From Acidobacteriota bacterium (GTDB lineage: Bacteria > Acidobacteriota > Blastocatellia > RBC074), in the NCBI GenBank assembly GCA_018268995.1, contig JAFDVL010000009.1, positions 987 to 64,986 on the forward strand: a stretch of 64,000 bases of DNA. Reading direction: 5' to 3'. Positions 1-64,000 of this stretch are shown piece by piece. Under the pieces are notes generated by a model. It searched no databases and had not been told where the DNA came from. It was given only the letters and a program-made list of their open reading frames with translations. The position numbers were made by a program, and so were the translations under genes. Positions within the stretch are counted from its first letter, which is position 1; the number at the start of each line of letters is the position of its first letter.

Positions 1-118
1 CTGGGGGATTGACTATGACGTGACACCGGACGGGCAACGATTCCTGATTGGAACGCTCGTGGGAGAACCCGCGCCCGTCAGCGTGATTCTGAACTGGATG
101 GCGGAAATGAAGAAATAA
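1..118 (+). CDS. C-terminal fragment (gene starts before the window) of a paralog of the Ser/Thr kinase-TolB-like beta-propeller protein at 4947-7878
   Basis: Frame 2 translates to ...DYDVTPDGQRFLIGTLVGEPAPVSVILNWMAEMKK*. This is nearly identical to the C-terminus of ORF 5692..7878 (...EYDVTPDGQRFLVGTLVGKPAPVSVILNWEAEAKK*). The DNA is also ~85% identical to 7762-7878. Confidence 0.6.
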   Translation, partial: WGIDYDVTPDGQRFLIGTLVGEPAPVSVILNWMAEMKK

Positions 119-254
119 TGCCTACGATTTTCAAGCCGATAATGAAGCCTACGCCGATTCGATCAGGCAATTCCTCGACAGTGGCAGGCGCAAAAGTTCA
201 AAGGCGGAACCGCTCACCCGTTGCTCTGCCCGGCAATCAAGACAACCTCTTGCC

Positions 255-3200
255 TCAGAACTCCAACCGCAAGCCGAGTTGAATCTGGCGTGGGCTGGCG
301 AACTGGGACGTGATGACGCCGAACGCGCCGCGATTGCGTAAATCCATGCCGGGGTCGTTGAATTCCACTCGATTCAGTGCATTGATCATGTCAAAGCTGA
401 AAACAGTCTTCAGCCGCTCGGTGATCTGCGTTTTCTTGCCAATAGACAGATCAAGGTTCCAGCGTGGGAAGCCACGCAGCACACCGCGCCCGTGCCGCGT
501 GTCCTGACTGAGCAGAATCGGGCGGAAGCTGTTGTAAGCGGCTTCCGGGTTAGCAAAGTAATTAAGTCCCGGCCCGCTTCCACCCGCATTTGTCCCGACA
601 CCATTGACGCCAGCAGAGGCATTGACTGCATTGCCGAAATCCAGCTTGCCCTTCGGAATCGCGCCCGACACGATTGCGAAATCGTTTGGGTCGCCGCCAA
701 ACGCTTGCGCGTGTTGTCCGACACTGAGCGGCAGTCCGCTGTTGGCGGTGTAGATGCCGCTGAGATACCAGCCGCCTACAATTCGGTTCAGCACGGTGTT
801 ACCGACGTTCCATCGCTTGCCTTTGCCGATAGGCAATTCGTAACTGAAGAGCGAGTTGAAAACATGCGTTCGGTCAAAGAGCGCCGGGCCGTAATCGAGG
901 TTGAGATCAAAACCGTTGGAGTTACTGCTACCGCCAGAGCCGAAGAGTTCCTGATTCACGCCCAGTTGATCCAGCGCCCGCGAAAGCGTGTAGTTCGCCG
1001 TGAAGCTCATCCCGCTGGAAAAGCGTTTGGTCACGGTGGCGAACAGGGCGTGATAATTCGACAATCCGCCGTTGGTGCGCACCGAAATATTGGTTACCTG
1101 CCGATTGATAATTGGCCCCGCCGGACGCCGGGTATTCAGGAAGTTGAAGAGCGTATTGACTGCTCCGATTTGGAAGTTGCCACCCTGCGCCGCCACGAGC
1201 GCCGCTGTGCATGCTCCTGTGCCACAGAACGTCGCGCCCCTGAATTGATTCTCGAACCAGGGTTGTGCGGCGGGCGACTGACCCGTGCGCAAAGCCGTAG
1301 CGACTGCGTCATACGCTTGTGCGAAGCTCTGGCCTGACGCGCTGTCTTTCATAAACAATGGCACGCTGTTGAGCTGGATCGTTTGTTGCAGATTGCGGCT
1401 CAATCGTCCGGCATAGCCGACCTCAACCAGAAAGTTGCCCGGCAATTCGCGCTGGATCGTGAAATCAATGCTGTGCGAATAGCCGTGCGTGAGGTCTGGG
1501 TCAATGGAGAATTGCAAGGTCTCTGCCGAAGTGTTTGAACCGGGAACAGCGCTCCCGCCGGGGATCACGGGCGATGTGCCTTGGCTCACAATGGGCAGCG
1601 GTACGGTTGTGCCGTCCACGCCAATTCGGAAGGCATTGGTGGGATTGCTGCCCAGCACACAGGTTCCATCGCGGCGCGGCCCTTCGCACGCGCTCGTCTG
1701 CACGAAGGCGACGCCAAAGATCGGCAGGGCAATGATTGCCGTGGCGTTGATGCGATCATACGTGACTGAATAACCGCCGCGTAGCACCGTCTTTTGCTCA
1801 CCCGTGAGTTTGCGTAGCCAGTCAGCGCGGAAGTTCGGTGTCCACGCCGCCGAAAGGCGCGGGCCGAAGTTATTCTTGTCTGTCGGGTAAATGCGATCAC
1901 GCCCTGATTCTCGAATCGGCAACCAACCCAGCGTCGGATTGTAAACGTTGCCTTGCAAAGCGGCTTGGCGGCGCTGTTCCAGATAATCCTTCGACGTAAT
2001 GATTTGCTTCGTCGCTGTGTCAATGATGAAGCTTTGCCTGCCGTTCTTGTCCACGGGCGCGGTTTGCAGCGCGTAGGTCAGCCCCGCCGTGAGAGTCAGA
2101 TTGTTCCGCAGCCGCCAGACATCGTTGCCGTAAAATTCCAGCGAGTGATACTGACTATCAATCTGAATCGGCGTATTCAAGGGCAGCAGGTTCAACTGAC
2201 TGTCGCGCATCGCCAGAATCCCAGCTCTGTCCACAATGCCGAGTGCGCCTGTGTACAAATCATTCCAACGCGCGACATCACCCGTTTGCAGGCAATTGGT
2301 TGTTACACCGCTGCCGCAGGTCGCCGGGCGATTGGCCGCCGGAACGCTGGTCGCAGTCCGTGCGTTCAATTCATAAACCAACGAAGTCAACGAACCTAAT
2401 GCGCTCTTGTCAGTGCGTTCCTGAACGACGGGCATGCGTCGCCACGTGCCGCCGAATTGCACGTTGTGGTTGCGTTTGACCCAGGTCAGATTATCGCCAT
2501 ATTGCCAGACGCGGTCATTCCAGATGCGGTCGCGCGCGTTGATTGTCTCAGCATCGAATCCTTGCGAGAGCGTGCCAGAAGCAACCAACAACGCGCCCGT
2601 CGTGCCTGCAATTTGGGGAATCGGTTTCTGCCGTTTGAGCGCATACCAATTGCGTGCGTATCCGAAGACGAACTCATTGATGAGCGTAGGCGTGAGTTGG
2701 CCTGTGAGCCGGGCGCTGGCATAGCGCGGCTCGACGGGAATGGCGCTCAACGTGGCAATTTTTCCTGATGTATTGCCGGGCAGGATGCCTGCGAAATCTA
2801 CCTGGCCTGGCTCATTGAAACGCTGTCGGGCATAGCGATAAGTTGCGTTGAAATTCCATTTTTCGTTGATGAAGTGATCCAGTCGCGCCACCGCGAAATC
2901 CATGCGCCGCGTGGCATCAGTCGGCCCCGCAAAGCCGGTGGTATTGAGGCCATCACCAAGTGTCGAATCGTTACCCGCTGGAAACTTGTTCCAGAAAGCT
3001 TGGATCACGGGGCTGACGCCGAGAGTGCGCGGATCAAAGGTTTTCAGGTCGAAGCTGTTGATCGTGCCTGCCGCATCGCGGAAGCGCAGGATGCCTTGTT
3101 TGAGAGACGCGGTCGGTACCAGCCGCGCGACGATGGCTGATTGCGGAAAACGCCGTCCTTCGTAATGACCGAAGAGAAATGTCTTGTCGCGCCAGAGCGG

Positions 3201-4106
3201 CCCACCCAAACTGACGCCAAAGCGGTTGTCTTTCAACTCTGGCTGTTTGATGCCGAGGCGATTTGCTTGCCATCGGTTGGCATTCAGATTGTCGTTCTGA
3301 TGATACCAATACGCTGAGCCGTGCAGTTGATTCGTGCCACGCTTAGTCACCATCGAAACCTGTCCGCCTGCCGAACGTCCGAAGGTGGCGTTGGGATTGG
3401 TCGTGCTGACGCGGAATTCCTCAATACTTTCTGCCGGGACAGGAATCATCGGCGACGGCCCTTGGTGGTCAATGGCACCCGGCCCGCCGATCAGGCCATT
3501 GGTGCCCGTTACCAGATCAGTCGCGTCCGCGCCGTCCAGATTAAACGTACTCTGCTCGCTGCGTGCGCCCGCCACCTGACCGCTCGTAACCAAGAGGTTG
3601 CCGCGTGTTGGTTGCACTAGCGGTTGCAAGGAGAGCAACGTCGCCGCACCGCGATTGATGCTGGGCAAACGCAGCAGTTGTTCGCCACCGATGACTGCGC
3701 CGACAGTCGCATCGCTGCGCTGCAAGCCGACGGCGACGCTGGTGGTGATTTGCACAATTTCACTAACACTACCGACTTCCAGCGTCAGGTTGACGGTGTA
3801 CGATTTGGCGATCTCAATCTTGAGCGCTGACACGACTGACTGGCGAAAGCCGCTGGATTTGGCGGTGAGTTTGTACTCCCCCGGCAAGACTTTGCTGAAG
3901 TCATAGCGCCCCGCCGCATCGGTCACGAGTTTCTGGGTTTGGTTGGTAGACTCGTCAAGCAACTCAATATCTGCCCCGGCGATAACCGCGCCGCTGGTGT
4001 CGGTGATAATCCCGGTGATCGTCGCGGTGGTTGACGTCTGGGCTTGTGCCGTCAGCACAACGCCGCACAGCATTCCGATGGCAAACAAAAGCGTGAACTT
4101 GCGCAT
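255..4106 (-). CDS. TonB-dependent receptor-like outer-membrane beta-barrel protein with N-terminal carboxypeptidase-regulatory-like domain (secreted, 1283 aa)
   Basis: Signal peptide MRKFTLLFAIGMLCGVVLTAQA. An N-terminal CarboxypepD_reg-like beta-sandwich (ITGIITDTSGAVIAGADIELLDESTNQTQ...YKLTAKSSGF) is followed by a plug-like region. The long beta-barrel body ends in a terminal aromatic residue (…LGLRLEF), the classic OMP C-terminus. This family is expanded in Acidobacteria. Confidence 0.8.
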   Translation of the reverse strand: MRKFTLLFAIGMLCGVVLTAQAQTSTTATITGIITDTSGAVIAGADIELLDESTNQTQKLVTDAAGRYDFSKVLPGEYKLTAKSSGFRQSVVSALKIEIAKSYTVNLTLEVGSVSEIVQITTSVAVGLQRSDATVGAVIGGEQLLRLPSINRGAATLLSLQPLVQPTRGNLLVTSGQVAGARSEQSTFNLDGADATDLVTGTNGLIGGPGAIDHQGPSPMIPVPAESIEEFRVSTTNPNATFGRSAGGQVSMVTKRGTNQLHGSAYWYHQNDNLNANRWQANRLGIKQPELKDNRFGVSLGGPLWRDKTFLFGHYEGRRFPQSAIVARLVPTASLKQGILRFRDAAGTINSFDLKTFDPRTLGVSPVIQAFWNKFPAGNDSTLGDGLNTTGFAGPTDATRRMDFAVARLDHFINEKWNFNATYRYARQRFNEPGQVDFAGILPGNTSGKIATLSAIPVEPRYASARLTGQLTPTLINEFVFGYARNWYALKRQKPIPQIAGTTGALLVASGTLSQGFDAETINARDRIWNDRVWQYGDNLTWVKRNHNVQFGGTWRRMPVVQERTDKSALGSLTSLVYELNARTATSVPAANRPATCGSGVTTNCLQTGDVARWNDLYTGALGIVDRAGILAMRDSQLNLLPLNTPIQIDSQYHSLEFYGNDVWRLRNNLTLTAGLTYALQTAPVDKNGRQSFIIDTATKQIITSKDYLEQRRQAALQGNVYNPTLGWLPIRESGRDRIYPTDKNNFGPRLSAAWTPNFRADWLRKLTGEQKTVLRGGYSVTYDRINATAIIALPIFGVAFVQTSACEGPRRDGTCVLGSNPTNAFRIGVDGTTVPLPIVSQGTSPVIPGGSAVPGSNTSAETLQFSIDPDLTHGYSHSIDFTIQRELPGNFLVEVGYAGRLSRNLQQTIQLNSVPLFMKDSASGQSFAQAYDAVATALRTGQSPAAQPWFENQFRGATFCGTGACTAALVAAQGGNFQIGAVNTLFNFLNTRRPAGPIINRQVTNISVRTNGGLSNYHALFATVTKRFSSGMSFTANYTLSRALDQLGVNQELFGSGGSSNSNGFDLNLDYGPALFDRTHVFNSLFSYELPIGKGKRWNVGNTVLNRIVGGWYLSGIYTANSGLPLSVGQHAQAFGGDPNDFAIVSGAIPKGKLDFGNAVNASAGVNGVGTNAGGSGPGLNYFANPEAAYNSFRPILLSQDTRHGRGVLRGFPRWNLDLSIGKKTQITERLKTVFSFDMINALNRVEFNDPGMDLRNRGAFGVITSQFASPRQIQLGLRLEF

Positions 4107-4376
4107 GGTTATCGTTCTCCTTACTTGGTTCGTTACTCCGCCGCATCGCGGCGGCTAAATTCAAACTGCCGCTAACGCGGCAAAGAGGCTGAATCGTTAC
4201 TTGATTATTTTCATTCCCATTGATAGACGCGGAATTTGCGGCAAAAACCTCTAACGACCGCGCAAGTTTTTTTTACTGAGTCTTCGGGTTGAGTGGAAGA
4301 GAGAGTATAATTTGCGCCGTCTACGAACAAGCCTGGTAAGACATTACTCTCAAGACACAATCGGCAACAGGAGATT

Positions 4377-4943
4377 ATGGACTCGACTGCAACCTCGGAA
4401 ATGACGCATTTGTTGCTGGCCTGGGGCGATGGCGATCACGCGGCGTTGGATCGGTTGATGCCGCTGGTCTATGCGGAGCTGCGGCGGCTGGCACATCGCT
4501 ATCTGGCGGGCGAACGTGCGGGGCATACGCTGCAAACCACTGACCTCGTCAATGAAGCTTACTTGCGATTGGTGGATCAGAAGCAGATGCAATGGCAGAA
4601 CCGTGCGCAATTCTTTGCGGTGTCGGCGCAATTGATGCGGCGCATTTTGGTGGACTATGCGCGCACGCGCCACGCGGCGCGGCGCGGAGGCACAGCGTTG
4701 CAGGTGACGCTGGAAGAAGCGGCAGAAGTGTCGGTGGATCGCTCCGCCGAGATGGTCGCGCTGGATGATGCACTGACCGAAATGGCGCGGTTTGACGAGC
4801 GCAAGAGCCGCTTGGTAGAGCTACGATTTTTTGGTGGCTTGAGCATTGAGGAAACAGCAGAGGTTTTGCAGGTTTCACCCGGCACCGTGATGCGCGAATG
4901 GACGTTGGCCAAAGCCTGGTTACAACGAGCAATAGGGAAGTGA
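4377..4943 (+). CDS. ECF-type RNA polymerase sigma-70 factor
   Basis: Sigma-70 region 2 (…DLVNEAYLRL…) and region 4 HTH (…FFGGLSIEETAEVLQVSPGTVMREW…). An AGGAG RBS lies 7 nt upstream of the ATG and a TATAAT-like -10 sits near 4305. The stop TGA at 4941-4943 lies 3 nt before the ATG of the downstream kinase, indicating translational coupling. Confidence 0.85.
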   Translation: MDSTATSEMTHLLLAWGDGDHAALDRLMPLVYAELRRLAHRYLAGERAGHTLQTTDLVNEAYLRLVDQKQMQWQNRAQFFAVSAQLMRRILVDYARTRHAARRGGTALQVTLEEAAEVSVDRSAEMVALDDALTEMARFDERKSRLVELRFFGGLSIEETAEVLQVSPGTVMREWTLAKAWLQRAIGK

Positions 4944-4946
4944 CGA

Positions 4947-7878
4947 ATGCACGAGAACGACGAAGCCCTGACGCTTGCAATGGCACCTGCCATGACGCCA
5001 GAACGCTGGCAACACATCGAAACGCTGTTCTATGCCGCGCTCGAACGCGAGCCGCCGCAGCGCGCGGCATTTCTAGCCGAAGCCTGTGCCGACGAGAAAG
5101 CCTTGCGCGAGGAAGTGGAAGCGTTGCTGGCGAAAGCGGAGGTGGAAAGTTCTTTTGACAATCTCGCGGTACAGGTAGCGACAGAAGTACTCGCCACTGA
5201 CAAAGCCGCAACGATTGTGGGGCGAATGATGGGCCATTATCGCTTGCTCGCGCATTTGGGGGCAGGCGGGATGGGCGAAGTCTGGCGTGCCACCGACACC
5301 CACCTGCACCGCGAAGTCGCGCTGAAAGTTTTACCTGCTTCCTATACCAGCGATCCTACGCGGTTGCGTCGCTTTGAGCAGGAAGCCCGCGCCGTTGGGG
5401 CGCTCAATCATCCCAATATTTTGACGGCGTATGACTTTGGCACGCACGAGGGCCATCCCTTCATCGTGATGGAATTGCTGGAAGGCGAAGATTTGCGCGC
5501 TGTCTTGCAGCGCGGCCCGATGTCGCTGCGGCTGGCAGTTGACTATGCCGAGCAGGTGGCGGAGGGCCTAGCGGCGGCGCACGAGAAGGGCATTGTTCAT
5601 CGTGATCTGAAGCCAGAGAATTTATTTGTTACGAACGACGGGCGCGTCAAGATTTTGGATTTTGGTTTAGCCAAGCTGCGACCGCTCCCCTATGTCAAAG
5701 CAGCTCACCAATCCGGGCACAGTGATGGGAACGGTGGCGTATATGTCGCCCGAACAAGTGCTGGGAAAAGACGTGGAGCAACGCTCCGATATTTTCAGCT
5801 TCGGCATCATTCTGTTTGAAATGTTGAGCGGCAAACGCGCGTTCACGGGCGATTCGCACGTCGAAGTGATGAACGCGATTCTGAAAGCAGACCCGCCCGA
5901 ATTGAGCGAAATCAACGCCAGGATTTCGCCCGCGTTAGAAAAAATCGTGCGCCGTTGTTTGGAGAAAAAACCAGAACGCCGCTTTCATTCGGCGCACGAT
6001 CTGGGCTTTGCACTCGAAGCGTTGTCCACGCCCAGCACATCGGGTGCGAATCGCACCGCAGTCGTATCTACGCTCAACACAACATCCATCAAGCGGAGCG
6101 GCTGGCGGGATCGTGGCTGGATGCTGGCCGCAGGGGTGTTGGGCTTGGCGGTTCTCGTGATGAGTTTTGCGTACTTCTTCAAGCGTTCGGCAACTGCACC
6201 GCAGTCCGCGCGGCTGGCGTTTGTGCCGCCAGAGAACCTGACGTTTGACAATGCATCGTGGGACTCTTGTATCGTCTCACCCGATGGACAGAAACTGCTG
6301 TTTACAGGCCGCTCTGCCGATGGCAAACGACAACTCTGGGTGCGCTCGCTCAATGCCTCCGACGCGCAGTTGCTCCCCGGCACAGAAGACCCGATGAGTC
6401 CTTTCTGGTCGCCGGACAGCCGCTCGATTGGATTTGCTTCCAAAGGGAAGCTGCGACGACTTGATCTTAATGGCGGGCGTCCACAGGAACTTGCTGATGC
6501 AGTCAGATTTCATGGCGCAGCCTGGAGTCATACAGGCGTCATCCTCTTTCAACTATCTTCCGGCAGTGATTTGTTCCAAATCCCCGACACAGGTGGTCAG
6601 CCACAGAAAGTGCCGTTGGATTTTAAGGGGTACGTCCCCACGCACCTGAACCCATCTTTCCTGCCCGATGGTCGTCACTTCCTCTATCGCCTGATTGACA
6701 ATGTAAGTGAGCCAAAAGTTTTCGTTGGTTCCCTTGATTCCACAGAGGTGAAACAGGTGCTGTCCGATGGTGGGCCTGCTTTGTACGCGCCGCCCGGCTG
6801 GATCGTCTTTGTGCGCAATGGGGCATTAATGGCGCAGGCGTTTGATGCTGAGAGGCTGGAAATTAAAGGCGAGGCCGTTCCCATCAGCCAATCGAATAAC
6901 AATGCTCTGATCATTGGCGTCCCTTTTTCCGTCTCGACGAATGGCGTGCTGATCTGGCAGGGAGATCGGCGACCGCCTTATCAGCTTGTCTGGTTTGATC
7001 GTGAGGGCAACCAGCGTGGTGTCGTCGGCCCGCCCAGCAATTCGACGAACGGACATCACCCGCGTCTCTCGCCAGATGGAAAAAAAGTTGCTCTCTTTCG
7101 CACCGACCCGCAAGTTCGCAATGACGACATTTGGGTGATTGATCTGGCGCGGAATCTCCCGCTCCGAGTGACGACGAGTCCCTGGTACGATCAACTTCCA
7201 ATCTGGTCACCGGATGGGAGCCAGATCGCCCATTTTAGAGGTGCGCCAGATGCCAGCACGAGTGGTCTTTTCAAAACAGCAACCAGCGGTACGGGAACAG
7301 AAGAGCGTTTAATGAACATCCCGGCTCGTACCACGGATTGGTCGCCGGATGGACGGTTCATTGTTTACACTTTTCCCAAACAAGGGAATCGCTGGGATGT
7401 GTGGTGCCTACCACTTTTTGGCGACCGTCAGGCGTATACGCTACTGGCTACTGAGTTCTCAGAATCCCAGGGACAGTTTTCGCCTGATGGGCGCTGGCTG
7501 GCTTATGTCTCGGATGAATCGGGTAGCTATGAAATCTACGTGCAACCGTTCACGGCAGAAGGGAAACTGGGCGGCGTTAAAGTGCGAGTCTCTCCACAAG
7601 GCGGCAATCATCCTCGTTGGCGACGTGATGGGCGGGAACTATTTTATGTTGCTACAGATGGGCAGATGATGACGGTTGCAGTGAAAACAGGCGGCACTAC
7701 TTTCGAGGCAGATGCTCCTGTTGCCTTATTCAAAACACATCTGATGCCACAACTTTTTAACCCTACGACTGAATATGATGTGACACCGGACGGGCAGCGA
7801 TTTCTGGTTGGGACGCTGGTCGGAAAACCAGCGCCCGTCAGCGTGATTTTGAATTGGGAGGCAGAGGCGAAGAAGTAG
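4947..7878 (+). pseudogene. Ser/Thr protein kinase (ECF-sigma-associated N-terminal domain + Hanks kinase) - TM helix - TolB-like beta-propeller, interrupted by an apparent 1-nt frameshift near 5689-5692. Pseudogene, sequencing error, or programmed shift.
   Basis: ORF 4947..5819 carries kinase motifs ([34 protein letters not shown]) and then runs out of frame. ORF 5692..7878 in the +1 frame resumes exactly with the expected activation-loop/P+1 sequence ([18 protein letters not shown]…[11 protein letters not shown]). It continues through a TM segment (WMLAAGVLGLAVLVMSFAYFF) and TolB-like beta-propeller repeats (SPDG…, WSPDG…). The shift maps to the CCCC-T-ATG homopolymer at about 5686-5692. 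Confidence 0.6.
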
Positions 7879-8023
7879 CATTTACTGTTGGCCCGTTAAT
7901 GATGAATCCTGTGCTGATTTCAGCGGGCAATATTTTACGGTTTACCCGTCACTATGCGTATACTGCTCGGTGACTACTTCATCTTGGTCTACTGATCAGT
8001 TTATCAATCAAGGAGAAATCTTC

Positions 8024-8533
8024 ATGTCTATTGCACAATCTTTACTACCAGAATTCGATCAGGAGATGGCCGGGACTCGGAAAACATTGGAGCGTGTTCC
8101 CGAAGACAACCTGGATTGGCGTCCGCATGAAAAGTCTATGACGCTGGCAGGCTTGGCTACGCACATTGCCAATATGGTGAATTGGGCGACGATCACACTG
8201 ACGCAAGATAGCTTTGATGTCCAGCCGGAGGGCAGCGAACCATACCGTGAAGCGCCAATCAAATCTCGTGCTGAGTTGTTGGAGAAGTTCGATAACGGCT
8301 TGGCCGCTGCGCGCGCCGCCTTGGCTGCAACCAGCGATGAAGCAATGATGAAAGACTGGTCTTTGTTGGGTGGCGGCAAAGTGTTGTTCACCATGCCGCG
8401 CGTTGCCTGTTTACGCGGAATGATCTTCAATCACATCATTCATCACCGTGCGCAACTTTGTGTTTACCTGCGAATGAACGATGTGCCCGTGCCTGCGCTG
8501 TATGGGCCATCGGCAGACGAAGGTGGAATGTAA
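8024..8533 (+). CDS. DinB-family (DinB_2/metal-dependent hydrolase-like four-helix bundle) protein
   Basis: Sequence and size are consistent with the DinB/YfiT-like family (…RPHEKSMTLAGLATHIANMVNW…IIHHRAQLCVYLRMNDVPVPALYGP). An AAGGAG RBS lies 8 nt before the ATG at 8024, so the annotated ORF start at 7970 is probably too long. Confidence 0.6.
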   Translation: MSIAQSLLPEFDQEMAGTRKTLERVPEDNLDWRPHEKSMTLAGLATHIANMVNWATITLTQDSFDVQPEGSEPYREAPIKSRAELLEKFDNGLAAARAALAATSDEAMMKDWSLLGGGKVLFTMPRVACLRGMIFNHIIHHRAQLCVYLRMNDVPVPALYGPSADEGGM

Positions 8534-8558
8534 GAGCAACAAAAATCAAAATTAGCCT

Positions 8559-8606
8559 GGGCGGAATCTTGGATAAAGGACGACAAGATTCCGCCCTTTT
8601 GCTTTT
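8559..8606 (+). terminator. Rho-independent terminator downstream of the DinB-family gene
   Basis: A 12-bp perfect stem (GGCGGAATCTTG … CAAGATTCCGCC) is followed by TTTTGCTTTTCC. Confidence 0.7.
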
Positions 8607-8748
8607 CCACTCCGCACGCTGCTTATTTTTTATTCATCAAAAAAGTTGTGTCGCCCTAAATCCATTCCTCTTTCCCTGCGCGTAGGTGTGAATGAAACAG
8701 GGAATAAGCCCTGAAAAAGATTAAGCAAGAAAGATCAAGGAGAACATT

Positions 8749-9300
8749 ATGAAAGCAAGAATCGCACTGTTTTTATTAGCTATCGGGACTGTCTTTACCA
8801 GCATTGCATTTGCGCAAAAGCCTGTCACTGTTGGTGGCGCACCGATGTATGCCAATAAAAACATCATTGAGAATGCGGTGAATTCTGCCGATCACACCAC
8901 GCTTGTCGCCGCGGTCAAAGCCGCCGGTTTGGTCGAAACGTTGCAAGGCACAGGGCCGTTCACTGTGTTTGCACCAGTAAACTCTGCGTTCGATATGTTG
9001 CCGAAAGGTACTGTGCCAACGCTGCTCAAGCCGGAAAACAAAGGCACGTTGACTGCCGTGTTGACCTATCACGTGGTTGCGGGACGCCTGAATTCAAAGG
9101 CGTTGGAGCGCATGATTAAGCAAGGTGGCGGAAAAACAATGCTGAAAACAGTGCAAGGTGCAGAGTTAACCCTGACGATGAGCGGCGACAACATCAAGGT
9201 GATGGATGCCAAGGGTGGTGCGGCGACGATTACTATCACGAACGTGAATCAATCGAACGGCGTGATTCACGTGATTGATCGCGTGTTGTTGCCGAACTAG
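8749..9300 (+). CDS. Secreted fasciclin (FAS1) domain protein
   Basis: Signal peptide MKARIALFLLAIGTVFTSIAFA and the canonical FAS1 motifs (TVFAPVNSAFDMLPKGT, LTYHVVAGRL). Confidence 0.85.
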   Translation: MKARIALFLLAIGTVFTSIAFAQKPVTVGGAPMYANKNIIENAVNSADHTTLVAAVKAAGLVETLQGTGPFTVFAPVNSAFDMLPKGTVPTLLKPENKGTLTAVLTYHVVAGRLNSKALERMIKQGGGKTMLKTVQGAELTLTMSGDNIKVMDAKGGAATITITNVNQSNGVIHVIDRVLLPN

Positions 9301-9383
9301 ATAGGTGTTGGTCTGCAAACAGAAGAAAGGCGTCTGTGAGCGAAAGCTTGCGACGCCTTTTGTTCTCTCAGGGGAAGAAAATC

Positions 9384-10115
9384 ATGAAGACAGATAATCT
9401 CCATCTGGATCAACGTGGTCTACGGCGAATACAACGCCGCGAATGGTTGAAGATGCTGCCACTCGCTGCGCTGGGCGCAATCGCAGTTCCGAGCGTCAAC
9501 GAAAAGCTCATCAAGCGCGGACTGGCCTTGAGTGATCGCGCTTCGGAAACGTTCTTTCGCCGACAACAGCTCGCGCCCACATTTAGCGACCGTGAGGTGA
9601 CGGCCTTTGATAAATTTCCCATCAATAGCTATTCGACCTATGACGCAGAAGCTGATCTCGCCAATTGGAAGTTGATTGTCGAAGGGATGGTTGCGCGCCC
9701 CGGTGAATACACGCTGGAGCAAATCAAAGCATTGCCGAAGCAGGTGCAAAATGTGAAGCATATTTGCATCGAAGGCTGGAATGTCATTGGCAACTTCGGA
9801 GGTGCGCGATTGGCCGATTTTCTGCAATTGGTCGGCGCTGATCCGCAGGCGCGATTTGTCGAATTCACATGCCTTGATGATTACTTCACTTCGTATGACA
9901 TCGCAAGCTGTCAGCATCCGCAAACATTGCTTTGCTACGAAATGTATGGGCAGCCACTGACCAAAGAACACGGCGCGCCGCTCAGAATTCATACGCCGAT
10001 CAAGCTTGGCTACAAATCCGCCAAGCATCTTTTCACGTTGCGAGTGTCGAATGTCTTAAGCCGTGAAACAGGCTTTTGGGAAGATCAGGGCTATTCGTGG
10101 TACGGCGGGATTTGA
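9384..10115 (+). CDS. Periplasmic molybdopterin-dependent oxidoreductase of the sulfite-oxidase fold (MsrP/YedY-like), Tat-exported
   Basis: Tat motif RRIQRREWLK + hydrophobic stretch. Oxidoreductase_molyb-like core (…KHICIEGWNVIGNFGGARLADF…CYEMYGQPLTKEHGAPLRIHTP…). The start is probably the ATG at 9384 (MKTDNL…), because the ORF-track start at 9336 overlaps a terminator hairpin at about 9327-9362. Confidence 0.7.
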   Translation: MKTDNLHLDQRGLRRIQRREWLKMLPLAALGAIAVPSVNEKLIKRGLALSDRASETFFRRQQLAPTFSDREVTAFDKFPINSYSTYDAEADLANWKLIVEGMVARPGEYTLEQIKALPKQVQNVKHICIEGWNVIGNFGGARLADFLQLVGADPQARFVEFTCLDDYFTSYDIASCQHPQTLLCYEMYGQPLTKEHGAPLRIHTPIKLGYKSAKHLFTLRVSNVLSRETGFWEDQGYSWYGGI

Positions 10116-10153
10116 GAAAGAAATCAGGTGGTGGGTCAACCACGGGAGATAAA

Positions 10154-10227
10154 GGCGGAAGCCCGCCTGTGAAGGAGGGCGCGGAAGCAGTGCGTAATAC
10201 GCCCTCCTTCACAGTCGGGCTTCTGCC
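10154..10227. repeat. Copy 1 (2 stem mismatches) of a hairpin-forming intergenic repeat: GGC(A/G)GAAGCCCG(A/C)CTGTGAAGGAGGGCG - loop - CGCCCTCCTTCACAGTCGGGCTTCTGCC
   Basis: The same ~28-31 bp inverted-repeat arms are seen again at 14500-14573 with a perfect 31-bp stem. The loops differ (19 nt versus 12 nt). This copy lies between the MsrP-like and cytochrome b genes. Confidence 0.75.
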
Positions 10228-10280
10228 TTCATTTCTCTACCTTCAGCCACTACCAGAAATCAAAGGGCAAAGGCAAAAAT

Positions 10281-10991
10281 ATGGCAGTGACTAAATCAGG
10301 ATTAGCAATTCCGGCAATCGAAGCTGAGCGCAAAGGCAAGCACGAAACGTATACGCGCGAGCATCCGTGGCTCGTGCGTTTTACGCATTGGCTCAATGCT
10401 ATTTCGTTGTTGGTGATGACGGCGAGTGGGCTGCAAATTTTTATGGCGTTTCCCAGCTTCGGCGACAAAATTCCGCAGAAAGACTTGGTACACGTGCCCG
10501 CAGTTTTAGGCCTTGGCGGCTGGCTCGGCGGGGCGTTGCAATGGCATTACAGCTTTGCTTTTTTGTTTACGGCAACCGGGCTGGCGTATGTGCTTTACTT
10601 GTCCCTCAGCGGACACTGGCGACAGGTCATTTTGCAGCCGAAAGAATTGCGCGGCATTTGGCCGATGGTGCGGCATTACTTTTTCTTTCAACCCAAGCCG
10701 CCGCAGCTTGAGCCGTACAATCCACTACAAAAACTTGCCTATACCAGCGCGATTTTGCTTGGCATCGGAGCTGTTCTGACAGGCATTGCTTTATCAAAGC
10801 CTGTGCAATTTTCGTGGTTTGTGCAATTGCTGGGGGGATTTGGATTTGTTCGCGTCTTTCACTTTGTCGCAATGGCCGGGTTTTTGGCGTTTATACCGGG
10901 ACATTTGCTGATGGTGGCTTTGCACGGATGGAATAATTTTTATTCGATGATTATTGGCTGGAAACGCAGTCCTGATTATCTTGCGGATTGA
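10281..10991 (+). CDS. Membrane di-haem cytochrome b (cytochrome b561 / Ni-hydrogenase b-type family; likely electron-donor partner MsrQ-like for the upstream molybdoenzyme)
   Basis: Multiple TM helices with conserved His (…HPWLVRFTHWLNAISLLVMTASGLQIF…FHFVAMAGFLAFIPGHLLMVALHGW…). It is co-directional with and 165 bp downstream of the MsrP-like gene. Confidence 0.65.
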   Translation: MAVTKSGLAIPAIEAERKGKHETYTREHPWLVRFTHWLNAISLLVMTASGLQIFMAFPSFGDKIPQKDLVHVPAVLGLGGWLGGALQWHYSFAFLFTATGLAYVLYLSLSGHWRQVILQPKELRGIWPMVRHYFFFQPKPPQLEPYNPLQKLAYTSAILLGIGAVLTGIALSKPVQFSWFVQLLGGFGFVRVFHFVAMAGFLAFIPGHLLMVALHGWNNFYSMIIGWKRSPDYLAD

Positions 10992-10993
10992 TT

Positions 10994-11620
10994 TTAACTC
11001 TCCAAAAACTGCGCTGACAGATAGTTCTTTAATACCAGCATTCCAGCTCTGACTCGGGTTTTCACCGTTCCCAGCGGTAAGTTGAATTTCTCTGCCAGTT
11101 CAGATTGACTGAGTCCTTCAAAATACGCCGATTCGATCAGTCGCCGCTGTTCTGGAAGCAGCTGATTCAATGCGGCGCGCACAAGTTTTTGTCGCTCGGT
11201 ATAGAGAGTGTTTCTTTCAGGATTGTCAGCTGTGACGGCGTGATGCATCACCACATCCAGCGATTCAGTTTCCTGGCGCAAATGTGAGGAAGAGCGCAGC
11301 CGATCAATCGAACGCGTGCGCGCAATCGTCATCAACCAAGAGAGCGGCGTGCCACGCACCGCTTCAAAATTCCCTGCTTGTCGCCAGACTTGCATATAAA
11401 CATCTGTTGTTACTTCTTCCGCCAAACCACGGTCATTCAGAATGCGTAACGCAAGGCTGAAGACAAGGCGGTTCGACTGGTCGTAAAAGTCGGTAAACGC
11501 CTCTTGCTTACCTTGTGCGATAGCCACCAGCAGCGCAGTCAATTGCCGATCAGTTTCGGTTCGCGCTAAATCTCGTACGTGGCTTTGCGAATTGGGTGCA
11601 GTTGCTGCGGGTGACTGCAT
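10994..11620 (-). CDS. ECF-type RNA polymerase sigma factor
   Basis: Region 2 (…EVTTDVYMQVWRQAGNF…) and region 4 (…YFEGLSQSELAEKFNLPLGTVKTRVRAGM…). Its stop codon lies 2 bp from the stop of the convergent cytochrome b gene. Confidence 0.85.
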   Translation of the reverse strand: MQSPAATAPNSQSHVRDLARTETDRQLTALLVAIAQGKQEAFTDFYDQSNRLVFSLALRILNDRGLAEEVTTDVYMQVWRQAGNFEAVRGTPLSWLMTIARTRSIDRLRSSSHLRQETESLDVVMHHAVTADNPERNTLYTERQKLVRAALNQLLPEQRRLIESAYFEGLSQSELAEKFNLPLGTVKTRVRAGMLVLKNYLSAQFLES

Positions 11621-11634
11621 AGTCAGTTACCTCC

Positions 11635-11859
11635 CTAACAATTTTTAGCTTGTAACGAACTCTCTTCTTCCATCTCGTCAGGTTGATGATTGCGACAGGC
11701 CGTCACCATCCACTGCATTGCTTCCTCTGCGGAAGCTGCTCGTTGGTGCTCACCTTTTTGGATATGTTCAATATCAAAGACAAGCTTTTCAGCGACGGAT
11801 TTTTCCGACTCTTCTTGAATCACCCAGCAACGGACTAAAAACGAACTGTAAAGTTTCAT
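11635..11859 (-). CDS. Small hypothetical protein (74 aa) immediately upstream of the ECF sigma gene
   Basis: The ORF is co-directional and 15 bp upstream of the sigma gene. No domain was recognised, and it may or may not be expressed. Confidence 0.3.
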   Translation of the reverse strand: MKLYSSFLVRCWVIQEESEKSVAEKLVFDIEHIQKGEHQRAASAEEAMQWMVTACRNHQPDEMEEESSLQAKNC

Positions 11860-12046
11860 TGCCTAACCCTTCCTTCTCCTAATGGCATCAATAAACAAAG
11901 ACATCCTACAAAATCGCCCTTCCACAAAAGTTCCGCTTGCCGAAGTTTCGTGCTTCCAGTGAGGTTCCAAATGCGTTCCAAAATGGAAGTGCAGAAATAA
12001 TTGGACTTAAGAGGGTGAAGGAGACAGCGGCAGTGCAAGTTAATTT

Positions 12047-14425
12047 TCAGGGTATTGTACTTTTGAGCCGTTGCAGCAGCGCGGCGTAGCGCGGATCAGC
12101 GCGTAATTTGTCGAGACGCGGATCAGCTTTGATCAGTAGCATGGAAAAAACATGTTCATCGTGGGCTTGATTCAGCAGCTCAAACACGCGATCAAAATCA
12201 CCGAGTTGCAGGTGAACCAATGCCAAATGAAAAGGGGAGACATATTTTGTGGCTGATAACTGTTTCAGTTGCGCGAGCGTTGCTTCGGCTTCGCTTCGTT
12301 GACCTGCTGCTCCGTATGTGTAGCCCAGCAGCGCCAGGATGTAGGCGTTATTGGCAGACATCTCAACCGCTTTTTTCAACGCTGCAATGGCTTGCTGATG
12401 CAAACCCTTTTGGGCATAGGCCAGGCCAATTGTTTGATGCGCTGGGATAAAGGTGGCGTCCATTTCCAACGTTTTGCGGCAGCGTTCAATGGCCTGATCG
12501 TACTGACGCGCAAACCAGTAAATTTCTCCAACATCGTTATTGATGCTCAGCGAAACTGGGTCGAGTTCCTGGGCGCGCTTGATTTGTTGGATTGCTTCGT
12601 CAAGTCGCCCCTGAGCAACCAGGTCATACGCATACCAATGATGTGCGGTCGGATAGTTCGGGTTGAGTTGAAGGCTACGATTAAATGATGCTTCTGCACC
12701 TGTCAAATCCCGATCCTGAATCATTTTGGCAAAAGCCAGAGAGGTATGCGCTTCAGCGAGCGTCTCATCCAACTCAACCGCTTTGATTGCCGTGGATTTG
12801 ACGCGTTTTGCTGTTTCCAATCGCGTTAGGGAATCATCCGGCCAGACGGCGAAAGCATCGGCCAGTCCCGCATACGCCAAGGCATAATTCGGGTCTACTT
12901 TGATGGCTTGCTGATAATATTCGACAGATTTTTTTACTCCTTCGGCAGTGCGTTTATTCCAATAAAACCGGCCTTTTAGATAAGCCTGATACGCTTCGAT
13001 GTTTTCAGTATGCTGCTTGGCCACAAGCTGTTGCTGTTCATTCGTCAACCGCAACTGTAATTTTGCCGTGATCTCACGCGAAATCTCAGATTGGACAGAA
13101 AGCAAGTCGGCCAATTTGCGATTGTATTGTTCGCCCCAAAGTTGCGCGCCATCTTTGACATCAATCAACTCTGCCTGAATGACCAGATCATCGCCACGTT
13201 GTAAAACCCGCCCGGTTAGCAGGGCCTGAACTTTCAGTTCGCTGCCGATTTTTTGCGGATCAACTTCGCGACCTTTGTACCGAAACGAGGTCGTGCGCGC
13301 CATCACGCGCAGGTTTGGCAAATGGGAAAGGCTGTTAATCAGGCTTTCTGTGATGCCATCGCTTAAATACTCAACGTTCGCATCGGCACTGGTAAATGGC
13401 AAAACGGCAATAGCCTCGACCTCTTGTTGATTTCGGCTACGGAAGAAAAATGCTCCGGCCAGCGTGCCAATCAACAAAAGCGCGATAAGCGCACCGATCA
13501 GCAGGCGGGAAGACTTACGGGGAATCGGAATTGGTTCAGCCGTAGCGGGAGCGACGGCCAGCGCTTCTTCCTTTTTTGCCAGGGGCGAGGGAGCTATGGC
13601 ATTTAGTCGAAGCTCCGCACTTTGCAGCACAGGCTGAATTTGTCCCGCCGCAATTTGCTCATACAAGGCAATTGTTTTGGGTTCCGGCTCTGCATCTAGT
13701 TCTTTGCGCAAAATAGCCTGGCACCGTTGGAATTGTGACAACGCTTCATGCCGACTGCCAATCAAGGCGTACAGACGCATGAGTTGCCGATGAGCGGATT
13801 CATGAGACGGATTGAAGGCGATCAGGTGCTGGATTTGTTCAATGCTTTGCTGCCATTGCCCGGCTGCTTCATAGATTTGCGCGGATTCAGAAAGCAATCG
13901 TTCAGCCAGCCGACTTAAGCGCTCCCGCCGGGCCGCTGCCCAGTCTTCGTAACGATCTTCGGCCAGCAACTCTCCGGCATATAACTTCAACGCCGCTTCA
14001 TAATCACTGATGGCTTTGGTCTTGAGTGCAACGGTTGCGCATTGCTCAAATTCTTCGACATCAATCCACAAACCACCGGGGGCGCGTAATAATACGTGTT
14101 GGTCGTGCGTCAGAATAAAGCGTGAATCGGTGCCGGATTTTAGCTCCGGTTCCAGCGCACGTCGTGCCGCGTGAATGATTTTGTTCAGATTATTGGCGGC
14201 TAGCTCAGGCTCTTGTTCCGGCCATAAGAATTCCATTAACTGTTCGCGATGGAGTTGATGCTGTGGTGTGAGGGCGAGAATTTTGAGCAGGGCTTTGGCT
14301 TTGCGGCGAGTCCATACACGTTCTTCGATCAGCAGGCCATCAACACAGATGCAAACTGACCCAAGCAAACGCAATTCAAGTTTTCCAGTAGTGGCTGGCT
14401 CCTGACTTGTCATTTTGTATCTCAC
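12047..14425 (-). CDS. Membrane-spanning one-component transcriptional regulator: N-terminal OmpR/SARP-type winged helix + BTAD, single TM, periplasmic TolB-N-like module and C-terminal TPR array (CadC/ToxR-like topology)
   Basis: wHTH (LELRLLGSVCICVDGLLIEERVWTRRKAKALLKILAL…). TM (LLIGALIALLLIGTLAGAFFF). A conserved post-TM module (IAVLPFTSADANVEYLSDGITESLINSLS…VQALLTGRV…LIDVKDGAQLW) is shared with ORFs 40487..42481 and 42626..44569, followed by many TPR-like repeats. Confidence 0.75.
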   Translation of the reverse strand: MRYKMTSQEPATTGKLELRLLGSVCICVDGLLIEERVWTRRKAKALLKILALTPQHQLHREQLMEFLWPEQEPELAANNLNKIIHAARRALEPELKSGTDSRFILTHDQHVLLRAPGGLWIDVEEFEQCATVALKTKAISDYEAALKLYAGELLAEDRYEDWAAARRERLSRLAERLLSESAQIYEAAGQWQQSIEQIQHLIAFNPSHESAHRQLMRLYALIGSRHEALSQFQRCQAILRKELDAEPEPKTIALYEQIAAGQIQPVLQSAELRLNAIAPSPLAKKEEALAVAPATAEPIPIPRKSSRLLIGALIALLLIGTLAGAFFFRSRNQQEVEAIAVLPFTSADANVEYLSDGITESLINSLSHLPNLRVMARTTSFRYKGREVDPQKIGSELKVQALLTGRVLQRGDDLVIQAELIDVKDGAQLWGEQYNRKLADLLSVQSEISREITAKLQLRLTNEQQQLVAKQHTENIEAYQAYLKGRFYWNKRTAEGVKKSVEYYQQAIKVDPNYALAYAGLADAFAVWPDDSLTRLETAKRVKSTAIKAVELDETLAEAHTSLAFAKMIQDRDLTGAEASFNRSLQLNPNYPTAHHWYAYDLVAQGRLDEAIQQIKRAQELDPVSLSINNDVGEIYWFARQYDQAIERCRKTLEMDATFIPAHQTIGLAYAQKGLHQQAIAALKKAVEMSANNAYILALLGYTYGAAGQRSEAEATLAQLKQLSATKYVSPFHLALVHLQLGDFDRVFELLNQAHDEHVFSMLLIKADPRLDKLRADPRYAALLQRLKSTIP

Positions 14426-14499
14426 ACAAAACCGGGTGTTTCGAGCGCTATTCTAAACTACGAAGCAAGTCGAGAGAAGGCTGGGAACGGTTTTAGAGA

Positions 14500-14573
14500 G
14501 ACGGCAGAAGCCCGACTGTGAAGGAGGGCGTGGTTTCTGTTACGCCCTCCTTCACAGTCGGGCTTCTGCCGTC
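14500..14573. repeat. Copy 2 (perfect 31-bp stem, 12-nt loop) of the same hairpin repeat family as 10154-10227
   Basis: GACGGCAGAAGCCCGACTGTGAAGGAGGGCG / CGCCCTCCTTCACAGTCGGGCTTCTGCCGTC are exact reverse complements. The element lies in the divergent intergenic region between the CadC-like regulator and the large secreted protein gene. Confidence 0.8.
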
Positions 14574-14784
14574 TGCACGGTTCTTTCTCAAAACACATTA
14601 TTCAGCGACGAATAGACTGAATTATGCTAAGCTGACGCAGTTTTTATAAGCTCCCACAACTTAGCCGGCACGTGCTCGTAACAGAGCAGCAAAAATATTT
14701 CTATCCTCGCCACTTGAATAAAAAGCAAGCGGCACTCCCCCCAGTTGATTTTGTCTGCTTGCGAAATAAAACGAGGAAACTACG

Positions 14785-17700
14785 ATGAAAAAGCAAATTC
14801 TGGTGTATCTGTTCGCCCTATTTTTATTGGGTCAGGCCGCGTTCGCTCAGCAAAAAAAGATTTATATCGCGCTCGACGATCATACTGATTATGTTTACGC
14901 CCTGGACGAAGAAGAGCATCGGCAAATCTTTCTGGAAACGTTGGATTACTATTTAAACCTCGCCGACGCTACCGCCAATAATCCCTCTGCACACCAAAGC
15001 CGTTGGAACTGTGATGGCAGCTTTTGGCTGTGGACTTACGAGAAAAACAAATCGCAGGCGGACTTTGATCGCCTGATCAATCGCGTTCGTGATGGGCATA
15101 TCAGTGCGCCGCTGAATGCATTGGTTTCGACCTATGGCGCGCAACCCTCCGAAGCTGTGCTACGGGGTATGTATTATCCCGGCTCGCTTGAACGGCGGTT
15201 TGGTTTGCGGTTCCCGCTGGCTGTGGCGATGGAAAACGCGACGATCCCCCTGGGGCTGGGCGCGCTCTGGGCTGGAGCGGGTGCGAAATACAGTTGGCGC
15301 GGCATTTGCGGTTGCGCCTCCAAAACTCCTTATGGCGGAAACCGACCAGACATTTATTGGTGGCAGGGGCTGGATGGCAGTCGCGTGCTGATGAAATGGA
15401 ATTACTTTTACCCGTATGAAGGCGCTTCGATTGGGGATTATCAGGAATGTCGCTTTCCTGAACGTGCAGTGAATACTGTCGAGACGAATCAAAACTTCCT
15501 GACCAATTGGCCTTACAACGTGATCGGCATTTTCGGCAAAGGCGGCGATGATGCGAAAACCTTGACCGATAGTTTCGTAACGTTTGCCCAAACTAACTCC
15601 AATGCAAATCGCCAGATTGTCGTTTCCAATCAGGAAGATTTCTTCCGCGACTTTGAATCCAGTTATGGCGCAAGCGTCCAACCGCACACGGCAAGCTACG
15701 GCAACGAATGGGATATATTATGTGCCTCAATGGCAGAGGTCTCAGCCAGCGTCAAGCGCGGCGTTGAGAAGCTGCGCGGGGCTGAAGCCATTCAAACTTT
15801 AGTGAGTCTGAAAAATCCGAACTTTATGCGTGACCACGTCGCCGAACGTGATCAGACGTGGATGAATTTGGGGCTTTTCTGGGAACACGATTGGACGGCG
15901 GATGGCGCGATTCGGGAACAGCGTGATGAATGGCAGCGAAAAATTGCGAATCAAATCACTGGGTACGTGGATACCCTGGCAAAAGATTCCGCCGCCGCGC
16001 TGGGCGCAATGATTCCAAATCCAAGCAGCAACAAACGTTTCTATGCCTTCAATCAATTGAGCTGGACGCGCACCGATGTTGCCGATGTCGCCTATGCTGA
16101 AACTGATCCGATGCATGTGGTGGATGTCAGCACTGGATTGGAAACGCCTTCGCAATTCGTGACGATTGATGGGCAGCGCTATTTACGGGTGCTGGCGAGC
16201 GACATTCCGCCCGTTGGTTATAAAGTCTTTGAGATTCGCTCCGGCACGCCGGGCAATTTTTCTGATGCCGCCAGCGTTTCCGGCAATGTGATTGAGAATG
16301 CGTTTTATCGTCTGACGATTGGCAACAATGGCGCGATCAAAAGCCTGATTGACAAGACACGCGGCGATCAGGAATTTGCCCGCGAAATTAATGGCAGATT
16401 CATCAATGATCTTGGCGCAAGCGAAGGCAGTTTTGAGGTCGAAAGCGTTGGCCCGGTTTCTGTGACGATCAAAACTATCGCTACTGCCCCGTTGCAACAC
16501 ACCACACGCATCACTTTATTCCGCGATTCCGACCGCATCGAAATCCGCAATGAAATTAACCAGAATTTCAGCGAGGTTCATACGTGGGGATACAGCTTTA
16601 ATCTGGACAATCCCGATACGTGGCATGAAGAAGTTGGCGCAGTCATTCGCGCTAAGCAACTGGCACAAGGCGGACATTATGCAGATCGCGGCGCGCGGCT
16701 GGATTGGCAAACGCTCAACCATTTTGCCGATATGACAGGCAGCAATAACACAGGCGTGACCCTGTCGAATGCGGATTGTTATTTCATGCGCGTTGGCAAT
16801 AGCGACGTGCTGACGCTGGACACCAACACGCCGCAGCTTTCACCGCTGGTTGGTGGGCAGGTTGACGGCGCTCGCCTTGGAATTTCAGATCAGGCAGGTG
16901 ACGCAAAATTCTTGCAACGCTTCGCCTTGAGAACACATGGCGAATACGACGGAACGGCGGCAATGCGCTTTGCTCTGGAGCATCAGAATCCCTTCGTTGC
17001 ACAACTGATTACAGGTGGGAGCGGCTATCCTGAAACGACCTATTCGCTGGTGAATATTTCCGATCCGAATGTGTTGTTGTGGTCAATCAAACCGGCAGAA
17101 GAAGGTATCGGGCAAGGCATCATTGCCCGTGTGTACAATGTCGCGAATCAAGCGACAAATACTTCCTTGCAATTGGCCAATTCTATCACCAGTGCCAATC
17201 GCACATCACACATTGAAACCAATCTGGATTCAGTTGCACCCAATGATGGTACGCTCCCGCTCACTTTTGCGCCTCAGCAATATCAAACCTTCCGCCTGTT
17301 TACGAGCGAAGTCATTAACGATGTGCCGCCTGCGGTCAGTATCGTTGGCGTAAGCAACGGTTCTTTATTTGCCGCGCAATCGAATATTCGACTGGATGCC
17401 GTCGCCAGCGATGCCGATGGGAGTATTGCGAAGGTTGAATTTTTCGATGGGACGACGAAGCTTGGAGAAGCTGCCGCTGCGCCGTATAGCCTGACCTTGA
17501 ATTCACTTCCATCTGGCAGCCATCAATTCATTGCCCGCGCGACAGACAACAAAGGCAAAGCTGTTTCTTCCGCCCCAATCCGCTCGATTGTGACGAATGC
17601 TGTAGCTGGCGTTACCAGCGTTTCTGCCGCAAGCTATCGTCGTGTCGTGTTGGCGCGCGGGGCAATCGCTTCGGCCTTTGGCACAAACCTGGCCACTGCC

Positions 17701-18321
17701 TCTGGCAGTGCAACGGGCACTCCGTTGCCGACGAATCTGGCAGGCACGACCGTCACAGTCAAAGACAGTTTAGGACGACAGCGATTTGCCTCTTTGTTTT
17801 ATGTGTCGCCAACGCAGGTCAATTATCAAATCCCCGCTGACACTGCGACGGGCACGGCAAAAGTTGAAATCAACAGCCCCGGCATTCCTGCGCAAACGGA
17901 GTTCATTCAAATCACAAACGTTATGCCCGGATTGTTTTCTGCCACGACTGATGGACAGGGGATTGCGGCGGGCGAAGTGACAAGAATTCGTGGCGATGGT
18001 TCGCGCAGTGAAGAAAAAGTGGTGACGTATGATCCCACGATAGAGAAGTTCGTTGCGCTCCCGATTGATCTTGGGATTGAAACAGATCGCGTCTTTTTGA
18101 TCTTGTACGGCACTGGCCTGCGCGGGCAGAATCTGAAGGCATCAGCTTTTGTTGGCGGTGTAATTACCCCAATTGATTTTATCGGTGCGCAGGGAACGTA
18201 TGTGGGGTTGGATCAAGTGAATTTACTACTGCCTCGCAGCCTGATTGGACGCGGCGAGGTGGATATTCATCTGACAGTGCAGGGACAGGCTGCAAACACG
18301 GTTAAGGTCAAGATCAAGTAA
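14785..18321 (+). CDS. Large secreted (1178 aa) carbohydrate-active-like protein. N-terminal ~800-aa catalytic-like region (glycoside-hydrolase/deacetylase-type fold, family not resolved), bacterial Ig-like (Big) domain and Solibacter-type C-terminal beta-sandwich domain.
   Basis: Signal peptide MKKQILVYLFALFLLGQAAFA. The N-terminal IYIALDDHTDYVY metal-binding-like motif resembles the GH38/GH57/polysaccharide-deacetylase superfamily. A Big-type Ig domain follows (…VASDADGSIAKVEFFDGTTKLGEAAAAPYSLTLNSLPSGSHQF…). The C-terminal ~120 aa (…TQVNYQIPADTATGTAKVEINSPG…VDIHLTVQGQAANTVKVKIK) resembles the TIGR03437 Solibacter C-terminal domain. The family assignment was made without a search. Confidence 0.55.
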   Translation: MKKQILVYLFALFLLGQAAFAQQKKIYIALDDHTDYVYALDEEEHRQIFLETLDYYLNLADATANNPSAHQSRWNCDGSFWLWTYEKNKSQADFDRLINRVRDGHISAPLNALVSTYGAQPSEAVLRGMYYPGSLERRFGLRFPLAVAMENATIPLGLGALWAGAGAKYSWRGICGCASKTPYGGNRPDIYWWQGLDGSRVLMKWNYFYPYEGASIGDYQECRFPERAVNTVETNQNFLTNWPYNVIGIFGKGGDDAKTLTDSFVTFAQTNSNANRQIVVSNQEDFFRDFESSYGASVQPHTASYGNEWDILCASMAEVSASVKRGVEKLRGAEAIQTLVSLKNPNFMRDHVAERDQTWMNLGLFWEHDWTADGAIREQRDEWQRKIANQITGYVDTLAKDSAAALGAMIPNPSSNKRFYAFNQLSWTRTDVADVAYAETDPMHVVDVSTGLETPSQFVTIDGQRYLRVLASDIPPVGYKVFEIRSGTPGNFSDAASVSGNVIENAFYRLTIGNNGAIKSLIDKTRGDQEFAREINGRFINDLGASEGSFEVESVGPVSVTIKTIATAPLQHTTRITLFRDSDRIEIRNEINQNFSEVHTWGYSFNLDNPDTWHEEVGAVIRAKQLAQGGHYADRGARLDWQTLNHFADMTGSNNTGVTLSNADCYFMRVGNSDVLTLDTNTPQLSPLVGGQVDGARLGISDQAGDAKFLQRFALRTHGEYDGTAAMRFALEHQNPFVAQLITGGSGYPETTYSLVNISDPNVLLWSIKPAEEGIGQGIIARVYNVANQATNTSLQLANSITSANRTSHIETNLDSVAPNDGTLPLTFAPQQYQTFRLFTSEVINDVPPAVSIVGVSNGSLFAAQSNIRLDAVASDADGSIAKVEFFDGTTKLGEAAAAPYSLTLNSLPSGSHQFIARATDNKGKAVSSAPIRSIVTNAVAGVTSVSAASYRRVVLARGAIASAFGTNLATASGSATGTPLPTNLAGTTVTVKDSLGRQRFASLFYVSPTQVNYQIPADTATGTAKVEINSPGIPAQTEFIQITNVMPGLFSATTDGQGIAAGEVTRIRGDGSRSEEKVVTYDPTIEKFVALPIDLGIETDRVFLILYGTGLRGQNLKASAFVGGVITPIDFIGAQGTYVGLDQVNLLLPRSLIGRGEVDIHLTVQGQAANTVKVKIK

Positions 18322-18340
18322 GAACATCGGGGAGGAACAC

Positions 18341-18440
18341 CGTACCGTAGACTGTCCAGTCTGCGGAGTCACAGCGACAATTTCCTTGATCAAAACAGGA
18401 CGTTCTTGGCATCAGCCGCAGACTGGACAGTCTACGGTAC
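18341..18440. terminator. Long bidirectional hairpin between convergent genes: 25-bp perfect stem (CGTACCGTAGACTGTCCAGTCTGCGG / CCGCAGACTGGACAGTCTACGGTAC) with a 49-nt loop
   Basis: Seen directly in the sequence. It sits between the stop of the 14785..18321 gene (18321) and the stop of the minus-strand methyltransferase (18432). Confidence 0.6.
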
Positions 18441-19322
18441 AGCGTCTGCGTTCATCTGACGAATCTGTGGCAAATCCTCTTTCCGCAACAGCATCCAGAA
18501 CAAATCATCTGCCAGATAGGGCAACGGCAAATATTCCGGCAGCAAATTCAAGAGCCTCCCTGCCTGGTTTCCTAGCGGTATTCCTTCCAGCTTGTATTGC
18601 AACAATGATTTTGCGTGACCGCCGTTGATCCATTTTGAGGGTCTGCCGCATGCGACTTCTCGAAATCCATATTGTGCAGCCAGTGACTTCAGCGTCGTCG
18701 GCGAAAACCAATGCAACACGCTTGGCGGGCTGTATTCATGCCAGTTCTGGCCAAAGAATCGTGCCGCAAGGCTATCTTTGTTCCAGGTTTCGATGAGCCA
18801 ATATCCTGAAGGTTTTGTCGCATCACAGGCCACTTGCAAGGCGCGTCGCAAATCGGCGAAATGGGCGACGACTTGAATCATGCTGACGAGGTCATATGGT
18901 TCAGTGGTCTGTAAGTTTTCCAATGCGCCTGCCTGCACCGGAATCCCCAGCGTTTCACGCGCATACGACGCCATCTTCGGATTTGGCTCAATGCCGTGCC
19001 CCTGCCATCCACAATCCATAAAGCCCTGGAGCACGAAGCCGGCTGCTGCGCCTACGTCCAGCATCGTTCCCGCTGACAGATAATTCGCTAATCGCTTGCC
19101 GTACCATCGTCCGTGATTGCGCAGGATGCGCGCTTCGCCCAGGTAATCCGGGTAACCCGCGCCGCCACCCTGAAAATATTGGTCATCGTACACTTGTTGC
19201 GTGTGTGTCGCGTCAACTGAAACATCGGCGAAGCGATGGTGACAAGCTGAGCAATCGCGGATTCCATAGCCGTGAGCTGTAAATGTCACCTGACTAGATT
19301 GATTGCAAATCGGACAAAGCAT
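18432..19322 (-). CDS. Class I SAM-dependent methyltransferase with N-terminal Cys4 zinc-ribbon (last gene of the glycosylation operon)
   Basis: Zinc ribbon CPICNQ…CSACHH. Methyltransferase motif I (MLDVGAAAGFVLQGF) and post-I acidic motif. The start lies 3 bp after the stop of the upstream GT-C gene. Confidence 0.75.
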   Translation of the reverse strand: MLCPICNQSSQVTFTAHGYGIRDCSACHHRFADVSVDATHTQQVYDDQYFQGGGAGYPDYLGEARILRNHGRWYGKRLANYLSAGTMLDVGAAAGFVLQGFMDCGWQGHGIEPNPKMASYARETLGIPVQAGALENLQTTEPYDLVSMIQVVAHFADLRRALQVACDATKPSGYWLIETWNKDSLAARFFGQNWHEYSPPSVLHWFSPTTLKSLAAQYGFREVACGRPSKWINGGHAKSLLQYKLEGIPLGNQAGRLLNLLPEYLPLPYLADDLFWMLLRKEDLPQIRQMNADAVP

Positions 19323-19324
19323 TT

Positions 19325-20953
19325 CTAATCCGTAGCGTAAATCACAACCGGTTTTGTATGTGACCAGTTGGCAAATTTGTTGTTGATCTGCTGCGCTAGA
19401 TTGCTTTGCAGCAAGCCTCGTTGCGAAAGCCAGTTGGTTGTCCCTTCAACATATTTTCGCAGCCAGTTTGGCTGACGTTGATAGCGATACACCTCGCGCC
19501 AGCCGGGCGGCGGATTGATAATTTCAGGCGGGTACGAATCTTCTTTGTGATAGCTCAGCAAATACGAATTGATCGCCACATACGTGTGCTCGAACTTAAT
19601 CGGCGGAGTTGTATGCACATCTTCATCCGGCTTCGGGAGCCGGAAGTTTTTGTATCTTTCGTCCTGCTGAAAACCAGCGAAGTATTGAAGAAAGCGTTGA
19701 TCGCTGCGGTGCATATACACCGGGCGATCCTGATACTTTTGTGCAAAAGCAAAGATGGCGCGAGCATTGTCTCTGTGAGCGTGATAGCCCTCGCGTAATA
19801 AATACACAAATGAGAGCGAACTCAGCACAATCAGCGCAATCACTGTCCATTGCAATTTCCTGGCGTACTCACTGAGCCAGACAGCCGCCAACACTAGGAA
19901 TGGTGCAGTGAACATCAGCATATAAGCTTCGATTTTGTACAACGGCACGTACGGCTTTGTGCTGGTGGGATAAACGCTCAGAACCAATAAAAATGTCAGT
20001 GCCCAGAGAAACGGCATCCAACTTTCACCCAGGATGTTTTGTTTGGCTCGCCAGTATTTTTTTATTCGATGCAGCAGCATTCCCAACGACACCAGCAAGC
20101 TCAACCCCACATAATGAAAATCCACGAACATCCAGTAAAGATACAGCCCCACACTGTTTTGCACCTGAAACCCACCTGCGGTGATTGGGGCATTGGACGT
20201 TTGATCGTGTAGCACCAGATTCAACCGTGCAAACCCGCTTCCCATCACCTGCCAAAAGACGAAAAACTCAAAGGCAAAAACAAACACAAAGCCAAGTGCG
20301 AACCAGCTCCAATTCCATTCAATCCGTCGTCTGAAGAACAGCACGAGCAGAAAGAACGGCGCGATCAGAACCGCAACAAATTTGGTTGCATATGCCAGCG
20401 CCAGCGCGACGCCGCCGAAGAAATAAAACCATCGTTTGTGCTTGTGAGATTCGCTTTTGTCAGCACGCACGAAAAGATACAGGCTTAGCAATAACCAAAA
20501 ACTCAGCGGACAATCGGCCATTGGCTGCGAAGCGTAAATGATTTCCAGCGGAAACGTCGCAACGATGATTCCTGCCAGCAGCGCGGCCTGTTCATTTTTT
20601 AAATGTAGCGCCATCAGATACGCTATGGCTACAGTTCCAACCGAGGTCAGCAGCGGCCAGAGCATCGAACTGAAGTTATCCACTCCGAATAATTTGTAGC
20701 TGGCTGCCAACGGAAACAGTACTCCCCACCGTGTCGTCTGCTCATAAAAATAGGCTGGATTCCATTTCCCCTGTGCAATGTCCCAGGCAGATAAGCTATA
20801 GGTAAAAGGATCGCCCGGCGAAATCCCATGCCAGAAAATAATCCGCAGCAAGAGCGCAATTAAAAGTAGAGCGGCTAATTTAAGCAGGGACGGATTCAAG
20901 TTATTTGGCGTCACTTGCACGTTGCTGGATGTTTGCTTGGGGTGAAGCTTCAT
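19325..20953 (-). CDS. Polytopic GT-C fold glycosyltransferase of the ArnT/PMT (GT39/GT83, PMT_2) type - transfers a sugar from a polyprenyl-phosphate donor
   Basis: Contains 11 or more predicted TM helices. The N-terminal region has an acidic periplasmic-loop motif (…ISPGDPFTYSLSAWD…) in the position of the ArnT/PMT DE-loop. The C-terminal soluble periplasmic domain is about 200 aa. It is tightly linked (3-bp gap) to the next gene. Confidence 0.65.
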   Translation of the reverse strand: MKLHPKQTSSNVQVTPNNLNPSLLKLAALLLIALLLRIIFWHGISPGDPFTYSLSAWDIAQGKWNPAYFYEQTTRWGVLFPLAASYKLFGVDNFSSMLWPLLTSVGTVAIAYLMALHLKNEQAALLAGIIVATFPLEIIYASQPMADCPLSFWLLLSLYLFVRADKSESHKHKRWFYFFGGVALALAYATKFVAVLIAPFFLLVLFFRRRIEWNWSWFALGFVFVFAFEFFVFWQVMGSGFARLNLVLHDQTSNAPITAGGFQVQNSVGLYLYWMFVDFHYVGLSLLVSLGMLLHRIKKYWRAKQNILGESWMPFLWALTFLLVLSVYPTSTKPYVPLYKIEAYMLMFTAPFLVLAAVWLSEYARKLQWTVIALIVLSSLSFVYLLREGYHAHRDNARAIFAFAQKYQDRPVYMHRSDQRFLQYFAGFQQDERYKNFRLPKPDEDVHTTPPIKFEHTYVAINSYLLSYHKEDSYPPEIINPPPGWREVYRYQRQPNWLRKYVEGTTNWLSQRGLLQSNLAQQINNKFANWSHTKPVVIYATD

Positions 20954-21066
20954 TGATCACTCACCATTACGCTGTACGACCGTGGGCAGGAAAGACGAAA
21001 CTCTCAAGATAAAAGAATGAGCAATGGGGGATGGGTCATGGTTAATATTGCTGTTAGATTGGACAT

Positions 21067-22557
21067 TTAATCTCTCACGTCGAGGGGCTTGAGTTGGAAT
21101 AAGCAATAATCATTGCATTCCGCCAGCACAGGATAGATTTGTCGCAAGTCTTCTTCAAGATGTTTTTTATACCGGAAAGTGCTTTTGGCGGCGAGGTAGT
21201 ATTTCGCTCCCCGCTTAATGAATGTTGCGATGGATTCCAGGGATTGCTCTTCAATACAAACATTGAAGCCTTTGCGGTCAGCCCAATACATCATAAACGA
21301 GGCGTTATATGCGACCGGAAATCCTTCATCCTGACAGACGCCACCAGTGACCAGAATCAATTCATTTCTGGAAATCATCGCCGCGAATGATTTCGCACAG
21401 TTCATTAATTCTGATGGTTTCCAGGCTTTTGCATCAACGACAATTTGCCGCATTTGAAATAAGAGAATGCCTGCCAGACTGAAAATGCCTGCGGCTTTCA
21501 ATGCCTTGTTCCAACGTAGGTCGGTTTTTAATTGTCGAATGGCTTCAATGCCGCTGCCGATCAGCAATGCATAGCCAGGCAGGGAGACAACGTGATAATA
21601 GGCAGCCCATTGATCGCTGGTGGTTCGCGCCGCAATCAGGTAATAAGTCACCGCCGCAAAAAGCCAGCTCAGCCCATAATTGACAGGCTTTTCGCGCCAT
21701 TTCAGAAACACGCCAAGCAGGGCCAGAATGATTCCCGTCGGCATCAACACATAAAAAAGCTCCGAACGGCTGATCCCAACGATGAACGACGGATCGGTGA
21801 ATAAATCCAATCCTGCCCAATGATATTCGTTGGAAACGCCCAGCGAGTTGCCGTATTGCAACCAGAATTTGTGCGCGTGGACATACCACAATGCTCCGGG
21901 CAACAACGCCACGACGGCAAAGAGCCACAGCCGAACCTGCTTGATCGCGGCCAGACTGTATTTGCCAAGCAGCAGCAGCGTAAAAAATAAACCAATATGC
22001 GCTGCTGGAGCTTTTGCCAGAATGGCTAACGCCGTTGCTGTACAAGCGACGATGAAATGCCAGATTGCCTCACTGTCCAGCCAGCGAATGAAGAAATATC
22101 CCGCCAGCACATAGCCCAAAAACATCAGTCCTTCTGGTTGCAATGAAGTCGAAATGTTGATGAGGAGTGGATTAAAGGTGAAAAAAATAAAGGCAACGAT
22201 GGCTCCCACAGGCGGCAATAAATACCGCGCCAGCCGATAAAAACTGATGAGCGTCAGCAGCGAAAAGACAAAGTTAATGATCCGGCCCAGACGTTCGTCA
22301 AAGCCAAATAGCTTGTATCCCGCCGCAATTAACCAGGGATAGAAAGGAAACTCCATCTCGGCATAGCCGGGGCCATCGCCACGCCAGTCAACGCGCGGAT
22401 AAAACAGGTTCATGTCCTCGCGATAAAAACTGCGGGCTATTCCTGCCACATCACATTCACGCCAGGAGGGGCGATCTACCGTATGCCGCAGGTCTGCCAT
22501 TCGGATTGCCGCACCCAACAGAAAAACAACGACGAAAATCAGCGAAAATTTCTTCAT
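21067..22557 (-). CDS. Second polytopic GT-C fold glycosyltransferase of the ArnT/PMT (PMT_2) type
   Basis: Signal/TM1 MKKFSLIFVVVFLLGAAIRMA and an early loop (…RECDVAGIARSFYRED…) typical of ArnT-like proteins. It has many TM helices and a C-terminal soluble domain. Confidence 0.65.
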   Translation of the reverse strand: MKKFSLIFVVVFLLGAAIRMADLRHTVDRPSWRECDVAGIARSFYREDMNLFYPRVDWRGDGPGYAEMEFPFYPWLIAAGYKLFGFDERLGRIINFVFSLLTLISFYRLARYLLPPVGAIVAFIFFTFNPLLINISTSLQPEGLMFLGYVLAGYFFIRWLDSEAIWHFIVACTATALAILAKAPAAHIGLFFTLLLLGKYSLAAIKQVRLWLFAVVALLPGALWYVHAHKFWLQYGNSLGVSNEYHWAGLDLFTDPSFIVGISRSELFYVLMPTGIILALLGVFLKWREKPVNYGLSWLFAAVTYYLIAARTTSDQWAAYYHVVSLPGYALLIGSGIEAIRQLKTDLRWNKALKAAGIFSLAGILLFQMRQIVVDAKAWKPSELMNCAKSFAAMISRNELILVTGGVCQDEGFPVAYNASFMMYWADRKGFNVCIEEQSLESIATFIKRGAKYYLAAKSTFRYKKHLEEDLRQIYPVLAECNDYCLFQLKPLDVRD

Positions 22558-22618
22558 AGCTTCAGCATCATCTGACCGACAGAAACGACCTTGATTCAGG
22601 CCGCCTCCAGACCTTGTC

Positions 22619-24112
22619 CTAACGCAGTGATTTTGTCGTCATGACAGGTTGTAATTCATTCAGCAATTTGAAATCGCGTCGGCCAAACCGATGCCGAAAG
22701 ATCGTGCGCAGCATTCTCAGTGCTGTCTGCGCGATTTTGAAGTAGTTGGCGGAATGCTTGGATTCGCCTCCAATGCGAACGTGGTAGGACACCGGAACTT
22801 CGATGATACGTTTGTTGACTTGCAACACGGCGACCATCATTTCCGGTGCCAGTTCCGGCCCGACGCCTTTCAGCAAGGGCCGAATGCCTTGATATGTTTC
22901 GCGCCACAACGCGCGGTAAGTACATCCAACATCCGTAAAGCGCGGTTGTTGTGACCACCACAGAAGTTCCACTCCTTTGGCCACAAGCACATTGCCCCAA
23001 CGCAACAGCCCGCGCATATTCGCTGCCTGTTCGACCAATTCTTTTGTGGTGCGCGTGCCAATCACCATGTCTGCGTCTTTCAGATATTCCAGCAGCTTGC
23101 TCAGGTCACGGGATTTGAAGGAATGATCTGCCTCAACAACGACCAGAATATCGCCAATGGCGCGATCCAGCCCGTAGCGAATCGTATCACCGTAGCCTGT
23201 GAGTTTCGCCGTTTCGACGCGCGCTCCGGCTGCTGCCGCGACTTGTGCCGTGTTGTCCAGCGAAGAATTATTCACGACCAGCACTTCGTCCACCTGATCC
23301 TTGAAATCATCCACGACGAAGCCGATGGATTGCTCTTCGTTGTAGGCCGGGATCACGACACTGACTTTGCAATTCTCGAATCGCTCCGCGCGTATTTTGT
23401 ATTGCGCGTAGTTGTAATCGTCCACGGTGTTGATGTTGAAGTATTTGCCTTCCAGGAAAAACGGGCGAACGCTTCCAGTCTGCGTAGCCAACGAGTTGAT
23501 CGCGTCAATTAATTCTATGCGACCAGAACGAGGAGAAATGGGCGTTTGCCTGATCGTCGTAAAAATCTCAGGCGTGAAAACAAACGTGCCGCAGCCGAGC
23601 AAATTGTTTTCAATGATCTCTGGCTTTTCGATTAAAGAAACGATGTGGTTGTCGTTGATCTTGAGCGAATAGTTTTTCTTGATTTGATGCAGGTCTCTGG
23701 TTTGTAAAACGCCGCAAATCGCTTTTGTTTCTGCGTTGAACTGCGCCCGCAATTGTTGATGATTGGAATGATGATACAACTCGTCGCCAAGGATTGTGAC
23801 GAATGGTTCCTGTAAGACTTCCTCGGCCAGCAGCATGCCGCGCGCCAGGCCGATGTCTGGATCGTTGCATTTCAGATAGCGCAATGAAACATCCAGCGCC
23901 GCGCCGCTGCCAAAGCGACTGATGATTTGCTCGCCTTCGTAGCCGACAATGATCGTGATGTCATGAATATTAAGTTCATCGCGCAAAATTTCGATGTTGC
24001 GCTGAAGTAAGGTTTTGCCGTCAATTTCGAGTAATGGTTTCGGTAGGTATTGGGTTTTCGGAAAAGCCCGTATCCCGCGGCCAGCCGCAGGGATCAAAGC
24101 CTTGGTTATCAT
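22619..24112 (-). CDS. Bifunctional fusion: N-terminal sugar-1-phosphate nucleotidyltransferase (RmlA/GlmU-like) + C-terminal DPM1/ArnC-like GT2 glycosyltransferase domain
   Basis: The N-terminus (ITKALIPAAGRGIRAFPKTQYLPKPLLEIDGKTLLQRNIE) is the nucleotidyltransferase signature. The C-terminal half (VSVVIPAYNEEQSIGFVVDDF…VVNNSSLDNT…VVVEADHSF) is the GT2 DXD fold of polyprenyl-phosphate glycosyltransferases. Confidence 0.75.
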   Translation of the reverse strand: MITKALIPAAGRGIRAFPKTQYLPKPLLEIDGKTLLQRNIEILRDELNIHDITIIVGYEGEQIISRFGSGAALDVSLRYLKCNDPDIGLARGMLLAEEVLQEPFVTILGDELYHHSNHQQLRAQFNAETKAICGVLQTRDLHQIKKNYSLKINDNHIVSLIEKPEIIENNLLGCGTFVFTPEIFTTIRQTPISPRSGRIELIDAINSLATQTGSVRPFFLEGKYFNINTVDDYNYAQYKIRAERFENCKVSVVIPAYNEEQSIGFVVDDFKDQVDEVLVVNNSSLDNTAQVAAAAGARVETAKLTGYGDTIRYGLDRAIGDILVVVEADHSFKSRDLSKLLEYLKDADMVIGTRTTKELVEQAANMRGLLRWGNVLVAKGVELLWWSQQPRFTDVGCTYRALWRETYQGIRPLLKGVGPELAPEMMVAVLQVNKRIIEVPVSYHVRIGGESKHSANYFKIAQTALRMLRTIFRHRFGRRDFKLLNELQPVMTTKSLR

Positions 24113-24191
24113 AAACGCTCCTAATCAGAATAACTTCAGTTCAGGACTGAAGTTCGGGACACATTCCGTGAGGAGGCCGTATCTCGTTTTG

Positions 24192-25301
24192 CTAATTTGC
24201 AAATTGCTTGTCGTAGGTGAGGCTCGCCGGACTGACCAACATTAGTTCCGACTTTTTGATTGCCTCTGCATGTTGCTTCATTGGGACGACTGCAAATTCT
24301 GAACGCAACATCGCAAGCATCTCGTGGACAATAGAGACCTTTCGCTTCCCGGTCATTTGCATGCCAGGAAAGAAGGCCAATTCCTTCACATCATCACAGC
24401 CCAGAAAATCCAGTGGATGCAGAAGGATTGACGGTTGCACTCCTGCCAACTTGCACATCGTTAGTGCAGTGCGGAAATACAACTTCGCCAGCGCAGGGGA
24501 ATAGCTGCTGGCATACAACAGATAACTGATATGAATCGGAGTCTTGAAAACAGGTAACGTCGTGACCGGGATTTCGATCAACTCGCCTTCAGCAAGTTGC
24601 CATTGATATGGCTTGAGCGGGCGTAATCCTTCAGAGAACTTGCCAAATAACGCTTTCCGCTTTTCACGTTCTTCCGGCGTGAGCTTTGCCGTCGCAAAGT
24701 AATACGCACGCGCCAACGGCCCCAAATACGTGGGAAATGTCGAGCAATCGTATTCATAGCCGCGCCGTTTCAGTACGCGCAACAAGGGTTCTGAACAACT
24801 AAAGCCAGGGCCGCGAAAGCCTGTTGTGCGTTTTCCTGTGACGCGTTCAATCTGCTCTTCTGCCTGCGCGATTTCCTCTTCGATTTGTTGTTCGGTGTAC
24901 AAATGCAACCACGGTTCGTGATGAAACGAATGGTTGCCGATTTCGTGTCCCGCTTCTGCGAGAGACGCCAGCGCCTGCGCATTCTTCTCCAGCGCAGCAT
25001 CCTGCCCGACAATGAAAAATGTAATGGGTTGCTGAATCTGTTTCAGAAAGCTCAACACGCGCGGCACAACAATATCCAGATACGACGGAAAGCTTTCCCA
25101 TCCCGCATCGCCATGCGTTTTCATATACGACCATTGATTGTCGAGATCGAGCGATAAACTAGCGATGGGTTTCGTTCGTTGCATAAACTGTACAACAAAC
25201 ATCTTGTTTGTTGCTCTGAGAGGTTCTTTCCAATCTACTGTCAATGCACATCGTTCTTTGAATGTTGGCCGTTGCCCACAACGTCCAACATTCAAATTCA
25301 A
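24192..25301 (-). CDS. NodB-homology polysaccharide deacetylase (ArnD/PgdA-like)
   Basis: NodB motifs (ITFFIVGQDA…, EIGNHSFHHE). The start is uncertain: the track start at 25301 overlaps the upstream gene by 4 nt, and an internal MFVVQF start near 25202 is an alternative. Confidence 0.7.
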   Translation of the reverse strand: MNLNVGRCGQRPTFKERCALTVDWKEPLRATNKMFVVQFMQRTKPIASLSLDLDNQWSYMKTHGDAGWESFPSYLDIVVPRVLSFLKQIQQPITFFIVGQDAALEKNAQALASLAEAGHEIGNHSFHHEPWLHLYTEQQIEEEIAQAEEQIERVTGKRTTGFRGPGFSCSEPLLRVLKRRGYEYDCSTFPTYLGPLARAYYFATAKLTPEEREKRKALFGKFSEGLRPLKPYQWQLAEGELIEIPVTTLPVFKTPIHISYLLYASSYSPALAKLYFRTALTMCKLAGVQPSILLHPLDFLGCDDVKELAFFPGMQMTGKRKVSIVHEMLAMLRSEFAVVPMKQHAEAIKKSELMLVSPASLTYDKQFAN

Positions 25302-26650
25302 GCCACTTGCCGCAACGCTACGGGCTTGGCCTTCGAGGCAGACAACAATTTCGGCATCACTTGTTCTGCCAGCTTGATGCCTTCATTTACATTTAATGTG
25401 CCGTTCAAAATATGCGATGAATTCACAATGAACACGCCTGGCACGGATGTTTCCATCGCAGGAACGTTGTCTGAATAATGCAAGGTTGGCAACGGAAACA
25501 CATTGCGAACGCGCGAGACTTTGAATGCCAGCACATCATCGCGCTTGATATGCGGATACATGCGCACCAACGCCGTAATGAACCTGGCTTCAATTGCTTC
25601 GTCAGAAAGGTTCAGAATGGAATCACCTGCCGCAAAATACTTTGGCAGATAGACGAGCGTTTGCCCGCCAAATTCTCTTGGATCTACTAACGCCGACATT
25701 TCAATCACGGCAGTGAAGGGAACCCAATCCGCAGTGATGTTCGTGACATAAAATCCGGCCAAAGGTTTCTTGAGGAGTACGGAGGCACAGATGATGCCTT
25801 GATATTGCACTTCGTTCAGTTTGTGTTTTTCTGCTTCACTTAGCTGCGTGCAAACCTGCGCCGCAACATTACCCGGTACAGTGAAGACAACCTGATCGTG
25901 ATCCGCTGTGGTGCCATCCGTCATTTCAAGTCTGACCACATCATTCATTACAGAAGTCGCTTTGCTAATCCCGCTGTGAAGTCTGAGCGTGACACCTTCG
26001 CTTTTTAGAACTTCAGCAAATCGTCCTAACACGCGTGCATAGCCACCGGGCAGGTATCCAAACATTTCTTTCTTCAGCCCGGTTCGTCGGGCAGCATACA
26101 TCCGCGCAATCGTTGTCCAGATAAAGGCTGCTGATGTTTGCTGGTAATTGTCACCTAATTTTGCGCGTAACAACGGCAACCAGATTTTTTCAAACGTCCG
26201 TTTGCCGGAAAGTTTTTTGAGCCAATCTGCAACGGGGATACTTTCAAGCTTTTTCCAATCCTGGATTTTAGAGGCGTAAAAAATCGTGGCCCCCAGGCGG
26301 AATTTATCAAGCAGATTGAGCGGCGGGAATTTCAAAAATTCCACTGTATTCGACATCGAATACAGCTTGTCATCGGTATAAAATCCGGTGCGCGTTTCGA
26401 CCCACTGCATTTCTTGTTCGAGTCCTAATTCATTGAGCAAGGAGCAAAGAAAAGTGTCCGACAGGAGCGTAACGTGGTAATGCCGATCCCATGTGATGCC
26501 GCCGAATTCCCAGGCACTGGCTAAGCCACCCAGGTACGGCGCGCTTTCATACAACGTGACTTGTTTTCCTGCCTGGGTCAGCCGATGTGCGAGGGTCAGA
26601 CCAAGCATTCCCCCACCCACGACTGCCCAGGACTCTGTGTTTGCTTTCAT
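25298..26650 (-). CDS. FAD/NAD(P)-binding oxidoreductase of the amine-oxidase/protoporphyrinogen-oxidase-like family
   Basis: N-terminal Rossmann motif WAVVGGGMLGLTLAHRL…LYESAPYLGGLASAW. Confidence 0.7.
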   Translation of the reverse strand: MKANTESWAVVGGGMLGLTLAHRLTQAGKQVTLYESAPYLGGLASAWEFGGITWDRHYHVTLLSDTFLCSLLNELGLEQEMQWVETRTGFYTDDKLYSMSNTVEFLKFPPLNLLDKFRLGATIFYASKIQDWKKLESIPVADWLKKLSGKRTFEKIWLPLLRAKLGDNYQQTSAAFIWTTIARMYAARRTGLKKEMFGYLPGGYARVLGRFAEVLKSEGVTLRLHSGISKATSVMNDVVRLEMTDGTTADHDQVVFTVPGNVAAQVCTQLSEAEKHKLNEVQYQGIICASVLLKKPLAGFYVTNITADWVPFTAVIEMSALVDPREFGGQTLVYLPKYFAAGDSILNLSDEAIEARFITALVRMYPHIKRDDVLAFKVSRVRNVFPLPTLHYSDNVPAMETSVPGVFIVNSSHILNGTLNVNEGIKLAEQVMPKLLSASKAKPVALRQVA

Positions 26651-26779
26651 TCGGTAATAGTTCTATCGGTCAAGCGAAGTTCGTTGTCTCCGCCTTTTTC
26701 TGATTTGAAAATCAAGTCAGTCGCACATTCCCCAAAATGGTGAATGCCTCCTGCCGGAACACACTGAAAAACTCTTTGG

Positions 26780-27400
26780 CTATTGCGGCGGATTTAGCTC
26801 CGTCACAATTTGGTCGTTAATCTCATAGGGCAAGCCGCACACGCTGCAATCAACGATCTGCTTTTCTGTTGCTTCTGCAAAGCGCAACAACAATTGACCG
26901 CAACGACAAACCGCGCCCACCGATTTCGCCGGATGCCCAATCACCAGATGGAAGTCCGGCACTGACTTTGTCACTAGCGATCCCATCCCGATCATCGCAA
27001 AACGCCCGATGCTCAGGTCATTGCCAATCGTGCAGCCTGCGCCAATTGTCGCACCTGCTTTGACCAGCGTTGGCAACGTATGTTCATCGGGATCAGACGA
27101 CCGCAATTGTTTCAAATCCGGCGTTGTCGCACGTGGGAAACGATCATTCGTGAAAATCGTACCCGCACTGATCATCACACCGTCTTCAATTGTCACAGCA
27201 TTGCAGATGTACACCATCGCATTGATTTTGACGCGATGCCCGATGTGGACGCCATACGCAACGTACGTCTTTTCGCCGATGATGCATTCTTCGCCAATTG
27301 TGCTGGAGTGGCGAATATGAACATTATCCCAAACGCTCGTGCCTGCCCCGATTTCAACATTGCTTTCAATGAGGGCAGTCGGATGAATGCGAACGCTCAT
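26780..27400 (-). CDS. Left-handed beta-helix (hexapeptide-repeat) sugar N-acetyltransferase, WbpD/PglD-like
   Basis: Hexapeptide repeats (…IESNVEIGAGTSVWDNVHIRHSSTIGEECIIGEKTYVAYGVHIGHRVKI…). The likely start is MSVRIH at about 27400 and overlaps the stop of the upstream oxidoreductase gene (27397), so the longer track ORF start at 27478 is probably not used. Confidence 0.75.
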   Translation of the reverse strand: MSVRIHPTALIESNVEIGAGTSVWDNVHIRHSSTIGEECIIGEKTYVAYGVHIGHRVKINAMVYICNAVTIEDGVMISAGTIFTNDRFPRATTPDLKQLRSSDPDEHTLPTLVKAGATIGAGCTIGNDLSIGRFAMIGMGSLVTKSVPDFHLVIGHPAKSVGAVCRCGQLLLRFAEATEKQIVDCSVCGLPYEINDQIVTELNPPQ

Positions 27401-28446
27401 GCGATCTTCCTCAAAGAAGATTCCTGATCCACCAGCCGCAGATAATTTTGATCCAGTGCGTGGCTGACCTTTGTCCATTGATTGCGCGCCAATGCTGTAT
27501 AGGCAGCTTCGATCACTTCCACCGAAGCAATGGCATCTTGTGGAGTCACCAGCAACGCTTCTTCGCCGCGAATGCCGCCGCAGAAGTTGATGATATTGCT
27601 GCGAAACGCCTGCACTTTGTCATAGCCGTTGCCGAACACGATCCATTCATTGCTGGTATTTTGCCTGTATTTCGACGACTTCCACCCTACGACAACTGTG
27701 CCTTTGGTGCCGTGAATATTGATGTAACTTTCCAGTTCTTTGTTGATGCTCCACGAAAGATCAATACGTCCCAGCACCCCGTCGGAGCTTCGTACAAACA
27801 CTTGCGCGCATTCTTCAACCGCCAGGTTGTGCGCGCGCACACCTTCGATCACCTGCACTTCACTGACCGGCCCCAGAAAGTAGCGCATGATGTCCGCTGA
27901 ATGCGTGCCGTTATCAATTAGCACGCCGCCACCGCTAATTTCACGCTGTGAATTCCAGCGTGTGGACATATCAATGCGCGAGGTAAAAGCGTTTTCGATC
28001 AGCAGAATGTCGCCCAAAATGCCAGATCGCACGATGCTTTTGGCTCGTACCACATCTTCCACATAGCGAAATTTGGACGCCATTGTGAGCTTCACTCCAC
28101 AACGACGCGCCGTATCCAACATCAACTCGGCGCTGCTGACATCAATGCTCAAGGGCTTTTCACAGAGCACATGGACCTTACGCTGGCAAAAATGCAGGGC
28201 AATTTCGGGATGACTAACGGGCGGTGTGCAAATGATCACTGCGTCCAACGGCCATTCATCACCGAGTGCTTCATAGGAGTCGTAGCTGCGACAGCCAATC
28301 TGTTCGCCCAATTTGCGAGCAGCTTCGACATTGACATCGGCTACTCCGACGAGACGGGCGATTTTTAAATTCTTGAATGCTTGGGCGTATGCTTGGGCGA
28401 TGCCGCCAGCCCCAACCAAGCCGAAGCGAATGACTTCTTCAGCCAT
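27397..28446 (-). CDS. Gfo/Idh/MocA-family NAD-dependent sugar oxidoreductase (WbpB/GnnA-like UDP-sugar 3-dehydrogenase candidate)
   Basis: N-terminal Rossmann IRFGLVGAGGIAQAYAQAF and the EKP motif (VLCEKPLS). Confidence 0.75.
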   Translation of the reverse strand: MAEEVIRFGLVGAGGIAQAYAQAFKNLKIARLVGVADVNVEAARKLGEQIGCRSYDSYEALGDEWPLDAVIICTPPVSHPEIALHFCQRKVHVLCEKPLSIDVSSAELMLDTARRCGVKLTMASKFRYVEDVVRAKSIVRSGILGDILLIENAFTSRIDMSTRWNSQREISGGGVLIDNGTHSADIMRYFLGPVSEVQVIEGVRAHNLAVEECAQVFVRSSDGVLGRIDLSWSINKELESYINIHGTKGTVVVGWKSSKYRQNTSNEWIVFGNGYDKVQAFRSNIINFCGGIRGEEALLVTPQDAIASVEVIEAAYTALARNQWTKVSHALDQNYLRLVDQESSLRKIA

Positions 28447-28462
28447 CGTCTTGTTCCTCTGG

Positions 28463-29698
28463 TTAATTCGCTAATTCGTTCACTGCTTGATGAATCGAGT
28501 CAGCGATGTAATGAACGTGTTCGTCGTTGTAGCGTTCGTTCCAGGGCAGGACGAGAATGCTTTCCAGGCCAGAAAAAGTGCCAGGGAATTTGCTGGGGCT
28601 GTAATCAACTGCTTCAGGCCGTGCGAGTGTAAACGGCCAGCGACTATTGCCGAAGGTGCGCTGTTCTGCCAGTACCTGACATTGGAATGCAGGCTTCTGA
28701 ATGTAACGAGGCGCAGAGAATATGCCGCGCTCTTCCTTGAGTTTCTTTGCTAACCCAACCGCACCGCCGGGAATCACCGCGCCATCAACGCGCAGGCAAT
28801 ATTTCCAGTAACTGCTTTCATTGCCGGGGGCTACATACGGCGTTTCAATACCACGCACTCCGATCAGTAATTCAGATAACTGATTGGCCGTGCGACGACG
28901 TTGTTGGACTGACCAGTACATTTTGTCGAGTTGTGCTAATGCCACCGCACCTGTAATTTCATTCATTCGATAATTCAGCGCGATGAAATAATGATCAGGA
29001 TTCGGATCACCATAGCCAAATGCTTTATTGATTAGCAGGAAGATACGGCGTGCAAGTGCATCATCATTGGTGACGACTAGTCCACCTTCGCCAGTCGTGA
29101 TGTGTTTGCCTTGTTGCAAGCTGAAGCAGCCGATGTCGCCAATTGTGGCCACGTATCGCCCATGATGTTTAGCAAGAAAGGCTTGTGCCGTATCTTCAAT
29201 GACAGGAATATTGCGTGACTGCGCCAATTGCATAATTTCTGCCATCTCGCACGGATTTCCGAACAGGTGTGTGACGATAATGGCGCGTGTGCGTTCGCTC
29301 AGGCACGGTTCAATGGTTTCGGCTGTTACATTCCAGGTTTTGGGATCTACGTCGGCAAAAACCGGAATCGCGCCTTGATACAGAATCGGCGTCAAGGCTC
29401 CCATATCGGTGATTGACGTCGTGATGACTTCATCGCCGGGTTCGGGATCAATCGCTGCGACTGCAAGATGAACAGCGGCAGAGCCGGAAGTACAGGCATA
29501 GGCATGCTTCACGTCCAGTATTTCCGCAAAACGGTTTTCCAGCTTCTTGACGAACTGTCCTTTAGTGCTGGTCAAGGTGCCAGTGCGAATTGCTTCGGCC
29601 ACAAGGGCAATTTCTTCCTCGCCCAGAGTTCGCCCAGAAGCATCCTGGTCAGAAGGCAATGTAAGGATTTCTGTAGATGGTAATACGGTAGTAGTCAT
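28463..29698 (-). CDS. DegT/DnrJ/EryC1/StrS-family PLP-dependent sugar aminotransferase (WbpE/GnnB/ArnB-like)
   Basis: Family-typical motifs, including the PLP-lysine region (…GCFSLQQGKHITTGEGG…). Confidence 0.8.
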   Translation of the reverse strand: MTTTVLPSTEILTLPSDQDASGRTLGEEEIALVAEAIRTGTLTSTKGQFVKKLENRFAEILDVKHAYACTSGSAAVHLAVAAIDPEPGDEVITTSITDMGALTPILYQGAIPVFADVDPKTWNVTAETIEPCLSERTRAIIVTHLFGNPCEMAEIMQLAQSRNIPVIEDTAQAFLAKHHGRYVATIGDIGCFSLQQGKHITTGEGGLVVTNDDALARRIFLLINKAFGYGDPNPDHYFIALNYRMNEITGAVALAQLDKMYWSVQQRRRTANQLSELLIGVRGIETPYVAPGNESSYWKYCLRVDGAVIPGGAVGLAKKLKEERGIFSAPRYIQKPAFQCQVLAEQRTFGNSRWPFTLARPEAVDYSPSKFPGTFSGLESILVLPWNERYNDEHVHYIADSIHQAVNELAN

Positions 29699-29796
29699 TG
29701 GTCGTATCCTTAAAGCTGTAGGTAGATAATCTACGGGTGCTTTTTCTAAGTGTTAGGTGGTTCTTTTGGCTCGTAATCGTGGCAGATTACGGGGAG

Positions 29797-31497
29797 TTAC
29801 TTAATAGTAACATCTCTTATTTGCAGTTTTTGTTGCGAACCATCACTAATCGTGTTGCGAGATGACAAACGAAGCTTTAATAACCGGGACAAGAGCTTCA
29901 AATGTCCAAGAATTGTTTTTAAGAGTTTCATCTTAGAGTATCCGAATAATCGCACCGCTAATGTGGCTGGATACTCTACGATTTTCTTTCTTTGTATATC
30001 TAACTTACCGAGTAACTCGGCTACACCGAGGAACCCATCTTCTTCAATTACTAATTTATCAACCGCGCTTTTTCTATACACACGGAAACAACTTGTGTAC
30101 GTTGCAAGTTTTTGACGAAGAACCTGACGATAGAGAAACGAAGACCCTTTTGATAAGGTCAATCGCCAGGCTGGGACATTTAAGACTTTGCCCTCAGGGT
30201 GATAAGGAGAAGCCGTTACCAACGAAACATCTGTTTGTAACAACGGAATCATGTTTTTTAATTCGTGCGGATCATAGGTACAATCGCAATCCATTGAGCA
30301 AACGATTTCCGTTTTAGCTGCACCAATGCCAGTCATAATTGCCGCTGCTACTCCACGATTCTTTTCGTGGCGAACGATAGTAAAATTCGCCTTTGCGCCG
30401 AAAAGTTTTTTTAGTAGCTCGTTCGTTTTGTCTGTGCTGCAATCATCTACAAAAATAAAGGTTGGTCTGTACTTATCTGAGAGTGTTTCTTCGACACTTA
30501 CTAAAGTATTCGCCAGATATGGCAGCGAAGATTCTTCATTGAAGCAGGGGATGACGATACTTACAGGTACTTTAGCTGCTTCTGAAGATTGTACCTTGAT
30601 TATATCTCTGGATTTGACGGACTTACTTTTTACAAAATCAGGTCGCGGCGTTGTATCTAAGCTTAAATAGTCAGCAAAAGATGTGAAGTTGTATTTTTTT
30701 AAGTAATCCTCAATCACCCAATACATCTTCCCCAAATTGCGATAATGCCGGATTTTGGCTAGTGAAGAAGCACTGTTGATGCGCGGTTGTAAGCGATCCA
30801 GTTCCCAGACATGGAAGTACATTACAAAGGGGGCATCGAACGATTCGTGCCATTTTCTGACGGCTTGTTTGATGATCGTATGAGGGAATTGCCGAAAGAA
30901 ATTGCCCCCGGCGATTGGCATCAGAAACCCTGGCAACTTAAAAGTTGAAACGGGAAACTCCCAGAATTGCTTTTCCCCTAACTGAAGTTGATGGGCGAAT
31001 CTTCGTTCAGGGTGCGACCGCAATACTTCCATCGTTGGAGCAATGCTGGCATCGTAACTAAAACCCTCTGCGGCCAACGTCTCCAGCGCCCACAGCGCAT
31101 TCTTTAGTTGCCATCGTTGCGCCGCCCGAAAACCTAAGACCTGTTTACCGCCTGCCTCTTCAAGCGATTCACGGGCACGCAAAACATCCTCTTTGAATTC
31201 AGTTGGATTGGTTCGCGTCAGATCAAGGTTGGAATAGATCGCGATTTCGTGTCCGCGCCGGGTGATTTCCCGAATAATTTCCGGCTGGCGTTCGGCAATC
31301 CAGCCTAATGAAAAGAAGGTAACCTTAGCCTGAAACCGATCTAACAAGTCGAGCGCGACGATGGTGTTGTGTTCAAATCTGGCTTCAAAACGCGACCATT
31401 GACCGCGCTGGATTAAGTAATCGAACGCACCAACGTGATAATAATCCTCTAAGAGGACAGCTAATAGATGTTGCTTTGTCGGTAACGGCTGGGTCAT
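29797..31497 (-). CDS. Fusion protein: N-terminal polysaccharide-deacetylase-like domain (DUF3473/PEP-CTERM-locus subfamily; ArnD-like) + C-terminal DPM1/ArnC-like GT2 glycosyltransferase. First gene of a ~13 kb minus-strand operon.
   Basis: The N-terminus (…LLAVLLEDYYHVGAF…VTFFSLGWIAERQPEIIREITRRGHEIAIYS…) is the deacetylase-like domain. The C-terminal half (VSIVIPCFNEESSLPYL…IFVDDCSTDKT…CSMDCDCTYDP) is the GT2 domain. The AT-rich 430-bp region upstream (31498-31930) looks like a promoter. Confidence 0.75.
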   Translation of the reverse strand: MTQPLPTKQHLLAVLLEDYYHVGAFDYLIQRGQWSRFEARFEHNTIVALDLLDRFQAKVTFFSLGWIAERQPEIIREITRRGHEIAIYSNLDLTRTNPTEFKEDVLRARESLEEAGGKQVLGFRAAQRWQLKNALWALETLAAEGFSYDASIAPTMEVLRSHPERRFAHQLQLGEKQFWEFPVSTFKLPGFLMPIAGGNFFRQFPHTIIKQAVRKWHESFDAPFVMYFHVWELDRLQPRINSASSLAKIRHYRNLGKMYWVIEDYLKKYNFTSFADYLSLDTTPRPDFVKSKSVKSRDIIKVQSSEAAKVPVSIVIPCFNEESSLPYLANTLVSVEETLSDKYRPTFIFVDDCSTDKTNELLKKLFGAKANFTIVRHEKNRGVAAAIMTGIGAAKTEIVCSMDCDCTYDPHELKNMIPLLQTDVSLVTASPYHPEGKVLNVPAWRLTLSKGSSFLYRQVLRQKLATYTSCFRVYRKSAVDKLVIEEDGFLGVAELLGKLDIQRKKIVEYPATLAVRLFGYSKMKLLKTILGHLKLLSRLLKLRLSSRNTISDGSQQKLQIRDVTIK

Positions 31498-31930
31498 CTA
31501 TCTTAAAAATCGCTTTGGCTTACTGGGTTTGTCGGAAGGCATGCGCAGGCGAGGCTAGGCAAGTTTGTAACAATGCCTAGTCGCTTTTTTATTACAAGAC
31601 CGTGACAACTCCCATTTTTAGGCTTTTACCCTGGAAAACCCACTGTATTTACAACCCAACGAAAATGTTTATTGCACCAAGAAACTAAAAAAATATTTAT
31701 CGCAATTTACGGCAGATAAATCGCAGCACGCTTCGCTCCAGGAGAGGCAGAGCACGGATAGATATAGGAGGAGAAATGACCTCCTAATTGCCAATAGGCG
31801 CTACGGGACATTAAGCACATAAAGTAAATTAGGAATATTAGCTTGAATGGCGCGGGCACAATATACTGCCCAATGGCCGCGAACGCAAGGCGATATTTAC
31901 TTCTAAATAAAGGCTTTAACTCTGATTAAC
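31498..31930 (-). promoter_or_regulatory. AT-rich intergenic region upstream of the 10-gene minus-strand operon; probable promoter/regulatory region
   Basis: The region is markedly AT-rich relative to the flanks, with A/T runs (…CTAAAAAAATATTTATCGCAATTTACGG…). It lies between the stop of the TlpA-like gene and the start of the operon. No -35/-10 is assigned with confidence. Confidence 0.45.
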
Positions 31931-33247
31931 TCATCGTTTTTTCGCTGCCTCAATTTTTTCGCTGATCATTGCGACAAAATCTTCGCGCGAATTAAAGCCC
32001 GCTTGTCGAAAGGCAACCTGGCCCTGGCGGTCAAAGATAATGGTGGTGGGAATAGAGGTGACCCTGAACTCTGCATCCAGATAATTAGCATAAACGACAG
32101 GCAATTTGATCTTTTGCCCTTTCACATAAGGCTCAACATAGTTTCGGTCATCATCTGTATTGATGGCTAAAAAAATGACGTCTTTATCATTTTTATATTT
32201 CTCCATTGCACGTTCAAGTTCGGGCATTTCTATGCGACACGGCCCGCACCACGTTGCCCAAAAGTTCGTAATAATGACTTTGCCTTTGTAATCGCTCAGA
32301 CGTACATCGCCACCGTTGAGCTTGGTCAGCTTATACTCAAGAGGATTAGTAACGTTCTCATTTGGATTCGGCGGTTCGATTTTGGCTAAGCGCTCGGCAT
32401 TATCCTTTGTGATTACATCGTAGGTTTTTAGCAACTTATCGCCCAATCCCTGCTCAGAGCCGTTCTTGGCTGTGTATAGCTGCCCTAACTTGCGGCGGAT
32501 TTCGTCTCGATCTGCTCCTTCAGGGGCTTCAATTGAACGAATAAATGCCTGGAGGTAATAGTCAATTGCCTGATCCGTGTTCTTTCGTTTTTCTGCGATG
32601 GCGGCAAGGGTTGCAGCAGCAGAGGCAAGAGGCGATTGTTTATAACTCTTATGCAAATCAGATTCAGCCTGGTCGAGATTGCCGAGATCATTGTGTATTT
32701 GTCCGCGTAGCAGGTACACCGAAGCAATTGTACGGCCCTTCTGTTGTTCCCATTGTCCAGGACTCATCCGTGCGGGTTTGATACGGGATGCAAAAATATC
32801 TTCTACTGCCTTCACTAATTTGTCGCCGTAGCTGAGTGCTTTGGCTAGATCGCCTGTACCTTTGCGGTCGCGCAGAGTCGAAACCAGAAACGTCATTTTT
32901 TCGAGGTCTTGCGGATTACTCGCTACCAGTTTTTCAGCGTATGTGATCTGGCGGTTTTTATCGCGAATATTGCCGGCCATTTTGTACAGTTCGCGTTCGA
33001 TTTCGTCGCGGCGACTGCTGGTCGGATATTTCTTAAGAAAAGCTTCGAGATTTTCGAGCATTTGCTGCTCACTGCCGCCAGAGCCTTCAATGGCTTTGCG
33101 TAACTCTTCATCTTCGTCAGGTTCTTGTACCTCAATTTTTGCCGCATCTTCTTTGGCGTTTGTTTTAGGCTTTTCCTGCGCAATGGCCGATAAGCCTAAG
33201 CATAGAGAGAGGGCGAACACAAACGACGTAGCTTTCAGTTTCATCAA
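31931..33247 (-). CDS. Secreted TlpA-like thioredoxin-fold thiol-disulfide oxidoreductase with N-terminal TPR-like domain
   Basis: Signal peptide MMKLKATSFVFALSLCLGLSAIA. Redox motif WATWCGPCRIEMPELE in the C-terminal ~150 aa, with TPR-like helical repeats in the N-terminal half. Confidence 0.8.
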   Translation of the reverse strand: MMKLKATSFVFALSLCLGLSAIAQEKPKTNAKEDAAKIEVQEPDEDEELRKAIEGSGGSEQQMLENLEAFLKKYPTSSRRDEIERELYKMAGNIRDKNRQITYAEKLVASNPQDLEKMTFLVSTLRDRKGTGDLAKALSYGDKLVKAVEDIFASRIKPARMSPGQWEQQKGRTIASVYLLRGQIHNDLGNLDQAESDLHKSYKQSPLASAAATLAAIAEKRKNTDQAIDYYLQAFIRSIEAPEGADRDEIRRKLGQLYTAKNGSEQGLGDKLLKTYDVITKDNAERLAKIEPPNPNENVTNPLEYKLTKLNGGDVRLSDYKGKVIITNFWATWCGPCRIEMPELERAMEKYKNDKDVIFLAINTDDDRNYVEPYVKGQKIKLPVVYANYLDAEFRVTSIPTTIIFDRQGQVAFRQAGFNSREDFVAMISEKIEAAKKR

Positions 33248-33408
33248 TGGCTCCAGATAAATTTCTTGCAGGGCAAATGTCAGAGATAAAAAGTAAACTA
33301 TAGGCGCGGCCTGTATTGCAACAAAATACTTGTGGCGACGAATTTCAGCGATGCTTTTGGCATTTCCTGAAATTCGTCGCCACTTGGATGGAATGATTTC
33401 CTGATTAC

Positions 33409-35247
33409 TTACTTACCGTGTAATTCAGCATAGTGAACAAAGAACCAATAGGTAATTCCTGCCCACACAACCAAGTTCGCTAATGAAACAATCAGGCCAG
33501 TGGTTTTGACCTGAGCACTTCGTGCGCCGCGATTGGCCTTGCTGCCATACATCAGCATAGCAACCAATAGCCCGACGACTACCCAGAAGAAAAGGCGAAT
33601 TCCGTACTCAACAGGGCCAGCATTTGGAATGTACTTCCAGACCTGCCAGATGGTCAGAATGATAGTCAGGATAATCGCTACGATGGCGGCCACAGGCGGC
33701 GTAGCGTTCTCAATAGTGCTGGTTTCGAGCGTCGCGCTGCTTTCTTCGCTAAGTCTGCTGTGGGAATAGCTGTAAGCGAAGTACACCACCAATCCAATAG
33801 ACATCCAGATAATCAGGCGAATCCATGTGTCAAGCGGCAGACTGTTCATCAAATACGCCGCTGAAACAACCGTCGCAATGGGAATGAAAGGTGAAAGGGG
33901 TACCTTGAAAGGCCGATTCATTCCCGGATTAGTTCGGCGCAAAATGATGATGCCTGTGCCAACAATTACAAACGCAAACAAGGTTCCGATACTCACTAAC
34001 TCACCAAGCAGGCTGATGGGCACAAATCCTGACAAGATGGCGACGATTACACCGGTAATTGCCGTTGTGACGTGGGGGGTCTGGTATTTGGGATGAATTT
34101 TGGCGGCCCAGGTTGGGAGCAATCCGTCCTTGGACATGGAATAGAAAACGCGTGGCTGTCCCATGACCATCACCACCATCGTTGAACTTAGGCCAAGCAC
34201 GGCTCCGACTTTGATAATGGTCGGGAAGACTTGCAGGATTTTCCCCATTGTTGTGCCTTGTGCCTGATTCAATGCTGCATCCACTGCCACAGCAATCGGA
34301 GCTGCTGCGTTAGTCAGCAACTTGTAATCCACCAGTCCCACCATGATTCCTGCGACCAGCACATAAAGTACCGTACAAATCGCCAGCGAACCCAGAATGC
34401 CCATCGGCATGTCGCGTTGTGGGTTTTTGGCTTCCTGTGCGGCGGTAGAGACTGCATCAAAGCCGATATAGGCAAAGAAAATTACGGCAGCTCCAGTGAT
34501 AACACCGGCAAATCCAAAGGGCATAAAGTCCGCGCATCCTGGCGTGCCGGGCGCACAACCCATACCTAAATTGCCTTTATTGACATACCCAATGCCCGCG
34601 ATGATAAATAGCACAACGACCAGCACCTTGATCATCACGATGATCGAGTTGAAGGAGGCCGATTCCTTGATTCCCTTAATCAGCAGCCACGTCACGCCAA
34701 TCGCAATCAACAGGCCGGGAAGATTGATGAGACCGGAAACCTCGCTCCCATCCGCGAGAGTTACTTTGTCCCACGGCCCCTTCGTTAAAATTGCAGGTAA
34801 ATTTACTGAGAATCCTACCCATTGGCTGATGTCTTTTAATAAGCTAACCACATATCCTGACCACCCGACGGCAACTGTTGCCGCGCCAAACGCATATTCC
34901 AGGATCAAATCCCAACCGATAATCCACGCCACAAATTCGCCCAGCGTGCCATAGCCATAAGCGTACGCAGACCCTGAAATCGGCACGCTCGCGGCAAATT
35001 CTGAATAGCAAAGAGCTGCAAATGCGCTGACAATCCCGGCGAGGATCATCGAAACCACCACGGCGGGGCCTGCGTGTTTCCCGGCGGCTTGTCCCGTTAG
35101 CACAAAGATTCCGGTGCCAATGATCGCGCCGACGCCAAGCAGCGTCAGGTCCATTGCACTAAGCGTTTTTTTGAGTGTGTGTTCGCCAGACTCTTGAGCC
35201 TCGGCGATGATTTGATCAATAGGCTTTGTCGCAAATAATGACATCAA
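33409..35247 (-). CDS. Amino-acid permease of the APC superfamily (12 TM core + C-terminal TM extension)
   Basis: APC signature near the N-terminus (…LTLLGVGAIIGTGIFVLTGQAA…) and multiple TM helices throughout. Confidence 0.8.
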   Translation of the reverse strand: MMSLFATKPIDQIIAEAQESGEHTLKKTLSAMDLTLLGVGAIIGTGIFVLTGQAAGKHAGPAVVVSMILAGIVSAFAALCYSEFAASVPISGSAYAYGYGTLGEFVAWIIGWDLILEYAFGAATVAVGWSGYVVSLLKDISQWVGFSVNLPAILTKGPWDKVTLADGSEVSGLINLPGLLIAIGVTWLLIKGIKESASFNSIIVMIKVLVVVLFIIAGIGYVNKGNLGMGCAPGTPGCADFMPFGFAGVITGAAVIFFAYIGFDAVSTAAQEAKNPQRDMPMGILGSLAICTVLYVLVAGIMVGLVDYKLLTNAAAPIAVAVDAALNQAQGTTMGKILQVFPTIIKVGAVLGLSSTMVVMVMGQPRVFYSMSKDGLLPTWAAKIHPKYQTPHVTTAITGVIVAILSGFVPISLLGELVSIGTLFAFVIVGTGIIILRRTNPGMNRPFKVPLSPFIPIATVVSAAYLMNSLPLDTWIRLIIWMSIGLVVYFAYSYSHSRLSEESSATLETSTIENATPPVAAIVAIILTIILTIWQVWKYIPNAGPVEYGIRLFFWVVVGLLVAMLMYGSKANRGARSAQVKTTGLIVSLANLVVWAGITYWFFVHYAELHGK

Positions 35248-35499
35248 ATCCTCCTGTGGTTCATTAGCGGATGGTCAAGATTGTCGTGCAAAGCATCCGC
35301 GTAATTTGGAATCGGTAATACTGCGATTTGGCGACTGCGAGCGAAGGTCGAAATTTTCCGCAATCGAATGGCGCTTACTCTAAACGCAAGAGTTCGAGTG
35401 GTCAATGCCTGCTAAGTTTTAATGGGGGATGAGGACTGAATAATTAGTGAAACAAAAATGGGCGACTCATTCCTGAAATCGCCCGTTTTCCTTGCTTGC

Positions 35500-36900
35500 T
35501 TATTTGCTTGGTTGCGGTGCCGGAGAGGATTGTGCCGCAGGTGTCTGGTTATTTGACTTACCAAACGGCAACAACCGGGCAATGTCATTGAAAATGACAA
35601 AGCCCATCAACAGCATCAGGGCTACGAACCCCACTTGCTGGAATCGTTCGCGCACCTTCATGGTGAGCGATAGCCCCACCAGACCAAGCAGCGCTTCGAC
35701 TATCAGCAGCAGGATCATGCCACCGTCCAGCACTGGAATGGGCAACAGGTTCATAATGCCGAGATTCAAACTCAGTAAGCCCATTAACTGAATCGTTTCT
35801 GCCCAACCACCGGATTCAAACGCATCCGCCGTCATCTTGGCCATGCCAATCGGGCCAGACAAGGAATCGCGGGCTGACAAGCGCCCCACAATGATTTGTT
35901 TGAAGGCTACGCCAGTGATTTTCAGGATGCGCCAGTTGTAATCAAGCGCAAATCCTAAGGCCGCACCAATCCCTGTTTTTCTGATAAAAACGGTTTCTTG
36001 TTGCAGTTCAGCGCCAATCCCAAACAAATCGCTTTTTACCGGATCACTTACCTTAACGGTAGCGATAACGGTTTGACTGCCGCGCTCAAGGCCCAGCGTG
36101 GTGTCTTTGCCTTTCCCTTCCTTCACAATGTCAAAGGTTTTGCTCCAGGTCATGATCGGCTGACCGTTAATCGTTGTGATGCGATCTTGCGGTTGGACAC
36201 CTGCCTGCGCTGCTGCCGAGTCTGGCTTGACCGAAGAAACCAGAATATTTTTCAGATACGGCTCAATACCGATGCGCGCTCCCTGGCCTTGTCCATCGGC
36301 TTTCGGACGCACAACGACATTGATTAACTGTCCGTTGCGGTCAATTGTCATTGGGATGTCTTCGTCAGCGCGGAGCGTTACATCCAGCTTGAAATCATTG
36401 AAGGCCGGGTCTTTGACGCCATTGGAAACCACAATGCGATCCATCGGTTGCAGTCCCGCTTTTTCCGCTGGAGAATCTTTGACAACATTGCCGATGATGA
36501 TGGGCTGGGAATTTTGTGCGCTTTCCTGAAAGCCAATCATAATCGCCGCCATCGGAATTAAAATCGCCGTGAAAATATTAAATGCCGGGCCTGCCAACGC
36601 CACCAAAAAGCGTTTCCATTTCGGGTGCGAGAGGAATTCTTCCACTGAGCCTTCGCTTTTACCCTGAATCATTTCCAGATTTTCGCCGCGAAACTTAACG
36701 TATCCGCCCAACGGGATTGCACTCAGTCGGAAATCTGTGCCGCCCCAGTTGAAGCCAAAGAGGCGAGGGCCGAAGCCAACAGAAAACACTTCTGCCGGAA
36801 TGCCCAGAATTTTGGCGACGATAAAATGCCCGAATTCGTGGATTGTCACCATTGCGCACAGAATAATGATGAAAGGCAGGTAATTCAGAATGGTACTCAC
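35500..36900 (-). CDS. rseP: RseP-type site-2 zinc metalloprotease with PDZ domain(s)
   Basis: HExxH in TM1 (TIHEFGHFIVAKILGIP), PDZ-like segments and a C-terminal LDGG motif (…LPIPVLDGGMILLL…). The likely start is a GTG (VSTILNYLPFIIIL…) preceded by an AAGGAG RBS at 36908-36913. The longer ATG-initiated track ORF (to 37047) is probably an over-extension. Confidence 0.75.
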   Translation of the reverse strand: MSTILNYLPFIIILCAMVTIHEFGHFIVAKILGIPAEVFSVGFGPRLFGFNWGGTDFRLSAIPLGGYVKFRGENLEMIQGKSEGSVEEFLSHPKWKRFLVALAGPAFNIFTAILIPMAAIMIGFQESAQNSQPIIIGNVVKDSPAEKAGLQPMDRIVVSNGVKDPAFNDFKLDVTLRADEDIPMTIDRNGQLINVVVRPKADGQGQGARIGIEPYLKNILVSSVKPDSAAAQAGVQPQDRITTINGQPIMTWSKTFDIVKEGKGKDTTLGLERGSQTVIATVKVSDPVKSDLFGIGAELQQETVFIRKTGIGAALGFALDYNWRILKITGVAFKQIIVGRLSARDSLSGPIGMAKMTADAFESGGWAETIQLMGLLSLNLGIMNLLPIPVLDGGMILLLIVEALLGLVGLSLTMKVRERFQQVGFVALMLLMGFVIFNDIARLLPFGKSNNQTPAAQSSPAPQPSK

Positions 36901-37040
36901 TACACGCTCCTTAAAACAACGCCGAAAACAATTGTTAGCAACAAACTGTTTGCGGCAGACCGCTGTCGCTGTAAAAATAGGCGCGCAACCTGAACGCCCC
37001 CAGCGACGGATATGTTCAGTGTAGGCCACGGGCAAAGAGG

Positions 37041-37844
37041 GTGTCAAACAGACAATTTATGTCCCTATTAACGGAACCTTTTCAAAAGCATCAACAATCT
37101 GTGCGCATTCCCCTCTGGCGCGAGGCGGCCCTGATTCGGGAATGGGTGCAACTCTGGGCCGCTCCCGTATTTTACGGCAAAGGGATTCCATTTGGGAAAG
37201 CTCAGGCCGTAATTACGATCCCCGGCTTTATGTGTCGTGATGTGTATACCAATTGTCTGACGAAATGGCTGGCTCGCATTGGCTATCGCGCTTATCCGTC
37301 GGGATTGGAACGAAACAATGACTGCATTGAAAGATCGCTTGACCGCCTGCTGCAAACAATTGAAACCGCTGCGACTGAAACGAATGGGAAAGTGCATTTG
37401 ATCGGGCATAGTTTAGGCGGATTGTTGGCGCGGATTGCCACCGCGCGACGGCCTGAATTCGTCGCCTCTGTCATTACACTTGGCTCGCCCTTTCGCGGCA
37501 TTCGCGCCCATTCGTATGTTCTTTGGCTCAGTCGGCGTGTGCGTCAGCGTGTGCAATCCGCCGACGTGCCGCATTGCTTTACAGGGTATTGTGACTGTGC
37601 TTCGATCCTGGCATTGCAAAAGCCCTGGCCGCAACAAGTGCTGAACACTGCGATTTACACCAGGGCCGATGGTGTTGTGGATTGGCAAATGTGTGTGAAT
37701 GAAGACCCGGCAAGCAATTTTGAAGTGTCAGGAACGCACGTCGGGTTGGTTTTTAATCCTGATGTTTACCGATTAATTGCAGGACAATTGGCTCAAGCGA
37801 ATGGGGCGAGGATTGCGCCGATAAGTCAGTACCGAGACCGGTAG
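37041..37844 (+). CDS. Alpha/beta-hydrolase-fold lipase/esterase-like protein (PGAP1/lipase-class-2-like)
   Basis: Nucleophile elbow HLIGHSLGG, followed by …LGSPFRG…. Confidence 0.6.
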   Translation: MSNRQFMSLLTEPFQKHQQSVRIPLWREAALIREWVQLWAAPVFYGKGIPFGKAQAVITIPGFMCRDVYTNCLTKWLARIGYRAYPSGLERNNDCIERSLDRLLQTIETAATETNGKVHLIGHSLGGLLARIATARRPEFVASVITLGSPFRGIRAHSYVLWLSRRVRQRVQSADVPHCFTGYCDCASILALQKPWPQQVLNTAIYTRADGVVDWQMCVNEDPASNFEVSGTHVGLVFNPDVYRLIAGQLAQANGARIAPISQYRDR

Positions 37845-37845
37845 G

Positions 37846-37888
37846 GAGCGCGACCCTATACTATTGGACGCTCCCTACCGGTCTTGGT
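37846..37888. terminator. Bidirectional terminator hairpin between convergent genes
   Basis: A 15-bp perfect stem (GACCGGTAGGGAGCG / CGCTCCCTACCGGTC) with a 13-nt loop. Confidence 0.7.
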
Positions 37889-37893
37889 ACTGA

Positions 37894-38916
37894 TTATTTT
37901 TCCAGCAGGCTCTTTGGCTTCCCCGGCAACTCACTGCGATAAATGCGAGCAACGCTGTAAGTGGTTCGTTGCTCCGGCGCATAATATAAACGAGCGAACA
38001 AATCGCCGATAAAGCCTAAACCGAGAAATTGCATCCCGCCCAGAAATGTTACGGCGCAGAAGAGCAACAGCGGCCCGTTTTTGATGAAGATGTCTTCGTG
38101 CCAGACAAGCTTTTTCGCCAGCAACCACGTCGCAATCATTCCCGACAAGACAATCATTGTCAGGCCGATTTTGCCGAAGAAATAAAGTGGTCTGGCCATA
38201 TAACGCAGCAAAAATCGAATTGTCAAAATATCGAACAGCACGCGAAACGTGCGCGAAATGCCGTAATGCGATTTACCTCCACCGCGCGGCATGTCTTCGA
38301 TGGGCACCTCGACAATCGAAGCGCCTTCAATATGCGCCAGTGCTGGAATGAAGCGGTGCATTTGTCCGTACAACGGAATGCGTTCCAGGATTTCGCGGCG
38401 GTAGGCTTTGAAGGTTGTGCCGAAATCGTGCAGAGGCACGCCGGAAGCCTGTGCCATTAGCCGATTGGCAATCAGCGAAGGAAACGTCCGCAAGAAGCCA
38501 TCGCGCCGATGCTGTCGCCAGCCACTGACAACATCGTAGCCGCCTTCTTCAATCTTTTCGATAAAGCGCGGAATATCTTCCGGCTTGTGCTGCTGGTCGC
38601 CGTCCATCGCGATGATGATTTCACCTTGTGCTCGATCAAAACCAGCGGCAAGACCGGCTGTTTGACCAAAGTTTCGACGTAGCCGCACGCCTAAAACGCG
38701 CGGATCAAGGGCGGCAATGTCCCGAATTAATGCCTGCGTGCGATCTGTGCTGCCGTCGTCTACCAGAATTAACTCATACTCATCTGTCACCGATTCCATC
38801 ACTTTCGTGAGGCGTTCGTACATCGGAGTTATGTTCAGTTCTTCGTTGTGAAACGGGACGACAATAGAATAACGCACGTGTGATTTTTGTTCGGATTGAG
38901 AGTTAATACTATTCAT
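37894..38916 (-). CDS. Membrane-anchored GT2 polyprenyl-phosphate glycosyltransferase (ArnC/GtrB/DPM1-like)
   Basis: GT2 motifs (YSIVVPFHNEELNI…LILVDDGSTDRT…IIAMDGDQQH). Two C-terminal TM helices (…IGLTMIVLSGMIATWLL… and …LLLFCAVTFLGGMQFLGLGFIG…) are characteristic of GtrB/ArnC. The start is probably MNSINSQ at about 38916, since the 5' extension to 39051 has no coding features. Confidence 0.8.
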   Translation of the reverse strand: MNSINSQSEQKSHVRYSIVVPFHNEELNITPMYERLTKVMESVTDEYELILVDDGSTDRTQALIRDIAALDPRVLGVRLRRNFGQTAGLAAGFDRAQGEIIIAMDGDQQHKPEDIPRFIEKIEEGGYDVVSGWRQHRRDGFLRTFPSLIANRLMAQASGVPLHDFGTTFKAYRREILERIPLYGQMHRFIPALAHIEGASIVEVPIEDMPRGGGKSHYGISRTFRVLFDILTIRFLLRYMARPLYFFGKIGLTMIVLSGMIATWLLAKKLVWHEDIFIKNGPLLLFCAVTFLGGMQFLGLGFIGDLFARLYYAPEQRTTYSVARIYRSELPGKPKSLLEK

Positions 38917-39060
38917 TGGCGAACAAAAGCTTAGAGGGCAAGCGAAAACTTTGCAAATGATTGCATGTCCGAAATGACGTGGGAAAATAGCTTGAGAAGA
39001 AAAAAGGACAGCAATTAAATTTGCTGTCCTTTCGTAGCGTGTGCATTTCACTGCATGGTT

Positions 39061-40383
39061 TTACCGCATCGTCACTGTGCTGCCAGCGCCGAGCGAATCA
39101 AGATTCAACTTCAGGTTCCATTTTTCGTTGGATTTCATCATCTTGTCCCAACTCACTTCGTGGCCTTCGTAAGCAGCCATCCGACCCAGAATCGTTGTCA
39201 GCGTTGTTTCGGCTCCATGTTCGCACTGGTTGTCGAACTTGCCCGTTTTGATGCTTTCGACCAGGGCTTTCATCTTCGTACCAACGGCTGCGTGCAAATC
39301 AACCTTGCCGCAATCAATTTTGTCGGCTGTTTTTTGGCCTTCTGCGACTTGATTGTAGCTGATGGTGGCCGGGCCGCTTTGCAACGAATCGGACGCGCCT
39401 TTGGTGCCAAAGAAGCGTTCGCCGGATTGGCGATAGCCTTTGTTCTTGAACTGGTTCGAGTTGAAGCTGATATGAACATCACCCGGATAGGTGTAGGTCA
39501 GGATGAAGTGGTCGCTGCACAGATAATCTGCCGGAACGCCATCCACCTGTTTGCGCAACGCACGACCATTGGTGCCTGTAGCTTTGATCGGATGCGATTT
39601 CAGCGCCCAGTTGACGATGTCCAGAATGTGAATGTTTTGCTCAACCAGAATGTCGCCGGACAAGGCACGGTCAAAGACCCAGTTGCGAATGCGCGCTTCC
39701 AGATCTATCATGCCGGGCTTGTTCTGGCGTCCCAGATCATTGGTGTAATAGAACGTCTGGCCCAGCACGATGTCGCCAATTTCGCCCGCGTGAATACGCT
39801 CAATCATGCCGCGATAGCCCACATCGTACCGCTTTTGCAATCCGACGTGCATGCTGACTTTGCCGTTGTATTTCTTGCCGATATTCATCACCTTCAGACA
39901 ACCCGTGACATCGGTCGCAACGGGTTTTTCAAGATACACGTGCTTGCCCGCGCTGACTGCCGCTTCCAGATGATCAGGATGGAAATACGGTGGGCTGGTG
40001 ACGAGCACCAAATCTACATCTTTGGATTGCACCAATTTTTCATAAGACTTGTGGCCTTTGAAAAGGTTCGTTTCGGCAATTTTGCCGTGGCCTTTTTCTT
40101 CGGCCTTTTTGTCGAAATTGGCGCGTGCTGCCAGCACCTTGTCTTCAAAGATGTCCATCAGTGCCGTGACACGTACGTCGGTGTTGGCGACAAATTCGCC
40201 GCCGTCGTAATTGCCACGTCCGCCGCAGCCAATAATGCCAAGCCCCAGCGATGAATTGGCTTTGTATCCGAAAGCGGTGGCTGCCGGAACGATCAGCAGT
40301 CCCGCGCCTGCTGCCGTAGTGGTTCGCAGAAAGTTACGACGCGAGAGTGATTTCCCGAAAATTGATTTTGATTGCACTTTCAT
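39061..40383 (-). CDS. Tat-exported Gfo/Idh/MocA-family oxidoreductase (periplasmic sugar/inositol dehydrogenase-like)
   Basis: Tat signal SRRNFLRTTTAAGAGLLIVPAATAFG. Rossmann LGLGIIGCGGRG and the EKP motif. The start is assigned to MKVQSK with an AAGGAG RBS. Confidence 0.75.
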   Translation of the reverse strand: MKVQSKSIFGKSLSRRNFLRTTTAAGAGLLIVPAATAFGYKANSSLGLGIIGCGGRGNYDGGEFVANTDVRVTALMDIFEDKVLAARANFDKKAEEKGHGKIAETNLFKGHKSYEKLVQSKDVDLVLVTSPPYFHPDHLEAAVSAGKHVYLEKPVATDVTGCLKVMNIGKKYNGKVSMHVGLQKRYDVGYRGMIERIHAGEIGDIVLGQTFYYTNDLGRQNKPGMIDLEARIRNWVFDRALSGDILVEQNIHILDIVNWALKSHPIKATGTNGRALRKQVDGVPADYLCSDHFILTYTYPGDVHISFNSNQFKNKGYRQSGERFFGTKGASDSLQSGPATISYNQVAEGQKTADKIDCGKVDLHAAVGTKMKALVESIKTGKFDNQCEHGAETTLTTILGRMAAYEGHEVSWDKMMKSNEKWNLKLNLDSLGAGSTVTMR

Positions 40384-40486
40384 GGTGATGATCTCCTTTG
40401 CGCTCATTATAACCAAATGAATGCTTTATGCCAGCTGTTTTAGGTGAATCTGCCAAAGAGAGTGACCGTTAACAATTCGACTTGGA

Positions 40487-42481
40487 TTATCGGGCAAAAA
40501 ATTGCCGCTTGAATTCCTCGTGCCGTTGTCGTGCTATCTCCAGCAGCTTTGTGTACTCGGCCTCACCGCGCAAATTGCTGAGCAGCGGATCATTGACGAA
40601 GTACGGATAGCAAAAAAATCCGCCTTCAATGCTACGCCGAAGCAGCCGCAACGCGGCAGATTTATCGCCTAGTTCAGCAAAGGCTTGCGCGACCTTGTAC
40701 AGTGCTTCGGCATCAGTCACTTTTTGCCTTTCAACTTGTTGTTCGATAGCGCGCAATTGTTCCAACCCCTGTGTGGTTTGTCGGGCGACGTGCAATCGTA
40801 AGGCGTGACCGATTTGGATGTATAACGAGGTCGGATTGCTTTGGTAGGCATCGTCAAAATCAGACATGGCGCGTTCCCAGTTCTTTAAGTAGTAATGACC
40901 CAGACCACGATAAAACATAATAAAGGCTGAAGGGGTTTTGGTCGGCAAACTGGAAAGGAACTTTTCGTATTGCCCATCATAAAAATAACTATTGAAAGCT
41001 GAGCTGTTGAGCTTTACTTCAGGGTCAAGTTGCCGCGCGCGTTCGCCTTCTGCAATAGATTCTTTCAGCATTCCGCCGAACCGATAAGCGTAGCCGAGTT
41101 CCCAGTGCGCTTCAGGATGGTTTGGGTTTGTTGCCAGCGCTTCACGTAACAGTGGCACCGCCTGTTCGACACGTCCCGTATCGGTGAACAGGTTTGCCAT
41201 GAAAATGCGTGCTTCGATCAAGTCAGGATTTAGCGACAATGCTTTTTCATAATCGCTCTGTGCCTTGCGGTAATATTCTTCACCACCGAATTCAAACGCA
41301 GCCTTAGCCGTGTGTGCGCGTCCGAGGTGTGCCCAGGCCAGCGGATAATTGGGCGAAAGACGCACCGATTGTTCCAACATCTGCGTGGCCAGATTGAATT
41401 CATTGCTCGCGTATAAATCCACCCCACGCAGATAAAATTCATATGCCTGTGCATTATCCGGCACGTCGCGTTGCAATCGTGCAGATTCAGCAGAGGTTAA
41501 GGACAAATGCAAGCCGCGAATAATTTCCTGTGCGACACGATCCTGTAGGATCAACTGACCTGTATCTTTCAAATCAATTTCATCTTTCCAAAGCAATCTA
41601 TCCGCCACCACGTCAATCAACTGGGCGGTGACACGCAAATGGCTTTCTTCTTTCAGATAGCTGCCAACCAACAAGGTATCAACGTTCAAGTCCGTCGCCG
41701 CCTTGCGCACATCGAATTCCTGATTTCGGTACTGGCTGACATAGGACGACGGTTTCACGGTCAACGCACTGACATAACCAAGTTTCGTGATGATGGCATC
41801 CGCGAGCGGAAAGCCTAAATAATCGGTTGCTGCATCTGGTTTGAGATTACGAAATGGCAAGACTGCTAAGCGTCGTGCCTGCGGGGAGTTTTTTTGCTGC
41901 CACTTAAATGCTAGAAAGACTCCGACCAGCAGCACCACAAACAGCATCGCCAGGCCGATAAAAAGAATTCTTGCTCTTTGTGGCTTTGTGGTCTGGCCCT
42001 CAGCTATTGGTGTGACGGGATGACTGGGGTCTGGAGTTGATGCCGTATCTTCAGTTGATGGCGGTAACTCTTCGCTTTTGTCCGGGATGGATTTTTCTGC
42101 GGGGATTTTCTGTACGGGAGCAACAAAGCGATAGCCGCGCCGAGGCAAGGTTTCGATGTATTTGATGCCATCGCTGTTTTCGCCTAAGGCTTTGCGCAAG
42201 GTGGAAACGTTTTGTGCCAGATTGGCTTCTTCCACATAAGTATTCGGCCAGACACGATCCATCAAATCGTCTTTGCTCACAAGCTGTCCACTATTTTCCA
42301 GCAACACGAGCAACGTATCGAAGGCTTTGGGGGTCAACCAGACAATCTCGTCTGTCCGCCAAAGTAATCTTTCCTGCGGATCAAGCCGGAAGGGGCCGAA
42401 TTGATATAAAAAATAAGCTGGATCGTTCATCTGCTCTTTCAGAATCGTGTCAGGCACACGCCCATATTTACTGCTTGCCAT
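40487..42481 (-). CDS. CadC-like membrane one-component regulator: N-terminal OmpR-type winged helix, single TM, periplasmic TolB-N-like module + TPR domain
   Basis: wHTH (…FGPFRLDPQERLLWRTDEIVWLTPKAFDTLLVLLENSGQLVSKDDLMDRVWPNTYVEEANLAQNVSTLRKAL). TM (ILFIGLAMLFVVLLVGVFLAF). Conserved periplasmic module (LAVLPFRNLKPDAATDYLGFPLADAIITKLGYVS…) and TPRs. Confidence 0.8.
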   Translation of the reverse strand: MASSKYGRVPDTILKEQMNDPAYFLYQFGPFRLDPQERLLWRTDEIVWLTPKAFDTLLVLLENSGQLVSKDDLMDRVWPNTYVEEANLAQNVSTLRKALGENSDGIKYIETLPRRGYRFVAPVQKIPAEKSIPDKSEELPPSTEDTASTPDPSHPVTPIAEGQTTKPQRARILFIGLAMLFVVLLVGVFLAFKWQQKNSPQARRLAVLPFRNLKPDAATDYLGFPLADAIITKLGYVSALTVKPSSYVSQYRNQEFDVRKAATDLNVDTLLVGSYLKEESHLRVTAQLIDVVADRLLWKDEIDLKDTGQLILQDRVAQEIIRGLHLSLTSAESARLQRDVPDNAQAYEFYLRGVDLYASNEFNLATQMLEQSVRLSPNYPLAWAHLGRAHTAKAAFEFGGEEYYRKAQSDYEKALSLNPDLIEARIFMANLFTDTGRVEQAVPLLREALATNPNHPEAHWELGYAYRFGGMLKESIAEGERARQLDPEVKLNSSAFNSYFYDGQYEKFLSSLPTKTPSAFIMFYRGLGHYYLKNWERAMSDFDDAYQSNPTSLYIQIGHALRLHVARQTTQGLEQLRAIEQQVERQKVTDAEALYKVAQAFAELGDKSAALRLLRRSIEGGFFCYPYFVNDPLLSNLRGEAEYTKLLEIARQRHEEFKRQFFAR

Positions 42482-42625
42482 ACCGCTTGAGTGCTACTTA
42501 TTGGACGGTGAAAGGAGAGTTCCATTTGTAGACTGACGCTGCCGGGAGTCAGCCCTCAAGAATGGATTGTAGCTGGTCGAGCCGGCAAAACTATTCACCG
42601 CGCGGACTCGAAAGGCCACGATAGT

Positions 42626-44569
42626 TTAGAAAAAAGTTCTTTTGAATTCTTCATGGCGTTTGCGCGCCAATTCCAACAATACCGCGAATTCTTTGTCCTT
42701 GCGGAGTGAATCAAGCAAGGGATCGTTCGTAAAATACGGATAACAAAAAAATCCACCTTCCACGCTGTGTCGCAGCACGCGAAGCGCCGCTGCCGTGTCT
42801 CCCAGTACGGCATACGCCTGCGCAATTTTGTAAATCGCTTCGGCATCATTTACCCCGCGCGCCTCAATCACCTTTTCTGTTTCTTTCAATTGTGCAATCC
42901 CGACTTGATTTTGCCCGGCAATGACAAATGACAACGCTTTCCCGATATTGGTATGCAGCAATTCGCGACTTGCCTCAAAGGCTTGATTGAATTCCGTCGT
43001 AGCGCGCGAAAAATCCTTTTGATAATAAAATCCCAACCCACGATAAAACCCAATGTACGGCGAACTGGTACGGGGCAGTTTGTTCAGAAAGGCGTCGTAT
43101 TGCCCCAGATAAAGATAGGTCGCAGGAACGGAGTTGTTGGCTTTGACTTCCGTGTCGAGTTGTCGCGCTCGCTCGACTTCTTCCAGCGATTCTTTCAGCA
43201 TTCCACCGAAGCGATACGCATAGCTCAATTCCCAATGGGCCTGCGCCAATGTGGGATTGGTTTTGAGCACTTCACGCAGGAGCGGCACCGCCTGTTCGAC
43301 GCGATTCGTATCGGTCAGAAAAGTTGCCATCGAAATACGGGCTTCGTTTTGCTCCGGGTTCAGCGCCAGCGCTTTTTGATACGCTTGCTGGGCCTTGGCA
43401 TAATCTTCACGACCTCCGAGATTAACCGAAGCCTTTGCTGTATACGCTGAGCCGAGATGTGCCCAAGCCAGTGCATAGTTGCCGTCAACTGCCAGGGATT
43501 TCTCGATCATTTCAATTGCTTGTGGCAGTTTGTTGATAGCGTACAGATCAATCCCACGAAGATAATATTCATAGGCTAATGGGTTTTGCGGAACATCGCG
43601 TTTCAATCGTTCTGCCTCTGCTGAAGTCAGATTGAGTTGCAAGCCACGGATGACTTGCTCAGCAACACGATCCTGCACCGTCATCAGATTTTCGTATTTC
43701 AGTGCCAGCGCATCTTTCCACAGAATTTCATTGGTCACGACATCCACTAATTGAGCCGTGATGCGCAATTCATCGCCTTCTTTGATGTATGTGCCTGTCA
43801 GCAACGTATTGATATTCAAATCAACGGCGACGCGTTTGGGATCAATATTCTGATCGCGGTATTTGTCTACATAGGATGATGGACGCACGGTCAGCGAACT
43901 GACATAACCAAGTTTCGTGATGATCGAATCCGCCAGTGAAAATCCAAGAAAGTCAGTGGTTGCTTCCTGCTTGAGATTGCGAAACGGCATGATTGCCAGC
44001 GTGCGAGGTGCTGTGATTCCAGGATTCGTTTTGGCTGGTTGTCGAAAGAACGCAAAGTAGGCGAACGCCAGTGGGACAATGATCAGGGATAACGCAATCG
44101 CCAACTGATAGGGCAAGAGCTTTTTCGTTTCGGGTTGTGATGTGGGTGTTTGTGCTTCTGCGACAGCGTCATATTCCTGTGTTTGCATCTCGCTCAGGGC
44201 CGTTCCCTGAGCGTAAGAAGCAAATCCGTTTTCCTGAATTGCTGTAACGTTAACGGTAAAACGATACCCTCGCTTCGGAATCGTTTGGATCAATTGCTGT
44301 CCATCTGGCCCCAGCGCTTTTCGCAACGTTGAAATGTTTTGCGCCAGGGTTGTTTCTTCAACTTTGGTGTCTGGCCAAATGCGGTTGAGCAACTCTTCTT
44401 TGGTTAAGACGCGCCCGCTGTTTTCGACCAAAACCAGCAAGGTCTCAAATGCTTTTGGCGTCAGCGGAATCGGAACTCCGTCGCGCCACAGAATGCGCTC
44501 TTCACGCTCCAGGCGAAACCCCTCGAATTGGTATAAAACCGTATCCTGACTGGTCTTAGCCTCTTTCAT
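42626..44569 (-). CDS. CadC-like membrane one-component regulator, tandem paralog of 40487..42481
   Basis: Same architecture and clearly alignable blocks (…YQFEGFRLEREERILWRDGVPIPLTPKAFETLLVLVENSGRVLTKEELLNRIWPD… and …LAIMPFRNLKQEATTDFLGFSLADSIITKLGYVSSLTVRPSSYV…). Confidence 0.8.
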   Translation of the reverse strand: MKEAKTSQDTVLYQFEGFRLEREERILWRDGVPIPLTPKAFETLLVLVENSGRVLTKEELLNRIWPDTKVEETTLAQNISTLRKALGPDGQQLIQTIPKRGYRFTVNVTAIQENGFASYAQGTALSEMQTQEYDAVAEAQTPTSQPETKKLLPYQLAIALSLIIVPLAFAYFAFFRQPAKTNPGITAPRTLAIMPFRNLKQEATTDFLGFSLADSIITKLGYVSSLTVRPSSYVDKYRDQNIDPKRVAVDLNINTLLTGTYIKEGDELRITAQLVDVVTNEILWKDALALKYENLMTVQDRVAEQVIRGLQLNLTSAEAERLKRDVPQNPLAYEYYLRGIDLYAINKLPQAIEMIEKSLAVDGNYALAWAHLGSAYTAKASVNLGGREDYAKAQQAYQKALALNPEQNEARISMATFLTDTNRVEQAVPLLREVLKTNPTLAQAHWELSYAYRFGGMLKESLEEVERARQLDTEVKANNSVPATYLYLGQYDAFLNKLPRTSSPYIGFYRGLGFYYQKDFSRATTEFNQAFEASRELLHTNIGKALSFVIAGQNQVGIAQLKETEKVIEARGVNDAEAIYKIAQAYAVLGDTAAALRVLRHSVEGGFFCYPYFTNDPLLDSLRKDKEFAVLLELARKRHEEFKRTFF

Positions 44570-44882
44570 AATTCTTTGAAAAGAATCTCAAAACAATTTG
44601 AAGTATTCCTTAAGACTCTTCTGCCTCCAAGAGTGCAAACTCTTACCCTGCACAAAAAGACCGAAGACTGAGTGGATAAAAATAGACCGCTTTTTGGGGG
44701 ATGGGGGAAGTTTATCCCTAAAACGGCGTTCATTTTACCTGCAAGGCATTCTTTGGACAACTGAAGCAGTCAGGGGAAGTTGACACCAGGATCAGAAAGC
44801 TGGGCGCAACGGTTCGTTACCGCTCACAGCACTGGGGTAGGAGCGACTTCCCGTCGTTCTAAAAATTCCAAAAGGGGGGAAA

Positions 44883-47162
44883 ATGAATACTCGTATCAAG
44901 ATTATCTGTTGTTTTGTTTTTCTCGCGGTCGGAGCAGCGATGCTGTGGCCGCGCGGCAATCGCTCGTTTGCGAAGGCCGACGATTTCGATGGACGGTTTA
45001 ATAAGAATCCGCCTACGGCCTCCGGCCCAATTGCTGTGACCTCGGACGACCGTTTTGTGTGGGTCGTCAACCCGGATAACAATTCGGTTTCGATCATTAA
45101 CGTCCACGATGATGCCAATGTCAAAGACGGCGAAATCCGTGTTGGACGCGAACCAAACAACCTTGCGATTTCGCCTGATGATCGGTGGGTTGCGGTCAGC
45201 AATACGGTCAGCGGTACGATCTCAATCATCAATGCCAGAACGCGCCGCGTGGTAGATAACATCCGCGTCGGCACAGAACCTTACGGCATTGCCTTCACGC
45301 CCAACGGGGACAAGCTATATGTTGCCAATGCGACTTCCAACGATATTTCGGTGATTGACACAAATCGCTGGCGTGTGGTCAGAACCATCCGCAATGTTGG
45401 ATTGCAACCACGCGGAATTGCCATTACCAACGATGGCGATGCGCGAGATGATGATGAAAAAGTCTACGTCACACAGTTCTTCGCCGTGCAACGTCCCGGC
45501 ACAGTGATCGGCGCGGATGATTACAAAGAAGGTCGCGTCACCGTGATTTCCACCCGCAATGATCGCGTCGTCAAAGAAGTTGCGTTGGCTCCAATGGCCG
45601 ACGTTGGCTTCAACGCAAACGGCTCCGCGCTCAAACGGATTCCAGCAACCGATCCGGCGACGTTTACCGTGCCGACGGGGGCATTTCCGAACTTCCTCAA
45701 CGCGGTTGTCATCAAAGGCGACAAAGCCTACTTGCCCAACAACGCAGCCTCACCTGATGGCCCGGTGCGATTCAACGTCAACGTGCAATCATTCCTCAAC
45801 GTCATTGACACGACAACAGACAAAGAAGGCGAAGTTGGCGGGCAAAAGCAGACGATCAACATGAATCGCGGCATTCAGTTTGAGGCTGCGACACCGAATC
45901 GTTTGTTTCTGGGTGTCCCGTGGCACATCGCTTTCAAGCGCAACAGCAACGAGGGGTATGTGGTTGCGCAAGCCGCGAACATCGTTGTCAAAGTCGTGTT
46001 GGACGCGAACGGAACGCCTACGATCAACGCTCCGACGCAAGCAGGTGGCTCTGGCAATGTCATTCGCATTCCGGTCGGACAAAATCCGCGCGGCATCGTC
46101 ATCAACAGCACTGACAATCGTGCCTATGTGATGAACGAAGTTTCGCGGGATGTGTATGTGCTGAACCTGGAAACCAACACGGTCAAGTCTGTGGTCAAAG
46201 CCGCTGACCTGCCGCCCCCTGGCACGCTTGAGGCCAGAGTTCACATTGGCAAAGCGATCTTTCACAGCAGCACGGGTGTGAGTTTGCCCGAACTGGGGGC
46301 GGAAGGCGTCATCGGACAACGGCTTTCCAGCGGTGGCTGGAGCGGTTGCATTTCGTGCCATGCCTTCGGGACGACAGACGCCGTCGTCTGGATTTTCGGG
46401 GCAGGCCCGCGTCGTTCGGTGCATTTGAACGGCTCGTTCAATCCGCATAATCCTCAAGACCAAAAGATTCTGAATTACTCAGCAATCTTTGACGAAGTGC
46501 AGGATTTTGAAAACAACATTCGCGGCGTTTCCGGCGGGCTGGGGCTGATCACGCTGGCAGATGGCGTCACGCAAGACCCAACGCTTAACGCCTTTCCGCT
46601 GGCGAATACAGGCCGCAGCCGCGCGCTGGATTCATTAGCAGAATACGTTGCCCGCATTCGCACGCCGATCTCGCCGTTTTCAAATGTCGCTCCATTTACG
46701 CCTTTGGGACGTGAACTGGCACTTGGCCGACAGGTGTTTGAGCAAATGGGCTGTGTGAATTGCCACTCCGGCCCGGGCTGGTCGTCAGCACGTCGCGATT
46801 ACACGCCGCCACCTGCTGCCAGTGAAATCGTTAATGGGCAGGTGATTCGTTTGCTACGCAAAGTCGGCACGTTCAGTGCGGCGAATAGCAATGAAATCCG
46901 GCAGAACGGAGCCGCCCCGCTCGGAGCGGATGGCTATGCGCCGCCTTCGCTGCTGGGAGTTCATGCAATGGGCGAGCTATTCCACAATGGCTCGGCGGAA
47001 ACTTTGGAAGATTTGCTCAAGCAAAAGCCGCATCGGCAAGCGGGCCTGACGAATCCTGCCAATGATGTGCTGGATAATCCGGTTTTCTTCCGCGCCTTAT
47101 TACGATTCGTCCAGTCCATTGATTCTTCGACGCCCCCGTTCCCGTTGAAGAAACTAAATTAA
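44883..47162 (+). CDS. Secreted fusion of a YVTN-family beta-propeller with a C-terminal di-haem cytochrome c peroxidase (CCP/MauG)-like domain
   Basis: Signal/TM MNTRIKIICCFVFLAVGAAML. Repeated YVTN-like blades (…VWVVNPDNNSVSIINV…, …VAVSNTVSGTISIINART…, …LYVANATSNDISVIDTN…). Two CxxCH haem motifs (CISCH, CVNCH) are separated by about 135 aa. The CCP-family distal motif follows (…PPSLLGVHAMGELFHNGSAETLEDLL, compare VPSLRNV…PYFHNGS..TLEE). Confidence 0.7.
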   Translation: MNTRIKIICCFVFLAVGAAMLWPRGNRSFAKADDFDGRFNKNPPTASGPIAVTSDDRFVWVVNPDNNSVSIINVHDDANVKDGEIRVGREPNNLAISPDDRWVAVSNTVSGTISIINARTRRVVDNIRVGTEPYGIAFTPNGDKLYVANATSNDISVIDTNRWRVVRTIRNVGLQPRGIAITNDGDARDDDEKVYVTQFFAVQRPGTVIGADDYKEGRVTVISTRNDRVVKEVALAPMADVGFNANGSALKRIPATDPATFTVPTGAFPNFLNAVVIKGDKAYLPNNAASPDGPVRFNVNVQSFLNVIDTTTDKEGEVGGQKQTINMNRGIQFEAATPNRLFLGVPWHIAFKRNSNEGYVVAQAANIVVKVVLDANGTPTINAPTQAGGSGNVIRIPVGQNPRGIVINSTDNRAYVMNEVSRDVYVLNLETNTVKSVVKAADLPPPGTLEARVHIGKAIFHSSTGVSLPELGAEGVIGQRLSSGGWSGCISCHAFGTTDAVVWIFGAGPRRSVHLNGSFNPHNPQDQKILNYSAIFDEVQDFENNIRGVSGGLGLITLADGVTQDPTLNAFPLANTGRSRALDSLAEYVARIRTPISPFSNVAPFTPLGRELALGRQVFEQMGCVNCHSGPGWSSARRDYTPPPAASEIVNGQVIRLLRKVGTFSAANSNEIRQNGAAPLGADGYAPPSLLGVHAMGELFHNGSAETLEDLLKQKPHRQAGLTNPANDVLDNPVFFRALLRFVQSIDSSTPPFPLKKLN

Positions 47163-47233
47163 TCCGGCCACCCAGACACGCAGGCAAGGTTTAGTTGTCG
47201 GGCCTTGCCTGCTTCCTCACCTGAGAAACCATT

Positions 47234-47359
47234 ATGGCTCCGTTTGATTACTTCCTCATTGGCGCAGGTTCCGCCGGTTGCGTCCTGGCCTGCGCGTCGT
47301 GGACGCTTCCATTTTCCCAACCCAGACAAATGGCTATCCATCGTGATTGCCGTCGCTGA
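47234..47359 (+). pseudogene. Relic of a GMC-family (choline-dehydrogenase-like) FAD oxidoreductase gene: only the N-terminal FAD-binding motif survives
   Basis: The 41-codon ORF MAPFDYFLIGAGSAGCVLACASW… matches the hallmark GMC N-terminus (FDY[IF][IL][VI]GAGSAGCVLA) and then diverges and terminates. It sits in an otherwise ORF-free 530-bp intergenic gap. Confidence 0.5.
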
Positions 47360-47694
47360 AAAGGCGGCTGCGATGATTGGTTAGAATTGGCTTAGTTGGC
47401 ATCGCCCTGAGAAAGAAGTGTCAAGGGTTCAAGCTTCAGCTTGTTTTGGGCCTGCAAAGCCAAACTAAAGTTTGTACTCTTAACCCCTGTCTTCACGCAG
47501 CCTTCAATTCGGCAATAATCCTGCTCGCTAAAAAATCTCTCTTTGTCTGGCAGTTTTCCCGCCCGCATTTCGTCTTACCCGATAGCAGCAAATATTCAGC
47601 ATTCCGTTTCAGCCATTGGCCTGAACGCTAAAAAGCAAACACACAGGGGCCGCATTAGGCTGTCGTGTATTTGCCTGCGAAAGGAGCGATGTGA

Positions 47695-48645
47695 ATGAGA
47701 GCCTTATTAATATTGGTGTTAAGCCTGTTTCTGGCAACTATGGTGTATGCCCAGACCTCGCGTCGCGACTCCGCCAGTTCTTATCTCGAACGCGGCAATC
47801 AATGGTTGAAGAAAGGCGAGGTCGAACGCGCAATTGAAGACTTTTCGCTTGCCGTATCTTCCGATCCAACGCTGGATCAAGCCTACTTCAATCGCGGCGT
47901 CGCGCGCGAACGCAAGGGCGATGCTGAAGGGGCGCTGAGTGATTACAACAAGGCGCTGCGACTCAATGCTCGCAATCTTGATGCCTACTTGAGTCGCGGC
48001 ATTCTGTTTACGCAGCGCAAAGAGTACGAAGCGGCGCTCGGCGATTTCGAGGCCGCGAGCGCGATCAATCCCCGCGATCCGCGTGCGTGGATCAATCGCG
48101 GCGCGACGAATCACATGCGACGTGATTTTGCGGCGGCGTTGCAGAATTACACGCAGGCGGTGAATCTTGCGCCCAAAGATGCCAGAGCGTGGGCGGGGCG
48201 GGGCGGCACGCGGTTCTTTTTGGGCGATCTCGCAGGCGCATTGGCCGATTTGCAACAGGCGTTGCGGCTCAATCCACGCTTGGCACTTGCCTATAATCAG
48301 CGCGCGGAAATCTGGCTGCAACAAAGCGCGCCGGACAAGGCGTTGGCAGATGCAGAGAAAGCGATTCAATGCGACCCGACAATTGCTGAAGTGTGGGCCA
48401 CTCGCGGCGAGGCGTGGTTCGCCAAAGGCAAGCTGGAACGCGCTGTGTCAGATTACGACGAGGCATTGAAGCTGAACCCACAGTTTACGCAAGTCTGGTG
48501 CAATCGCGGCATCGTGCAGTTGCAGTTGAAGCAGGACGCAGCAGCGGAACAGGATTTCGCGCGTTGCCGGGAATTGGGCAGCAGCCTTTCGCCGTATGTC
48601 GAGCAGTGGTTGCAAGCGCAACGAAAGAAGCGAGAGGCGAAATAG
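47695..48645 (+). CDS. Secreted TPR-repeat protein
   Basis: Signal peptide MRALLILVLSLFLATMVYA. Eight or more 34-aa TPR repeats (…AYFNRGVARERKGDAEGALSDYNKALRLNARNLDAYLSRGILF…). Confidence 0.85.
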   Translation: MRALLILVLSLFLATMVYAQTSRRDSASSYLERGNQWLKKGEVERAIEDFSLAVSSDPTLDQAYFNRGVARERKGDAEGALSDYNKALRLNARNLDAYLSRGILFTQRKEYEAALGDFEAASAINPRDPRAWINRGATNHMRRDFAAALQNYTQAVNLAPKDARAWAGRGGTRFFLGDLAGALADLQQALRLNPRLALAYNQRAEIWLQQSAPDKALADAEKAIQCDPTIAEVWATRGEAWFAKGKLERAVSDYDEALKLNPQFTQVWCNRGIVQLQLKQDAAAEQDFARCRELGSSLSPYVEQWLQAQRKKREAK

Positions 48646-48661
48646 CGTTTCGTTGGCAAGC

Positions 48662-48921
48662 GTAGCGCAAGCGAGTTGTCCCGGAGGGACAGGGGAAATT
48701 AGCCGGGGGTGGAGTGGTAACGGAACCCCCGGAGCCGCCCACCACAGAGTCGCCAGCCCCAGCGGGGCGCAGGACGAAAACTCGCATGTCGCCCCGCTGG
48801 GGCTGGTTTGCTCCTCCGGCTGCCTCCGGGGGGGGGCGCGTTCGCTTCCCCCGGCTAATGTCCACCGTGCCTCCGGCACAAAGACTTGTGTCGAAACCAA
48901 TGCATGGCTCGCTTGCGCTAC
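48662..48921. repeat. ~260-bp nested palindromic element filling the gap between two convergent stop codons
   Basis: Outer inverted repeat GTAGCGCAAGCGAG (48662-48675) / CTCGCTTGCGCTAC (48908-48921). Next layer ATTAGCCGGGGG (48698-48709) / CCCCCGGCTAAT (48848-48859). Inner 17-bp stem CCAGCCCCAGCGGGGCG (48753-48769) / CGCCCCGCTGGGGCTGG (48790-48806). It also contains a small CCGGGGG/CCCCCGG hairpin and a G9 run. Confidence 0.65.
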
Positions 48922-48923
48922 TG

Positions 48924-51900
48924 TTACCGCGAAGTGATTTCCGCTTCCGTGGCGGCGCGCCAGAAGCATACGTTCCGATCCCAATCCCCGGCGTAGAGCA
49001 GTTTGCCATCGGGCGAAAAGCCAATGGAATTGTCAGCAATCCAGGAATGATTTTCTTTGAAGACCAGCAACTCTTCGCCCGTCGTCACATCCCAGAGCCG
49101 GACGGTATGATCCTGACTGCCCGTGACCAACCGGCGGTTATCCAGTGAGAACGCCAGGGCGGTAACAACTGCCGCGTGGCCTTTGAAAACGAACAACTCG
49201 CGTCCGGTTTGCGTGTCCCACAACCGCGCCGTCCCCTCACGGCTGCCAGTGGCAAACAGACGTTCATCCGCCGATAACGCAAAGGTTTCAATGCCAGCGT
49301 TGCCACAACGATATTCGCGGCGCATCTGGCCCGTTGCCACGTCCCACACGCTGACGACACTGTTCGTGCTGGCGACGTAGAGGCTTGCGCTGTCCGCCGC
49401 GAAGCGCAAACCCACGATGCCGCCGAAGTACACCTTCATTGAGTTGCGTGCTTTGCCGGTGCGCGGCTCCCAGAGTTGCACAGTGTTGTGAATGCTCACG
49501 GCCAGCGTGCCATCCGGCGCAAAGCTGAGCGCCGTCGCGGGGGTTGGCAAGGGAAGGGTGAAGACCTCTTTGCCAGTGGCCGCTTCCCAGACTTTGACTT
49601 CCACGGCATTGCCCGTGGCGTACCATTGGCTGTCGGCGGAAACGGCGACGTGGAAATTCGTAGGGCTGTTTGGCGGCAAAGGCGTGCGGTGGCGCAACGT
49701 CGTGATTTCCTGTCGCGTCGCCATATCCCATACCGTTACGGATTGCTCTTTCTGCCCCGTCAACAACCGCTTGCCATCCGGGGTCAACACGATGTGCGCA
49801 AAGGCTCTCATCTTTCTCGGATCGTACAGCGAATCGTCGGCGCGCTCACGTGTCAAATCCCAGAGCTTGACGGTGTGATCTGCCGCGCCGGACGCGAGCC
49901 GTTGACCGTCGGGCGAAACAGCCAGCGCGAAAATCACATTGCCGTGCCCGCGCTGCACCGCTTTGTCTTTCCAGGTTGTGGTGTCTAAAAACGTGATTTC
50001 GGATTGCTTTGCTGCGTCCTCTCCACCGATGATCAGCGTGCGGCTGTCGGGTGTGAAGGCCAGCCGACGGCCTCTGTTTTCGAGCTGCATAAGCTGTTTG
50101 CCTGTTGCCGCTTCCCACGCGGTCGTGAGGCCATTCCCTGACACCACGACGATGCGCCCATCGGGAGAAAACAACGCGTTTTGCGGCTTCGCCCACACGC
50201 CTCCCAGTGCGAACAATTCGGTGCCGGAAGCCAGGTCCCAGAGATAGACGTTGCGTTTATGATCTGCGCTGCCGGTGATGAACCGCTGACCATCCGGCGC
50301 GATGGCAACGGTAAAGATGCGCGGCAGGTCTTTTTTGATGCGATAGATTTCGCGCCCGCTCGGCAACTCCAACAGGCTGATCGAACCATCACTAAACCCA
50401 ACGATCATCTGATTGCCATTGGGAGTGAAAGCAAAACAACTGAGGCCGCCTTGCAGGTCTGCGATCTTGTACAGTTCGGCTCCCGTGGTCAGCGAAACGA
50501 CACGAATGACTTTGTCGCCGAGACGGGCCATCGCCAACACCTTGCGATCCTGCGTCAGCGCCGTGATCCCCGCGCTCACAGCCGGGTATTCATATCGTCG
50601 CAGCACCTCGCCCGTGGCCGCGTCGCGCCAGACGACTTCCGTGCCAAGCGAAGCAGGGCCGACATCGCTTTGTTGCGCTGCTACGGTCAGAAGCTGCGTG
50701 CTGTCGAGGGAAAACGCGGTCAGGTGGATAAGTCCCGGAAGAGCAAACGAACGTTCTTCCTGATGGCTGAGCCTCCACAGGTAATACCACTCAAAGCCGC
50801 GATAATCCGGCGCGTTCGGTTGCGGCAAATAGGGCGTGAGCAGTTCGCGCATCCGTTCGATGTTCGCGTTGTTCCACGCCTGATGTGCCAAGCCCATCCG
50901 CGAAGTATAGAGCAATTGCCGATTCGAGAGTTCCTGTGTTTCGGCACGCTGGCGTTGCGTTTGCGCGACGTTACGTTCTGCTTCTGCGGTGAGTCGTTGC
51001 GTCTCAGCCACAGCGCGTTGTTGATTGGCTTCAGCCCGCGCGGCTTCGGCTTGCCGTCGGCGTTGCTCAGCAGTAGTCAATGCGTTTTCAGCGCGCGTTC
51101 GTTGCGCCTCGACTTCGGCCAACGCTTGTTCGGCCAAGCGGCGTTGCTCATCGGCAACGGCTAAAGCTTGTTCGGCACGAATTCTTTGCGCTTCGGCTTT
51201 GGCCTGTTCGGCGCGTGCGATTTGGGCTTGTCGTGACGTAGCTCCGATGCCGCCGACCAACGACAATAAAATCAAGGCAGCAGCGGCGACGGGAACTTTG
51301 TAGCGGCGTACATATTTCACTGCGCGATAGGCCAATGTGCCTTTACGCGCGAGTGTAGGCAAGCCAGCTAAGTAGCGTTGAATGTCAGTGGAGAATTGCT
51401 CGACTGAAGCGTATCGCTCATTTGGTTCTTTGCGTAGCGCCATCAGGACAATGCTGTCGAGATCACCACGAAGTTGCGACGGAGAGAAGGAGAGAGGGAG
51501 TGACGGAGTGACGGAGCGAGAGGACGGATCACCTTGTCCTGTTGTCGCTCTTTCCCACTGTCCCTCTTTCTCTCCTTCTTGCGCGCTTGGTCGCGTCGGT
51601 TCCTGTTCGCAGATTGCTTTTGCCAATTCGCCGAAGGTGTTGGTGGTGAGTTGATACGGGCTGCGTCCGGTGAGTAATTCATACAACACAACGCCCAACG
51701 AATACACATCGCTAGTGGTCGTGAGCGTTTCGTTGCGCACTTGTTCAGGACTGGCGTAGGCGGGCGTCATTGGAGTTTGGCCTGCCTGCGTTTGGAAAGA
51801 TTGCATCAGGTCGGGTTGCAGCAGTTTGGCGATGCCGAAATCCAATAGCTTTGGCGTGCCATCGGCAGTCACGAGAATGTTTGCAGGCTTCAGGTCGCGG

Positions 51901-52508
51901 TGAATGATAAGGTGTTGATGGGCGTATTGCACTGCCGAACAAACTTGACGGAAAAGCTGCAATCGTTCACGCAGGGAAAGCTGTTGTTGCTGGCAATAGA
52001 CATCAATCGGCACGCCTTCGATGTATTCCATCACAAGGTACGGTTGTCCGCTGTCGGTCGTACCGCCGTCGAGCAGGCGCGCAATGTTGGGATGATTCAG
52101 GCTGGCCAGAATCTGCCGCTCGTGGCGTAGTCGGTGTGCGATGTCAGGATGTTCCGTTTTCAGCAGTTTGATGGCGACCTGTTGCTGATATTGCTCGTCA
52201 GCGCGTTCTGCTAACCAGACTGTCCCCATTCCGCCTTGTGCCAGTTCGCGGAGCAATTGGTAAGCGCCGATGCGCTGTGTCGTGAGAGTCACAGAATCTT
52301 CTAGGGCTTGTTTCGCGGAAATTGGAGCTGCTTGTGATCCCAGAAAACCGTTGGCTTGACGGTGTGCAACGAGCAGGGAAGTTACTTCGCGTTGTAATGA
52401 TTCATCGTCCCGGCAGGCTTGCGCCAGAAATGCGGTTTGCTCCGTTTCAGGCAATTCCAGCATTTCATCAAAGATGCGTTCGATTTCGCGCCAACGATGA
52501 TTTTCCAT
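48924..52508 (-). CDS. Ser/Thr protein kinase (ECF-sigma-associated N-terminal domain + Hanks kinase) - TM - coiled-coil - WD40/beta-propeller repeats (1194 aa)
   Basis: The N-terminal conserved domain (MENHRWREIERIFDEMLELPETEQTAFLAQAC…) is shared with ORF 4947. Kinase motifs (GGMGTVWLA, VAIKLL, HRDLKPANIL, DFGIAKL, …ASPEQ). TM (AALILLSLVGGIGA). A Q/A/E/R-rich coiled coil is followed by many WD40-like repeats (…LWDL…, …VWD…). Confidence 0.85.
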   Translation of the reverse strand: MENHRWREIERIFDEMLELPETEQTAFLAQACRDDESLQREVTSLLVAHRQANGFLGSQAAPISAKQALEDSVTLTTQRIGAYQLLRELAQGGMGTVWLAERADEQYQQQVAIKLLKTEHPDIAHRLRHERQILASLNHPNIARLLDGGTTDSGQPYLVMEYIEGVPIDVYCQQQQLSLRERLQLFRQVCSAVQYAHQHLIIHRDLKPANILVTADGTPKLLDFGIAKLLQPDLMQSFQTQAGQTPMTPAYASPEQVRNETLTTTSDVYSLGVVLYELLTGRSPYQLTTNTFGELAKAICEQEPTRPSAQEGEKEGQWERATTGQGDPSSRSVTPSLPLSFSPSQLRGDLDSIVLMALRKEPNERYASVEQFSTDIQRYLAGLPTLARKGTLAYRAVKYVRRYKVPVAAAALILLSLVGGIGATSRQAQIARAEQAKAEAQRIRAEQALAVADEQRRLAEQALAEVEAQRTRAENALTTAEQRRRQAEAARAEANQQRAVAETQRLTAEAERNVAQTQRQRAETQELSNRQLLYTSRMGLAHQAWNNANIERMRELLTPYLPQPNAPDYRGFEWYYLWRLSHQEERSFALPGLIHLTAFSLDSTQLLTVAAQQSDVGPASLGTEVVWRDAATGEVLRRYEYPAVSAGITALTQDRKVLAMARLGDKVIRVVSLTTGAELYKIADLQGGLSCFAFTPNGNQMIVGFSDGSISLLELPSGREIYRIKKDLPRIFTVAIAPDGQRFITGSADHKRNVYLWDLASGTELFALGGVWAKPQNALFSPDGRIVVVSGNGLTTAWEAATGKQLMQLENRGRRLAFTPDSRTLIIGGEDAAKQSEITFLDTTTWKDKAVQRGHGNVIFALAVSPDGQRLASGAADHTVKLWDLTRERADDSLYDPRKMRAFAHIVLTPDGKRLLTGQKEQSVTVWDMATRQEITTLRHRTPLPPNSPTNFHVAVSADSQWYATGNAVEVKVWEAATGKEVFTLPLPTPATALSFAPDGTLAVSIHNTVQLWEPRTGKARNSMKVYFGGIVGLRFAADSASLYVASTNSVVSVWDVATGQMRREYRCGNAGIETFALSADERLFATGSREGTARLWDTQTGRELFVFKGHAAVVTALAFSLDNRRLVTGSQDHTVRLWDVTTGEELLVFKENHSWIADNSIGFSPDGKLLYAGDWDRNVCFWRAATEAEITSR

Positions 52509-52531
52509 AAAATTTCCCTTCCCTTTGTAGA

Positions 52532-52656
52532 CGCGAAGCGCCTGGGAGCGCAGGCATCCTTGCCTGCTTGTATTCGTACGCTGTAATTTTTCTCGTCGCG
52601 AATTTGCTCTCCAAGTCTGAAGTAGGCAGGGATGCCTGCGCTCCCAGGGCTACGCG
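52532..52656. repeat. Long imperfect hairpin (~30-bp stem, ~54-nt loop) between the ECF sigma gene and the downstream WD40 kinase gene
   Basis: Left arm CGCGAAGCGCCTGGGAGCGCAGGCATCCTTGCCTGC (52532-52567). Right arm GTAGGCAGGGATGCCTGCGCTCCCAGGGCTACGCG (52622-52656). The reverse complement matches with 3 mismatches and 1 indel. Confidence 0.6.
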
Positions 52657-52667
52657 CTCTCAAGCGG

Positions 52668-53234
52668 TCATTTCCTATTCAACTCTCGGTATAACCACGC
52701 TTGTGCCAATCGCCATTCGCGGGCAATTGTGCGCGGTGATACGCCCAGAACTTCGGCAGTTTCTTCGACGCTCAAGCCACCGAAAAAACGTAGCTCGACG
52801 ATGCGGCTGCGACGTTCATCGAATTGGGCTAAGGTCTTCAGTGCATCATCCAGTGCGATCAATTCCGGGCTTTGCTGCCACGCCATTTCTTCTGCTGCAC
52901 CAAGCGTGACGCGGATGGCTTTGCCGCCGTGTTTTTGCGCCTGTTGCTTGCGGGCTTCGTCTACTAGAATGCGCCGCATCAAAATAGCCGCGACGCCAAA
53001 GAAATGTGCGCGGCTTTGCCAACTGACGTTGCGCCAATCAATCAGGTGCAACCAGGCTTCATTGACAAGTGCAGTGGCTTGCAGCAAATGATCCGGCGTT
53101 TGCTGGTGCATGTAGTGTGCGGCCAGGCGATGGAGTTCAGCTTGCACCTGCGGCAGCAATTTTTCCAGTGCCGCTTGATCCCCCGCGTTCCAGGCTTGCA
53201 ACAACTGCGTTACGTTGGAGTTGGTGACAACCAT
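52668..53234 (-). CDS. ECF-type RNA polymerase sigma factor (paralog of 4377..4943)
   Basis: …ALVNEAWLHLIDWRNVSWQSRAHFFGVAAILMRRILVDEAR… / …FFGGLSVEETAEVLGVSPRTIAREW… These blocks are alignable with ORF 4377. Confidence 0.85.
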   Translation of the reverse strand: MVVTNSNVTQLLQAWNAGDQAALEKLLPQVQAELHRLAAHYMHQQTPDHLLQATALVNEAWLHLIDWRNVSWQSRAHFFGVAAILMRRILVDEARKQQAQKHGGKAIRVTLGAAEEMAWQQSPELIALDDALKTLAQFDERRSRIVELRFFGGLSVEETAEVLGVSPRTIAREWRLAQAWLYRELNRK

Positions 53235-53499
53235 CGTCCCTCCTGAAAATTATGTGGCAGTTTTCGTTTTTGTTTTTCGTCTTACTGATTAGGCAGACAC
53301 CATTGCCTTGGTGCAGCATCCGCGTTTGGCGCGGGCGGCACATCTGGGGAGTGGGCTGAACTCCGCTTCAGTCCAAACTGTGTTCTTGATAACGCAGGGC
53401 ACGGGAAAGCGGTCTGGCTAAGTCTTCTTTTCCGTGTTTCCCCTGAAAGTGAACAGGCGCATTGTACGGCTGCAAATTGGTCGGCGCAACCAGCCCGGC

Positions 53500-56400
53500 T
53501 TATTCCTTTGTGATTGCTTCGTCCAGATTGAGCAGCACGCGTGTGACTGCCGTCCAGGCTGCAAGTTGCGGATTGGTGATGCCTTGGGGCAATGGCAGCG
53601 GTTTGTCCGAAAACGCAAAACTTTCAGGATTTAAAGAACCACTGGCGAAGCGTTCGCGCTGTTGCTTCAGCAATCGCAGCAATTCATCACTTTCCTGCAC
53701 TGATGGCTTACGCGTCAGCACGCGGCGAAAGGCAAAGGTTACGCGCGCTGCATCGGTTGCGCCGCCTTCCTGCAAGGTTTTCAAGGCCAGGGCGCGTGCG
53801 GCTTCTAAAAAAATGGTTTCGTTCAAAGTCGTCAACGCTTGCAGCGGTGTGTTGGATTGGGCACGGCGTACGCAGGAAACATCGCCATTGGGCGTATCAA
53901 ATGCTTGCAGGACGGGGTAGGGAACGGAACGAAAACGAAATGTGTACAATGCCCGCCGATAACGATTCTCGCCCTTTTCCTCTTTCCAATTTTTTGTGCC
54001 GTAGCTGACGGGCGGTAAATATAAAAACTCTGGTGCAGGCGGATACACACTGGGGCCACCGACTTTGGCATTCAGCAATCCACTCGCAGCCAAAGCAATG
54101 TCGCGCACGATTTCACCTTCGACCCGAAAGCGCGGGCCACGCGCCAGCAAACGATTGAATGGGTCTTTTTCCAACAACTGCGGCGTGACTTTGGACGATT
54201 GGCGATAAGTGGCGGAAGTCACGATCAGGCGGTGCAAATGCTTCAAACTCCAACGCGGAGTGCGGAGCGTGGAATGCGGAGTGGCTTTTGATACTGCACT
54301 CGAAGCTTCCATAAATTCTACGGCGAGCCAATCCAGCAGTTCTGGATGCGAAGGAACCTCACCCTGTTTGCCGATGTCTTCGGCTGTGGCGTACAGCCCT
54401 GTGCCGAAATAGCTTTGCCAGATGCGATTCACCATTGCGCGCGCGGTCGTGGGCGATTGCCGATCTACGAGCCATTTGGCAAACGTGAGGCGATTCGCGG
54501 GTGCGCCAGCAGGCAACGGATTCAGAAACGCAGGCACTGCGGGCGTGATGGTTTTATCAGGACGCAGAAAATCGCCGCGTTTCAGCGTGAAGGTTTCGCG
54601 TGTTTCTGTTCGCTCGTTCATCACCAGTTGCGAAGTGCCTGCGGGATGTTGTTTCCACAGCTCGGCAATTTGTTGGTTGTATGTTGCGAACTCCGGCAGC
54701 GTCGTCCGCCAACAACTGAACACGGTTTCAAGTTGCGCTTTAGTGCGCTGATCGCGCGGAATCGCAAAAATTTCGCGCACGCCTGTGGTTAGCGGATCGG
54801 CGGTGACATTAGCCGCATCCGTCAAAGACAGGCGAAGCCGTCCGATGCCTTGTTGTTCATTGTCGTTGTTGTTCCATCCGCCGTGACGCTGGCTCAGGTA
54901 AAAGCTCAGGATCAGCCCATTTTCATTGGTGATTGGCTCGGCCAGATTGAAAACGGCTTTGCGCGGCTGATTGCGCAAGCCGGGGCCGACGTCAATGCTC
55001 CAGCCCGTGTCTTCTTTGCCATCAATCGCAAATTGAATCAGCCCTTCAATGCGATGCTTGCCGCTTTTGTCATTGAACTTGGGTTCCAGGTCGCGTTCAG
55101 GCGCGCTGGCGTCTGCCGTGGCGCTGGCGATTTTGAGTTTGGTGATTTTCTTCGGATCGTTGATTGGCGCGGCTTCGATTTCAAATTCTGTCAGCGCGCA
55201 AGTGCCTTTGTACGAACGACCGGGGCCGCCAAACGGCAAGTTCGGATCGGTCAGCAATTCCAAGCGAATCGCCGAGATTTTCGGCTCTTGCGTTTTCAAA
55301 ACCATCTTCACGCGATGCTTGGCTGGCGCGTAGCCCCCGACCAGAAACGAACCGTCTTTTTGCGGCAGATATTTTGCGCCGTCGGTGGAAATATCTATGA
55401 CCTCCGGCTGCACGATTTTCCAATTGGGCTGATCGTTTTTGACCTTGTCTTCCCACGCGTTCATTTGCGCCTGCCAGTCGGGTTTGATCTCTTGCAATTT
55501 GGCTTCGATTTCGCGCGTCTGGCTCAGAATGTGTGCGCGTTTCATTTGTTCTTCGGGCGTGTAGACGGCCATCGCGCCTTCATACGAATTGTTCAGGAAG
55601 GCGAACATCCGGTAATACTCTTCCTGTTTGAGCGGATCGTATTTGTGATTGTGGCATTGCGCGCAGTTCACCGTGAGGCCGAGGACACTTTTGCCAATCG
55701 CGTCCATGCGGTCAAACATCGCTTCCATGCGGAATTGCTCCGGGTCTACGCCGCCTTCTTCGTTGATCATCGAATTACGCAGAAAGCCTGTGGCGACGCG
55801 CTGTTCCTGCGTGGCATTTGGCAAGAGATCACCTGCGATTTGTTCGATGATGAATTGGTCGTAGGGCAAATCGCGATTCAGCGCATTGATGACCCAATCG
55901 CGGTAAAACCAAACCGAGCGCGGCTTGTCTTTTTCAAAGCCATCCGAATCGGCATAGCGCGCTGCATCCAGCCAATGACGGCCCCATTTTTCACCGTAAT
56001 GCGGGGACGCGAGCAACCGTTCGACCTGTTTTTCATAGGCTTTGGCCGAAGTGTCTTTCAGAAACGTATCTACCTCTTCCGGTGTCGGGGGCAAGCCAAT
56101 CAAGTCCAAACTCAAACGGCGCAGCAACGTGATTTTATCGGCTTCCGATGAGGGCGTGAGGTTTTCCTTTTCCAGCCGTGCAAGAATGAAGGCATCAATC
56201 GGATTGCGCGCCCAGGCTTTGGTTTTGACGGCGGGAACTGCCGGACGAACGGGCGCAACAAACGCCCAGTGCTTTTGCAGCTTTGCCTCTGCCGATGCGG
56301 TGTCCGGCCAGATTGCGCCTTCCTCAATCCAGCGTTTGATGAGTTCGATTTGCTCTGGTTTCAATGCCTCGCGTCCAAGCGGCATGCGCTTCTCGCCACC

Positions 56401-56655
56401 TTCGCCCAAAATTCGATGCACGAGCCGCGAATCTTTGCTGTTGCCAGGAATGATTTGCTTGAGCGCAAGTGTTTTGTTGCCCAGATGCAAATCCGCCTTC
56501 GGCTTATCGCCAAAATGACAAGGCGCGCAGGAGGTCTGCAAAATCGGCTGAATGTCGCGCACGAAATCCACTTTGGTTTGGCTTGAGGCGACGAAGCGCG
56601 GAATCAACGCCAGGCTGAAAAGCAAAATGATGGGAGCTTGCAAAATTCGTTTCAT
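53500..56655 (-). CDS. PSCyt1 (Planctomycete-type cytochrome c) - DUF1549 - DUF1553 multidomain secreted protein (1051 aa)
   Basis: Signal peptide. The N-terminal PSCyt1 domain has a CxxCH (…DFVRDIQPILQTSCAPCHFGDKPKADLHL…RMPLG…). The size and downstream conserved blocks are typical of DUF1549/DUF1553 proteins of Planctomycetes/Acidobacteria/Verrucomicrobia. Domain names are from memory, not a search. Confidence 0.7.
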   Translation of the reverse strand: MKRILQAPIILLFSLALIPRFVASSQTKVDFVRDIQPILQTSCAPCHFGDKPKADLHLGNKTLALKQIIPGNSKDSRLVHRILGEGGEKRMPLGREALKPEQIELIKRWIEEGAIWPDTASAEAKLQKHWAFVAPVRPAVPAVKTKAWARNPIDAFILARLEKENLTPSSEADKITLLRRLSLDLIGLPPTPEEVDTFLKDTSAKAYEKQVERLLASPHYGEKWGRHWLDAARYADSDGFEKDKPRSVWFYRDWVINALNRDLPYDQFIIEQIAGDLLPNATQEQRVATGFLRNSMINEEGGVDPEQFRMEAMFDRMDAIGKSVLGLTVNCAQCHNHKYDPLKQEEYYRMFAFLNNSYEGAMAVYTPEEQMKRAHILSQTREIEAKLQEIKPDWQAQMNAWEDKVKNDQPNWKIVQPEVIDISTDGAKYLPQKDGSFLVGGYAPAKHRVKMVLKTQEPKISAIRLELLTDPNLPFGGPGRSYKGTCALTEFEIEAAPINDPKKITKLKIASATADASAPERDLEPKFNDKSGKHRIEGLIQFAIDGKEDTGWSIDVGPGLRNQPRKAVFNLAEPITNENGLILSFYLSQRHGGWNNNDNEQQGIGRLRLSLTDAANVTADPLTTGVREIFAIPRDQRTKAQLETVFSCWRTTLPEFATYNQQIAELWKQHPAGTSQLVMNERTETRETFTLKRGDFLRPDKTITPAVPAFLNPLPAGAPANRLTFAKWLVDRQSPTTARAMVNRIWQSYFGTGLYATAEDIGKQGEVPSHPELLDWLAVEFMEASSAVSKATPHSTLRTPRWSLKHLHRLIVTSATYRQSSKVTPQLLEKDPFNRLLARGPRFRVEGEIVRDIALAASGLLNAKVGGPSVYPPAPEFLYLPPVSYGTKNWKEEKGENRYRRALYTFRFRSVPYPVLQAFDTPNGDVSCVRRAQSNTPLQALTTLNETIFLEAARALALKTLQEGGATDAARVTFAFRRVLTRKPSVQESDELLRLLKQQRERFASGSLNPESFAFSDKPLPLPQGITNPQLAAWTAVTRVLLNLDEAITKE

Positions 56656-56661
56656 AGCTTT

Positions 56662-58347
56662 TTACACGGGACGCAGCTTGGGCCACGCGATTTCGACGCC
56701 CTGTTGTTGCAGCTTGGCCTGAAAGTCAGCCAGCAGCTTTTTATTGTTGCGGATGCTGCGCGGCGTTTGTTTGAGCAGATTGGCTTGTGCGGCCAATGCT
56801 CCTGCGGCTTCGCCGATGTTCCATTCTACCGGATGCAGCCGATAGCAACCGTTCGTGATGTGCGTTACGCCCAGGTTTTTGCACGCGGGCAGCAGATTTT
56901 CTACGCGTTTCGGAATCAATGCGCCGAGCGGAATTTGAAACGGCAGCGAACTAACATCAATGTAATTGTTGCCGCCTGTGCTCATATGCAAATCAATGCG
57001 GTATGAACCAACGCCAACGGAATCCGCAAACGCTTCGGCAGTGAGGTCTTCGGCTTTTTGGTTGAGTATTGCTGTGCGGGCTTCTGTGCCGACGTGTTGT
57101 TCCAGCACAGTGAATTCTGCCTGAATCCGACGTGACTCACGAATGTATGGATACTTGGCCAAGCCGTCTTCTGTGCCCGTAATATCGGGGCGCAGGCGCA
57201 AGCCTTTCCAGCCAATGCCGCCATCCGGGCGCGGCGCTTCAGTTTGCATCCAGTACAGAAACGACAAACTTAATTGCTTTGCTCCGCGCAGATGTTTCGC
57301 TGCTTCGGCTTCGCTGACCTCGATAATCGGACCGAGGAAATAATCATTCATCGGCCAGTTCACGACGGTTGTGTCTGCCGCAAATGTCCCTGTCGCAAAA
57401 TTCTTTCGATCAATGATGCGGCGATAGGTCCAGAAATTTTGGACGTTTGGCGGCAATCCATTGCCTTCGGGATCAATCGAGCCGACGCGGGATTTCAGCG
57501 TGTGTGGATGCGGTTGTTCCCACGCCAGAAACTTGCCGGGCCACGGTGTGTCGAGTTTGGGAATGTAATCGCGCCAGAATGGGTAATCTTCAGGCCGATC
57601 AATCGTGTGGTCTTCGCCTGCACGGTGTTCCATCGCAAAGCACCACGTGATGGCTTGCATATTCAGCGGCTGTGCTTGTTCGGGCGCGTGCAATTCGCCT
57701 GTCTGCTGTTTGGATTCAAAGCCTGTGACGTATTCAGTTTTGGTGAGTGGTAACAAGTCTCCAAGTTCGGTTGCATCCAGAAAATACGGCGCGTTGATGG
57801 TGCGGGTTTGCCCGCTTTCCAGGCTTTTTATTGTCACAGCGCGCACCTTGTTGCCTTGCACTTCGGCGGCAATAGGTTTGTGTTTGAGCAGGATGGTCAA
57901 ATAGCCACTGCTTACATACGGCGCAAGCATTGCTTCCAGCACGGCAACAGAAACGCGAGGTTCGTGGCAAATGCGCGAAACGCTGCCGTTGCCGGGGTTC
58001 AAATTTAATGTCGCGCGTGCTGCTTCGGTCAAGGGATAGTGCTGACGATAATATTCGCGGATAGCGCTGCGGTAGCGGCGATAGGTAGCGGTGCCGCCAA
58101 AAGATTCGATGTACCGATGTTCGTCAGGCGGCACAATCTGCGATGTGGTTTGGCCGCCGATCCAATCCGTTTCTTCAGTCAAAATTACTTTTTGACCATT
58201 GCGTAAGGCCGCAAGCGCAGCAGCAACACCACCCAATCCGCCACCGATAATGGCTACGTCGCCGCGCAATTCTTTGGCGGCAGCGAGGGTGAACGGTAAC
58301 ACGAGAAACGCACTGGATAGTTGGAGAAAGTCACGCCTGGTTGTCAT
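56662..58347 (-). CDS. Tat-exported FAD-dependent oxidoreductase (FAD_oxidored/PF12831-like), operonic with the DUF1549/DUF1553 gene
   Basis: Tat motif TRRDFLQLSSAFLVLPFTLAAA. FAD Rossmann VAIIGGGLGGVAAALAALRNGQKVILTE. The stop at 56662 lies 7 bp from the start of the downstream gene. Confidence 0.75.
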   Translation of the reverse strand: MTTRRDFLQLSSAFLVLPFTLAAAKELRGDVAIIGGGLGGVAAALAALRNGQKVILTEETDWIGGQTTSQIVPPDEHRYIESFGGTATYRRYRSAIREYYRQHYPLTEAARATLNLNPGNGSVSRICHEPRVSVAVLEAMLAPYVSSGYLTILLKHKPIAAEVQGNKVRAVTIKSLESGQTRTINAPYFLDATELGDLLPLTKTEYVTGFESKQQTGELHAPEQAQPLNMQAITWCFAMEHRAGEDHTIDRPEDYPFWRDYIPKLDTPWPGKFLAWEQPHPHTLKSRVGSIDPEGNGLPPNVQNFWTYRRIIDRKNFATGTFAADTTVVNWPMNDYFLGPIIEVSEAEAAKHLRGAKQLSLSFLYWMQTEAPRPDGGIGWKGLRLRPDITGTEDGLAKYPYIRESRRIQAEFTVLEQHVGTEARTAILNQKAEDLTAEAFADSVGVGSYRIDLHMSTGGNNYIDVSSLPFQIPLGALIPKRVENLLPACKNLGVTHITNGCYRLHPVEWNIGEAAGALAAQANLLKQTPRSIRNNKKLLADFQAKLQQQGVEIAWPKLRPV

Positions 58348-58558
58348 AGCGATTTATGTTTGCGGTTGTTTGCGAAAAACGTTGTACCTTTTCTGGACGG
58401 GCGAGCCGCCGATCTTCTCTTGGTTCATGAAATGCGAATCGTTGATTTTTCGGATTATGTCGCAAGAACTCGCTTTCTACAAAGTTGACTCGCACATTGT
58501 TTCTACCATAGACTGCGCGGTCTGCTGATAGATCAAAATCCATTCTGAAAGAAAGTGA

Positions 58559-59497
<939 letters not shown>

Positions 59498-59539
59498 ACC
59501 TCTTTCACCCCAGACCTAATCTGTGGTAGCTTTTTGGAC

Positions 59540-59602
59540 TGCCGCAGCTTTGCTACTGATGACAGTAACGCACAGCTTGCGGCAGTCGCGTTTTTTTATT
59601 GG
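59540..59602 (+). terminator. Rho-independent terminator after mdh
   Basis: Stem GACTGCCGCAGCT … AGCTTGCGGCAGTC (one bulge) followed by TTTTTTT. Confidence 0.7.
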
Positions 59603-59645
59603 TTGTTACAACGTAACTTTGAACGCCCCATAAGGAATAAAGATT

Positions 59646-60128
59646 GTGAGTGATGCAACAGAATTAAGCGGAAGAGATAAAGTCGCAGCGGAATTGAAAG
59701 CGCTCGAATATGAATTATCGGTGGAATTGCCACGCGCCCTGCGCACCGCAGCCGCGCACGGTGATCTTTCTGAAAACGCCGAATATAAAATGGCACGGGA
59801 ACGGCAGGACTTTGTGCGCGCGCGCGTTCAGCAATTGCAGCAACAAATCGCCAAGCTGGCGAGCATTGACATCAGCAAGTTGCCACGTGACCGGGCGTCT
59901 TACGGCTCTACGGTTGTCCTGAAAGATATGGATCGCGGCGTGGAAATTACCTATCGGTTGGTCGCGCCGGAAGAATCGGACTTTGAGAAAGGTCTGATTT
60001 CAACTTCTTCACCCATTGGGAAAAGCCTGCTCAATAAAGAAGAAGGCGATGAAGTCAAAGTCCAGACTCCCAACGGTGTGCGAAATTTTGAAATCATCAA
60101 GCTAACGACGATTCATGACGAATCATAA
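59646..60128 (+). CDS. greA: Transcription elongation factor GreA
   Basis: GTG start. GreA signature (…[16 protein letters not shown]…) and the C-terminal FKBP-like domain (…[20 protein letters not shown]…SPIGKSLL…). Confidence 0.9.
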
Positions 60129-60371
60129 AATCAGCTTGCTGTTTGACTCTCGGCGGCGACAACACTAGACTTTCTCGCTGGGATTTAAGACACATGTAAA
60201 AGTTTCTTGTACCAGGAGCACGATTGGGTTGATCATGCTCGCTCCGATAAGAGTTGCCCCCCAAAGCGTAATTCACAGGTGGTCTTCTGGGTGACGTAGA
60301 GAATCGCACCACATAAAATTCACTTTACGCTTTTAGAGGTCGCCAAAAAAATCATAGAGTAGGGTTACGGT

Positions 60372-60983
60372 TTGGCTTCTAATTTATCATCTCTTAACAG
60401 TTCCCTTGTGCAGAAGCTGCTGACCACAGTTATCCTTGTGGTCGCGTTTTTGCTTAGTGCCGGGTTGGTGATTTACCTTTCATTAAAGGGAAAAGAAGTG
60501 GCTGTCCCGAACTTGATCGGCAAATCGGAAGGGGACGCAGAACGATTGCTTGAAGCAGAAGGGCTGCGGCTGAAAGTCCGTAATCGCACGACGGACGAGA
60601 AAATTCAGGCTAACCTGGTTAGCGATCAGATTCCCAATTCAGGCACAAATGTTAAGGCGGGACAAATGGTTAGCGTAACCATCAGCACCGGGATTGAGGC
60701 GAAAAAGGAAGACGCAAAAGCAACGCCAACTCCCAGGCCCGCAGCGAGTGCAACGCCCAAGCCCAAACCGAAACCTAGTCCTTCTCCCGGTGACACTGCG
60801 GGCAAAGATAAAGACACCGCCGAAAAGAAATCCGAGGGCGACAAAGGAAAAGGAACTACAGCTGTAGCAGGTAAAGACGCTGGGAAAGGCGAGACGGGGA
60901 AGCCGAAATCCACCGTGACGCCTTCGCCAAAAACATCCCCTAAAGCTACCCCCAAGCCAAGTCCTAAGAAGACGGATAATTAA
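60372..60983 (+). CDS. Membrane-anchored PASTA-domain protein with low-complexity Lys/Pro/Thr/Ala-rich C-terminal tail
   Basis: TM ([20 protein letters not shown]). PASTA-like fold region ([27 protein letters not shown]…GQMVSVTIS). The tail is …[21 protein letters not shown]…. Confidence 0.6.
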
Positions 60984-60988
60984 GCTGT

Positions 60989-61657
60989 ATGGTTGAGATC
61001 GCTCCTTCTATTCTTGCGGCAGACTTCACTCGATTAGGCGAGCAAATCGCTGCCGTTGAGGAGGGTGGAGCAGCGTATGTGCATGTGGATGTAATGGATG
61101 GGCATTTCGTCCCCAATATTACCGTTGGGCCGTTTATTGTGCAGGCCGTGCGACGAATTACGAAATTACCGATAGATTGTCATTTGATGATTGAAGACCC
61201 TGACAAATATATTGGCGAATTCGCGCGGGCAGGGGCAAATATGATTTCGGTGCATCCCGAAGCGACCTCTCACTTGCATCGCACGATTGGCTTTATTCGT
61301 CAGGCTGGCTGTCGCGCAGGCGTTGTTTTGAATCCAGCCACACCGCTTTCTGCTATCGAAGAGATTGTGAAGGATGTGGATTATGTCTTATTAATGTCTG
61401 TGAATCCCGGTTTTGGCGGACAACAGTTTATAATGTCATCGCTCAACAAGCTCCAACGGTTGCGTGCATTACTACAAAGCTGTGGTTCGCAGGCGCGTAT
61501 TGAAATTGACGGTGGCATTAGCGCGGAAAACGCTGCTGTTGTTGCCGGAGCTGGTGCCGAGATTTTGGTGGCAGGGTCAGCCATTTTTGGCCAGGCTAGC
61601 CCCGCCAAAGCCGTGCAACAGATGCTTCAAGTCGTTACTGAAGCACAACGAGTTTGA
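60989..61657 (+). CDS. rpe: Ribulose-phosphate 3-epimerase
   Basis: [10 protein letters not shown]…[14 protein letters not shown]…[10 protein letters not shown]…. Confidence 0.9.
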
Positions 61658-61726
61658 TTTTCGGATAGATTTTTACCAGCAGGTCAAAGAGCCTGCACTC
61701 CCTGGTTATTTCAAAGGAGTTTCTTT

Positions 61727-62893
61727 ATGAATCACAAAAGCCTCACTTTGGCGCTGACCTTGCTCCTCTCAACCTTTCTTGGTTTGATGGCAGGTTGTGG
61801 CAAAGGGAAAGACTCAGTTAAGAACGACAACGTTGCTGCTCCCGGTCGTGACAAGGAGCTTTACGAACAGGCTTCTGAAAAACTTCGCAAAGGCCGCTAT
61901 GATGAAGCACGTCTGACGTATAACGTGATTATTTCCACTTATCCTGACAGCGAATACTTGTCGCTCTCGAAACTGGCGGTGGCGGATTCTTTCTATTTGG
62001 AAGGTGGCTCAAGCAATCTGGAACAGGCGGTGGCGCAATATCGGGACTTTGTTCAATACTTCCCGACACACCCACGTGTTTGCGATGTGTACCTGAAGAT
62101 GGCGGAGTCTTATATGCGACAAATGGGCGCATATAATCGCGACATGACCAAGGCCAATCAGGCGTATTACCAGCTCAAAGCTGCGCAGCAAAAATGCGGC
62201 AGCTCCAATTTGAAAGATCAGATCGTCAAGAGCATCAATGAACTTGAGCAAATCAGAGGCTTACACGAACTGGATGTGGCACAGACTTACTGGAAGCGAC
62301 AGGCTTACAAATCGGTTGAGTTGCGATTGAAGGAAGCCGAAAAGTACAAGAACTTTACTTATCGCGATGAAGTTCTTTATATGTTGGGAGTCGCGCTGAT
62401 TGAGCAGGAGTTACCGGAAGAAGCGACGCCGTATTTTACGGAATTGGTTCGTGACATTCCTAACAGCGAACTGGCACCAGACGCCAAAAAATTCCTGGAA
62501 AAGCTAGGCAAGCCTATTCCCGCACCTTCAAACAATAATCCTGCACCTGTTCGCCCAGGACGTGTCGAGCAGTTCCGATTGATTCTTGGAAAAAATAACC
62601 TGGACATCCGAAAAGAGGGAATCCTCGTGGATCGCAAGGGGCGCATTGATGAACAGGAAGAACAAAAACGCGCAACTCCAGTGCCGGATGCCAACAGCGA
62701 CATCAAGACGGTGAGAAGCGGGCCGCGTAATCGGCAGGAAACTTCAGCGACAGAGGAATTAAAGTCACAGCCAGTCGGAAATGGTGCAAATCCTGCTGCA
62801 CAACCGGAAGGTGCAAAACCGGAGGCTACACCGGCAGCTAAACCCGAAGACCCGAAAAAGAAAAAGAAAGGGATCTTCGGAATCTTTAAATAA
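61727..62893 (+). CDS. bamD: Outer-membrane lipoprotein of the BamD/YfiO (TPR-like) family with C-terminal low-complexity extension
   Basis: Lipobox LMAGC. BamD-like helical repeats (…YEQASEKLRKGRYDEARLTYNVIISTYPDSEYL…QAVAQYRDFVQYFPTHPRV…). A charged/Pro-rich tail ends the protein. Confidence 0.55.
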   Translation: MNHKSLTLALTLLLSTFLGLMAGCGKGKDSVKNDNVAAPGRDKELYEQASEKLRKGRYDEARLTYNVIISTYPDSEYLSLSKLAVADSFYLEGGSSNLEQAVAQYRDFVQYFPTHPRVCDVYLKMAESYMRQMGAYNRDMTKANQAYYQLKAAQQKCGSSNLKDQIVKSINELEQIRGLHELDVAQTYWKRQAYKSVELRLKEAEKYKNFTYRDEVLYMLGVALIEQELPEEATPYFTELVRDIPNSELAPDAKKFLEKLGKPIPAPSNNNPAPVRPGRVEQFRLILGKNNLDIRKEGILVDRKGRIDEQEEQKRATPVPDANSDIKTVRSGPRNRQETSATEELKSQPVGNGANPAAQPEGAKPEATPAAKPEDPKKKKKGIFGIFK

Positions 62894-62949
62894 TAGGGTA
62901 GCGGAAAACCGCTTTCAGATCATAGAGTGCTTTTCGAGCGAGTACTTAG

Positions 62950-62985
62950 GGTCAGGAGGCGGTTTTCTTTTTTTTATTGTTTCTG
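62950..62985 (+). terminator. Rho-independent terminator after the BamD-like gene
   Basis: GC-rich stem (…GGTCAGGAGGCGG…) followed by TTTTCTTTTTTTTATTG. Confidence 0.55.
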
Positions 62986-63175
62986 AAAGTAGATAATGCT
63001 ACTTTCTCCCTGCCCTCCAACGCTTGTCTGCCTCGATAAGTGCAACGTCCCAGTAAATAACAACAAGACAACCCTCAAGCAACCGCGAATCAAGCTCTCT
63101 GAACGCATTGCAAATGCCAAAACTCCCAAGCGCTATCGCCCAGTTTCCAGGCATATTTTCTCGGAGGTTAACGTT

Positions 63176-64000
63176 ATGGGGCATAAAGTCCTACTGGCGG
63201 ATGACAGCATCACTGTCCAAAAGATTGTCAAGTTAAGTTTGACAGAAGAAGGTATTGAAGTCATTGCTCTTGGCAATGGTGAACAAGCTGTGCAGCAGAT
63301 CGAATCGCTTCAGCCGGATTTAGTCATGGCTGATGTCTTCATGCCAGGAAAAGATGGCTACGAAGTCTGTGAGTTCGTAAAATCTCACCCGCAATTCAAG
63401 CATACGCCAGTGATTTTGCTCGTCCATGCATTTGAACCCTTTGATCCTGAACGCGCAAAAAAAGTAGGCGCAGATCAGCAATTAACCAAGCCGTTTCAAT
63501 CTATTCGTACGCTGGTGACAACGGTGCGAGATTTGTTGTCGGTCTCACCTCCTGTTGCTGCTTCGGTAGAAACGAATCGGCAGGAAGCCGCAGCAACTGT
63601 TACTGCTGTTCCTGAAGCAATAATACCTTTGACGCCTTCAATTCCTGTTAGCAGTCAGCCAGAAGAAGAATTTGCAGTTGTGTCGTCTTTAACCTCGACA
63701 GCCAACGCTGCCGTTGAACCGGAATCTGCTTTTAGTGGAATGTCCGGTTCCTCGCCTTCGATTCCCTCGCCGCTGCCTTCATTCGATTCGCTCTCGCCAT
63801 TATCCTTCTCGGAAGGTAGTCTGCCTATTCCTCCAATGGGATCGCCTGTTTCAGATGAGGACGCAAAAACAGATTTTCTACCGCCCCTTGATTTGTCCGT
63901 TTTTCCATCAACAGAATGGCAGTCACCTGCGGCCTCAATGGCTGAAACCTCAACCGCAGAAATGGGAGCAGCGGCTTTTTCTTCTGTTTCAATGTCATCT
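63176..64000 (+). CDS. Response regulator (CheY-like receiver domain + Ser/Pro-rich linker), 3' end beyond the window
   Basis: GGAGG RBS. REC motifs (KVLLADDSITVQK…, …PDLVMADVFMPGKDGYEV…, …PVILLV…, …KPF). The frame is open to the window end. Confidence 0.8.
   Translation, partial: MGHKVLLADDSITVQKIVKLSLTEEGIEVIALGNGEQAVQQIESLQPDLVMADVFMPGKDGYEVCEFVKSHPQFKHTPVILLVHAFEPFDPERAKKVGADQQLTKPFQSIRTLVTTVRDLLSVSPPVAASVETNRQEAAATVTAVPEAIIPLTPSIPVSSQPEEEFAVVSSLTSTANAAVEPESAFSGMSGSSPSIPSPLPSFDSLSPLSFSEGSLPIPPMGSPVSDEDAKTDFLPPLDLSVFPSTEWQSPAASMAETSTAEMGAAAFSSVSMSS

Follow-up and report, generated by a model that had tools for sequence, protein, structure and literature searches.

The sigma factor gene and the interrupted kinase gene

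Is the break in the reading frame of this kinase gene real, what caused it, and what would it mean for the regulatory module in which it lies? The window considered here is a 64,000 bp stretch of one contig (JAFDVL010000009.1) from the MAG of an acidobacterium whose closest GTDB representative is Blastocatellia VAR_34 (86%). In it, an ECF sigma factor gene is followed by a Ser/Thr kinase gene that changes frame within its catalytic domain. An earlier note, made from the sequence alone, left open whether the change was a real inactivating mutation or an assembly error. Our analysis favours the former: we put at roughly 85% the probability that the locus is an ECF43-type two-gene module, the kinase of which was broken by a recent 26 bp deletion.

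The sigma factor gene (positions 4377–4943, + strand) encodes a protein of 188 aa. As the earlier note reported, the two genes lie 3 nt apart: the junction (4934–4946, + strand) consists of an SD-like AGGGAAG (4934–4940), the sigma stop codon TGA (4941–4943) and a 3 nt spacer, after which the kinase begins at ATG 4947. From the short gap and the SD-like site we reasonably infer that translation of the two genes would be coupled. The same junction is conserved in locus L009, where it precedes duplicated kinase genes, and the sigma-then-kinase order also occurs in L007, in L089 and in nine more distant loci. A scan of positions 4000–8100 found no sigma-70-like promoter, and terminator-like sites near expectation.

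On the + strand, the kinase gene falls into two overlapping open frames. The first, ORF A (4947–5819, 290 aa), covers positions 1–147 of the Pkinase profile. Its first 250 codons (4947–5696) are in the native frame, and encode a three-helix domain (~4995–5150), the N-lobe, HRDLKPEN and the DFG stretch; past DFGLAKL, within the activation loop, the kinase frame shifts by +1, and ORF A runs out of frame (5697–5819) for 40 nonsense codons to a TGA. The second, +1 frame is open over 5671–7878, with an ATG at 5692, and covers Pkinase positions 146–253 and the PD40 repeats (E 2e-28). It holds kinase codons 260–985 (5698–7878): the remainder of the activation loop, SPE, the C-lobe (to ~6003), a single TM helix (~6115–6183) and a periplasmic tandem PD40 region (~6220–7875). 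The two parts of the Pkinase profile hence lie in different frames in the window. Read from ATG 5692, the second frame (ORF B) is recorded at NCBI as MBS1807114.1, a 728 aa 'PD40 domain-containing protein'. ORF B is open for 728 codons while the other two frames contain 29 stops each; the probability of such openness at random is ~1e-13.

The frame is broken by a 26 nt deletion

The +1 jump in the activation loop had previously been noticed, and it is real; the site proposed for it, a CCCC-T run at 5687–5691, is not where the alleles differ. Between positions 5696 and 5697 the window lacks 26 nt, TCGGCGGGTTCGGATGTCCCGACCCA, and with them residues SAGSDVPTQ of the activation loop. The missing block was recognized by alignment (+ strand) with contigs from other assemblies. 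One belongs to a sister MAG (GCA_044222815.1, contig JBGAMQ010000056.1; hereafter L089), which is 99.76–99.81% identical to the window over 17.9 kb and, across positions 4558–9150, differs from it by these 26 nt alone. L089 encodes a continuous kinase of 985 aa (P0123), not the 975 aa that had been expected of the intact product. Residues 1–250 of the window kinase are 100% identical to P0123, and putting the 26 nt back into the window yields a protein identical to P0123 over its whole length (100%). The others, Logan contigs L001, L003 and L005, come from another haplotype and carry the 26 extra nt exactly at 5696/5697. Comparison with related genomes, which the earlier note had proposed as a check, accordingly found an intact kinase but no single-C difference; a one-base slip in the CCCC run is rejected, the difference from intact alleles being a 26 nt block.

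Formally, an indel is symmetrical, and the 26 nt could be a derived insertion elsewhere, with the window in the original state. Nothing beyond that symmetry speaks for this reading, to which we attach almost no weight. It is the window that is frame-broken, and the 26 nt restore a SAGSDVPTQ that is identical in an ortholog of 85% identity (P0001), the activation loop of which has the same length as the restored one. Loop length and T-Q-K core are conserved across the family: most of the best 40 homologs have a loop of the restored length with this core, and the kinase domain is in frame in 38 of the 38 kinase-domain homologs among the 40 inspected.

Neither microhomology nor direct repeats flank position 5696/5697 (0/0), and hairpin-mediated deletion was considered and rejected, the deleted segment folding at −6.4 kcal/mol (z −0.27), no better than shuffled sequences. 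We judge the deletion to be recent, because ORF B has as yet picked up no stop in any of its 728 codons.

The deletion junction recurs in other assemblies

Could the gap instead be a fault of the window itself, a homopolymer miscall in the CCCC run or a mis-join behind which the real kinase ORF is continuous? The source is a MAG, CCCC lies only 6 nt upstream of the deletion junction, and removal of one C gives an open frame of 976 aa. However, what separates the window from the intact allele is a block of 26 nt rather than a single base, and no repeat or microhomology is present at the junction to mislead an assembler. Furthermore, Logan contigs from two other sequencing runs, L002 (SRR24111707, 6336 nt) and L006 (SRR23782932, 1385 nt), match the window over the junction at 100% identity; the deletion allele is in this way seen at the level of assemblies, and the two runs are possibly not independent of the MAG's own reads. 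This exact agreement of L002 and L006 with the window makes an error of assembly or in the homopolymer very unlikely. Exact matches to the 290 aa product and to a 701 aa product were found in L002 only, and an exact look-up of the 728 aa product returned no record. A gapped-pattern scan of JGI metagenome contigs gave zero matches to either allele, and a literature search by SRA and assembly accessions found no mention of them.

As a reference, L089 is imperfect: it looks noisy or decayed, with +2 and −1 indels in its sigma gene and a fragmented gene upstream. (Gene conversion from the paralogous sigma gene in the window was considered as a source of the L089 sigma changes and rejected, as their positions do not match the paralog.) The 26 nt block is not part of this noise, because it is matched by the Illumina-derived contigs and by the ortholog. 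With (i) an intact, near-identical allele, (ii) a frame-disrupting lesion, and (iii) the lesion present in other assemblies, the kinase gene of the window is a recent, strain-level pseudogene, and its product has probably lost its function. Of the two possibilities raised at the outset, the inactivating mutation stands, while the assembly error is contradicted by the L002 and L006 junctions.

A true change of frame need not be inactivating. The ribosome might recode it, tRNA-Pro slipping +1 at CCC-U (5688–5691) to give a loop 9 residues shorter, or the two halves might work as split polypeptides. A +1 shift at CCC/T would leave a DFG-to-SPE segment of 32 residues, near the 33 of homolog P0003, and ORF B is headed by an in-frame ATG (5692). 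Against both, the arrangement occurs in no ortholog or paralog, all of which are in frame. A single event separates the allele from the intact one, with no compensating change. Programmed frameshifting would call for conservation in orthologs and for a defined slippery site with a stimulator; here the A site holds neither a stop nor a rare codon, and no SD-like stimulator is seen upstream. Nor is an SD-like site seen in the sequence before ATG 5692, and ORF A lacks the entire C-lobe scaffold, making a split Hanks kinase implausible. We regard recoding or a functional split as highly improbable; ORF B could still be translated at some level.

The intact protein: a membrane kinase with a tandem PD40 sensor

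When the deletion is repaired, all Hanks motifs (GxGxxG, VAxK, HRDLKxxN, DFG and S/APE, the last in the form SPE) are present, and residues 94–365 match PknA and PknB (E about 1e-57). A single hydropathy peak at residues 399–421 marks the TM helix. The architecture proposed in the earlier note, a kinase followed by a TM helix and a TolB-like propeller, is upheld as regards the kinase, the one TM helix and a PD40 propeller. However, the propeller is a tandem double one, and scores far below the TolB cut-off (TIGR02800, 108 bits against 343). The AF2 model of the sensor (pLDDT 89.8) is all-beta, with ~44 strands in 552 residues; Foldseek aligns it with double propellers, tricorn and TolB (E about 1e-12 to 1e-15), and precomputed Pfam matches within the family include Tricorn_N and Tricorn_2nd. 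As modelled, the sensor is a tandem double propeller and not a TolB ortholog. It shares PD40-type blades with the propellers of TolB (1crz, 2hqs, 4pwz) and tricorn protease (1k32; Foldseek E ~1e-12), but unlike TolB it has no TolB N-terminal domain, has two propellers in tandem and is anchored to a kinase. The sensor is shared with CadC-like one-component regulators (P0012, P0046; L010), the periplasmic sensors of which are 78–87% identical to that of the kinase; on the cytoplasmic side these regulators carry a winged-helix DNA-binding domain as their output, where the module described here has a kinase and a sigma factor.

Ahead of the catalytic domain lies a helical domain. In the AF2 model of kinase residues 1–96, helices span 18–32, 36–46 and 51 onward (pLDDT ~85 for residues 20–60), and a motif of ~50 residues can be read in it: W-x2-I-E-x-L-F/Y ... 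R-x-A-F-L ... C ... L-R-x-E-V-E-x-L-L. The recurrence of this sigma-associated domain in the WD40 kinase at 48924, already claimed from the sequence, is borne out (38% identity over 55 aa, E 2.5e-8). In a set of 93 kinase domains from related loci, presence of the N-terminal domain follows that of an adjacent sigma gene: 9 have both features and 78 have neither (Fisher p 2e-8). A Pfam scan over 18 members found no consistent family, and a Foldseek search of the PDB with the N-terminal model gave a best E of 3.3, which is meaningless. The idea that this N-terminus is an anti-sigma domain is unsupported, because there is no Foldseek fold match.

The sigma factor resembles the ECF43 group

Two-domain (sigma2 plus sigma4) sigma factors regulated by an adjacent kinase are known. 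The hallmarks of ECF43 are co-occurrence with a kinase, a QTTA-type motif and no anti-sigma factor, and the tested cases are EcfP/PknT and EcfK/PknS (PMC13147305, PMC8999054, PMC7826278). The sigma factor of the window has both domains (PF07638, E 1.2e-53; Sigma70_r4_2; TIGR02999, 217 bits against a cut-off of 126). Its region 2.2 reads LQTTDLV (Q53 T54 T55 D56; LQTTDLVNEAYLRL) and lacks the acidic DAED of other ECFs. The kinase starts 3 nt past the sigma stop codon, adjacency being an ECF43 hallmark (PMC13147305), and the neighbours of the sigma gene are an outer-membrane protein gene and the kinase gene, with no anti-sigma gene among them; the N-terminal domain of the kinase, as above, has no Pfam or fold match. 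By motif and kinase adjacency the pair resembles the established ECF43 type, whose kinase acts by phosphorylating its sigma factor. One acidic residue is kept in the region 2.2 motif of ~16% of ECF43 members, and EcfK T51A is still functional (PMC13147305); given its retained D56, the sigma factor described here may not be fully dependent on phosphorylation.

The closest described parallel is EcfK/PknS of Xanthomonas citri, in which an ECF sigma factor likewise adjoins a transmembrane Hanks-type kinase (PMC13147305). PknS carries a helical extension of ~80–83 residues ahead of its kinase domain, and residues 17–63 of our kinase align to PknS 5–51 (PDB 9EED). Each kinase has one TM helix and, in the periplasm, a sensor built of repeats, and in both sigma factors a region 2.2 threonine replaces the acidic motif (QATE in EcfK, QTTD here), with one acidic residue each. 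The systems differ in (i) the sensor, TPR in PknS and a tandem PD40 double propeller here, (ii) the host, a gammaproteobacterium versus a Blastocatellia-like acidobacterium, (iii) the context, a T6SS versus a large outer-membrane barrel neighbour and no T6SS, and (iv) the state of the kinase, which in the window strain, unlike PknS, is inactivated by the 26 bp deletion. For EcfP/PknT of Vibrio parahaemolyticus (Iyer et al. 2020, summarized in PMC8999054), the proposed mechanism is the same: lacking DAED in region 2.2, the sigma factor is intrinsically inactive until the neighbouring kinase phosphorylates it on threonine. The EcfP motif is STTA, versus QTTD with D56 retained here.

Neighbouring genes and a second pair

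At the left end of the window, the 3' end of a further gene (11–118, + strand) encodes a peptide (11–115) that matches the C-terminal 35 residues of the kinase at 86% identity (tblastn). It had been taken for a paralog of the kinase. The likeness to the sensor holds over these 35 aa, but gene calls in the sister MAG show a winged-helix Trans_reg_C plus PD40 regulator rather than a kinase; only its sensor is paralogous. Whether this paralog is intact had been posed as a check: the L089 copy reads as fragmented, with at least five in-frame stops and changes of frame (gene calls, tblastn and translation).

Between this gene and the sigma gene, and divergent from the latter, lies a gene for a 1283 aa CarboxypepD_reg plus beta-barrel outer-membrane protein (255–4106, − strand; gene calls in L001, L007 and L089). 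It is syntenic with the pair, and in L010 an ortholog of 80% identity has as its neighbour a protein that carries the sensor of the kinase. We consider it a candidate regulon member. The gene is mosaic between strains.

One could read the module as being dismantled throughout this lineage, with the kinase deletion, the sister-MAG sigma indels and the decayed upstream gene as losses that arose independently while selection was relaxed or negative. The +2 and −1 indels and the stops in L089 fit this, as does the mosaic outer-membrane protein gene. Yet the sigma lesions, accompanied by substitutions, are packed into 112 nt and resemble local consensus noise; the L089 lesions are confirmed by no second source, and the Logan contigs all encode an intact 188 aa sigma factor. 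Lineage-wide dismantling seems to us quite unlikely, and a single kinase-inactivating deletion remains our preferred explanation.

A second, intact ECF43-like pair (48924–53234, − strand) serves for comparison. Its sigma factor (52668–53234, − strand) is 57% identical to the first and has the motif LQATALV; its kinase (48924–52508, − strand; 1194 aa) has the same N-terminal domain and a WD40 sensor, and the two genes are 159 nt apart.

Proposed mechanism and implications

We propose that, in the intact module, the membrane Hanks-type kinase would sense a periplasmic signal through its tandem PD40 double propeller and activate the ECF sigma factor, predicted to be co-transcribed with it, by phosphorylating a region 2.2 threonine (T54 or T55 in QTTD). 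The phosphate would supply the negative charge required for binding core RNA polymerase. In the window strain, the 26 bp deletion in the activation-loop coding sequence would, via the frameshift, end the ORF A product in 40 nonsense residues and leave it with no more of the kinase than the N-terminal domain, the N-lobe and the HRD and DFG motifs. All that lies beyond the lesion, TM helix and sensor included, would be stranded without an evident ribosome-binding site. Because the kinase gene is a fresh pseudogene, the sigma factor would be expected to stay inactive, unless cross-phosphorylated by another kinase.

A bolder and rather unlikely extension is that the three-helix domain is a dedicated sigma-docking or -holding module of ECF43-coupled kinases from Acidobacteria to Xanthomonas (PknS residues 5–51). 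The ORF A product, which keeps this domain, could in that case go on binding the sigma factor and might sequester it without being able to phosphorylate it—a dominant 'off' allele, not a simple null. On this reading the module may also be undergoing parallel, independent losses in the lineage.

For annotation, MBS1807114.1 represents the 3' portion of a broken kinase gene, and the locus merits a pseudogene flag for a 26 bp lesion. The kind of system is already known, and the event is, apart from the points that follow, ordinary strain-level gene decay within a large paralogous family. The link between the N-terminal domain and sigma adjacency (p 2e-8), together with its likeness to the unexplained extension of PknS, is a modest lead for the ECF43 field. 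Nature also supplies here two near-isogenic alleles of the ECF43-like module of an uncultured acidobacterium, one intact and the other kinase-null, a pair that could help to define the regulon from metatranscriptomes.

The sigma/kinase gene pair and its frame break

Direct reading and the ORF listing place a 188-aa ORF at 4377–4943 (+), identified as an ECF sigma factor by Pfam (PF07638, E 1e-53) and NCBIfam (TIGR02999, 217 bits vs a cut-off of 126). Its stop is separated by a spacer of 3 nt from the ATG of a kinase gene at 4947 (+), and an SD-like AGGGAAG lies 7 nt upstream of this ATG. The kinase gene is interrupted: ORF A (4947–5819 with its stop, +; 290 aa) covers positions 1–147 of the Pkinase profile, and ORF B (open from 5671, ATG 5692, end 7878; same strand, +1 frame; 728 aa) covers positions 146–253 plus PD40 repeats. 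A single kinase domain is thus divided over two frames, with the break between DFGLAKL and the next conserved stretch, where the earlier note had placed it.

Six Logan contigs were recovered by searching for exact matches to the sigma protein. In alignments, two of these (L002, from SRR24111707, 6336 nt; and L006, from SRR23782932) match the window at 100% identity over the break, and three others (L001, L003 and L005) carry 26 extra bases, TCGGCGGGTTCGGATGTCCCGACCCA, precisely between window positions 5696 and 5697. Addition of the 26 bases to the window yields a single ORF of 985 codons. An NCBI protein found in the 90% cluster of ORF B (P0123, 985 aa) is 100% identical to this restored kinase; it is encoded on contig JBGAMQ010000056.1 of the sister MAG GCA_044222815.1 (hereafter L089), which shares 99.8% identity with the window across 17.9 kb and, over window 4558–9150, differs from it solely by the 26 nt. 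An 85% ortholog from Blastocatellia MAG VAR_34 (P0001) has a loop of the same length as the restored one and also shares SAGSDVPTQ, and this loop length, with a T-Q-K core, is common to most of the 40 best homologs. The agreement of these three contigs, the sister allele, the ortholog and the homolog loops indicates that the 26 nt are ancestral, and that the window allele is a derived deletion. Loss of 26 nt moves everything downstream to the +1 frame, matching what is observed. Hence, the earlier note saw the frame break correctly but misjudged the position and size of the lesion: the CCCC run at 5687–5690 is ruled out as its site, a 26-nt block being missing at 5696/5697 instead. No microhomology was found at the deletion junction, and the deleted segment, tested as a hairpin, gave no significant result.

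A further Logan contig, L004 (SRR28480386), corresponds to window 3270–5680. It is 100% window-type to ~5400, then follows the L001-type haplotype and stops 16 nt short of the deletion site. The switch reflects either recombination or a k-mer-graph chimera, and hints that both haplotypes co-occur in the SRR28480386 sample.

A genuine deletion or an assembly artefact?

The earlier note had left open whether the break was an inactivating mutation or an assembly error. A homopolymer error is ruled out, the difference being a 26-nt block. A mis-join would be aided by flanking repeats, and none able to cause one was found at the deletion site. Further, two Logan assemblies, built from other sequencing runs, contain the junction at 100% identity, an assembly-level comparison in which the runs may or may not be independent of the MAG's own data. 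The ORF B frame contains no stops in 728 codons, vs 29 in each of the other two frames; since it is still stop-free and the sister allele is otherwise identical, the deletion is recent. Overall, the sequence comparisons point to a genuine, recent, strain-level and inactivating 26-bp deletion.

The kinase and its N-terminal domain

No Hanks catalytic motif is missing from the restored kinase, whose matches to PknA and PknB reach E ~1e-57. Its residues 17–63 align to residues 5–51 of PknS (PDB 9EED), whose 83-residue N-terminal extension has, according to its authors, no known function (PMC13147305). The AF2 model of the N-terminal domain consists of three helices (pLDDT ~85 over residues 20–60), for which neither a Pfam match nor a PDB fold match was obtained. 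Sequence comparison bears out that the motif recurs in the kinase at 48924–52508 (−). In a set of 93 kinase domains from 80 related loci, 14 carry the N-terminal domain and 79 lack it; nine have both the domain and an adjacent sigma gene, five the domain only, one the sigma gene only, and 78 neither (Fisher p 2e-8). Two of the five domain-only kinases lie beside sigma remnants, and one at a contig edge. The domain therefore tracks sigma adjacency, supporting the earlier description of it as ECF-associated.

In Blastocatellia VAR_78 (L009, JANPFS010000315.1), tandem kinase-PD40 genes each follow only the last 24–36 sigma codons (1705–1812 and 5782–5853). This arrangement suggests duplication of the kinase cassette along with the sigma 3' end and the junction.

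Comparison with ECF43

Group ECF43 is defined by (i) co-occurrence with a Hanks-type kinase, (ii) loss of the acidic DAED motif in favour of a QTTA-type consensus in which Thr is phosphorylated, and (iii) lack of an anti-sigma factor; the pairs tested by experiment are EcfP/PknT and EcfK/PknS (PMC13147305, PMC8999054, PMC7826278). Region 2.2 of the window sigma reads LQTTDLV, and by sequence and context the protein fits the first two of these criteria; as to the third, its gene neighbours are the kinase gene and an outer-membrane protein gene. We consider it ECF43-like. A second, intact ECF43-like pair lies at 48924–53234 (−). There the region 2.2 motif of the sigma is LQATALV, and the kinase, 1194 aa long, combines the N-terminal domain described above with a coiled coil and a WD40 sensor; the two genes are 159 nt apart, compared with 3 nt in the pair at 4377.

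In L089, the sigma gene (9430–9997; window 4377–4943) carries two indels, +2 after window 4480 and −1 at window 4556, both inside a 112-nt cluster of six substitutions. They look like local consensus noise; real decay, with the module damaged independently of the window deletion, is possible.

The sensor and its neighbourhood

A single TM helix (kinase residues 399–421) precedes a periplasmic part of 552 residues, modelled as all-beta (~44 strands, pLDDT 89.8). The best structural matches are tandem double propellers, tricorn protease and TolB. PD40 blades are common to TolB and the sensor, but the latter is not a TolB ortholog (TIGR02800 score 108 vs a cut-off of 343).

Upstream lies a divergent gene for a CarboxypepD_reg and beta-barrel outer-membrane protein (OMP; 255–4106, −). 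It is mosaic between strains: compared with L001, L003 and L005, the barrel is 74–77% identical, and the OMP 5' end, intergenic region and sigma gene are 99–100% identical, which suggests recombination or diversifying exchange of a surface protein. In Acidobacteriota GFS_12827 (L010, 1439–8016), an 80% ortholog of this OMP, likewise divergent, adjoins P0012, a Trans_reg_C winged-helix protein with TM and PD40 regions, whose sensor is 78–87% identical to the kinase sensor. Here this sensor and OMP are linked to another output, and their adjacency suggests that sensor and OMP work together.

Of the gene ending at window 118, the window holds only 11–118; its L089 version encodes a Trans_reg_C + PD40 regulator. 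Paralogy to the kinase is confined to the sensor (~45% overall, 86% across the final 35 aa). This gene is fragmented in L089 (2916–5171), with at least five in-frame stops and several frame changes; in the L001-type strain it is absent, a TPR gene taking its place. Elsewhere, an intergenic perfect 33-nt inverted repeat with a 10-nt spacer (14499–14574) has an L089 counterpart with a reverse-complemented 10-nt loop and small indels at the arm edges, reflecting either a hairpin-loop flip or assembler orientation ambiguity.

Predicted consequences of the deletion

In the intact allele, the sensor would control kinase activity, and the kinase would phosphorylate the sigma on T54 or T55, with threonines of the linker as further potential targets; in this form the sigma would bind core RNA polymerase. 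ORF A keeps the N-terminal domain, N-lobe, HRD and DFG, and lacks the activation segment past DFG+7, the P+1 loop, SPE and the entire C-lobe scaffold; no SD precedes ORF B. The window-allele kinase should be dead, and its sigma should be silent, barring phosphorylation by another kinase; the window contains at least one paralogous sigma/kinase pair.

The locus is a known kind of system, an ECF43-like sigma factor with a Ser/Thr kinase, in which the sensor combination is new. The result as a whole is ordinary, its sole mildly novel lead being the sigma-linked N-terminal domain.

Follow-up and report, generated by a model that had tools for sequence, protein, structure and literature searches.

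A dispersed family of long hairpins in Blastocatellia, probably a small palindromic element of the REP/MITE type

Most of what is known of small palindromic repeats (REPs, REPINs and MITEs) comes from Proteobacteria, Cyanobacteria and a few other groups. Among the MITEs, the Correia elements of Neisseria carry 26-bp terminal inverted repeats (TIRs) and a TA duplication, and their hairpin, once transcribed, is processed by RNase III; inversions of hairpin loops are known from chloroplast non-coding DNA. REPs have stems of 5–13 bp in units of 20–40 nt (Table 1 of PMC3733652), and both REP/BIMEs and REPINs go with RAYT Y1 transposases in Proteobacteria (PMC3116915, PMC3733652). Within the Acidobacteria, Di Nocera et al. 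2013 (PMC3733652) distinguished a separate group of Y1 transposases that have long TIRs on either side ('TIRYTs', 'TIRtrons'), and in Koribacter versatilis the TIRs of one of the three TIRYT genes belong to a repeated family (PMC3733652). A process that acts on existing hairpins, the correction of quasipalindromes by template switching, has also been described (PMC7202029). For the Acidobacteria, our literature search turned up mention only of the TIR families beside Y1 transposases in Acidobacteriia genomes, and it returned no description of the family reported here for Blastocatellia, in line with an earlier note on this DNA, which had supposed that no such family was documented for the lineage.

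The family came to attention as two hairpins in a stretch of 64,000 nt of a metagenome-assembled genome (MAG) from the Blastocatellia, phylum Acidobacteriota (GCA_018268995.1, contig JAFDVL010000009.1; hereafter the window), which the earlier note had read as a dispersed, REP/MITE-like repeat rather than as two convergent terminators. Further copies elsewhere, together with orthologous sites that are empty or shorter, uphold that reading. We consider it probable that the hairpins represent a small, non-coding, non-autonomous and untagged palindromic element of Blastocatellia, REP/MITE-like in character, that is mobilised in trans and whose arms are kept by pairing or selection.

Structure and extent of the family

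Copy 1 consists of a 28-nt left arm at 10154–10181 (GGCGGAAGCCCGCCTGTGAAGGAGGGCG), an 18-nt loop at 10182–10199 that is unrelated to the other loops of the family, and a 28-nt right arm at 10200–10227 (CGCCCTCCTTCACAGTCGGGCTTCTGCC) that equals the family consensus; the arms mismatch at two positions, one G·T and one C/T, as the earlier note had counted. Copy 2 has two 33-nt arms (14499–14531 and 14542–14574) that are 100% complementary and stand 10 nt apart, around a loop at 14532–14541 that differs from that of copy 1, again as noted before; the stem is perfect, as had been claimed, but 33 nt long rather than 31 bp. The near-identity of the arms reported for 10154–10227 and 14500–14573 is borne out by a 24-nt arm core, CGCCCTCCTTCACAGTCGGGCTTC, which matches the window four times, twice per strand (10158–10181 minus, with one mismatch; 10200–10223 plus; 14507–14530 minus; 14543–14566 plus), and is matched in none of 100 dinucleotide-preserving shuffles. 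The predicted RNA fold of copy 2 has a free energy of −75.6 kcal/mol on the plus strand (z = −13.5) and −72.6 kcal/mol on the minus strand, and the block containing copy 1 is predicted to fold at −84.2 kcal/mol (z = −10.6), with z-scores over both copies of −10.6 to −14.0. Copy 1 is nested in a longer imperfect palindrome (10124–10257; 58-nt arms, 78% complementary) and is the only copy in which the palindrome extends substantially beyond the arms (19 of 30 positions); in other copies the extension is 2–4 nt.

A count of copies in other genomes, which the earlier note had proposed, yields the same arms at 21 further, unrelated loci of Blastocatellia genomes and metagenomes: six in STL-ACI7, one in MAG-252 and 14 metagenome copies. 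The genome scan used an exact arm pattern (a 23-mer) against one genome per GTDB species and gave seven loci, all in these two Blastocatellia MAGs; the metagenome scan gave 15 contigs from soil, which reduce to 12 distinct loci with 14 copies, one contig carrying three. At every locus from the two scans the paired arms lie no more than about 135 bp apart. Copy number in STL-ACI7, at six loci by exact 23-mer, is apparently low. Flanks are unrelated between copies, without flanking homology, and the genes adjoining the STL-ACI7 copies are ordinary housekeeping genes such as valS, folE, nadA and MIOX (myo-inositol oxygenase). Aligned genes of STL-ACI7 and the window are 71–80% identical at the nucleotide level, yet the arms are identical. 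The arm was not matched in viral contigs, plasmids or phages (IMG/VR, PLSDB and INPHARED), and a phage or plasmid vector was rejected on these zero matches.

The arm consensus reads GGC[A/G]GAAGCCCGACTGTGAAGGAGGGCGT, and the metagenome copies reveal a second arm type, B, ending in GACCGTCAGGGAGGGC. The two arms of an element co-vary, in that perfect A/A' and perfect B/B' palindromes (the latter in L019b and L019c; loci are numbered with the prefix L) occur along with B/A' hybrids. Because the search pattern demanded one A-type arm, pure B elements are under-sampled and hybrids over-represented. When the arms of 18 loci are aligned on their own, 91.3% of cells pair, and 9 of 30 pairs show changes on both sides; the covariation score is attained by none of 500 shuffles, and pairing falls to 36–47% once the partner columns are slid. 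This covariation supports the hairpin, and does not separate selection on RNA from concerted evolution at the DNA level. A covariance model built from 18 copies detected no further copy in the window or the syntenic loci. Its sole extra match, weak at 29.6 bits (L007, 4830–4889), is a different palindrome, 19 bp and perfect (GGAACTGTAAGGCAGGTTA / TAACCTGCCTTACAGTTCC), situated 22 nt after a stop codon; judging from sequence, it may be a distant relative of the family or a chance match.

Loops range from 10 to about 85 nt (10–18 nt in the window) and mostly differ between copies. Those of the STL-ACI7 copies L002 and L007 share 12 of 13 bases in opposite orientation, as would be expected if the whole element is copied, and several loops begin with TAAC; these likenesses indicate that loops are homologous but evolve faster than arms. 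The longer 'loops' of L005, L009 and L014 are themselves palindromic, so that the stem simply continues. Decay is also seen, with degraded copies at L001, L004 and L021 and solo arms at L010 and L013.

A near-identical contig, L008 (GCA_044222815.1; 99.6% identity over 17.6 kb of the window), carries both copies, and the comparison with this one assembly revealed no strain-level presence/absence polymorphism. The loop of copy 2 is reverse-complemented there (14250–14262; TAACAGAAACCA versus TGGTTTCTGTTA), and the arms have a 3-nt deletion and a 1-nt insertion relative to the window. Either the palindrome really is heterogeneous, with a loop that flip-flops, or the assembly or consensus is wrong at this perfect inverted repeat. 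Template-switch correction of quasipalindromes (PMC7202029) would explain the perfect arms, the changes made in both arms, the palindromic 'loops' and, in copy 2, the inversion of the loop; it is, however, a process of maintenance and not of dispersal, and leaves the arrival at new loci unexplained.

Set beside REPs and REPINs, the family likewise comprises short, non-coding, dispersed extragenic palindromes, found for the most part behind genes, in intercistronic gaps or between convergent gene pairs. In both, conserved halves are inverted about a spacer that is conserved less, no target-site duplication is obvious, and elements persist in a lineage with turnover of the sites that they occupy (PMC3116915, PMC3733652). 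The family departs from REPs and REPINs in size, with stems of 28–33 bp and a unit of about 70 nt, and in the unpaired GTAG/CGTC tag, which is absent from the 21 copies compared, where the bases next to the arms vary or extend the palindrome by 2–4 nt (AC/GT, GT/AC, AGAC/GTCT). The inverted pair with variable spacer that is typical of REPINs is present, but single arms are not palindromes in the way that each REP of a REPIN is, having only a 4-bp GCCC...GGGC self-complement. The apparently low copy number is another difference, as is the lack of a RAYT in the sequence screened: a six-frame search of the window and loci L001–L023 for the HUH...Y (Y1) motif was negative, and none of the 28 ORFs scanned with Pfam, which lie in the window or next to copies, proved to be a transposase. 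On that scope, a nearby RAYT/IS200-type transposase was rejected as a candidate.

By its terminal inverted repeats, its length below 300 bp and its lack of coding sequence, the family conforms to the description of a MITE. With Correia-type MITEs it shares TIRs of ~26–30 bp, non-coding character, orthologous sites that are filled in one genome and empty in another, and a long duplex that, if transcribed, might be a substrate for a double-strand RNase or alter the expression of neighbours; it differs from them in having almost no internal sequence, loops that are unrelated between most copies and no consistent target-site duplication, and no parent IS with these ends was found at the loci of the two scans. 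By analogy, the nearest precedent and best lead would be the TIR repeat families of Acidobacteria (PMC3733652), which belong to the same phylum and are moderately abundant long inverted repeats, unrelated to GTAG REPs and often arranged as inverted dimers. Unlike those families, the one described here lacks the GGGGWSAS motif common to some of their TIRs, no TIRYT gene flanked by its arms was seen in the window or loci L001–L023, and the published data (PMC3733652) come from Acidobacteriia, not Blastocatellia.

Sites occupied and copies gained

By our own mechanical ORF calls at 23 loci, the start of 16 copies is at most 25 nt past a stop codon, and 4 occupy gaps between diverging genes; as for REPs, the placement is extragenic and mainly beside unidirectional or convergent genes. 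At L006, the hairpin fills the entire gap between convergent genes (1 and 5 nt on either side), and at L007, L011 and L020 it fills the intercistronic space of tandem gene pairs. A GC-rich hairpin a few nucleotides after a stop codon recalls an intrinsic (Rho-independent) terminator. However, the stem is two to three times longer, the same sequence recurs at unlinked loci and in different genera, and some copies stand between genes that diverge or within a closely spaced gene pair. No U-tract is present either: the 12-nt tails of the copies contain no T runs and have a T fraction of 0.31 versus 0.23 in the background. A consensus terminator scan called neither window copy, and we rejected a canonical intrinsic terminator on the missing U-tract and the negative scan.

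Copy 1 lies between a gene with a molybdopterin oxidoreductase domain (Oxidored_molyb; 9336–10115, plus strand, stop codon at 10113–10115) and a gene of cytochrome b561 type (10281–10991, plus strand), at least 53 nt from the next start codon. This junction measures 165 nt in the window and 17–34 nt in the relatives L024 (STL-ACI7), L026/27 and L028. The material that is present in the window and absent from the relatives is a 128-bp block at 10127–10254, an imperfect palindrome centred on the family hairpin, in which 44 of 64 arm positions are complementary. It is flanked by an 8-bp direct repeat, AGAAATCA, on the plus strand (10119–10126 and 10255–10262), a candidate target-site duplication; the empty site in L028 reads GAAAAATCAAATGG. 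The outer 27-nt parts of the block were unmatched in the other sequence compared. The candidate duplication occurs at copy 1 only and bounds the larger block, not the hairpin itself, and the direct repeats flanking 18 other copies are never longer than 6 nt nor consistent; target-site duplications, which the earlier note had suggested looking for, were not seen consistently. A 12-mer to the left of copy 1 (TTTGAGAAAGAA, 10111–10122) recurs reverse-complemented to the right of copy 2 (14581–14592; blastn E = 0.7), probably by chance, though as a likeness in sequence it could hint at a target preference.

Copy 2 sits in a 359-nt gap separating a BTAD/TPR regulator gene (12047–14425, minus strand) from a gene for a 1178-aa GH38C/Big_7 protein (14785–18321, plus strand), and since these genes diverge it cannot be a terminator for its neighbours. 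The site spans about 143 nt in the window versus 22 nt in STL-ACI7 (L024). Two blocks conserved in all relatives flank the insertion, TTCTAAAC at 14455–14470 (TAGAAT on the minus strand) and TGCTAAGCT at 14620–14635. Read from the alignment, they look like the −10 elements of two divergent promoters, in which case the hairpin seems to have landed in the inter-promoter spacer; the consensus scan did not report either block.

Orthologous sites that are empty or much shorter indicate that the window copies were gained. STL-ACI7 is without both of them and carries at least six others, and the reverse case is given by its copy L007, which separates a GDSL-lipase gene from one for rhamnulose-phosphate aldolase: the hairpin is absent from L037, where the gap is 19 nt and the aldolase is 91% identical in protein, with no clean junction or duplication visible between the two sites. 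Filled and empty orthologous sites are what is looked for in a MITE. A composite transposon bounded by both window copies was also considered and rejected, as gene order between DinB and the GH38C-like gene is unchanged in relatives that lack the hairpins.

Explanations for the family

The reading that we favour would run as follows. An element of ~70 bp, made of two 28–33-nt inverted arms around a short, freely varying loop, would be moved to new intergenic sites by an enzyme acting in trans; gain at new sites is shown by the empty or shorter orthologous sites. Copies would persist where they do little harm, that is, within 25 nt after a stop codon, in short intercistronic gaps or between divergent promoters, and copy 1 lies within a two-gene unit whose genes are kept 17–34 nt apart in relatives. 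Processes that depend on pairing in DNA (template switching within the hairpin, as in quasipalindrome correction), selection on the stem, or both, would copy changes from arm to arm, and the arms would for that reason be near-perfect and co-varying; template switching could flip loops as well. When transcribed, the element is predicted to form a 30-bp duplex of −73 to −84 kcal/mol without a U-tract, and by analogy with intercistronic REPs and Correia elements its effect on RNA would be that of a 3'-end barrier or a target for a double-strand RNase, not that of a canonical terminator. Several observations temper the case for transposition. Loops are far more diverged than arms, and the arms therefore need an additional constraint. 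No mobilising enzyme was found in the screened sequence, there is no consistent duplication, and the apparent copy number is low. Different long hairpins at the same sites in relatives could also mean that the hairpin itself is selected and replaced by recombination, not by transposition.

The main rival, which we rate as rather unlikely but well ahead of the readings that follow below, takes up this last point: the hairpin would be a module selected by the host at 3' ends, for termination or protection from 3' exonucleases, and copied by recombination or gene conversion, with nothing selfish about it. The frequent start within 25 nt of a stop codon (16 of 23 copies) and the co-varying stems would fit such a module, as would the many other long, unique hairpins at gene ends of the window, where roughly one gene end in three has an uninterrupted stem of at least 12 bp, and the long hairpin of one sequence or another that stands right after nadA in each relative examined. 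Against it, copy 1 splits a gene pair that relatives keep 17–34 nt apart, four copies lie between divergent genes and need no terminator, the tails have no U-tract (T fraction 0.31 versus 0.23) and the terminator scan is silent. Selection on the stem alone, moreover, would not keep 28 identical bases across genomes that are 71–80% identical in aligned genes, and copies share no flanking homology that could drive recombination. It is this sequence identity, conserved far beyond the needs of pairing and across diverged genomes, that speaks for a recognition site of a sequence-specific DNA protein, serving recombination, segregation, nucleoid structure or a very long operator, with the 28-nt arm as its functional unit; occurrence in both orientations relative to genes would suit it too. 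We nevertheless find this quite improbable, given arms of 28–33 nt that are much longer than known operators, neighbours that are unrelated housekeeping genes, free decay (degraded copies L001, L004 and L021; solo arms L010 and L013) and sites that are present in one relative and absent from another.

Less probable still is the idea, raised in the earlier note, that the family acts as a strand-specific regulatory RNA, a mimic of the Shine-Dalgarno sequence in which AAGGAGG is sequestered or displayed. A-type arms do contain AAGGAGG with its complement CCTCCTT, and B-type arms keep a GGAGG core. The motif is, however, locked in a perfect stem of about −75 kcal/mol; it becomes AGGGAGG or degenerate purine runs in B-type arms, and several partner arms degenerate to AAGAGAGG, AGCTAGG or AGAGAGG. 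Relative to the gene upstream, the hybrids L011 and L012 have one orientation and L015 and L020 the opposite one, which speaks against a strand-specific RNA; copy 1 lies 53 nt or more from the next start codon. A search for strand-specific function through the asymmetry of G·U versus A·C pairs, combined with hybrid orientation, gave small, mixed counts and no signal, and Rfam 15 returned no match at the gathering threshold, only models of eukaryotic miRNA precursors far below it. The proposed titration or mimicry of a ribosome-binding site is not supported by these results. Virtually no weight is left for the last alternative, two terminators that converged by chance (which the earlier note had itself put forward as the fallback) or a palindromic chimera of assembly. 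Palindromes can be mis-assembled, and the loop and an arm of copy 2 do differ between two near-identical assemblies. Already the shuffles refute this explanation, as do the further genome and metagenome copies: contigs from NCBI, JGI and Logan, which are independent assemblies, contain the same arms internally, and the flanks are unique in each case.

Replacement of hairpins at shared sites

To the known small dispersed palindromic repeats, the present results add a defined Blastocatellia family with perfect stems of 28–33 bp. It is a marker for strain typing and for assembly problems in MAGs, since perfect palindromes can flip or break assemblies (as in the difference between L008 and the window). 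With copy 1 inserted into a redox unit whose two genes normally lie close together, the family is a candidate for modifying the expression of operons. The element alone is of modest interest. It is also an entry point to the fast replacement of long hairpins at the same intergenic sites, and it is this turnover at shared sites that deserves genome-wide attention.

Three such sites were seen: the 3' end of nadA, the lipase/aldolase gap and the region upstream of the BTAD regulator gene. Flanking proteins there are 85–95% identical, yet the same orthologous position holds different, very long, near-perfect hairpins, or none, some of them built of 8–10-nt tandem units that are mirrored on the other arm. 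After nadA, STL-ACI7 has a family element (L005, 7776–7866) and each of four relatives a different long hairpin: those of L030 (3573–3700) and L033 (3570–3710) consist of 9-nt GTCTRTAGA units mirrored on the other arm, that of L032 (2741–2870) of 10-nt GTCTGGGAAA units, and that of L035 (3576–3720) of a purine-rich versus a pyrimidine-rich arm. At the site orthologous to copy 2, L029 (4386–4500) has a hairpin containing units of both GTCTGGAAAA and GTCTGTAGA types (GTCT-type); as GTCT-unit hairpins thereby occur at two or more non-orthologous sites, they may form another dispersed family. At the position that corresponds to L007, L036 (2372–2460) has a different, long and imperfect hairpin of GCAAAGNN units, which starts within the 3' end of the lipase coding sequence, and its aldolase is 95% identical in protein. 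To judge from the different hairpins at the nadA, L007 and copy-2 sites, permissive intergenic sites in this group exchange their hairpins quickly.

A more far-reaching proposal is that a dedicated process of hairpin turnover operates at intergenic sites of Blastocatellia and supplies gene-end structures, with the family as its visible multi-copy product. We regard this as unlikely, and slightly more so than the host-selected module discussed above. A single-strand HUH-type enzyme, or a systematic 'palindrome birth' by template switching, may be candidate mechanisms. Dedicated turnover, if true, would give mobile or structural DNA in bacteria a mode of evolution that has not been described, and an enzyme that drives the replacement would be worth finding.

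The window has other long hairpins at 18337–18445, 33332–33383, 37826–37893, 48676–48881 (with 48753–48806 nested inside it), 52541–52648 and 62904–62967. These six have near-perfect stems of 17–34 bp and unique sequences, lie just after gene ends or between convergent genes, and showed no recurrence in roughly 250 kb of related sequence. At 51485–51579, inside the minus-strand ORF 48924–52508, a purine-rich arm (AGAAGGAGAGAGGGAGTGACGGAGTGACGGAGCGA) faces its pyrimidine-rich complement, in a style that resembles the L035 hairpin after nadA; the ORF may really be two genes.

A few further features of the window were noted. Relative to L008, 26 nt are missing at 5696, and a Ser/Thr-kinase/PD40 gene that is single in L008 (985 aa) is consequently split into overlapping ORFs (4947–5819 and 5692–7878); the difference is either a frameshifting deletion or one of assembly. 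On the minus strand, two paralogous genes stand side by side (40487–44569; ~650 aa each), and their stretches of 71–77% identity are spaced 2130–2133 nt apart, which points to a tandem gene duplication. Finally, a 111-nt direct repeat with 82% identity is found at 7–117 and 7767–7877, the first copy at the edge of the window and the second being the 3' end of the kinase/PD40 gene.

Follow-up and report, generated by a model that had tools for sequence, protein, structure and literature searches.

The ten-gene cluster studied here raises the question of what amino sugar its enzymes may make and to what acceptor that sugar may be transferred. The cluster lies in a 64,000-nucleotide stretch of DNA from a member of the Acidobacteriota, which we analysed as a whole and refer to as the window; proteins with 100% identity in NCBI assign the contig to an Acidobacteria MAG. 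The initial annotation had described it as an Arn-like system that protects, flips, deprotects and transfers an amino sugar, with acetyl in place of formyl, and had predicted transfer to lipid A/LPS or a protein, with cationic-peptide resistance or a new glycosylation mark as the outcome.

Gene organization of the cluster

An open reading frame scan located ten minus-strand genes (g1 to g10) in 18432-31497, and their products were confirmed by Pfam and NCBIfam. They are listed below with the region upstream.

31498-31930, minus strand: AT-rich intergenic region of 433 bp upstream of g1, candidate operon promoter region
29797-31497, minus strand: g1, soluble NodB/DUF3473-GT2 fusion (PF01522, PF11959, PF00535)
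28463-29698, minus strand: g2, DegT/DnrJ/EryC1 PLP-dependent sugar aminotransferase (PF01041, 2.2e-82)
27397-28446, minus strand: g3, Gfo/Idh/MocA NAD-dependent sugar dehydrogenase (Pfam)
26780-27400, minus strand: g4, left-handed beta-helix N-acetyltransferase, WlbB/WbpD/QdtC type (PDB 3mqg, WlbB, 2.3e-33)
25298-26650, minus strand: g5, FAD-dependent oxidoreductase, NCBIfam PRK07233 (476 bits, cut-off 252)
24192-25301, minus strand: g6, cytoplasmic NodB-family deacetylase (PF01522, 2.1e-21)
22619-24112, minus strand: g7, sugar-1-phosphate nucleotidyltransferase fused to a DPMS/AglJ-type GT2 (PF00483, PF00535)
21067-22557, minus strand: g8, GT-C (PMT_2) membrane glycosyltransferase (PF13231, 9.1e-17)
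19325-20953, minus strand: g9, GT-C (PMT/PMT_2, ArnT-like fold) membrane glycosyltransferase (PF02366, 1.2e-11; PF13231)
18432-19322, minus strand: g10, Zn-ribbon and class I SAM methyltransferase (PF13489, 1.8e-19)

The ten co-directional genes and their outer coordinates were exactly as first annotated, and the annotated kinds of product were also confirmed. The GT2 domains, however, number two (g1 and g7) rather than three; the third, an ArnC/PgfS-like protein, is encoded 6 kb upstream (37894-39051), past three unrelated genes. The spacing is compact but not to the extent claimed, as the gaps along the cluster are 2, 113, 61, 79, -4, 129, -4, 16 and 98 bp, the largest exceeding the approximate limit of 100 bp, and overlaps occur at two junctions only rather than at many. 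The second value of -4 assumes that g4 starts at Met27 and becomes -82 with the longest open reading frame, which extends to 27478; tblastn matches elsewhere begin at residues 24-30, and the true start is probably Met27 at 27400, hence the 4-nt overlap with g3. Promoter-like and terminator-like signals inside the cluster showed no excess over shuffled sequence. The operon promoter is probably located in 31498-31930, where no Rfam family was found; this role is one that we infer, because a consensus scan gave no minus-strand promoter site there.

Predicted enzymes for the amino sugar

The annotated trio of WbpB/GnnA-like dehydrogenase, DegT aminotransferase and hexapeptide acetyltransferase was found to be present, with g3 and g4 nearest to the 3-dehydrogenase WlbA and the 3-N-acetyltransferase WlbB, respectively. 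The best PDB chains for g3 were 3q2k and 3q2i, the Bordetella and Chromobacterium WlbA structures, and its match to the NCBIfam archaeal UDP-GlcNAc 3-dehydrogenase (2.4e-35) was under the family cut-off; we propose that g3 is a UDP-GlcNAc 3-dehydrogenase of the WlbA/WbpB/GnnA type. The PDB matches of g4 that came next after 3mqg were also N-acetyltransferases, which act on 3-amino sugars. In the PDB, g2, which is 62-77% identical to its counterparts in related loci of other phyla, was best matched by sugar aminotransferases, with 7b0m first, perosamine synthase after it, and WbpE at 3e-38. Because perosamine-synthase-type chains outscore WbpE, g2 is not specifically WbpE-like, and the position of amination is read from g3 and g4 only.

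Proposed lipid loading by g1 and deprotection by g6

The g1 protein consists of a degenerate NodB/DUF3473 domain (residues ~12-278) and a DPMS/ArnC/GtrB-type GT2 domain (residues ~310-542). The best solved relatives of the latter were Pyrococcus DPMS (5mlz, 1.8e-20), ArnC (1.5e-12) and GtrB, with which it aligned over the whole catalytic and interface region, and the motifs IVIPCFNEE, FVDDCSTD and MDCDCTYDP were seen. The unfused GT2s of cyanobacteria and Verrucomicrobia carry two C-terminal transmembrane helices typical of GtrB/ArnC. Assignment of the g1 and g7 GT2 domains to the polyprenyl-phosphate sugar-synthase type is thus supported by homology, and we propose g1 as a polyprenyl-phosphate amino-sugar synthase.

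The GT2-fused NodB/DUF3473 domain had been regarded as the deprotecting enzyme, a role that it probably does not have: the HxxxH metal-ligand motif is replaced by 'AI--YSNLD', so that both histidines are gone, and of the 120 fused homologues listed, nearly all have lost the first. The closest family to this domain is the XrtA/PEP-CTERM 'polysaccharide deacetylase' one, and g1 scores 236 bits against TIGR03006, short of the 276 required. One Nitrospiria locus encodes DUF3473 as a separate protein, which retains GSHGYAH. Some NodB-fold enzymes, such as PuuE allantoinases, are active without the canonical metal triad, so the g1 domain might keep some activity.

The second NodB deacetylase of the initial annotation, g6, was confirmed to be intact. 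It matched PdaA and HpPgdA in the PDB at ~1e-12, and its motifs DLD, GNHSFxH, GFRGPG and LLHPLDF show at least 90% conservation among 64 homologues from related loci; translation may in fact begin at Met34 or Met40, because homology begins near residue 40. With all catalytic motifs intact, g6 is proposed as the real deprotecting enzyme. No transmembrane segments or signal peptides were found in g1-g7 and g10. Since both NodB proteins look cytoplasmic, deprotection would precede flipping; making, N-acetylating, loading and deacetylating the sugar before GT-C transfer is a reasonable Arn-like logic, but the order of flipping and then deprotecting is unlikely.

The flavoprotein g5

The fold class of g5 is that of protoporphyrinogen oxidase, phytoene desaturase and amine oxidase: its sequence matched the phytoene desaturase PDS (5mog, 7.6e-9), and its predicted model (pLDDT 68, moderate) matched PPO, PDS and MAO. 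Four proteobacterial UbiA-DprE1-SDR-SDR-FAD-GtrA clusters, each with multi-TM proteins on its flanks, contain other PRK07233 members (510-548 bits); with only 27-28% identity to g5, these homologues may differ from it in function. From its occurrence in these UbiA-DprE1-DprE2-GtrA clusters as well, the family appears to be a general accessory of lipid-linked-sugar pathways.

The FAD enzyme, left without a role by the initial annotation, is the most conserved (~60-68% identity across phyla) and most distinctive part of the cassette.

GT-C transferases and methyltransferase

Both annotated ArnT/PMT-like GT-C transferases, g8 and g9, were confirmed. The AlphaFold model of g9 (pLDDT 85) has a GT-C fold, and Asp48 in its first external loop is invariant. 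The gene directly follows g6 in L005, and g9 and g10 follow g6 in Binatia (L003); g9 is likely the GT-C partner of the core cassette. The Zn-ribbon methyltransferase g10, also as annotated, has an N-terminal CxxC...CxxC kept in nearly all homologues listed, is present in 33 related loci and gave only a borderline PDB match, to the sugar C-methyltransferase TcaB9 (E 0.009).

The fusion protein g7 matched AglF (1.3e-34) and AglJ (1.8e-29) in NCBIfam. It is confined to Blastocatellia-type loci and absent from L005, whose g5 is 86% identical to that of the window. We propose that g7 is a one-protein NDP-hexose and polyprenyl-phosphate-hexose synthase of an inserted second module, with g8 as its putative partner; g8 has ~9 hydrophobic segments, follows g7 wherever the contig reaches far enough (L006-L010, L013, L016) and has similar proteins in 15 cassette loci.

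Conservation of the cassette

We examined 81 non-redundant related loci, from at least 525 found. The core (GT2, DegT, WlbA-like dehydrogenase, WlbB-like acetyltransferase, PRK07233 flavoprotein and NodB deacetylase) is colinear among them across ~10 phyla, the order recurring in Acidobacteriota, Planctomycetota, Cyanobacteria, Verrucomicrobiota, Nitrospiria, Binatia, Eremiobacterota and Cytophagia, and the cassette is seen on partial contigs in Methylomirabilis. Where the flank suffices, g5 and g6 are separated by no more than 5 kb in 66 of 71 loci and by no more than 300 bp in 48 of 71; the upstream GT2 is found in 59/66 and the DegT/GFO/hexapeptide trio in 57/66. Because these associations recur among related loci, the grouping is not due to chance. 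Minimal cassettes (L046, L053, L058) consist of GT2, FAD and NodB genes only. The core usually stands beside PMT_2/ArnT-like GT-C transferases, the PMT_2-like multi-TM proteins forming at least five subfamilies, and a Zn-ribbon methyltransferase.

Proposed pathway

Taken together, we consider it fairly probable that the operon represents the form taken in one lineage by a widespread cassette, through which a polyprenyl-phosphate amino sugar would be made at the cytoplasmic face of the membrane and passed to periplasmic GT-C transferases. This reading best accounts for the GT2 type, the g9 fold, the identities of g3 and g4, the intact g6 and the co-travelling genes. All steps are deduced from homology and synteny. 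UDP-GlcNAc would be oxidized at C3 by g3 and transaminated by g2, and the new 3-amine would be N-acetylated by g4, giving UDP-2,3-diacetamido-2,3-dideoxyhexose, presumably not a uronic acid, because no 6-dehydrogenase is present. The GT2 domain of g1 would load the sugar onto polyprenyl phosphate, the NodB/DUF3473 domain being more likely a sugar-binding or docking module than a deacetylase, and g6 would then expose an amine on the lipid-linked sugar by removing a single N-acetyl group. Sugar modification on undecaprenyl or decaprenyl phosphate has precedents in DprE1/E2 and ORF13 (PMC11127046). The predicted membrane-peripheral g5, genetically coupled to g6, may act on the same intermediate; a role in acting on or binding the common polyprenyl-phosphate part is favoured over sugar oxidation, because the family also accompanies UbiA/DprE1/DprE2/GtrA pentofuranose clusters, and g5-family homologues act on isoprenoid chains. 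The sugar may be methylated by g10. No flippase gene (GtrA, ArnE/F, EamA) was found in the window's cluster, such genes occurring only in relatives (EamA in L003, GtrA in the proteobacterial clusters), and an unlinked flippase would move the donor across the membrane. Then g9 would transfer the sugar to a periplasmic acceptor, possibly lipid A, protein or a glycan, and g7 and g8 would add a hexose likewise.

Candidate acceptors

A true Arn-type system, in which g1 loads and deprotects and g9 and/or g8 modifies lipid A phosphates for cationic-peptide resistance, seems unlikely. Acidobacteriota are diderms with LPS, the Arn functional classes are matched in part, and ArnT ranks first among the solved structures matched by the g9 model (5ezm, E 2.5e-7). 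This match is at a TM score of 0.53 and 14% identity, however, and AglB/OST, ALG9/12 and Pmt4 are nearly as good. Scores against the NCBIfam equivalogs of ArnB, ArnC, ArnD and ArnT are all far under the cut-offs (for ArnT, 26.7 against 567 bits), so the predicted lipid A acceptor and peptide resistance are not supported. Furthermore, the histidine-less g1 domain, the lack of ArnA and ArnE/F and the lack of an adjacent two-component or PmrA-like regulator argue against it, and the Wzz, WecG and sulfotransferase genes adjoining the core in Pirellulales point to polysaccharide acceptors. On the other hand, every known precedent of the acetyl type has lipid A or arabinogalactan as its target (PMC10927774, PMC4993483).

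Protein O-glycosylation by PMT/TfpW-like GT-Cs, with the amino sugar and a g7/g8-derived hexose placed on pilins, S-layer-type envelope proteins or secreted proteins, agrees with the favoured pathway except for the acceptor, and as an acceptor assignment is improbable. The PMT match of g9, the PMT_2 matches of g8 and g9 and the resemblance of g7 to archaeal N-glycosylation enzymes are in its favour, as are the Rv3806c-like UbiA genes in six related loci, since a UbiA-type gene with a GT-C serves pilin arabinosylation in Pseudomonas (bioRxiv 10.1101/2020.04.19.049825). However, ArnT-like transferases for lipids and glycans also fall under PF02366 and PF13231, the MIR domains found in true PMTs are missing from g8 and g9, no target-protein gene is linked, and the g9 fold is closer to ArnT than to Pmt4.

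It is very unlikely that the locus supplies a nucleotide-activated di-N-acetylated sugar to an ordinary Wbp/Wlb-type O-antigen or exopolysaccharide assembled in the cytoplasm, a reading in which the polymer or an undecaprenyl-PP repeat would be the substrate of the GT2, NodB and FAD proteins, and the GT-Cs would be mere neighbours. The WlbA/WlbB kinship, the g1 N-terminal family, the Wzz and WecG neighbours and a WbpI/WecB-like Epimerase_2 gene ahead of the cassette in 32 loci fit it. But the window contains neither a WbpA-type 6-dehydrogenase nor an initiating phosphoglycosyltransferase, and no Wzx/Wzy or ABC exporter; the g1 GT2 matches DPMS/ArnC/GtrB along the whole catalytic and interface region with no processive-synthase features; in many phyla the cassette itself repeatedly includes GT-C genes, at varied positions (at times between FAD and NodB); and PRK07233 is linked to GtrA elsewhere.

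Comparison with known systems

The Arn pathway has an ArnA-like formyltransferase/decarboxylase and ArnE/F, whereas the operon has neither, so it does not hold every functional class of that pathway, as had been stated. Acetyl-type logic is shared with Francisella NaxD, Bordetella Lgm and mycobacterial PpgS (PpgS/Rv3779 being a further acetyl-type case). Nor is the use of acetyl instead of formyl undescribed, as NaxD deacetylates an undecaprenyl-phosphate-linked N-acetylhexosamine before transfer to lipid A (PMC10927774). The general scheme is therefore already known; the new part is a widespread version of it with a conserved, uncharacterised flavoenzyme, the PRK07233 protein.

Organization of the gene cluster and its surroundings

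ORF calling identified ten minus-strand ORFs at 18432-31497, numbered g1 to g10 in transcription order, and searches with Pfam and NCBIfam profiles assigned their products as follows.

Genes of the cluster and their profile assignments (Pfam/NCBIfam)
g1, 29797-31497, minus strand: NodB, DUF3473 and GT2 domains
g2, minus strand: DegT
g3, minus strand: Gfo/Idh/MocA
g4, minus strand: hexapeptide transferase
g5, minus strand: FAD amine-oxidase-fold protein
g6, minus strand: NodB
g7, minus strand: NTP_transferase and GT2, AglF-like plus AglJ-like
g8, minus strand: PMT_2
g9, minus strand: PMT/PMT_2
g10, minus strand: Methyltransf_23, with an N-terminal CxxC...CxxC motif

The initial annotation, which had proposed an Arn-like amino-sugar operon in which acetyl replaces formyl, was right about the products of the ten genes, but it counted three GT2 domains where g1-g10 hold two, and overlaps occur at two junctions only: the intergenic gaps are 2, 113, 61, 79, -4, 129, -4, 16 and 98 bp, the second -4 assuming the likely Met27 start of g4. 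With these corrections the observation was confirmed, and its interpretation was supported in part. The third GT2 domain was probably that at 37894-39051 (minus strand), a full-length and clearly ArnC/PgfS-like protein (NF007986, E 1.8e-55, 307 of 316 profile positions), which was rejected as an operon member because three unrelated genes lie between. It may be another undecaprenyl-phosphate-sugar synthase and adjoins a 451-aa Gfo/Idh/MocA protein at 39061-40416 (minus strand).

No TM segment or signal peptide was predicted in g1-g7 and g10, and about nine hydrophobic segments were found in each of g8 and g9. An Acidobacteria MAG on record encodes proteins with 100% identity to g1 and g5. In the remainder of the 64-kb window, no flippase, Wzx/Wzy, initiating transferase, UDP-GlcNAc 6-dehydrogenase or 2-epimerase was found; promoter and terminator scans gave no excess over shuffled sequence, and an Rfam scan of the window gave no matches.

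As for the surroundings, the operon lies within a broad stretch of lower G+C content (about 0.45-0.51 over roughly 8-47 kb of the window, with flanks of 0.54-0.60), and the minimum of 0.446 falls at 30-32 kb, over g1. Convergent with its 3' end is a gene at 14785-18321 (plus strand) for a 1178-aa protein, perhaps secreted and active on glycans, in which a GH38 C-terminal beta-sandwich and Big_7 domains were recognized. The window also encodes three large OmpR-type winged-helix and TPR regulators, one with BTAD (12047-14425, 40487-42481 and 42626-44569, all on the minus strand), and three ECF sigma factors (4377-4943, plus; 10994-11620, minus; 52668-53234, minus), none of which adjoins the 5' end of the operon. 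A Ser/Thr protein kinase domain is divided between the overlapping plus-strand ORFs 4947-5819 (Pkinase profile positions 1-147) and 5692-7878 (positions 147-253, followed by PD40 repeats), which represents a frameshift, a pseudogene or an assembly error. Finally, a "planctomycete-type" PSCyt1/DUF1549/DUF1553 protein at 53500-56655 (minus strand) adjoins an FAD_oxidored (PF12831) protein at 56662-58347 (minus strand) on this Acidobacteriota contig.

Proposed nucleotide-sugar synthesis, lipid loading and deacetylation

A PDB sequence search gave 3q2k and 3q2i, both WlbA UDP-GlcNAcA 3-dehydrogenases, as the best solved relatives of g3, and WlbB (3mqg, 2.3e-33) as that of g4, followed by other N-acetyltransferases, which act on 3-amino sugars; g2 was a DegT enzyme of no clear subfamily. 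The pair g3 and g4 corresponds to the 3-dehydrogenase (WbpB/WlbA) and 3-N-acetyltransferase (WbpD/WlbB) of the Wbp/Wlb pathways, and profile scans of the window found neither the WbpA 6-dehydrogenase nor the WbpI 2-epimerase. Because neither a 4,6-dehydratase nor a 6-dehydrogenase is present, the simplest product predicted for g2-g4 is UDP-2,3-diacetamido-2,3-dideoxyhexose.

The GT2 domain of g1 matched Pyrococcus DPMS, ArnC and GtrB across the catalytic domain and the interface helices (1.8e-20 for DPMS and 1.5e-12 for ArnC against the PDB), and where its orthologue is unfused, as in cyanobacteria and Verrucomicrobia, there are two TM helices at the C terminus, like those of GtrB and ArnC. 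Judged by their matches to DPMS, ArnC, GtrB and AglJ, the GT2 domains of g1 and g7 are both predicted to be polyprenyl-phosphate sugar synthases of the GT2/DPM1 type. A deacetylase-synthase fusion of the PNAG/MatB type was rejected for g1, which has no TM segments and no processive-synthase motif.

NodB enzymes bind their catalytic metal by an Asp and an HxxxH pair. We aligned the corresponding region of g1 with solved NodB enzymes and with g1 homologues.

NodB motif region of g1 and its homologues
Window and its clade: GHEIAI--YSNLD; two residues deleted, neither histidine left
Remaining fused homologues: SRGYYH, SRGLYQ or SRGYYN; Arg in place of the first His, second His position variable
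Stand-alone DUF3473 protein of a Nitrospiria locus (L075): GHEVGSHGYAHR, SHGYAH; canonical

The N-terminal domain of g1 scored 236 bits with TIGR03006 (XrtA-system polysaccharide deacetylase), below the cut-off of 276 bits, and about half of the cassettes lack the NodB/DUF3473 domain, among them the cyanobacterial and verrucomicrobial ones and most of those in Pirellulales. The fused domain had been proposed as the deprotecting enzyme; with both histidines of HxxxH gone and a score below the family cut-off, this assignment could not be upheld, and the domain is probably not the deacetylase of the pathway. In g6, on the other hand, DLD, GNHSFxH, GFRGPG and LLHPLDF are at least 90% conserved over 64 loci and provide the Asp and HxxxH metal triad and the catalytic Asp/His of NodB (CE4) enzymes, which makes this protein the credible deacetylase. 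Neither g1 nor g6 has a signal peptide, which would place deacetylation on the cytoplasmic side and ahead of flipping, as with ArnD.

GT-C proteins, the g7-g8 module and g10

Both g8 and g9 matched the PMT_2/PMT profiles of GT-C transferases in Pfam, and neither had a match in the PDB by sequence. The model of g9 (pLDDT 85) has a GT-C fold whose best solved match was ArnT (E 2.5e-7, TM 0.53, 14% identity), with AglB/OST, ALG9/12 and Pmt4 close behind, and Asp48 in its first external loop is invariant. The modelled fold carries no information on the acceptor. As for the protein O-mannosyltransferases (GT39), g9 matched PF02366 (1.2e-11) over profile positions 73-234 only and had no MIR match.

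The genes g7 and g8 occur together in Blastocatellia-type loci only, and they are absent from a locus (L005) whose g5 is 86% identical to that of the window and in which g1-g6, g9 and g10 are present; this makes g7-g8 an inserted second module. A hairpin with a 9-bp stem and a weak T tail at 24132-24154 (minus strand), inside the 79-bp g6-g7 gap, lies at the junction between the conserved core and this module and might act as a partial terminator or in transcript processing. For g10, only weak methyltransferase matches were obtained.

Distribution of the cassette

A genome-collection scan with a g5 alignment yielded at least 599 candidate stretches, 525 of them encoding a relative, and the best 80 were fetched. 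At least 525 species-representative genomes carry the cassette, among them those of soil Acidobacteriota, Planctomycetota and Cyanobacteria. When the window proteins were compared with the fetched loci by tblastn, the order GT2, DegT, GFO, Hexapep, FAD and NodB (g6) was kept at 50-90% identity in Acidobacteriota (Blastocatellia, Pyrinomonadaceae and Terriglobia), Planctomycetota, Verrucomicrobiota, Nitrospiria and Cyanobacteria (including Pseudanabaena biceps PCC 7429 and Leptolyngbya isolates), as well as in Candidatus Binatia, Eremiobacterota and one Cytophagia MAG; a short Methylomirabilis contig held g5 and g6 only. Among loci with enough flank, to which the linkage counts were restricted, g6 was within 5 kb of g5 in 66 of 71 and within 300 bp in 48 of 71, a GT2 gene lay upstream in 59 of 66, and the DegT/GFO/Hexapep trio was complete in 57 of 66. 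Three Pirellulales loci consist of GT2, FAD and NodB only.

ORF clustering further revealed a UDP-GlcNAc 2-epimerase-family (Epimerase_2) gene recurring in 32 related loci, a g10-type methyltransferase in 33, and PMT_2-like multi-TM proteins of at least five subfamilies (in 19, 15, 8, 7 and 4 loci), with Rv3806c-like UbiA, WecG, Wzz and a sulfotransferase as occasional neighbours. The gene for the Rv3806c-like UbiA prenyl-phosphate phosphoribosyltransferase was located near GT-C genes in six loci (L019, L027, L034, L049, L057 at 12370-13326, and L064), so that these lineages join amino-hexose and pentofuranose lipid-donor modules at one locus. A literature search found no reports on DUF3473, nor on the combination of polysaccharide deacetylase, DegT, MocA, FAD-dependent oxidoreductase and ArnT.

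The flavoprotein g5 and the PRK07233 family

The most conserved protein of the cassette is g5, with about 60-68% identity between phyla, and its gene is usually translationally coupled to g6. It scored 476 bits with PRK07233, an NCBIfam family named "hypothetical protein", against a whole-protein cut-off of 252, and a literature search on this family found nothing. By sequence, its nearest relatives are phytoene desaturase, HpnE and protoporphyrinogen oxidase; a fold search with a model of moderate confidence agreed, giving generic PPO, PDS and MAO matches. Because these matches are generic only, no reaction can be assigned to g5. The HpnE/PDS-like flavoprotein together with a GT2 prompted us to consider a hopanoid or carotenoid glycoside pathway, which was rejected: the likeness of the GT2 to DPMS/ArnC extends along the whole domain, the cassette repeatedly contains GT-C genes, and genes for isoprenoid synthesis are absent nearby.

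A tblastn search of plasmids detected PRK07233 members in Burkholderia stagnalis and Agrobacterium salinitolerans (548 and 510 bits), with similar matches in the same gene context in Rhizobium tumorigenes and a Rhodobacteraceae strain. The four clusters hold, in this order, UbiA (Rv3806c-like), DprE1-like, SDR, SDR, PRK07233 and GtrA genes, flanked by multi-TM "hypothetical" proteins, and two of the four include a SAM methyltransferase.

Plasmid clusters UbiA-DprE1-SDR-SDR-PRK07233-GtrA (proteobacterial loci)
L085: 3518-9757
L086: 3476-9658
L087: 4436-10603
L088: 4519-10709

In these clusters, which look like decaprenyl-phospho-arabinose-type pathways with an extra flavoprotein of the g5 family, the PRK07233 gene is translationally coupled to GtrA (overlapping or at most 9 bp apart), and the flavoproteins share no more than about 27% identity with g5. 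PRK07233 thus accompanies two chemically unrelated lipid-linked sugar pathways, one with a GT2-loaded amino hexose, seen in about ten phyla, and the other with a UbiA-loaded pentofuranose, seen in Proteobacteria; the two pathways have in common a polyprenyl-phosphate carrier, a flipping step and a GT-C step. This is the strongest single argument for placing the cluster of the window in the lipid-linked donor class, and it would also move the guess on g5 away from a sugar-specific reaction and toward the carrier or flipping; the family seems to be a general component of lipid-linked sugar metabolism. It is conceivable, although rather doubtful, that PRK07233 represents an unrecognised enzymatic step whose substrate is either a polyprenyl-phosphate-linked monosaccharide or the carrier lipid. 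It might, for example, saturate or mark the polyprenyl chain and so provide a dedicated dolichol-like donor pool for GT-C enzymes or, alternatively, oxidise the amine or carbinol that the deacetylase exposes, so that a new sugar is built on the lipid; the pseudo-NodB domain of g1 could then be a dead-enzyme adaptor channelling the lipid-linked intermediate.

Taken together, the cluster likely belongs to the general class of lipid-linked donor plus GT-C transfer. A free-amine product is a tentative prediction, slightly on the weaker side of even, and lipid A is an improbable acceptor. LPS, cell walls, pili and resistance to antibiotics or phages are all shaped by periplasmic glycosylation that draws on polyprenyl-phosphate sugars, a process studied, to our knowledge, almost exclusively in a few pathogens. 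From the cassette, the envelope is predicted to be decorated with a 2,3-diamino sugar that is deacetylated in part, a modification not known to have been looked for, and a large family of "hypothetical" flavoproteins gains a name and a genomic context from which its function is directly testable. Although the general scheme would not surprise a specialist, the conserved flavoprotein that it shares with decaprenyl-phospho-arabinose-like clusters and the dead-enzyme fusion are unexpected and open to direct test.

Comparison with known systems

The overall logic of the cluster matches that of the Arn pathway, as had been proposed: in both schemes, a PLP aminotransferase introduces an amine that is transiently N-acylated, a GT2 loads undecaprenyl phosphate, a NodB-fold deacylase works on the cytoplasmic face (ArnD) and a GT-C transferase follows (ArnT). 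However, a Gfo/Idh/MocA 3-dehydrogenase takes the place of ArnA as the source of the keto sugar, a hexapeptide transferase supplies acetyl where Arn uses formyl, and the PRK07233 flavoprotein, the methyltransferase and the degenerate NodB domain fused to GT2 are extra. The scores with Arn equivalog profiles were far below the cut-offs: 63.7 bits for g1 and 32.7 for g7 with ArnC (NF007986, cut-off 529), in spite of the same fold class; 24.5 for g6, a NodB-fold protein with intact motifs, with ArnD (NF011923, cut-off 382), where g1 was unlisted; and 26.7 for g9 and none for g8 with ArnT (NF009784, cut-off 567). No Formyl_trans or SDR decarboxylase domain of ArnA (UDP-GlcA decarboxylase and N-formyltransferase) was found in g1-g10 or the other window ORFs scanned, and no ORF for a small multi-TM protein such as ArnE/ArnF lies in the cluster, where no gap exceeds 129 bp.

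Exactly the logic of acetyl instead of formyl operates in Francisella FlmF2/NaxD/FlmK, Bordetella LgmABC and Mycobacterium PpgS/Rv3779, in which an ArnC/DPM1-like GT2 makes polyprenyl-P-HexNAc that is deacetylated on the lipid and passed to a GT-C. The mycobacterial pair applies this deacetylate-on-lipid logic to arabinogalactan, and NaxD is a YdjC-family deacetylase, not a NodB protein. These systems use plain UDP-GalNAc or UDP-GlcNAc and lack the additional amination and re-acetylation, and we know of none reported with a PRK07233 flavoprotein or a methyltransferase. The replacement of formyl by acetyl, supposed to be undescribed, is not new: undecaprenyl-P-linked N-acetylgalactosamine is deacetylated by NaxD before GalN goes onto lipid A (PMC10927774), and the Bordetella lgm genes direct HexN modification through lipid-linked HexNAc (PMC4993483).

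The three-component systems (GtrA/GtrB/Gtr*; CsbB/GtcA/YfhO; ORF15/14/12 for pentofuranoses) likewise use a polyprenyl-monophosphate donor and a GT-C, and g7/g8 look like a plain two-gene form of this scheme. In them, a sugar already on the lipid can be remodelled by auxiliary enzymes, as by DprE1/E2 and ORF13 (PMC11127046), and the cassette may be likened to them in this respect. Unlike in these systems, the window has no flippase gene, g7 combines the donor synthase with a nucleotidyltransferase of its own, and the core module has six sugar-tailoring genes. A dedicated GtrA, SMR or MATE flippase is absent from the cluster of the window; flippase-type genes occur in relatives, as EamA in a Binatia locus (L003) and GtrA beside PRK07233 in Proteobacteria.

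The Wbp/Wlb pathways to UDP-2,3-diacetamido-2,3-dideoxy-(gluc/mann)uronic acid share with the cluster the DegT aminotransferase and the likeness of g3 to WlbA/WbpB and of g4 to WlbB/WbpD, and a WbpI/WecB-like 2-epimerase is found in 32 related loci but not in the window. With no WbpA in the window, no uronic acid is expected, and the predicted product would go to a lipid monophosphate carrier instead of a cytoplasmic repeat unit. Decaprenyl-phospho-arabinose-type clusters (UbiA/Rv3806c, DprE1, DprE2, GtrA/Rv3789) have PRK07233 and multi-TM GT-C-like proteins and share the principle of redox tailoring on a lipid carrier, whereas their sugar is a pentofuranose from PRPP, not an amino hexose, and they lack GT2, NodB and aminotransferase.

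The cassette is thus best filed among the lipid-linked-monosaccharide/GT-C glycosylation systems as a variant of these. It stands out for the predicted supply of a monophosphate-lipid donor by 3-amination and acetylation of the WlbA/WlbB type, for the pairing of NodB with PRK07233, for a GT2 that carries a pseudo-NodB domain, for a methyltransferase with a Zn-ribbon, for g7 with its nucleotidyltransferase joined to a GT2, and for its broad distribution.

Follow-up and report, generated by a model that had tools for sequence, protein, structure and literature searches.

The described systems closest to the protein discussed here include the bacterial di-haem cytochrome c peroxidase (CCP)/MauG superfamily and the hydrazine synthase (HZS) of anammox Planctomycetota. 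In canonical CCPs, the electron-transfer haem has His/Met ligation, with the Met ~14 residues past the His of the FHDG motif. In MauG, a Trp located between the haems serves hole hopping, and mauG is paired with mauAB, just as mbnH is paired with mbnP. RoxA, a 70-kDa protein of a single-domain family, has no propeller, and none is fused to MauG, MbnH or BthA. For all c-type haem proteins, haem attachment requires export. The beta and gamma modules of HZS are represented by 5c2v_B/C in Kuenenia and are fused in Scalindua (NF052342). Haem II of HZS-gamma is bis-His ligated (PMC12607021). Homologs of the fused HZS-beta-gamma occur in many phyla; they consist of a propeller and two C-terminal CxxCH motifs, and the key/catalytic residues of HZS are not conserved in them (PMC12758564). 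Co-location with an alpha-subunit homolog is the criterion for clades I–IV of these homologs, some of which have extra c554-type haem domains (PMC12758564). The supplement to that study contains many Acidobacteriota matches, at least some of them to the alpha-subunit query. Apart from this paper on HZS evolution, we found no literature specific to the fusion of a YVTN propeller with a CCP domain.

Here, we describe such a fusion, encoded within a 64,000-nt stretch of Acidobacteriota DNA that we refer to as “the window”. The ORF (44883–47162, plus strand) encodes 759 aa, i.e., a signal peptide, a YVTN propeller, and a ~310-aa C-terminal di-haem domain with a CCP-type motif. We are highly confident of this architecture and fold class: an exported seven-bladed propeller joined to a two-haem domain of the CCP/MauG type. 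The features of the gene are as follows.

44873–44885, plus strand: ribosome-binding site (RBS) and start codon, AGGGGGGAAAATG, read in the sequence
44883–44978, plus strand: Sec-type signal peptide, aa 1 to ~32, with a basic N-end, hydrophobic IKIICCFVFLAVGAAML, then SFA-KA
45015–46202, plus strand: seven-bladed YVTN/lactonase-type beta-propeller, aa ~45–440, with long conserved insertions in blades 4–6
46215–47159, plus strand: di-haem c domain of the bacterial CCP/MauG superfamily, aa ~445–759
46347–46361, plus strand: haem-1 motif C489-I-S-C492-H493
46752–46766, plus strand: haem-2 motif C624-V-N-C627-H628
46941–47012, plus strand: CCP/RoxA-type signature PPSLLGVHAMGELFHNGSAETLED, aa 687–710
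47031–47033, plus strand: codon of His717, candidate sixth ligand of haem 2 (bis-His)
47180–47212, plus strand: 10-bp perfect inverted repeat, GCAGGCAAGG…CCTTGCCTGC, starting 18 nt past the stop codon and read directly

The Shine-Dalgarno sequence, GGGGGG, lies 3 nt 5′ of the ATG. All 13 nt of the RBS/start segment are invariant in the upstream regions of six relatives, supporting 44883 as the true start; an alternative, shorter call (P0002, 740 aa) would have no signal peptide. We place the signal peptide cleavage site, provisionally, at about aa 32, and the AlphaFold2 (AF2) model has a helix at aa 3–21 followed by disorder at aa 21–40. The full-length model has a pLDDT of 86.9 and a pTM of 0.89. 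Outside the signal peptide there are only four Cys residues, all of them within the two CxxCH motifs. The inverted repeat past the stop codon is a possible transcript end; it was missed by the consensus terminator scan because its loop is 13 nt long and it has no T-run. Consensus scans for promoters and terminators performed no better on this sequence than on shuffled sequence.

The initial annotation had proposed a propeller fused to a CCP/MauG-like domain, and both modules are borne out. The propeller scores 100.6 bits against TIGR02276 (cut-off 27.85), with four repeats, making it a member of the YVTN repeat family. The AF2 model has seven sets of four strands across aa 50–439, with pLDDT mostly >90. 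Pfam Lactonase, YNCE and Cytochrom_D1 all match the propeller above threshold. Foldseek returns 1l0q_A (E 1.2e-18) and HZS-beta (5c2v_B, E 1.4e-16), the latter having the highest target TM, 0.79, along with cd1 nitrite reductase, NirN/NirF and lactonases. In the family alignment, several motifs, among them SPDGPVRFNVNVQ, are kept across phyla, and the polar residues D212, N270, Y283, S290, N298, Q302, N326 and R422 are invariant; no conserved propeller His, Cys or Met able to hold a metal or haem d1 was found.

The C-terminal domain belongs to the CCP/MauG superfamily at the level of fold, with two c-type cytochrome sub-domains and a CxxCH in each, in the CCP arrangement. It is somewhat larger, at ~310 aa, than the ~270 aa first estimated. 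The two expected CxxCH motifs are present at aa 489–493 (CISCH) and 624–628 (CVNCH). The first comes ~50 residues after the final strand of the propeller, in the helical C-domain, and therefore not within a blade. In a cross-phylum alignment of 63 sequences with 39–86% identity to the query, the haem-1 motif is conserved in 63/63 and the haem-2 motif in 62/63. In CCPs and in HZS-gamma, it is the second CxxCH that aligns with the haem-2 motif. Haem 1 is presumed to be the catalytic haem and haem 2 the electron-transfer haem.

The two haems appear to differ in their surroundings. Between aa 494 and 623, the family alignment has no conserved His, Met, Tyr, Lys or Cys as a candidate sixth ligand for haem 1. 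Five polar residues in this region, D499, W503, E538, D541 and N545, are conserved in all 63 sequences, and E538, D541 and N545 share one face of a predicted helix (aa 538–550). The haem-1 region has a pLDDT <50 when the C-domain is modelled alone and 66–80 in the full-length model; this better prediction in the presence of the propeller suggests that the haem-1 region packs on the propeller. For haem 2, His717 (conserved in 62/63) is the candidate sixth ligand, which would give bis-His ligation. The Met ligand of Shewanella CCP (3o5c) aligns two residues upstream of His717, at a position that is K715 here, Val in the family consensus, and not conserved; nor is there a conserved Met anywhere between aa 705 and 724 of the family alignment. 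We infer the contact between haem 1 and the propeller, the pocket residues, and ligation by His717.

The CCP distal signature described in the initial annotation is also genuine. LFHNGSAETLED (aa 699–710) aligns residue by residue with PYFHDGSVWTLEE of 3o5c and with TYFHDGGARTLMD of HZS-gamma, and the wider signature aligns with TLRN…PYFHDGSVWTLEE (3o5c) and TLRD…TYFHDGGARTLMD (5c2v_C). The CCP motif P-x-L-R-N…P-Y-F-H-D-G-S…T-L-E-E is matched by PPSLLG…ELFHNGSAETLED, with P688, S689, L690, H701 and G703 kept across phyla. Pfam RoxA-like_Cyt-c matches aa 684–715 (E 2.2e-4).

Despite this shared signature, the protein is not a canonical CCP: it scores 15.2 bits (E 0.034) against Pfam CCP_MauG (PF03150), under the gathering threshold of 25.6, and has an invariant His717 where CCPs have a Met ligand. 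Nor does PF03150 occur in the precomputed Pfam assignments for the 120 homologs closest to the query. Compared with members of PF03150 such as Shewanella CcpA (3o5c), Geobacter MacA (4aal) and the Nitrosomonas enzyme (1iqc), the window protein has, instead of the Met ligand, a His two positions further on; it has the invariant W503 opposite the distal His of the activation loop; and it has a ~400-aa propeller fused in front. In an HMMER alignment to MacA that is weak in this region, the Trp of FWDGR is opposite a variable residue, while D526 and K528 match the D and R. The protein differs from MauG, MbnH and BthA in its propeller fusion, in the lack of an identified Tyr ligand, and in its genomic context; the substrate-operon genes mauAB and mbnABC/P are absent from the window and from related loci. 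Similarity to RoxA/RoxC is much weaker: with the NCBIfam models (NF050033/NF051462, cut-offs 900–1000), RoxC gives 14.8 bits against 900, and RoxA gives no match.

The best structural match of the haem domain is HZS-gamma. The closest solved relative of the family is part of anammox hydrazine synthase. The two share their modules and module order, both are exported haem proteins, and the second haem, bis-His in HZS-gamma, may be so in the window protein too. Nevertheless, identity with HZS is rejected, based on a score of 58 bits against 1250, the lack of a third haem-binding Cys, and the lack of a nearby alpha-subunit gene. All three HZS models are missed (NF052342, 58.4 bits against 1250; NF052340, 71.3 against 560; NF052341, 12.3 against 625), the beta-gamma score being ~5% of the family cut-off. 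HZS-gamma has a third covalent Cys-haem bond (Cys165), with Asp168 three residues on (CGRD), whereas the window protein has no third Cys, and equivalents of gamma His144, Cys165 and Asp168 are judged only from this missing Cys. The CGRD motif, present in the HZS-gamma fragment P0272, has no counterpart in the window protein; 47/63 family members have exactly four Cys in the C-domain, with none conserved beyond the two CxxCH motifs. In an hhalign comparison with a chimeric HZS-gamma sequence, only the haem-2 half aligned with confidence. Pfam HZS_alpha has no match among the 20 larger ORFs of the window that were scanned, and no alpha-subunit gene was found beside homologs. The hosts also differ, being aerobic soil bacteria for the window family and anammox Planctomycetota for HZS. 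By description, the family fits the non-anammox beta-gamma homologs of Hägglund et al. 2025 (PMC12758564), but unlike clades I–IV, the window protein has neither an alpha-subunit homolog alongside nor c554-type domains.

The family has >3000 close homologs, found in Acidobacteriota, Eisenbacteria, Burkholderiales and Chloroflexota, with ~45% identity across phyla; at E 1e-30 or better, they form 295 clusters at 50% identity. One carrier, Edaphobacter aggregans DSM 19364 (L070), is cultivated. Databases annotate the family only as “lactonase/YVTN propeller”; the haem domain is unlabelled because no curated model recognises it. A type IX secretion (T9SS) sorting domain was found in all six of the ~860- to 875-aa homologs scanned, and this extended architecture (PF13860) occurs in about a quarter of the 120 closest matches; the window protein itself has no secretion tail. 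Relatives of 1.5–2.8 kaa have two or three tandem propeller/di-haem units. The initial annotation's statement that the fusion occurs repeatedly therefore holds for these tandem and T9SS-tailed versions, while the link that it drew to surface-layer proteins comes down to the similarity of the propeller to 1l0q. The cross-phylum invariance of the haem motifs and of the polar pocket speaks against a structural role in the S-layer, which we reject.

Two regulator genes and a gene remnant surround the enzyme gene.

40487–42481, minus strand: second, tandem regulator paralog, 54% identical to the first
42626–44569, minus strand: ToxR/CadC-like one-component regulator with an OmpR-type winged helix-turn-helix (wHTH), one transmembrane (TM) segment (~aa 151–175), and a periplasmic FlgO-like and TPR region
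47235–47385, plus strand: GMC oxidoreductase remnant, in which the N-terminal FAD motif, MAPFDYFLIGAGSAGCVLA, is followed by the C-terminal end

The nearer regulator matches Pfam Trans_reg_C (1.3e-21) and TPR, and its hydropathy peaks at aa 156. Its gene and the enzyme gene point away from each other, separated by a 313-bp spacer (44570–44882) with the conserved blocks GGGGGA, CATTyTA and TTTGGACAAC. Full-length regulator orthologs (49–70% identity) adjoin enzyme homologs at loci L066, L007, L006, L039, L011 and L002/3, and lie near, without adjoining, at L047 and L022. Adjacency was scored in 10/143 against 10/649 ORFs (odds ratio 4.8, p 0.001), and across 84 related loci this wHTH-TM-TPR regulator is the only recurrent neighbour. 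No partner enzyme or operon gene is conserved across the 84 loci; therefore, the protein is taken to be self-sufficient. An ABC-ATPase cluster and other clusters considered as partners were attributed to chance or local synteny, and several neighbour “clusters” are spurious antisense ORFs in high-GC loci. No nitrogen-cycle genes were found nearby. The decayed GMC oxidoreductase gene reported next to the enzyme is real: it has an internal deletion and frameshifts, and its C-terminal piece matches Pfam GMC_oxred_C (E 5e-5, profile positions 113–136 of 139). The suggestion that it marks a distinct functional context did not hold, since the remnant has no counterpart in the 84 related loci; we reject it as a functional partner and consider it incidental. 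The initial annotation overlooked this recurrent ToxR-like neighbour, as well as the structural match to HZS (beta and gamma).

We propose that the protein is a monocistronic, Sec-exported, stand-alone redox enzyme with a reductive peroxidase-type mechanism, a statement in which, taken whole, we have middling confidence. Our best guess is a stand-alone haem enzyme that reduces peroxide or a small oxidant. In the scheme that we infer for ligation states, catalytic haem, substrate and regulation, haem 2 (C624/C627/H628) would be six-coordinate, its second axial ligand being the invariant His717, and would exchange electrons with a soluble partner, e.g., a periplasmic cytochrome c. Haem 1 (C489/C492/H493), with no conserved protein sixth ligand, would sit beside the invariant set D499, W503, E538, D541 and N545 at the propeller interface, where it would bind and reduce a small oxidant; H2O2 or an organic peroxide is the most probable one. 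Access to the haem may be selected by a lid or channel built from the conserved insertions in blades 4–6. The adjacent ToxR-like membrane regulators, which would sense something periplasmic, probably control expression in Acidobacteriota.

The sorting domain of the T9SS-tailed homologs would place them in the extracellular space, at a distance from the cytochrome c donors of the periplasm, and this location would suit an oxidase or oxygenase that consumes an oxidant better than a peroxidase that depends on a reductant. The protein might act like MauG, MbnH or RoxA, with H2O2 or O2 charging the di-haem centre to a high-valent state and a peptide, protein, extracellular polymer or aromatic held on the propeller being oxidised, cross-linked or cleaved; no external electron donor would be necessary. 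We consider this unlikely: in the related loci, no conserved neighbour encodes a substrate protein or peptide, we identified no conserved Tyr at the ligand position of MauG/BthA, the inter-haem Trp is not evident in the HMMER alignment, which is weak there, and the window protein lacks the tail that would take it out of the cell.

The propeller itself could be catalytic, through a central-channel site of the lactonase or dehydrogenase kind. The di-haem domain would then only wire electrons to the respiratory chain, an arrangement like that of quinohaemoproteins or cytochrome cd1. The Foldseek matches to cd1 nitrite reductase, NirN/NirF and lactonases, the Pfam Lactonase and Cytochrom_D1 matches, and the many invariant polar residues of the propeller all point this way. 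It is nonetheless very improbable, given that the propeller has no conserved His, Cys or Met for a metal or haem d1, and that a pure electron-transfer haem would not need the invariant acid/amide set at haem 1. To our knowledge, a di-haem module of the CCP fold is not known as a simple electron wire. A further reading is a nitrogen-oxide enzyme resembling HZS-gamma, in which haem 1 would reduce NO to hydroxylamine, or handle hydroxylamine or nitrite, for detoxification, with the propeller in the structural and gating role of HZS-beta. The low model scores (58 against 1250 bits and 71 against 560), the missing third haem-binding Cys, the absence of an alpha-subunit homolog among the window ORFs scanned and beside relatives, the absence of nitrogen-cycle genes nearby, and the lack of conservation of key residues in non-anammox beta-gamma homologs (PMC12758564) make this improbable.

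If the protein is an ordinary peroxidase, the gain would be modest, chiefly an improved annotation for thousands of genes in a family that is abundant in dominant soil phyla. It is a more doubtful prospect that this is an alpha-less, free-living relative of HZS beta-gamma with a chemistry of its own, either a periplasmic or extracellular MauG-like oxidase whose high-valent di-haem centre would attack substrates gripped by the propeller, or an enzyme by which aerobic soil bacteria handle NO/hydroxylamine, switched on in both cases by its own ToxR-like sensor of the periplasm. If true, the CCP/MauG superfamily would gain a new enzyme class, and cultivable Acidobacteria would become a tractable experimental model for the origin of the anammox enzyme. 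The existence of a cultivated carrier makes the role of the stand-alone beta-gamma-type module, and the evolution of HZS, testable.

The open reading frame at 44883-47162 on the plus strand, whose position the initial annotation gave exactly, has 759 codons and encodes a beta-propeller followed by a di-haem domain. The start at 44883 is well supported by a run of six Gs 3 nt 5' of the ATG and by a 13-nt ribosome-binding site/start block, AGGGGGGAAAATG, that is unchanged upstream of the enzyme gene in five relatives. These relatives (the fetched loci L001, L005, L006, L007 and L066, with enzymes 77-90% identical) were aligned with the window across the upstream region. At the N-terminus, a basic tip and a hydrophobic stretch precede an SFA-KA site, a pattern that fits a Sec signal peptide. 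The full-length AF2 model, which draws on 64 homologs (mean pLDDT 86.9, pTM 0.89), has a helix at residues 3-21 and then a disordered linker. The only cysteines are two in the signal peptide and those of the two CxxCH sites, i.e., CISCH at 489-493 (haem 1) and CVNCH at 624-628 (haem 2).

The N-terminal part passes the Pfam thresholds for Lactonase, YNCE and Cytochrom_D1, and contains four repeats of TIGR02276, the NCBIfam YVTN repeat (100.6 bits against a cut-off of 27.85). The model places seven four-stranded blades at residues 50-439, with long insertions in blades 4-6. When the propeller was compared with the PDB using Foldseek, the lowest E-value (1.2e-18) was that of 1l0q, an archaeal YVTN surface-layer propeller, and the top target-normalised TM-score (0.79; E 1.4e-16) was that of the beta subunit of the anammox enzyme hydrazine synthase (HZS; 5c2v_B). 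Subsequent matches were cd1 nitrite reductases, NirN/NirF, BtuG and lactonases.

The C-terminal domain (residues ~445-759) is not recognised by Pfam, with CCP_MauG reaching 15.2 bits against a threshold of 25.6; the 39-residue RoxA-like_Cyt-c motif alone gives an E-value of 2.2e-4. Profiles built from homologs and run on PDB sequences do recognise it. They match the di-haem cytochrome c peroxidases (CCPs) of Shewanella (3o5c; 1.5e-9) and Nitrosomonas (1iqc; 6.5e-8), HZS-gamma (5c2v_C; 4.4e-6), RoxA (0.006) and MauG (about 0.05-0.07), and align with Geobacter MacA in a single alignment over both haem sub-domains (profile 31-286 to chain 49-302). A second comparison scored HZS-gamma at 12.8 (23% identity), MbnH at 12.0, CCP 3o5c and YhjA at 11.7 each, MauG at 11.5, BthA at 10.7, RoxA at 7.1 and the best other cytochrome, TsdBA, at 5.0. 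The aligned counterparts of the CCP-family signature proposed from the sequence, LFHNGSAETLED, are PYFHDGSVWTLEE in CCP and TYFHDGGARTLMD in HZS-gamma. The first CxxCH lies ~50 residues past the last propeller strand, within a helical domain and not inside a blade, and the domain is unlike a mono-haem class I cytochrome. The proposed fusion of a propeller to a CCP/MauG-like di-haem domain therefore stands.

Proteins of this kind are widespread. The 120 nearest homologs share 57-100% identity across their full length, barring a few truncated entries, and are labelled only as "beta-propeller fold lactonase", "YVTN" or "YncE" family. A one-genome-per-species scan found at least 525 relatives. The best 80 of these include Acidobacteriota (Blastocatellia, Vicinamibacteria, Bryobacterales and the isolate Edaphobacter aggregans DSM 19364), Eisenbacteria, Burkholderiales (Piscinibacter, Rhizobacter, Methylibium, Rubrivivax), Chloroflexota, Rokubacteria, Myxococcota, Phycisphaerales, Verrucomicrobiota and others. 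Searching 1.84 billion cluster representatives with a profile of the C-terminal domain alone returned 4121 clusters at E <=1e-3, 1773 at 1e-10 and 295 at 1e-30. Most of the 700-1000-aa representatives have the domain starting at residue 420-600, which puts it behind a propeller. Some predicted proteins of 1.5-2.8 kaa carry two or three propeller/di-haem units in tandem (P0121, 2355 aa; P0123, 1545 aa; P0125, 1682 aa), being either real polyproteins or gene-call fusions, and one unit is embedded in P0145 (2823 aa). The suggestion that the fusion occurs repeatedly is thus borne out in part, by the tandem proteins. All six tested homologs of ~860-875 aa (P0059, P0068, P0080, P0087, P0095 and P0120) have a C-terminal sorting domain for type IX secretion (TIGR04183; 24-36 bits against a curated cut-off of 23). 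This probably places the enzyme at the cell surface or beyond it in Eisenbacteria and other such lineages.

In an alignment of 63 members, 39-86% identical to the query, a group of polar residues near the first haem motif and two histidines near the second are under strong purifying selection. C489, C492, H493, D499, W503, E538, D541, N545 and H701 are kept in 63/63 members, and C624, C627, H628 and H717 in 62. Since the alignment contains no conserved His, Met, Tyr, Lys or Cys between the two CxxCH motifs, this domain offers haem 1 no evident sixth ligand. The site is probably vacant or occupied by water, as would be anticipated for a catalytic haem. E538, D541 and N545 occupy positions i, i+3 and i+7 of a predicted helix (538-550), and hence the same face. 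A distal acid/base set would be expected to be arranged in this way, and we infer its placement relative to haem 1. At the position of the methionine that ligates the electron-transfer haem of CCP, the family varies (K715 in the window protein, with Val as the consensus), and no Met is conserved nearby in the 63 members. His717, two residues further on, is the natural candidate for the second axial ligand of haem 2, which would then be bis-His, as is haem gamma-II of HZS (PMC12607021). Residues 487-514, comprising the haem-1 motif and the next loop, have a pLDDT <50 when the domain is modelled alone and 66-80 in the full-length model, which indirectly suggests that the haem-1 region packs against the propeller.

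HZS subunits are the closest solved structures for both halves of the protein (by TM-score for the propeller), and the domain order is that of the Scalindua HZS beta-gamma fusion. Nevertheless, membership of HZS fails every defining test. NCBIfam gives weak matches, far below the cut-offs, to HZS-beta (7.6e-20; 71 against 560 bits) and to the beta-gamma fusion (3.8e-16; 58 against 1250 bits). The protein also lacks the third cysteine through which haem gamma-I gains an additional thioether bond; an HZS-gamma fragment, P0272, shows this cysteine in a CGRD motif that has no counterpart here. No alpha-subunit homolog was found among the 20 larger window ORFs scanned, or adjoining relatives. A 2025 search for HZS homologs reported >100 RefSeq matches to a fused beta-gamma query in diverse phyla, all with two C-terminal haem motifs and without conservation of HZS key residues (PMC12758564). 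The family fits this description, but differs from the clades detailed there, which were picked for co-location with an alpha homolog.

The enzyme gene stands alone in the window, flanked by the following features.

40487-42481, minus strand: regulator 2, a tandem paralog of regulator 1 (54% identical)
42626-44569, minus strand: regulator 1, divergent from the enzyme gene across a 313-bp spacer
47180-47212: perfect 10-bp inverted repeat with a 13-nt loop, 18 nt past the enzyme stop codon
47235-47385, plus strand: GMC oxidoreductase remnant, an N-terminal FAD-binding motif joined to the last ~30 codons, with an internal deletion and frameshifts

Both regulators combine an OmpR-type winged helix and one TM helix with a periplasmic part of ~470 residues that includes a FlgO-like region and TPRs, a layout like that of ToxR/CadC. 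Orthologs spanning the full length (49-70% identity) adjoin the enzyme gene or occur close to it in Acidobacteriota loci L066, L007, L006, L039, L047, L022, L011 and L002/3, where orientations vary and the enzymes are 45-78% identical. By contrast, the window's third wHTH-TPR gene (12047-14425) shows only 25% identity. The regulator cluster accounts for 10/143 adjacent and 10/649 non-adjacent ORFs (odds ratio 4.8, p 0.001, with no correction for shared ancestry); no enzyme gene recurs beside homologs across 84 related loci. In the close relatives L001 and L005 the adjacent regulator is missing; a stub of its 5' end (ATGAAAAATGGCGAAGTGTAA, reverse strand; L001 ~7690-7711, L005 ~180-201) and the conserved leader remain, indicating secondary loss. 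The two regulators are the differing part of the locus between the window and L001, an 86%-identical relative; upstream genes for a GT2 glycosyltransferase and a GFO/IDH/MocA oxidoreductase (37894-40416, minus strand) are syntenic with L001 4976-7485. Conserved blocks in the spacer (44570-44882), i.e., GGGGGA at ~44700, CATTyTA at ~44731 and TTTGGACAAC at ~44753, could be promoter or operator elements.

Downstream, the inverted repeat has no T-run and was not called by a terminator scan; after it come the GMC remnant and a gene for a TPR protein. The decayed GMC gene is real, its C-terminal piece matching Pfam GMC_oxred_C at 5e-5. It has no counterpart among the 84 related loci, and so does not mark a functional context. 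Further along the minus strand are genes for a 1194-aa Ser/Thr kinase fused to WD40 repeats (48924-52508), a PF07638-type ECF sigma factor (52668-53234), a PSCyt1/PSCyt2/PSD1 "planctomycete cytochrome" protein (53500-56655) and a FAD oxidoreductase (56662-58347), a block with no link to the enzyme seen.

Together, the data show a protein predicted to be exported, with a CCP-fold domain to which a seven-bladed propeller is rigidly coupled in the model (pTM 0.89), with two canonical c-haem sites and with no obligatory partner gene. Haem 2, ligated by H628 and H717, would be the electron port, and haem 1 (H493), with an open distal site at the propeller interface, the reaction centre. Propeller insertions may shape access to haem 1; a beta-subunit loop has been proposed to do so in HZS. 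Reduction of H2O2 or another small oxidant is favoured, on the analogy of most of the superfamily and because the window protein is likely to be periplasmic. The main rival is a MauG/MbnH/RoxA-type oxidation of a substrate held by the propeller, a reading strengthened by the secreted variants, which would be without periplasmic electron donors. An HZS-gamma-like function with NO or hydroxylamine is less likely, as is a catalytic propeller for which the haems serve as a wire.

Identification of the protein rests on several independent lines of evidence. The fold classes and general architecture were already known from the 2025 survey and from HZS beta-gamma, and the system is therefore not new in kind. 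The family itself is uncharacterised and poorly annotated; it is alpha-less, is without the third cysteine, and has a putative His ligand in place of the CCP Met. It is further distinguished by the link to a ToxR-like sensor in Acidobacteriota and by its type IX-secreted and tandem-repeat variants.
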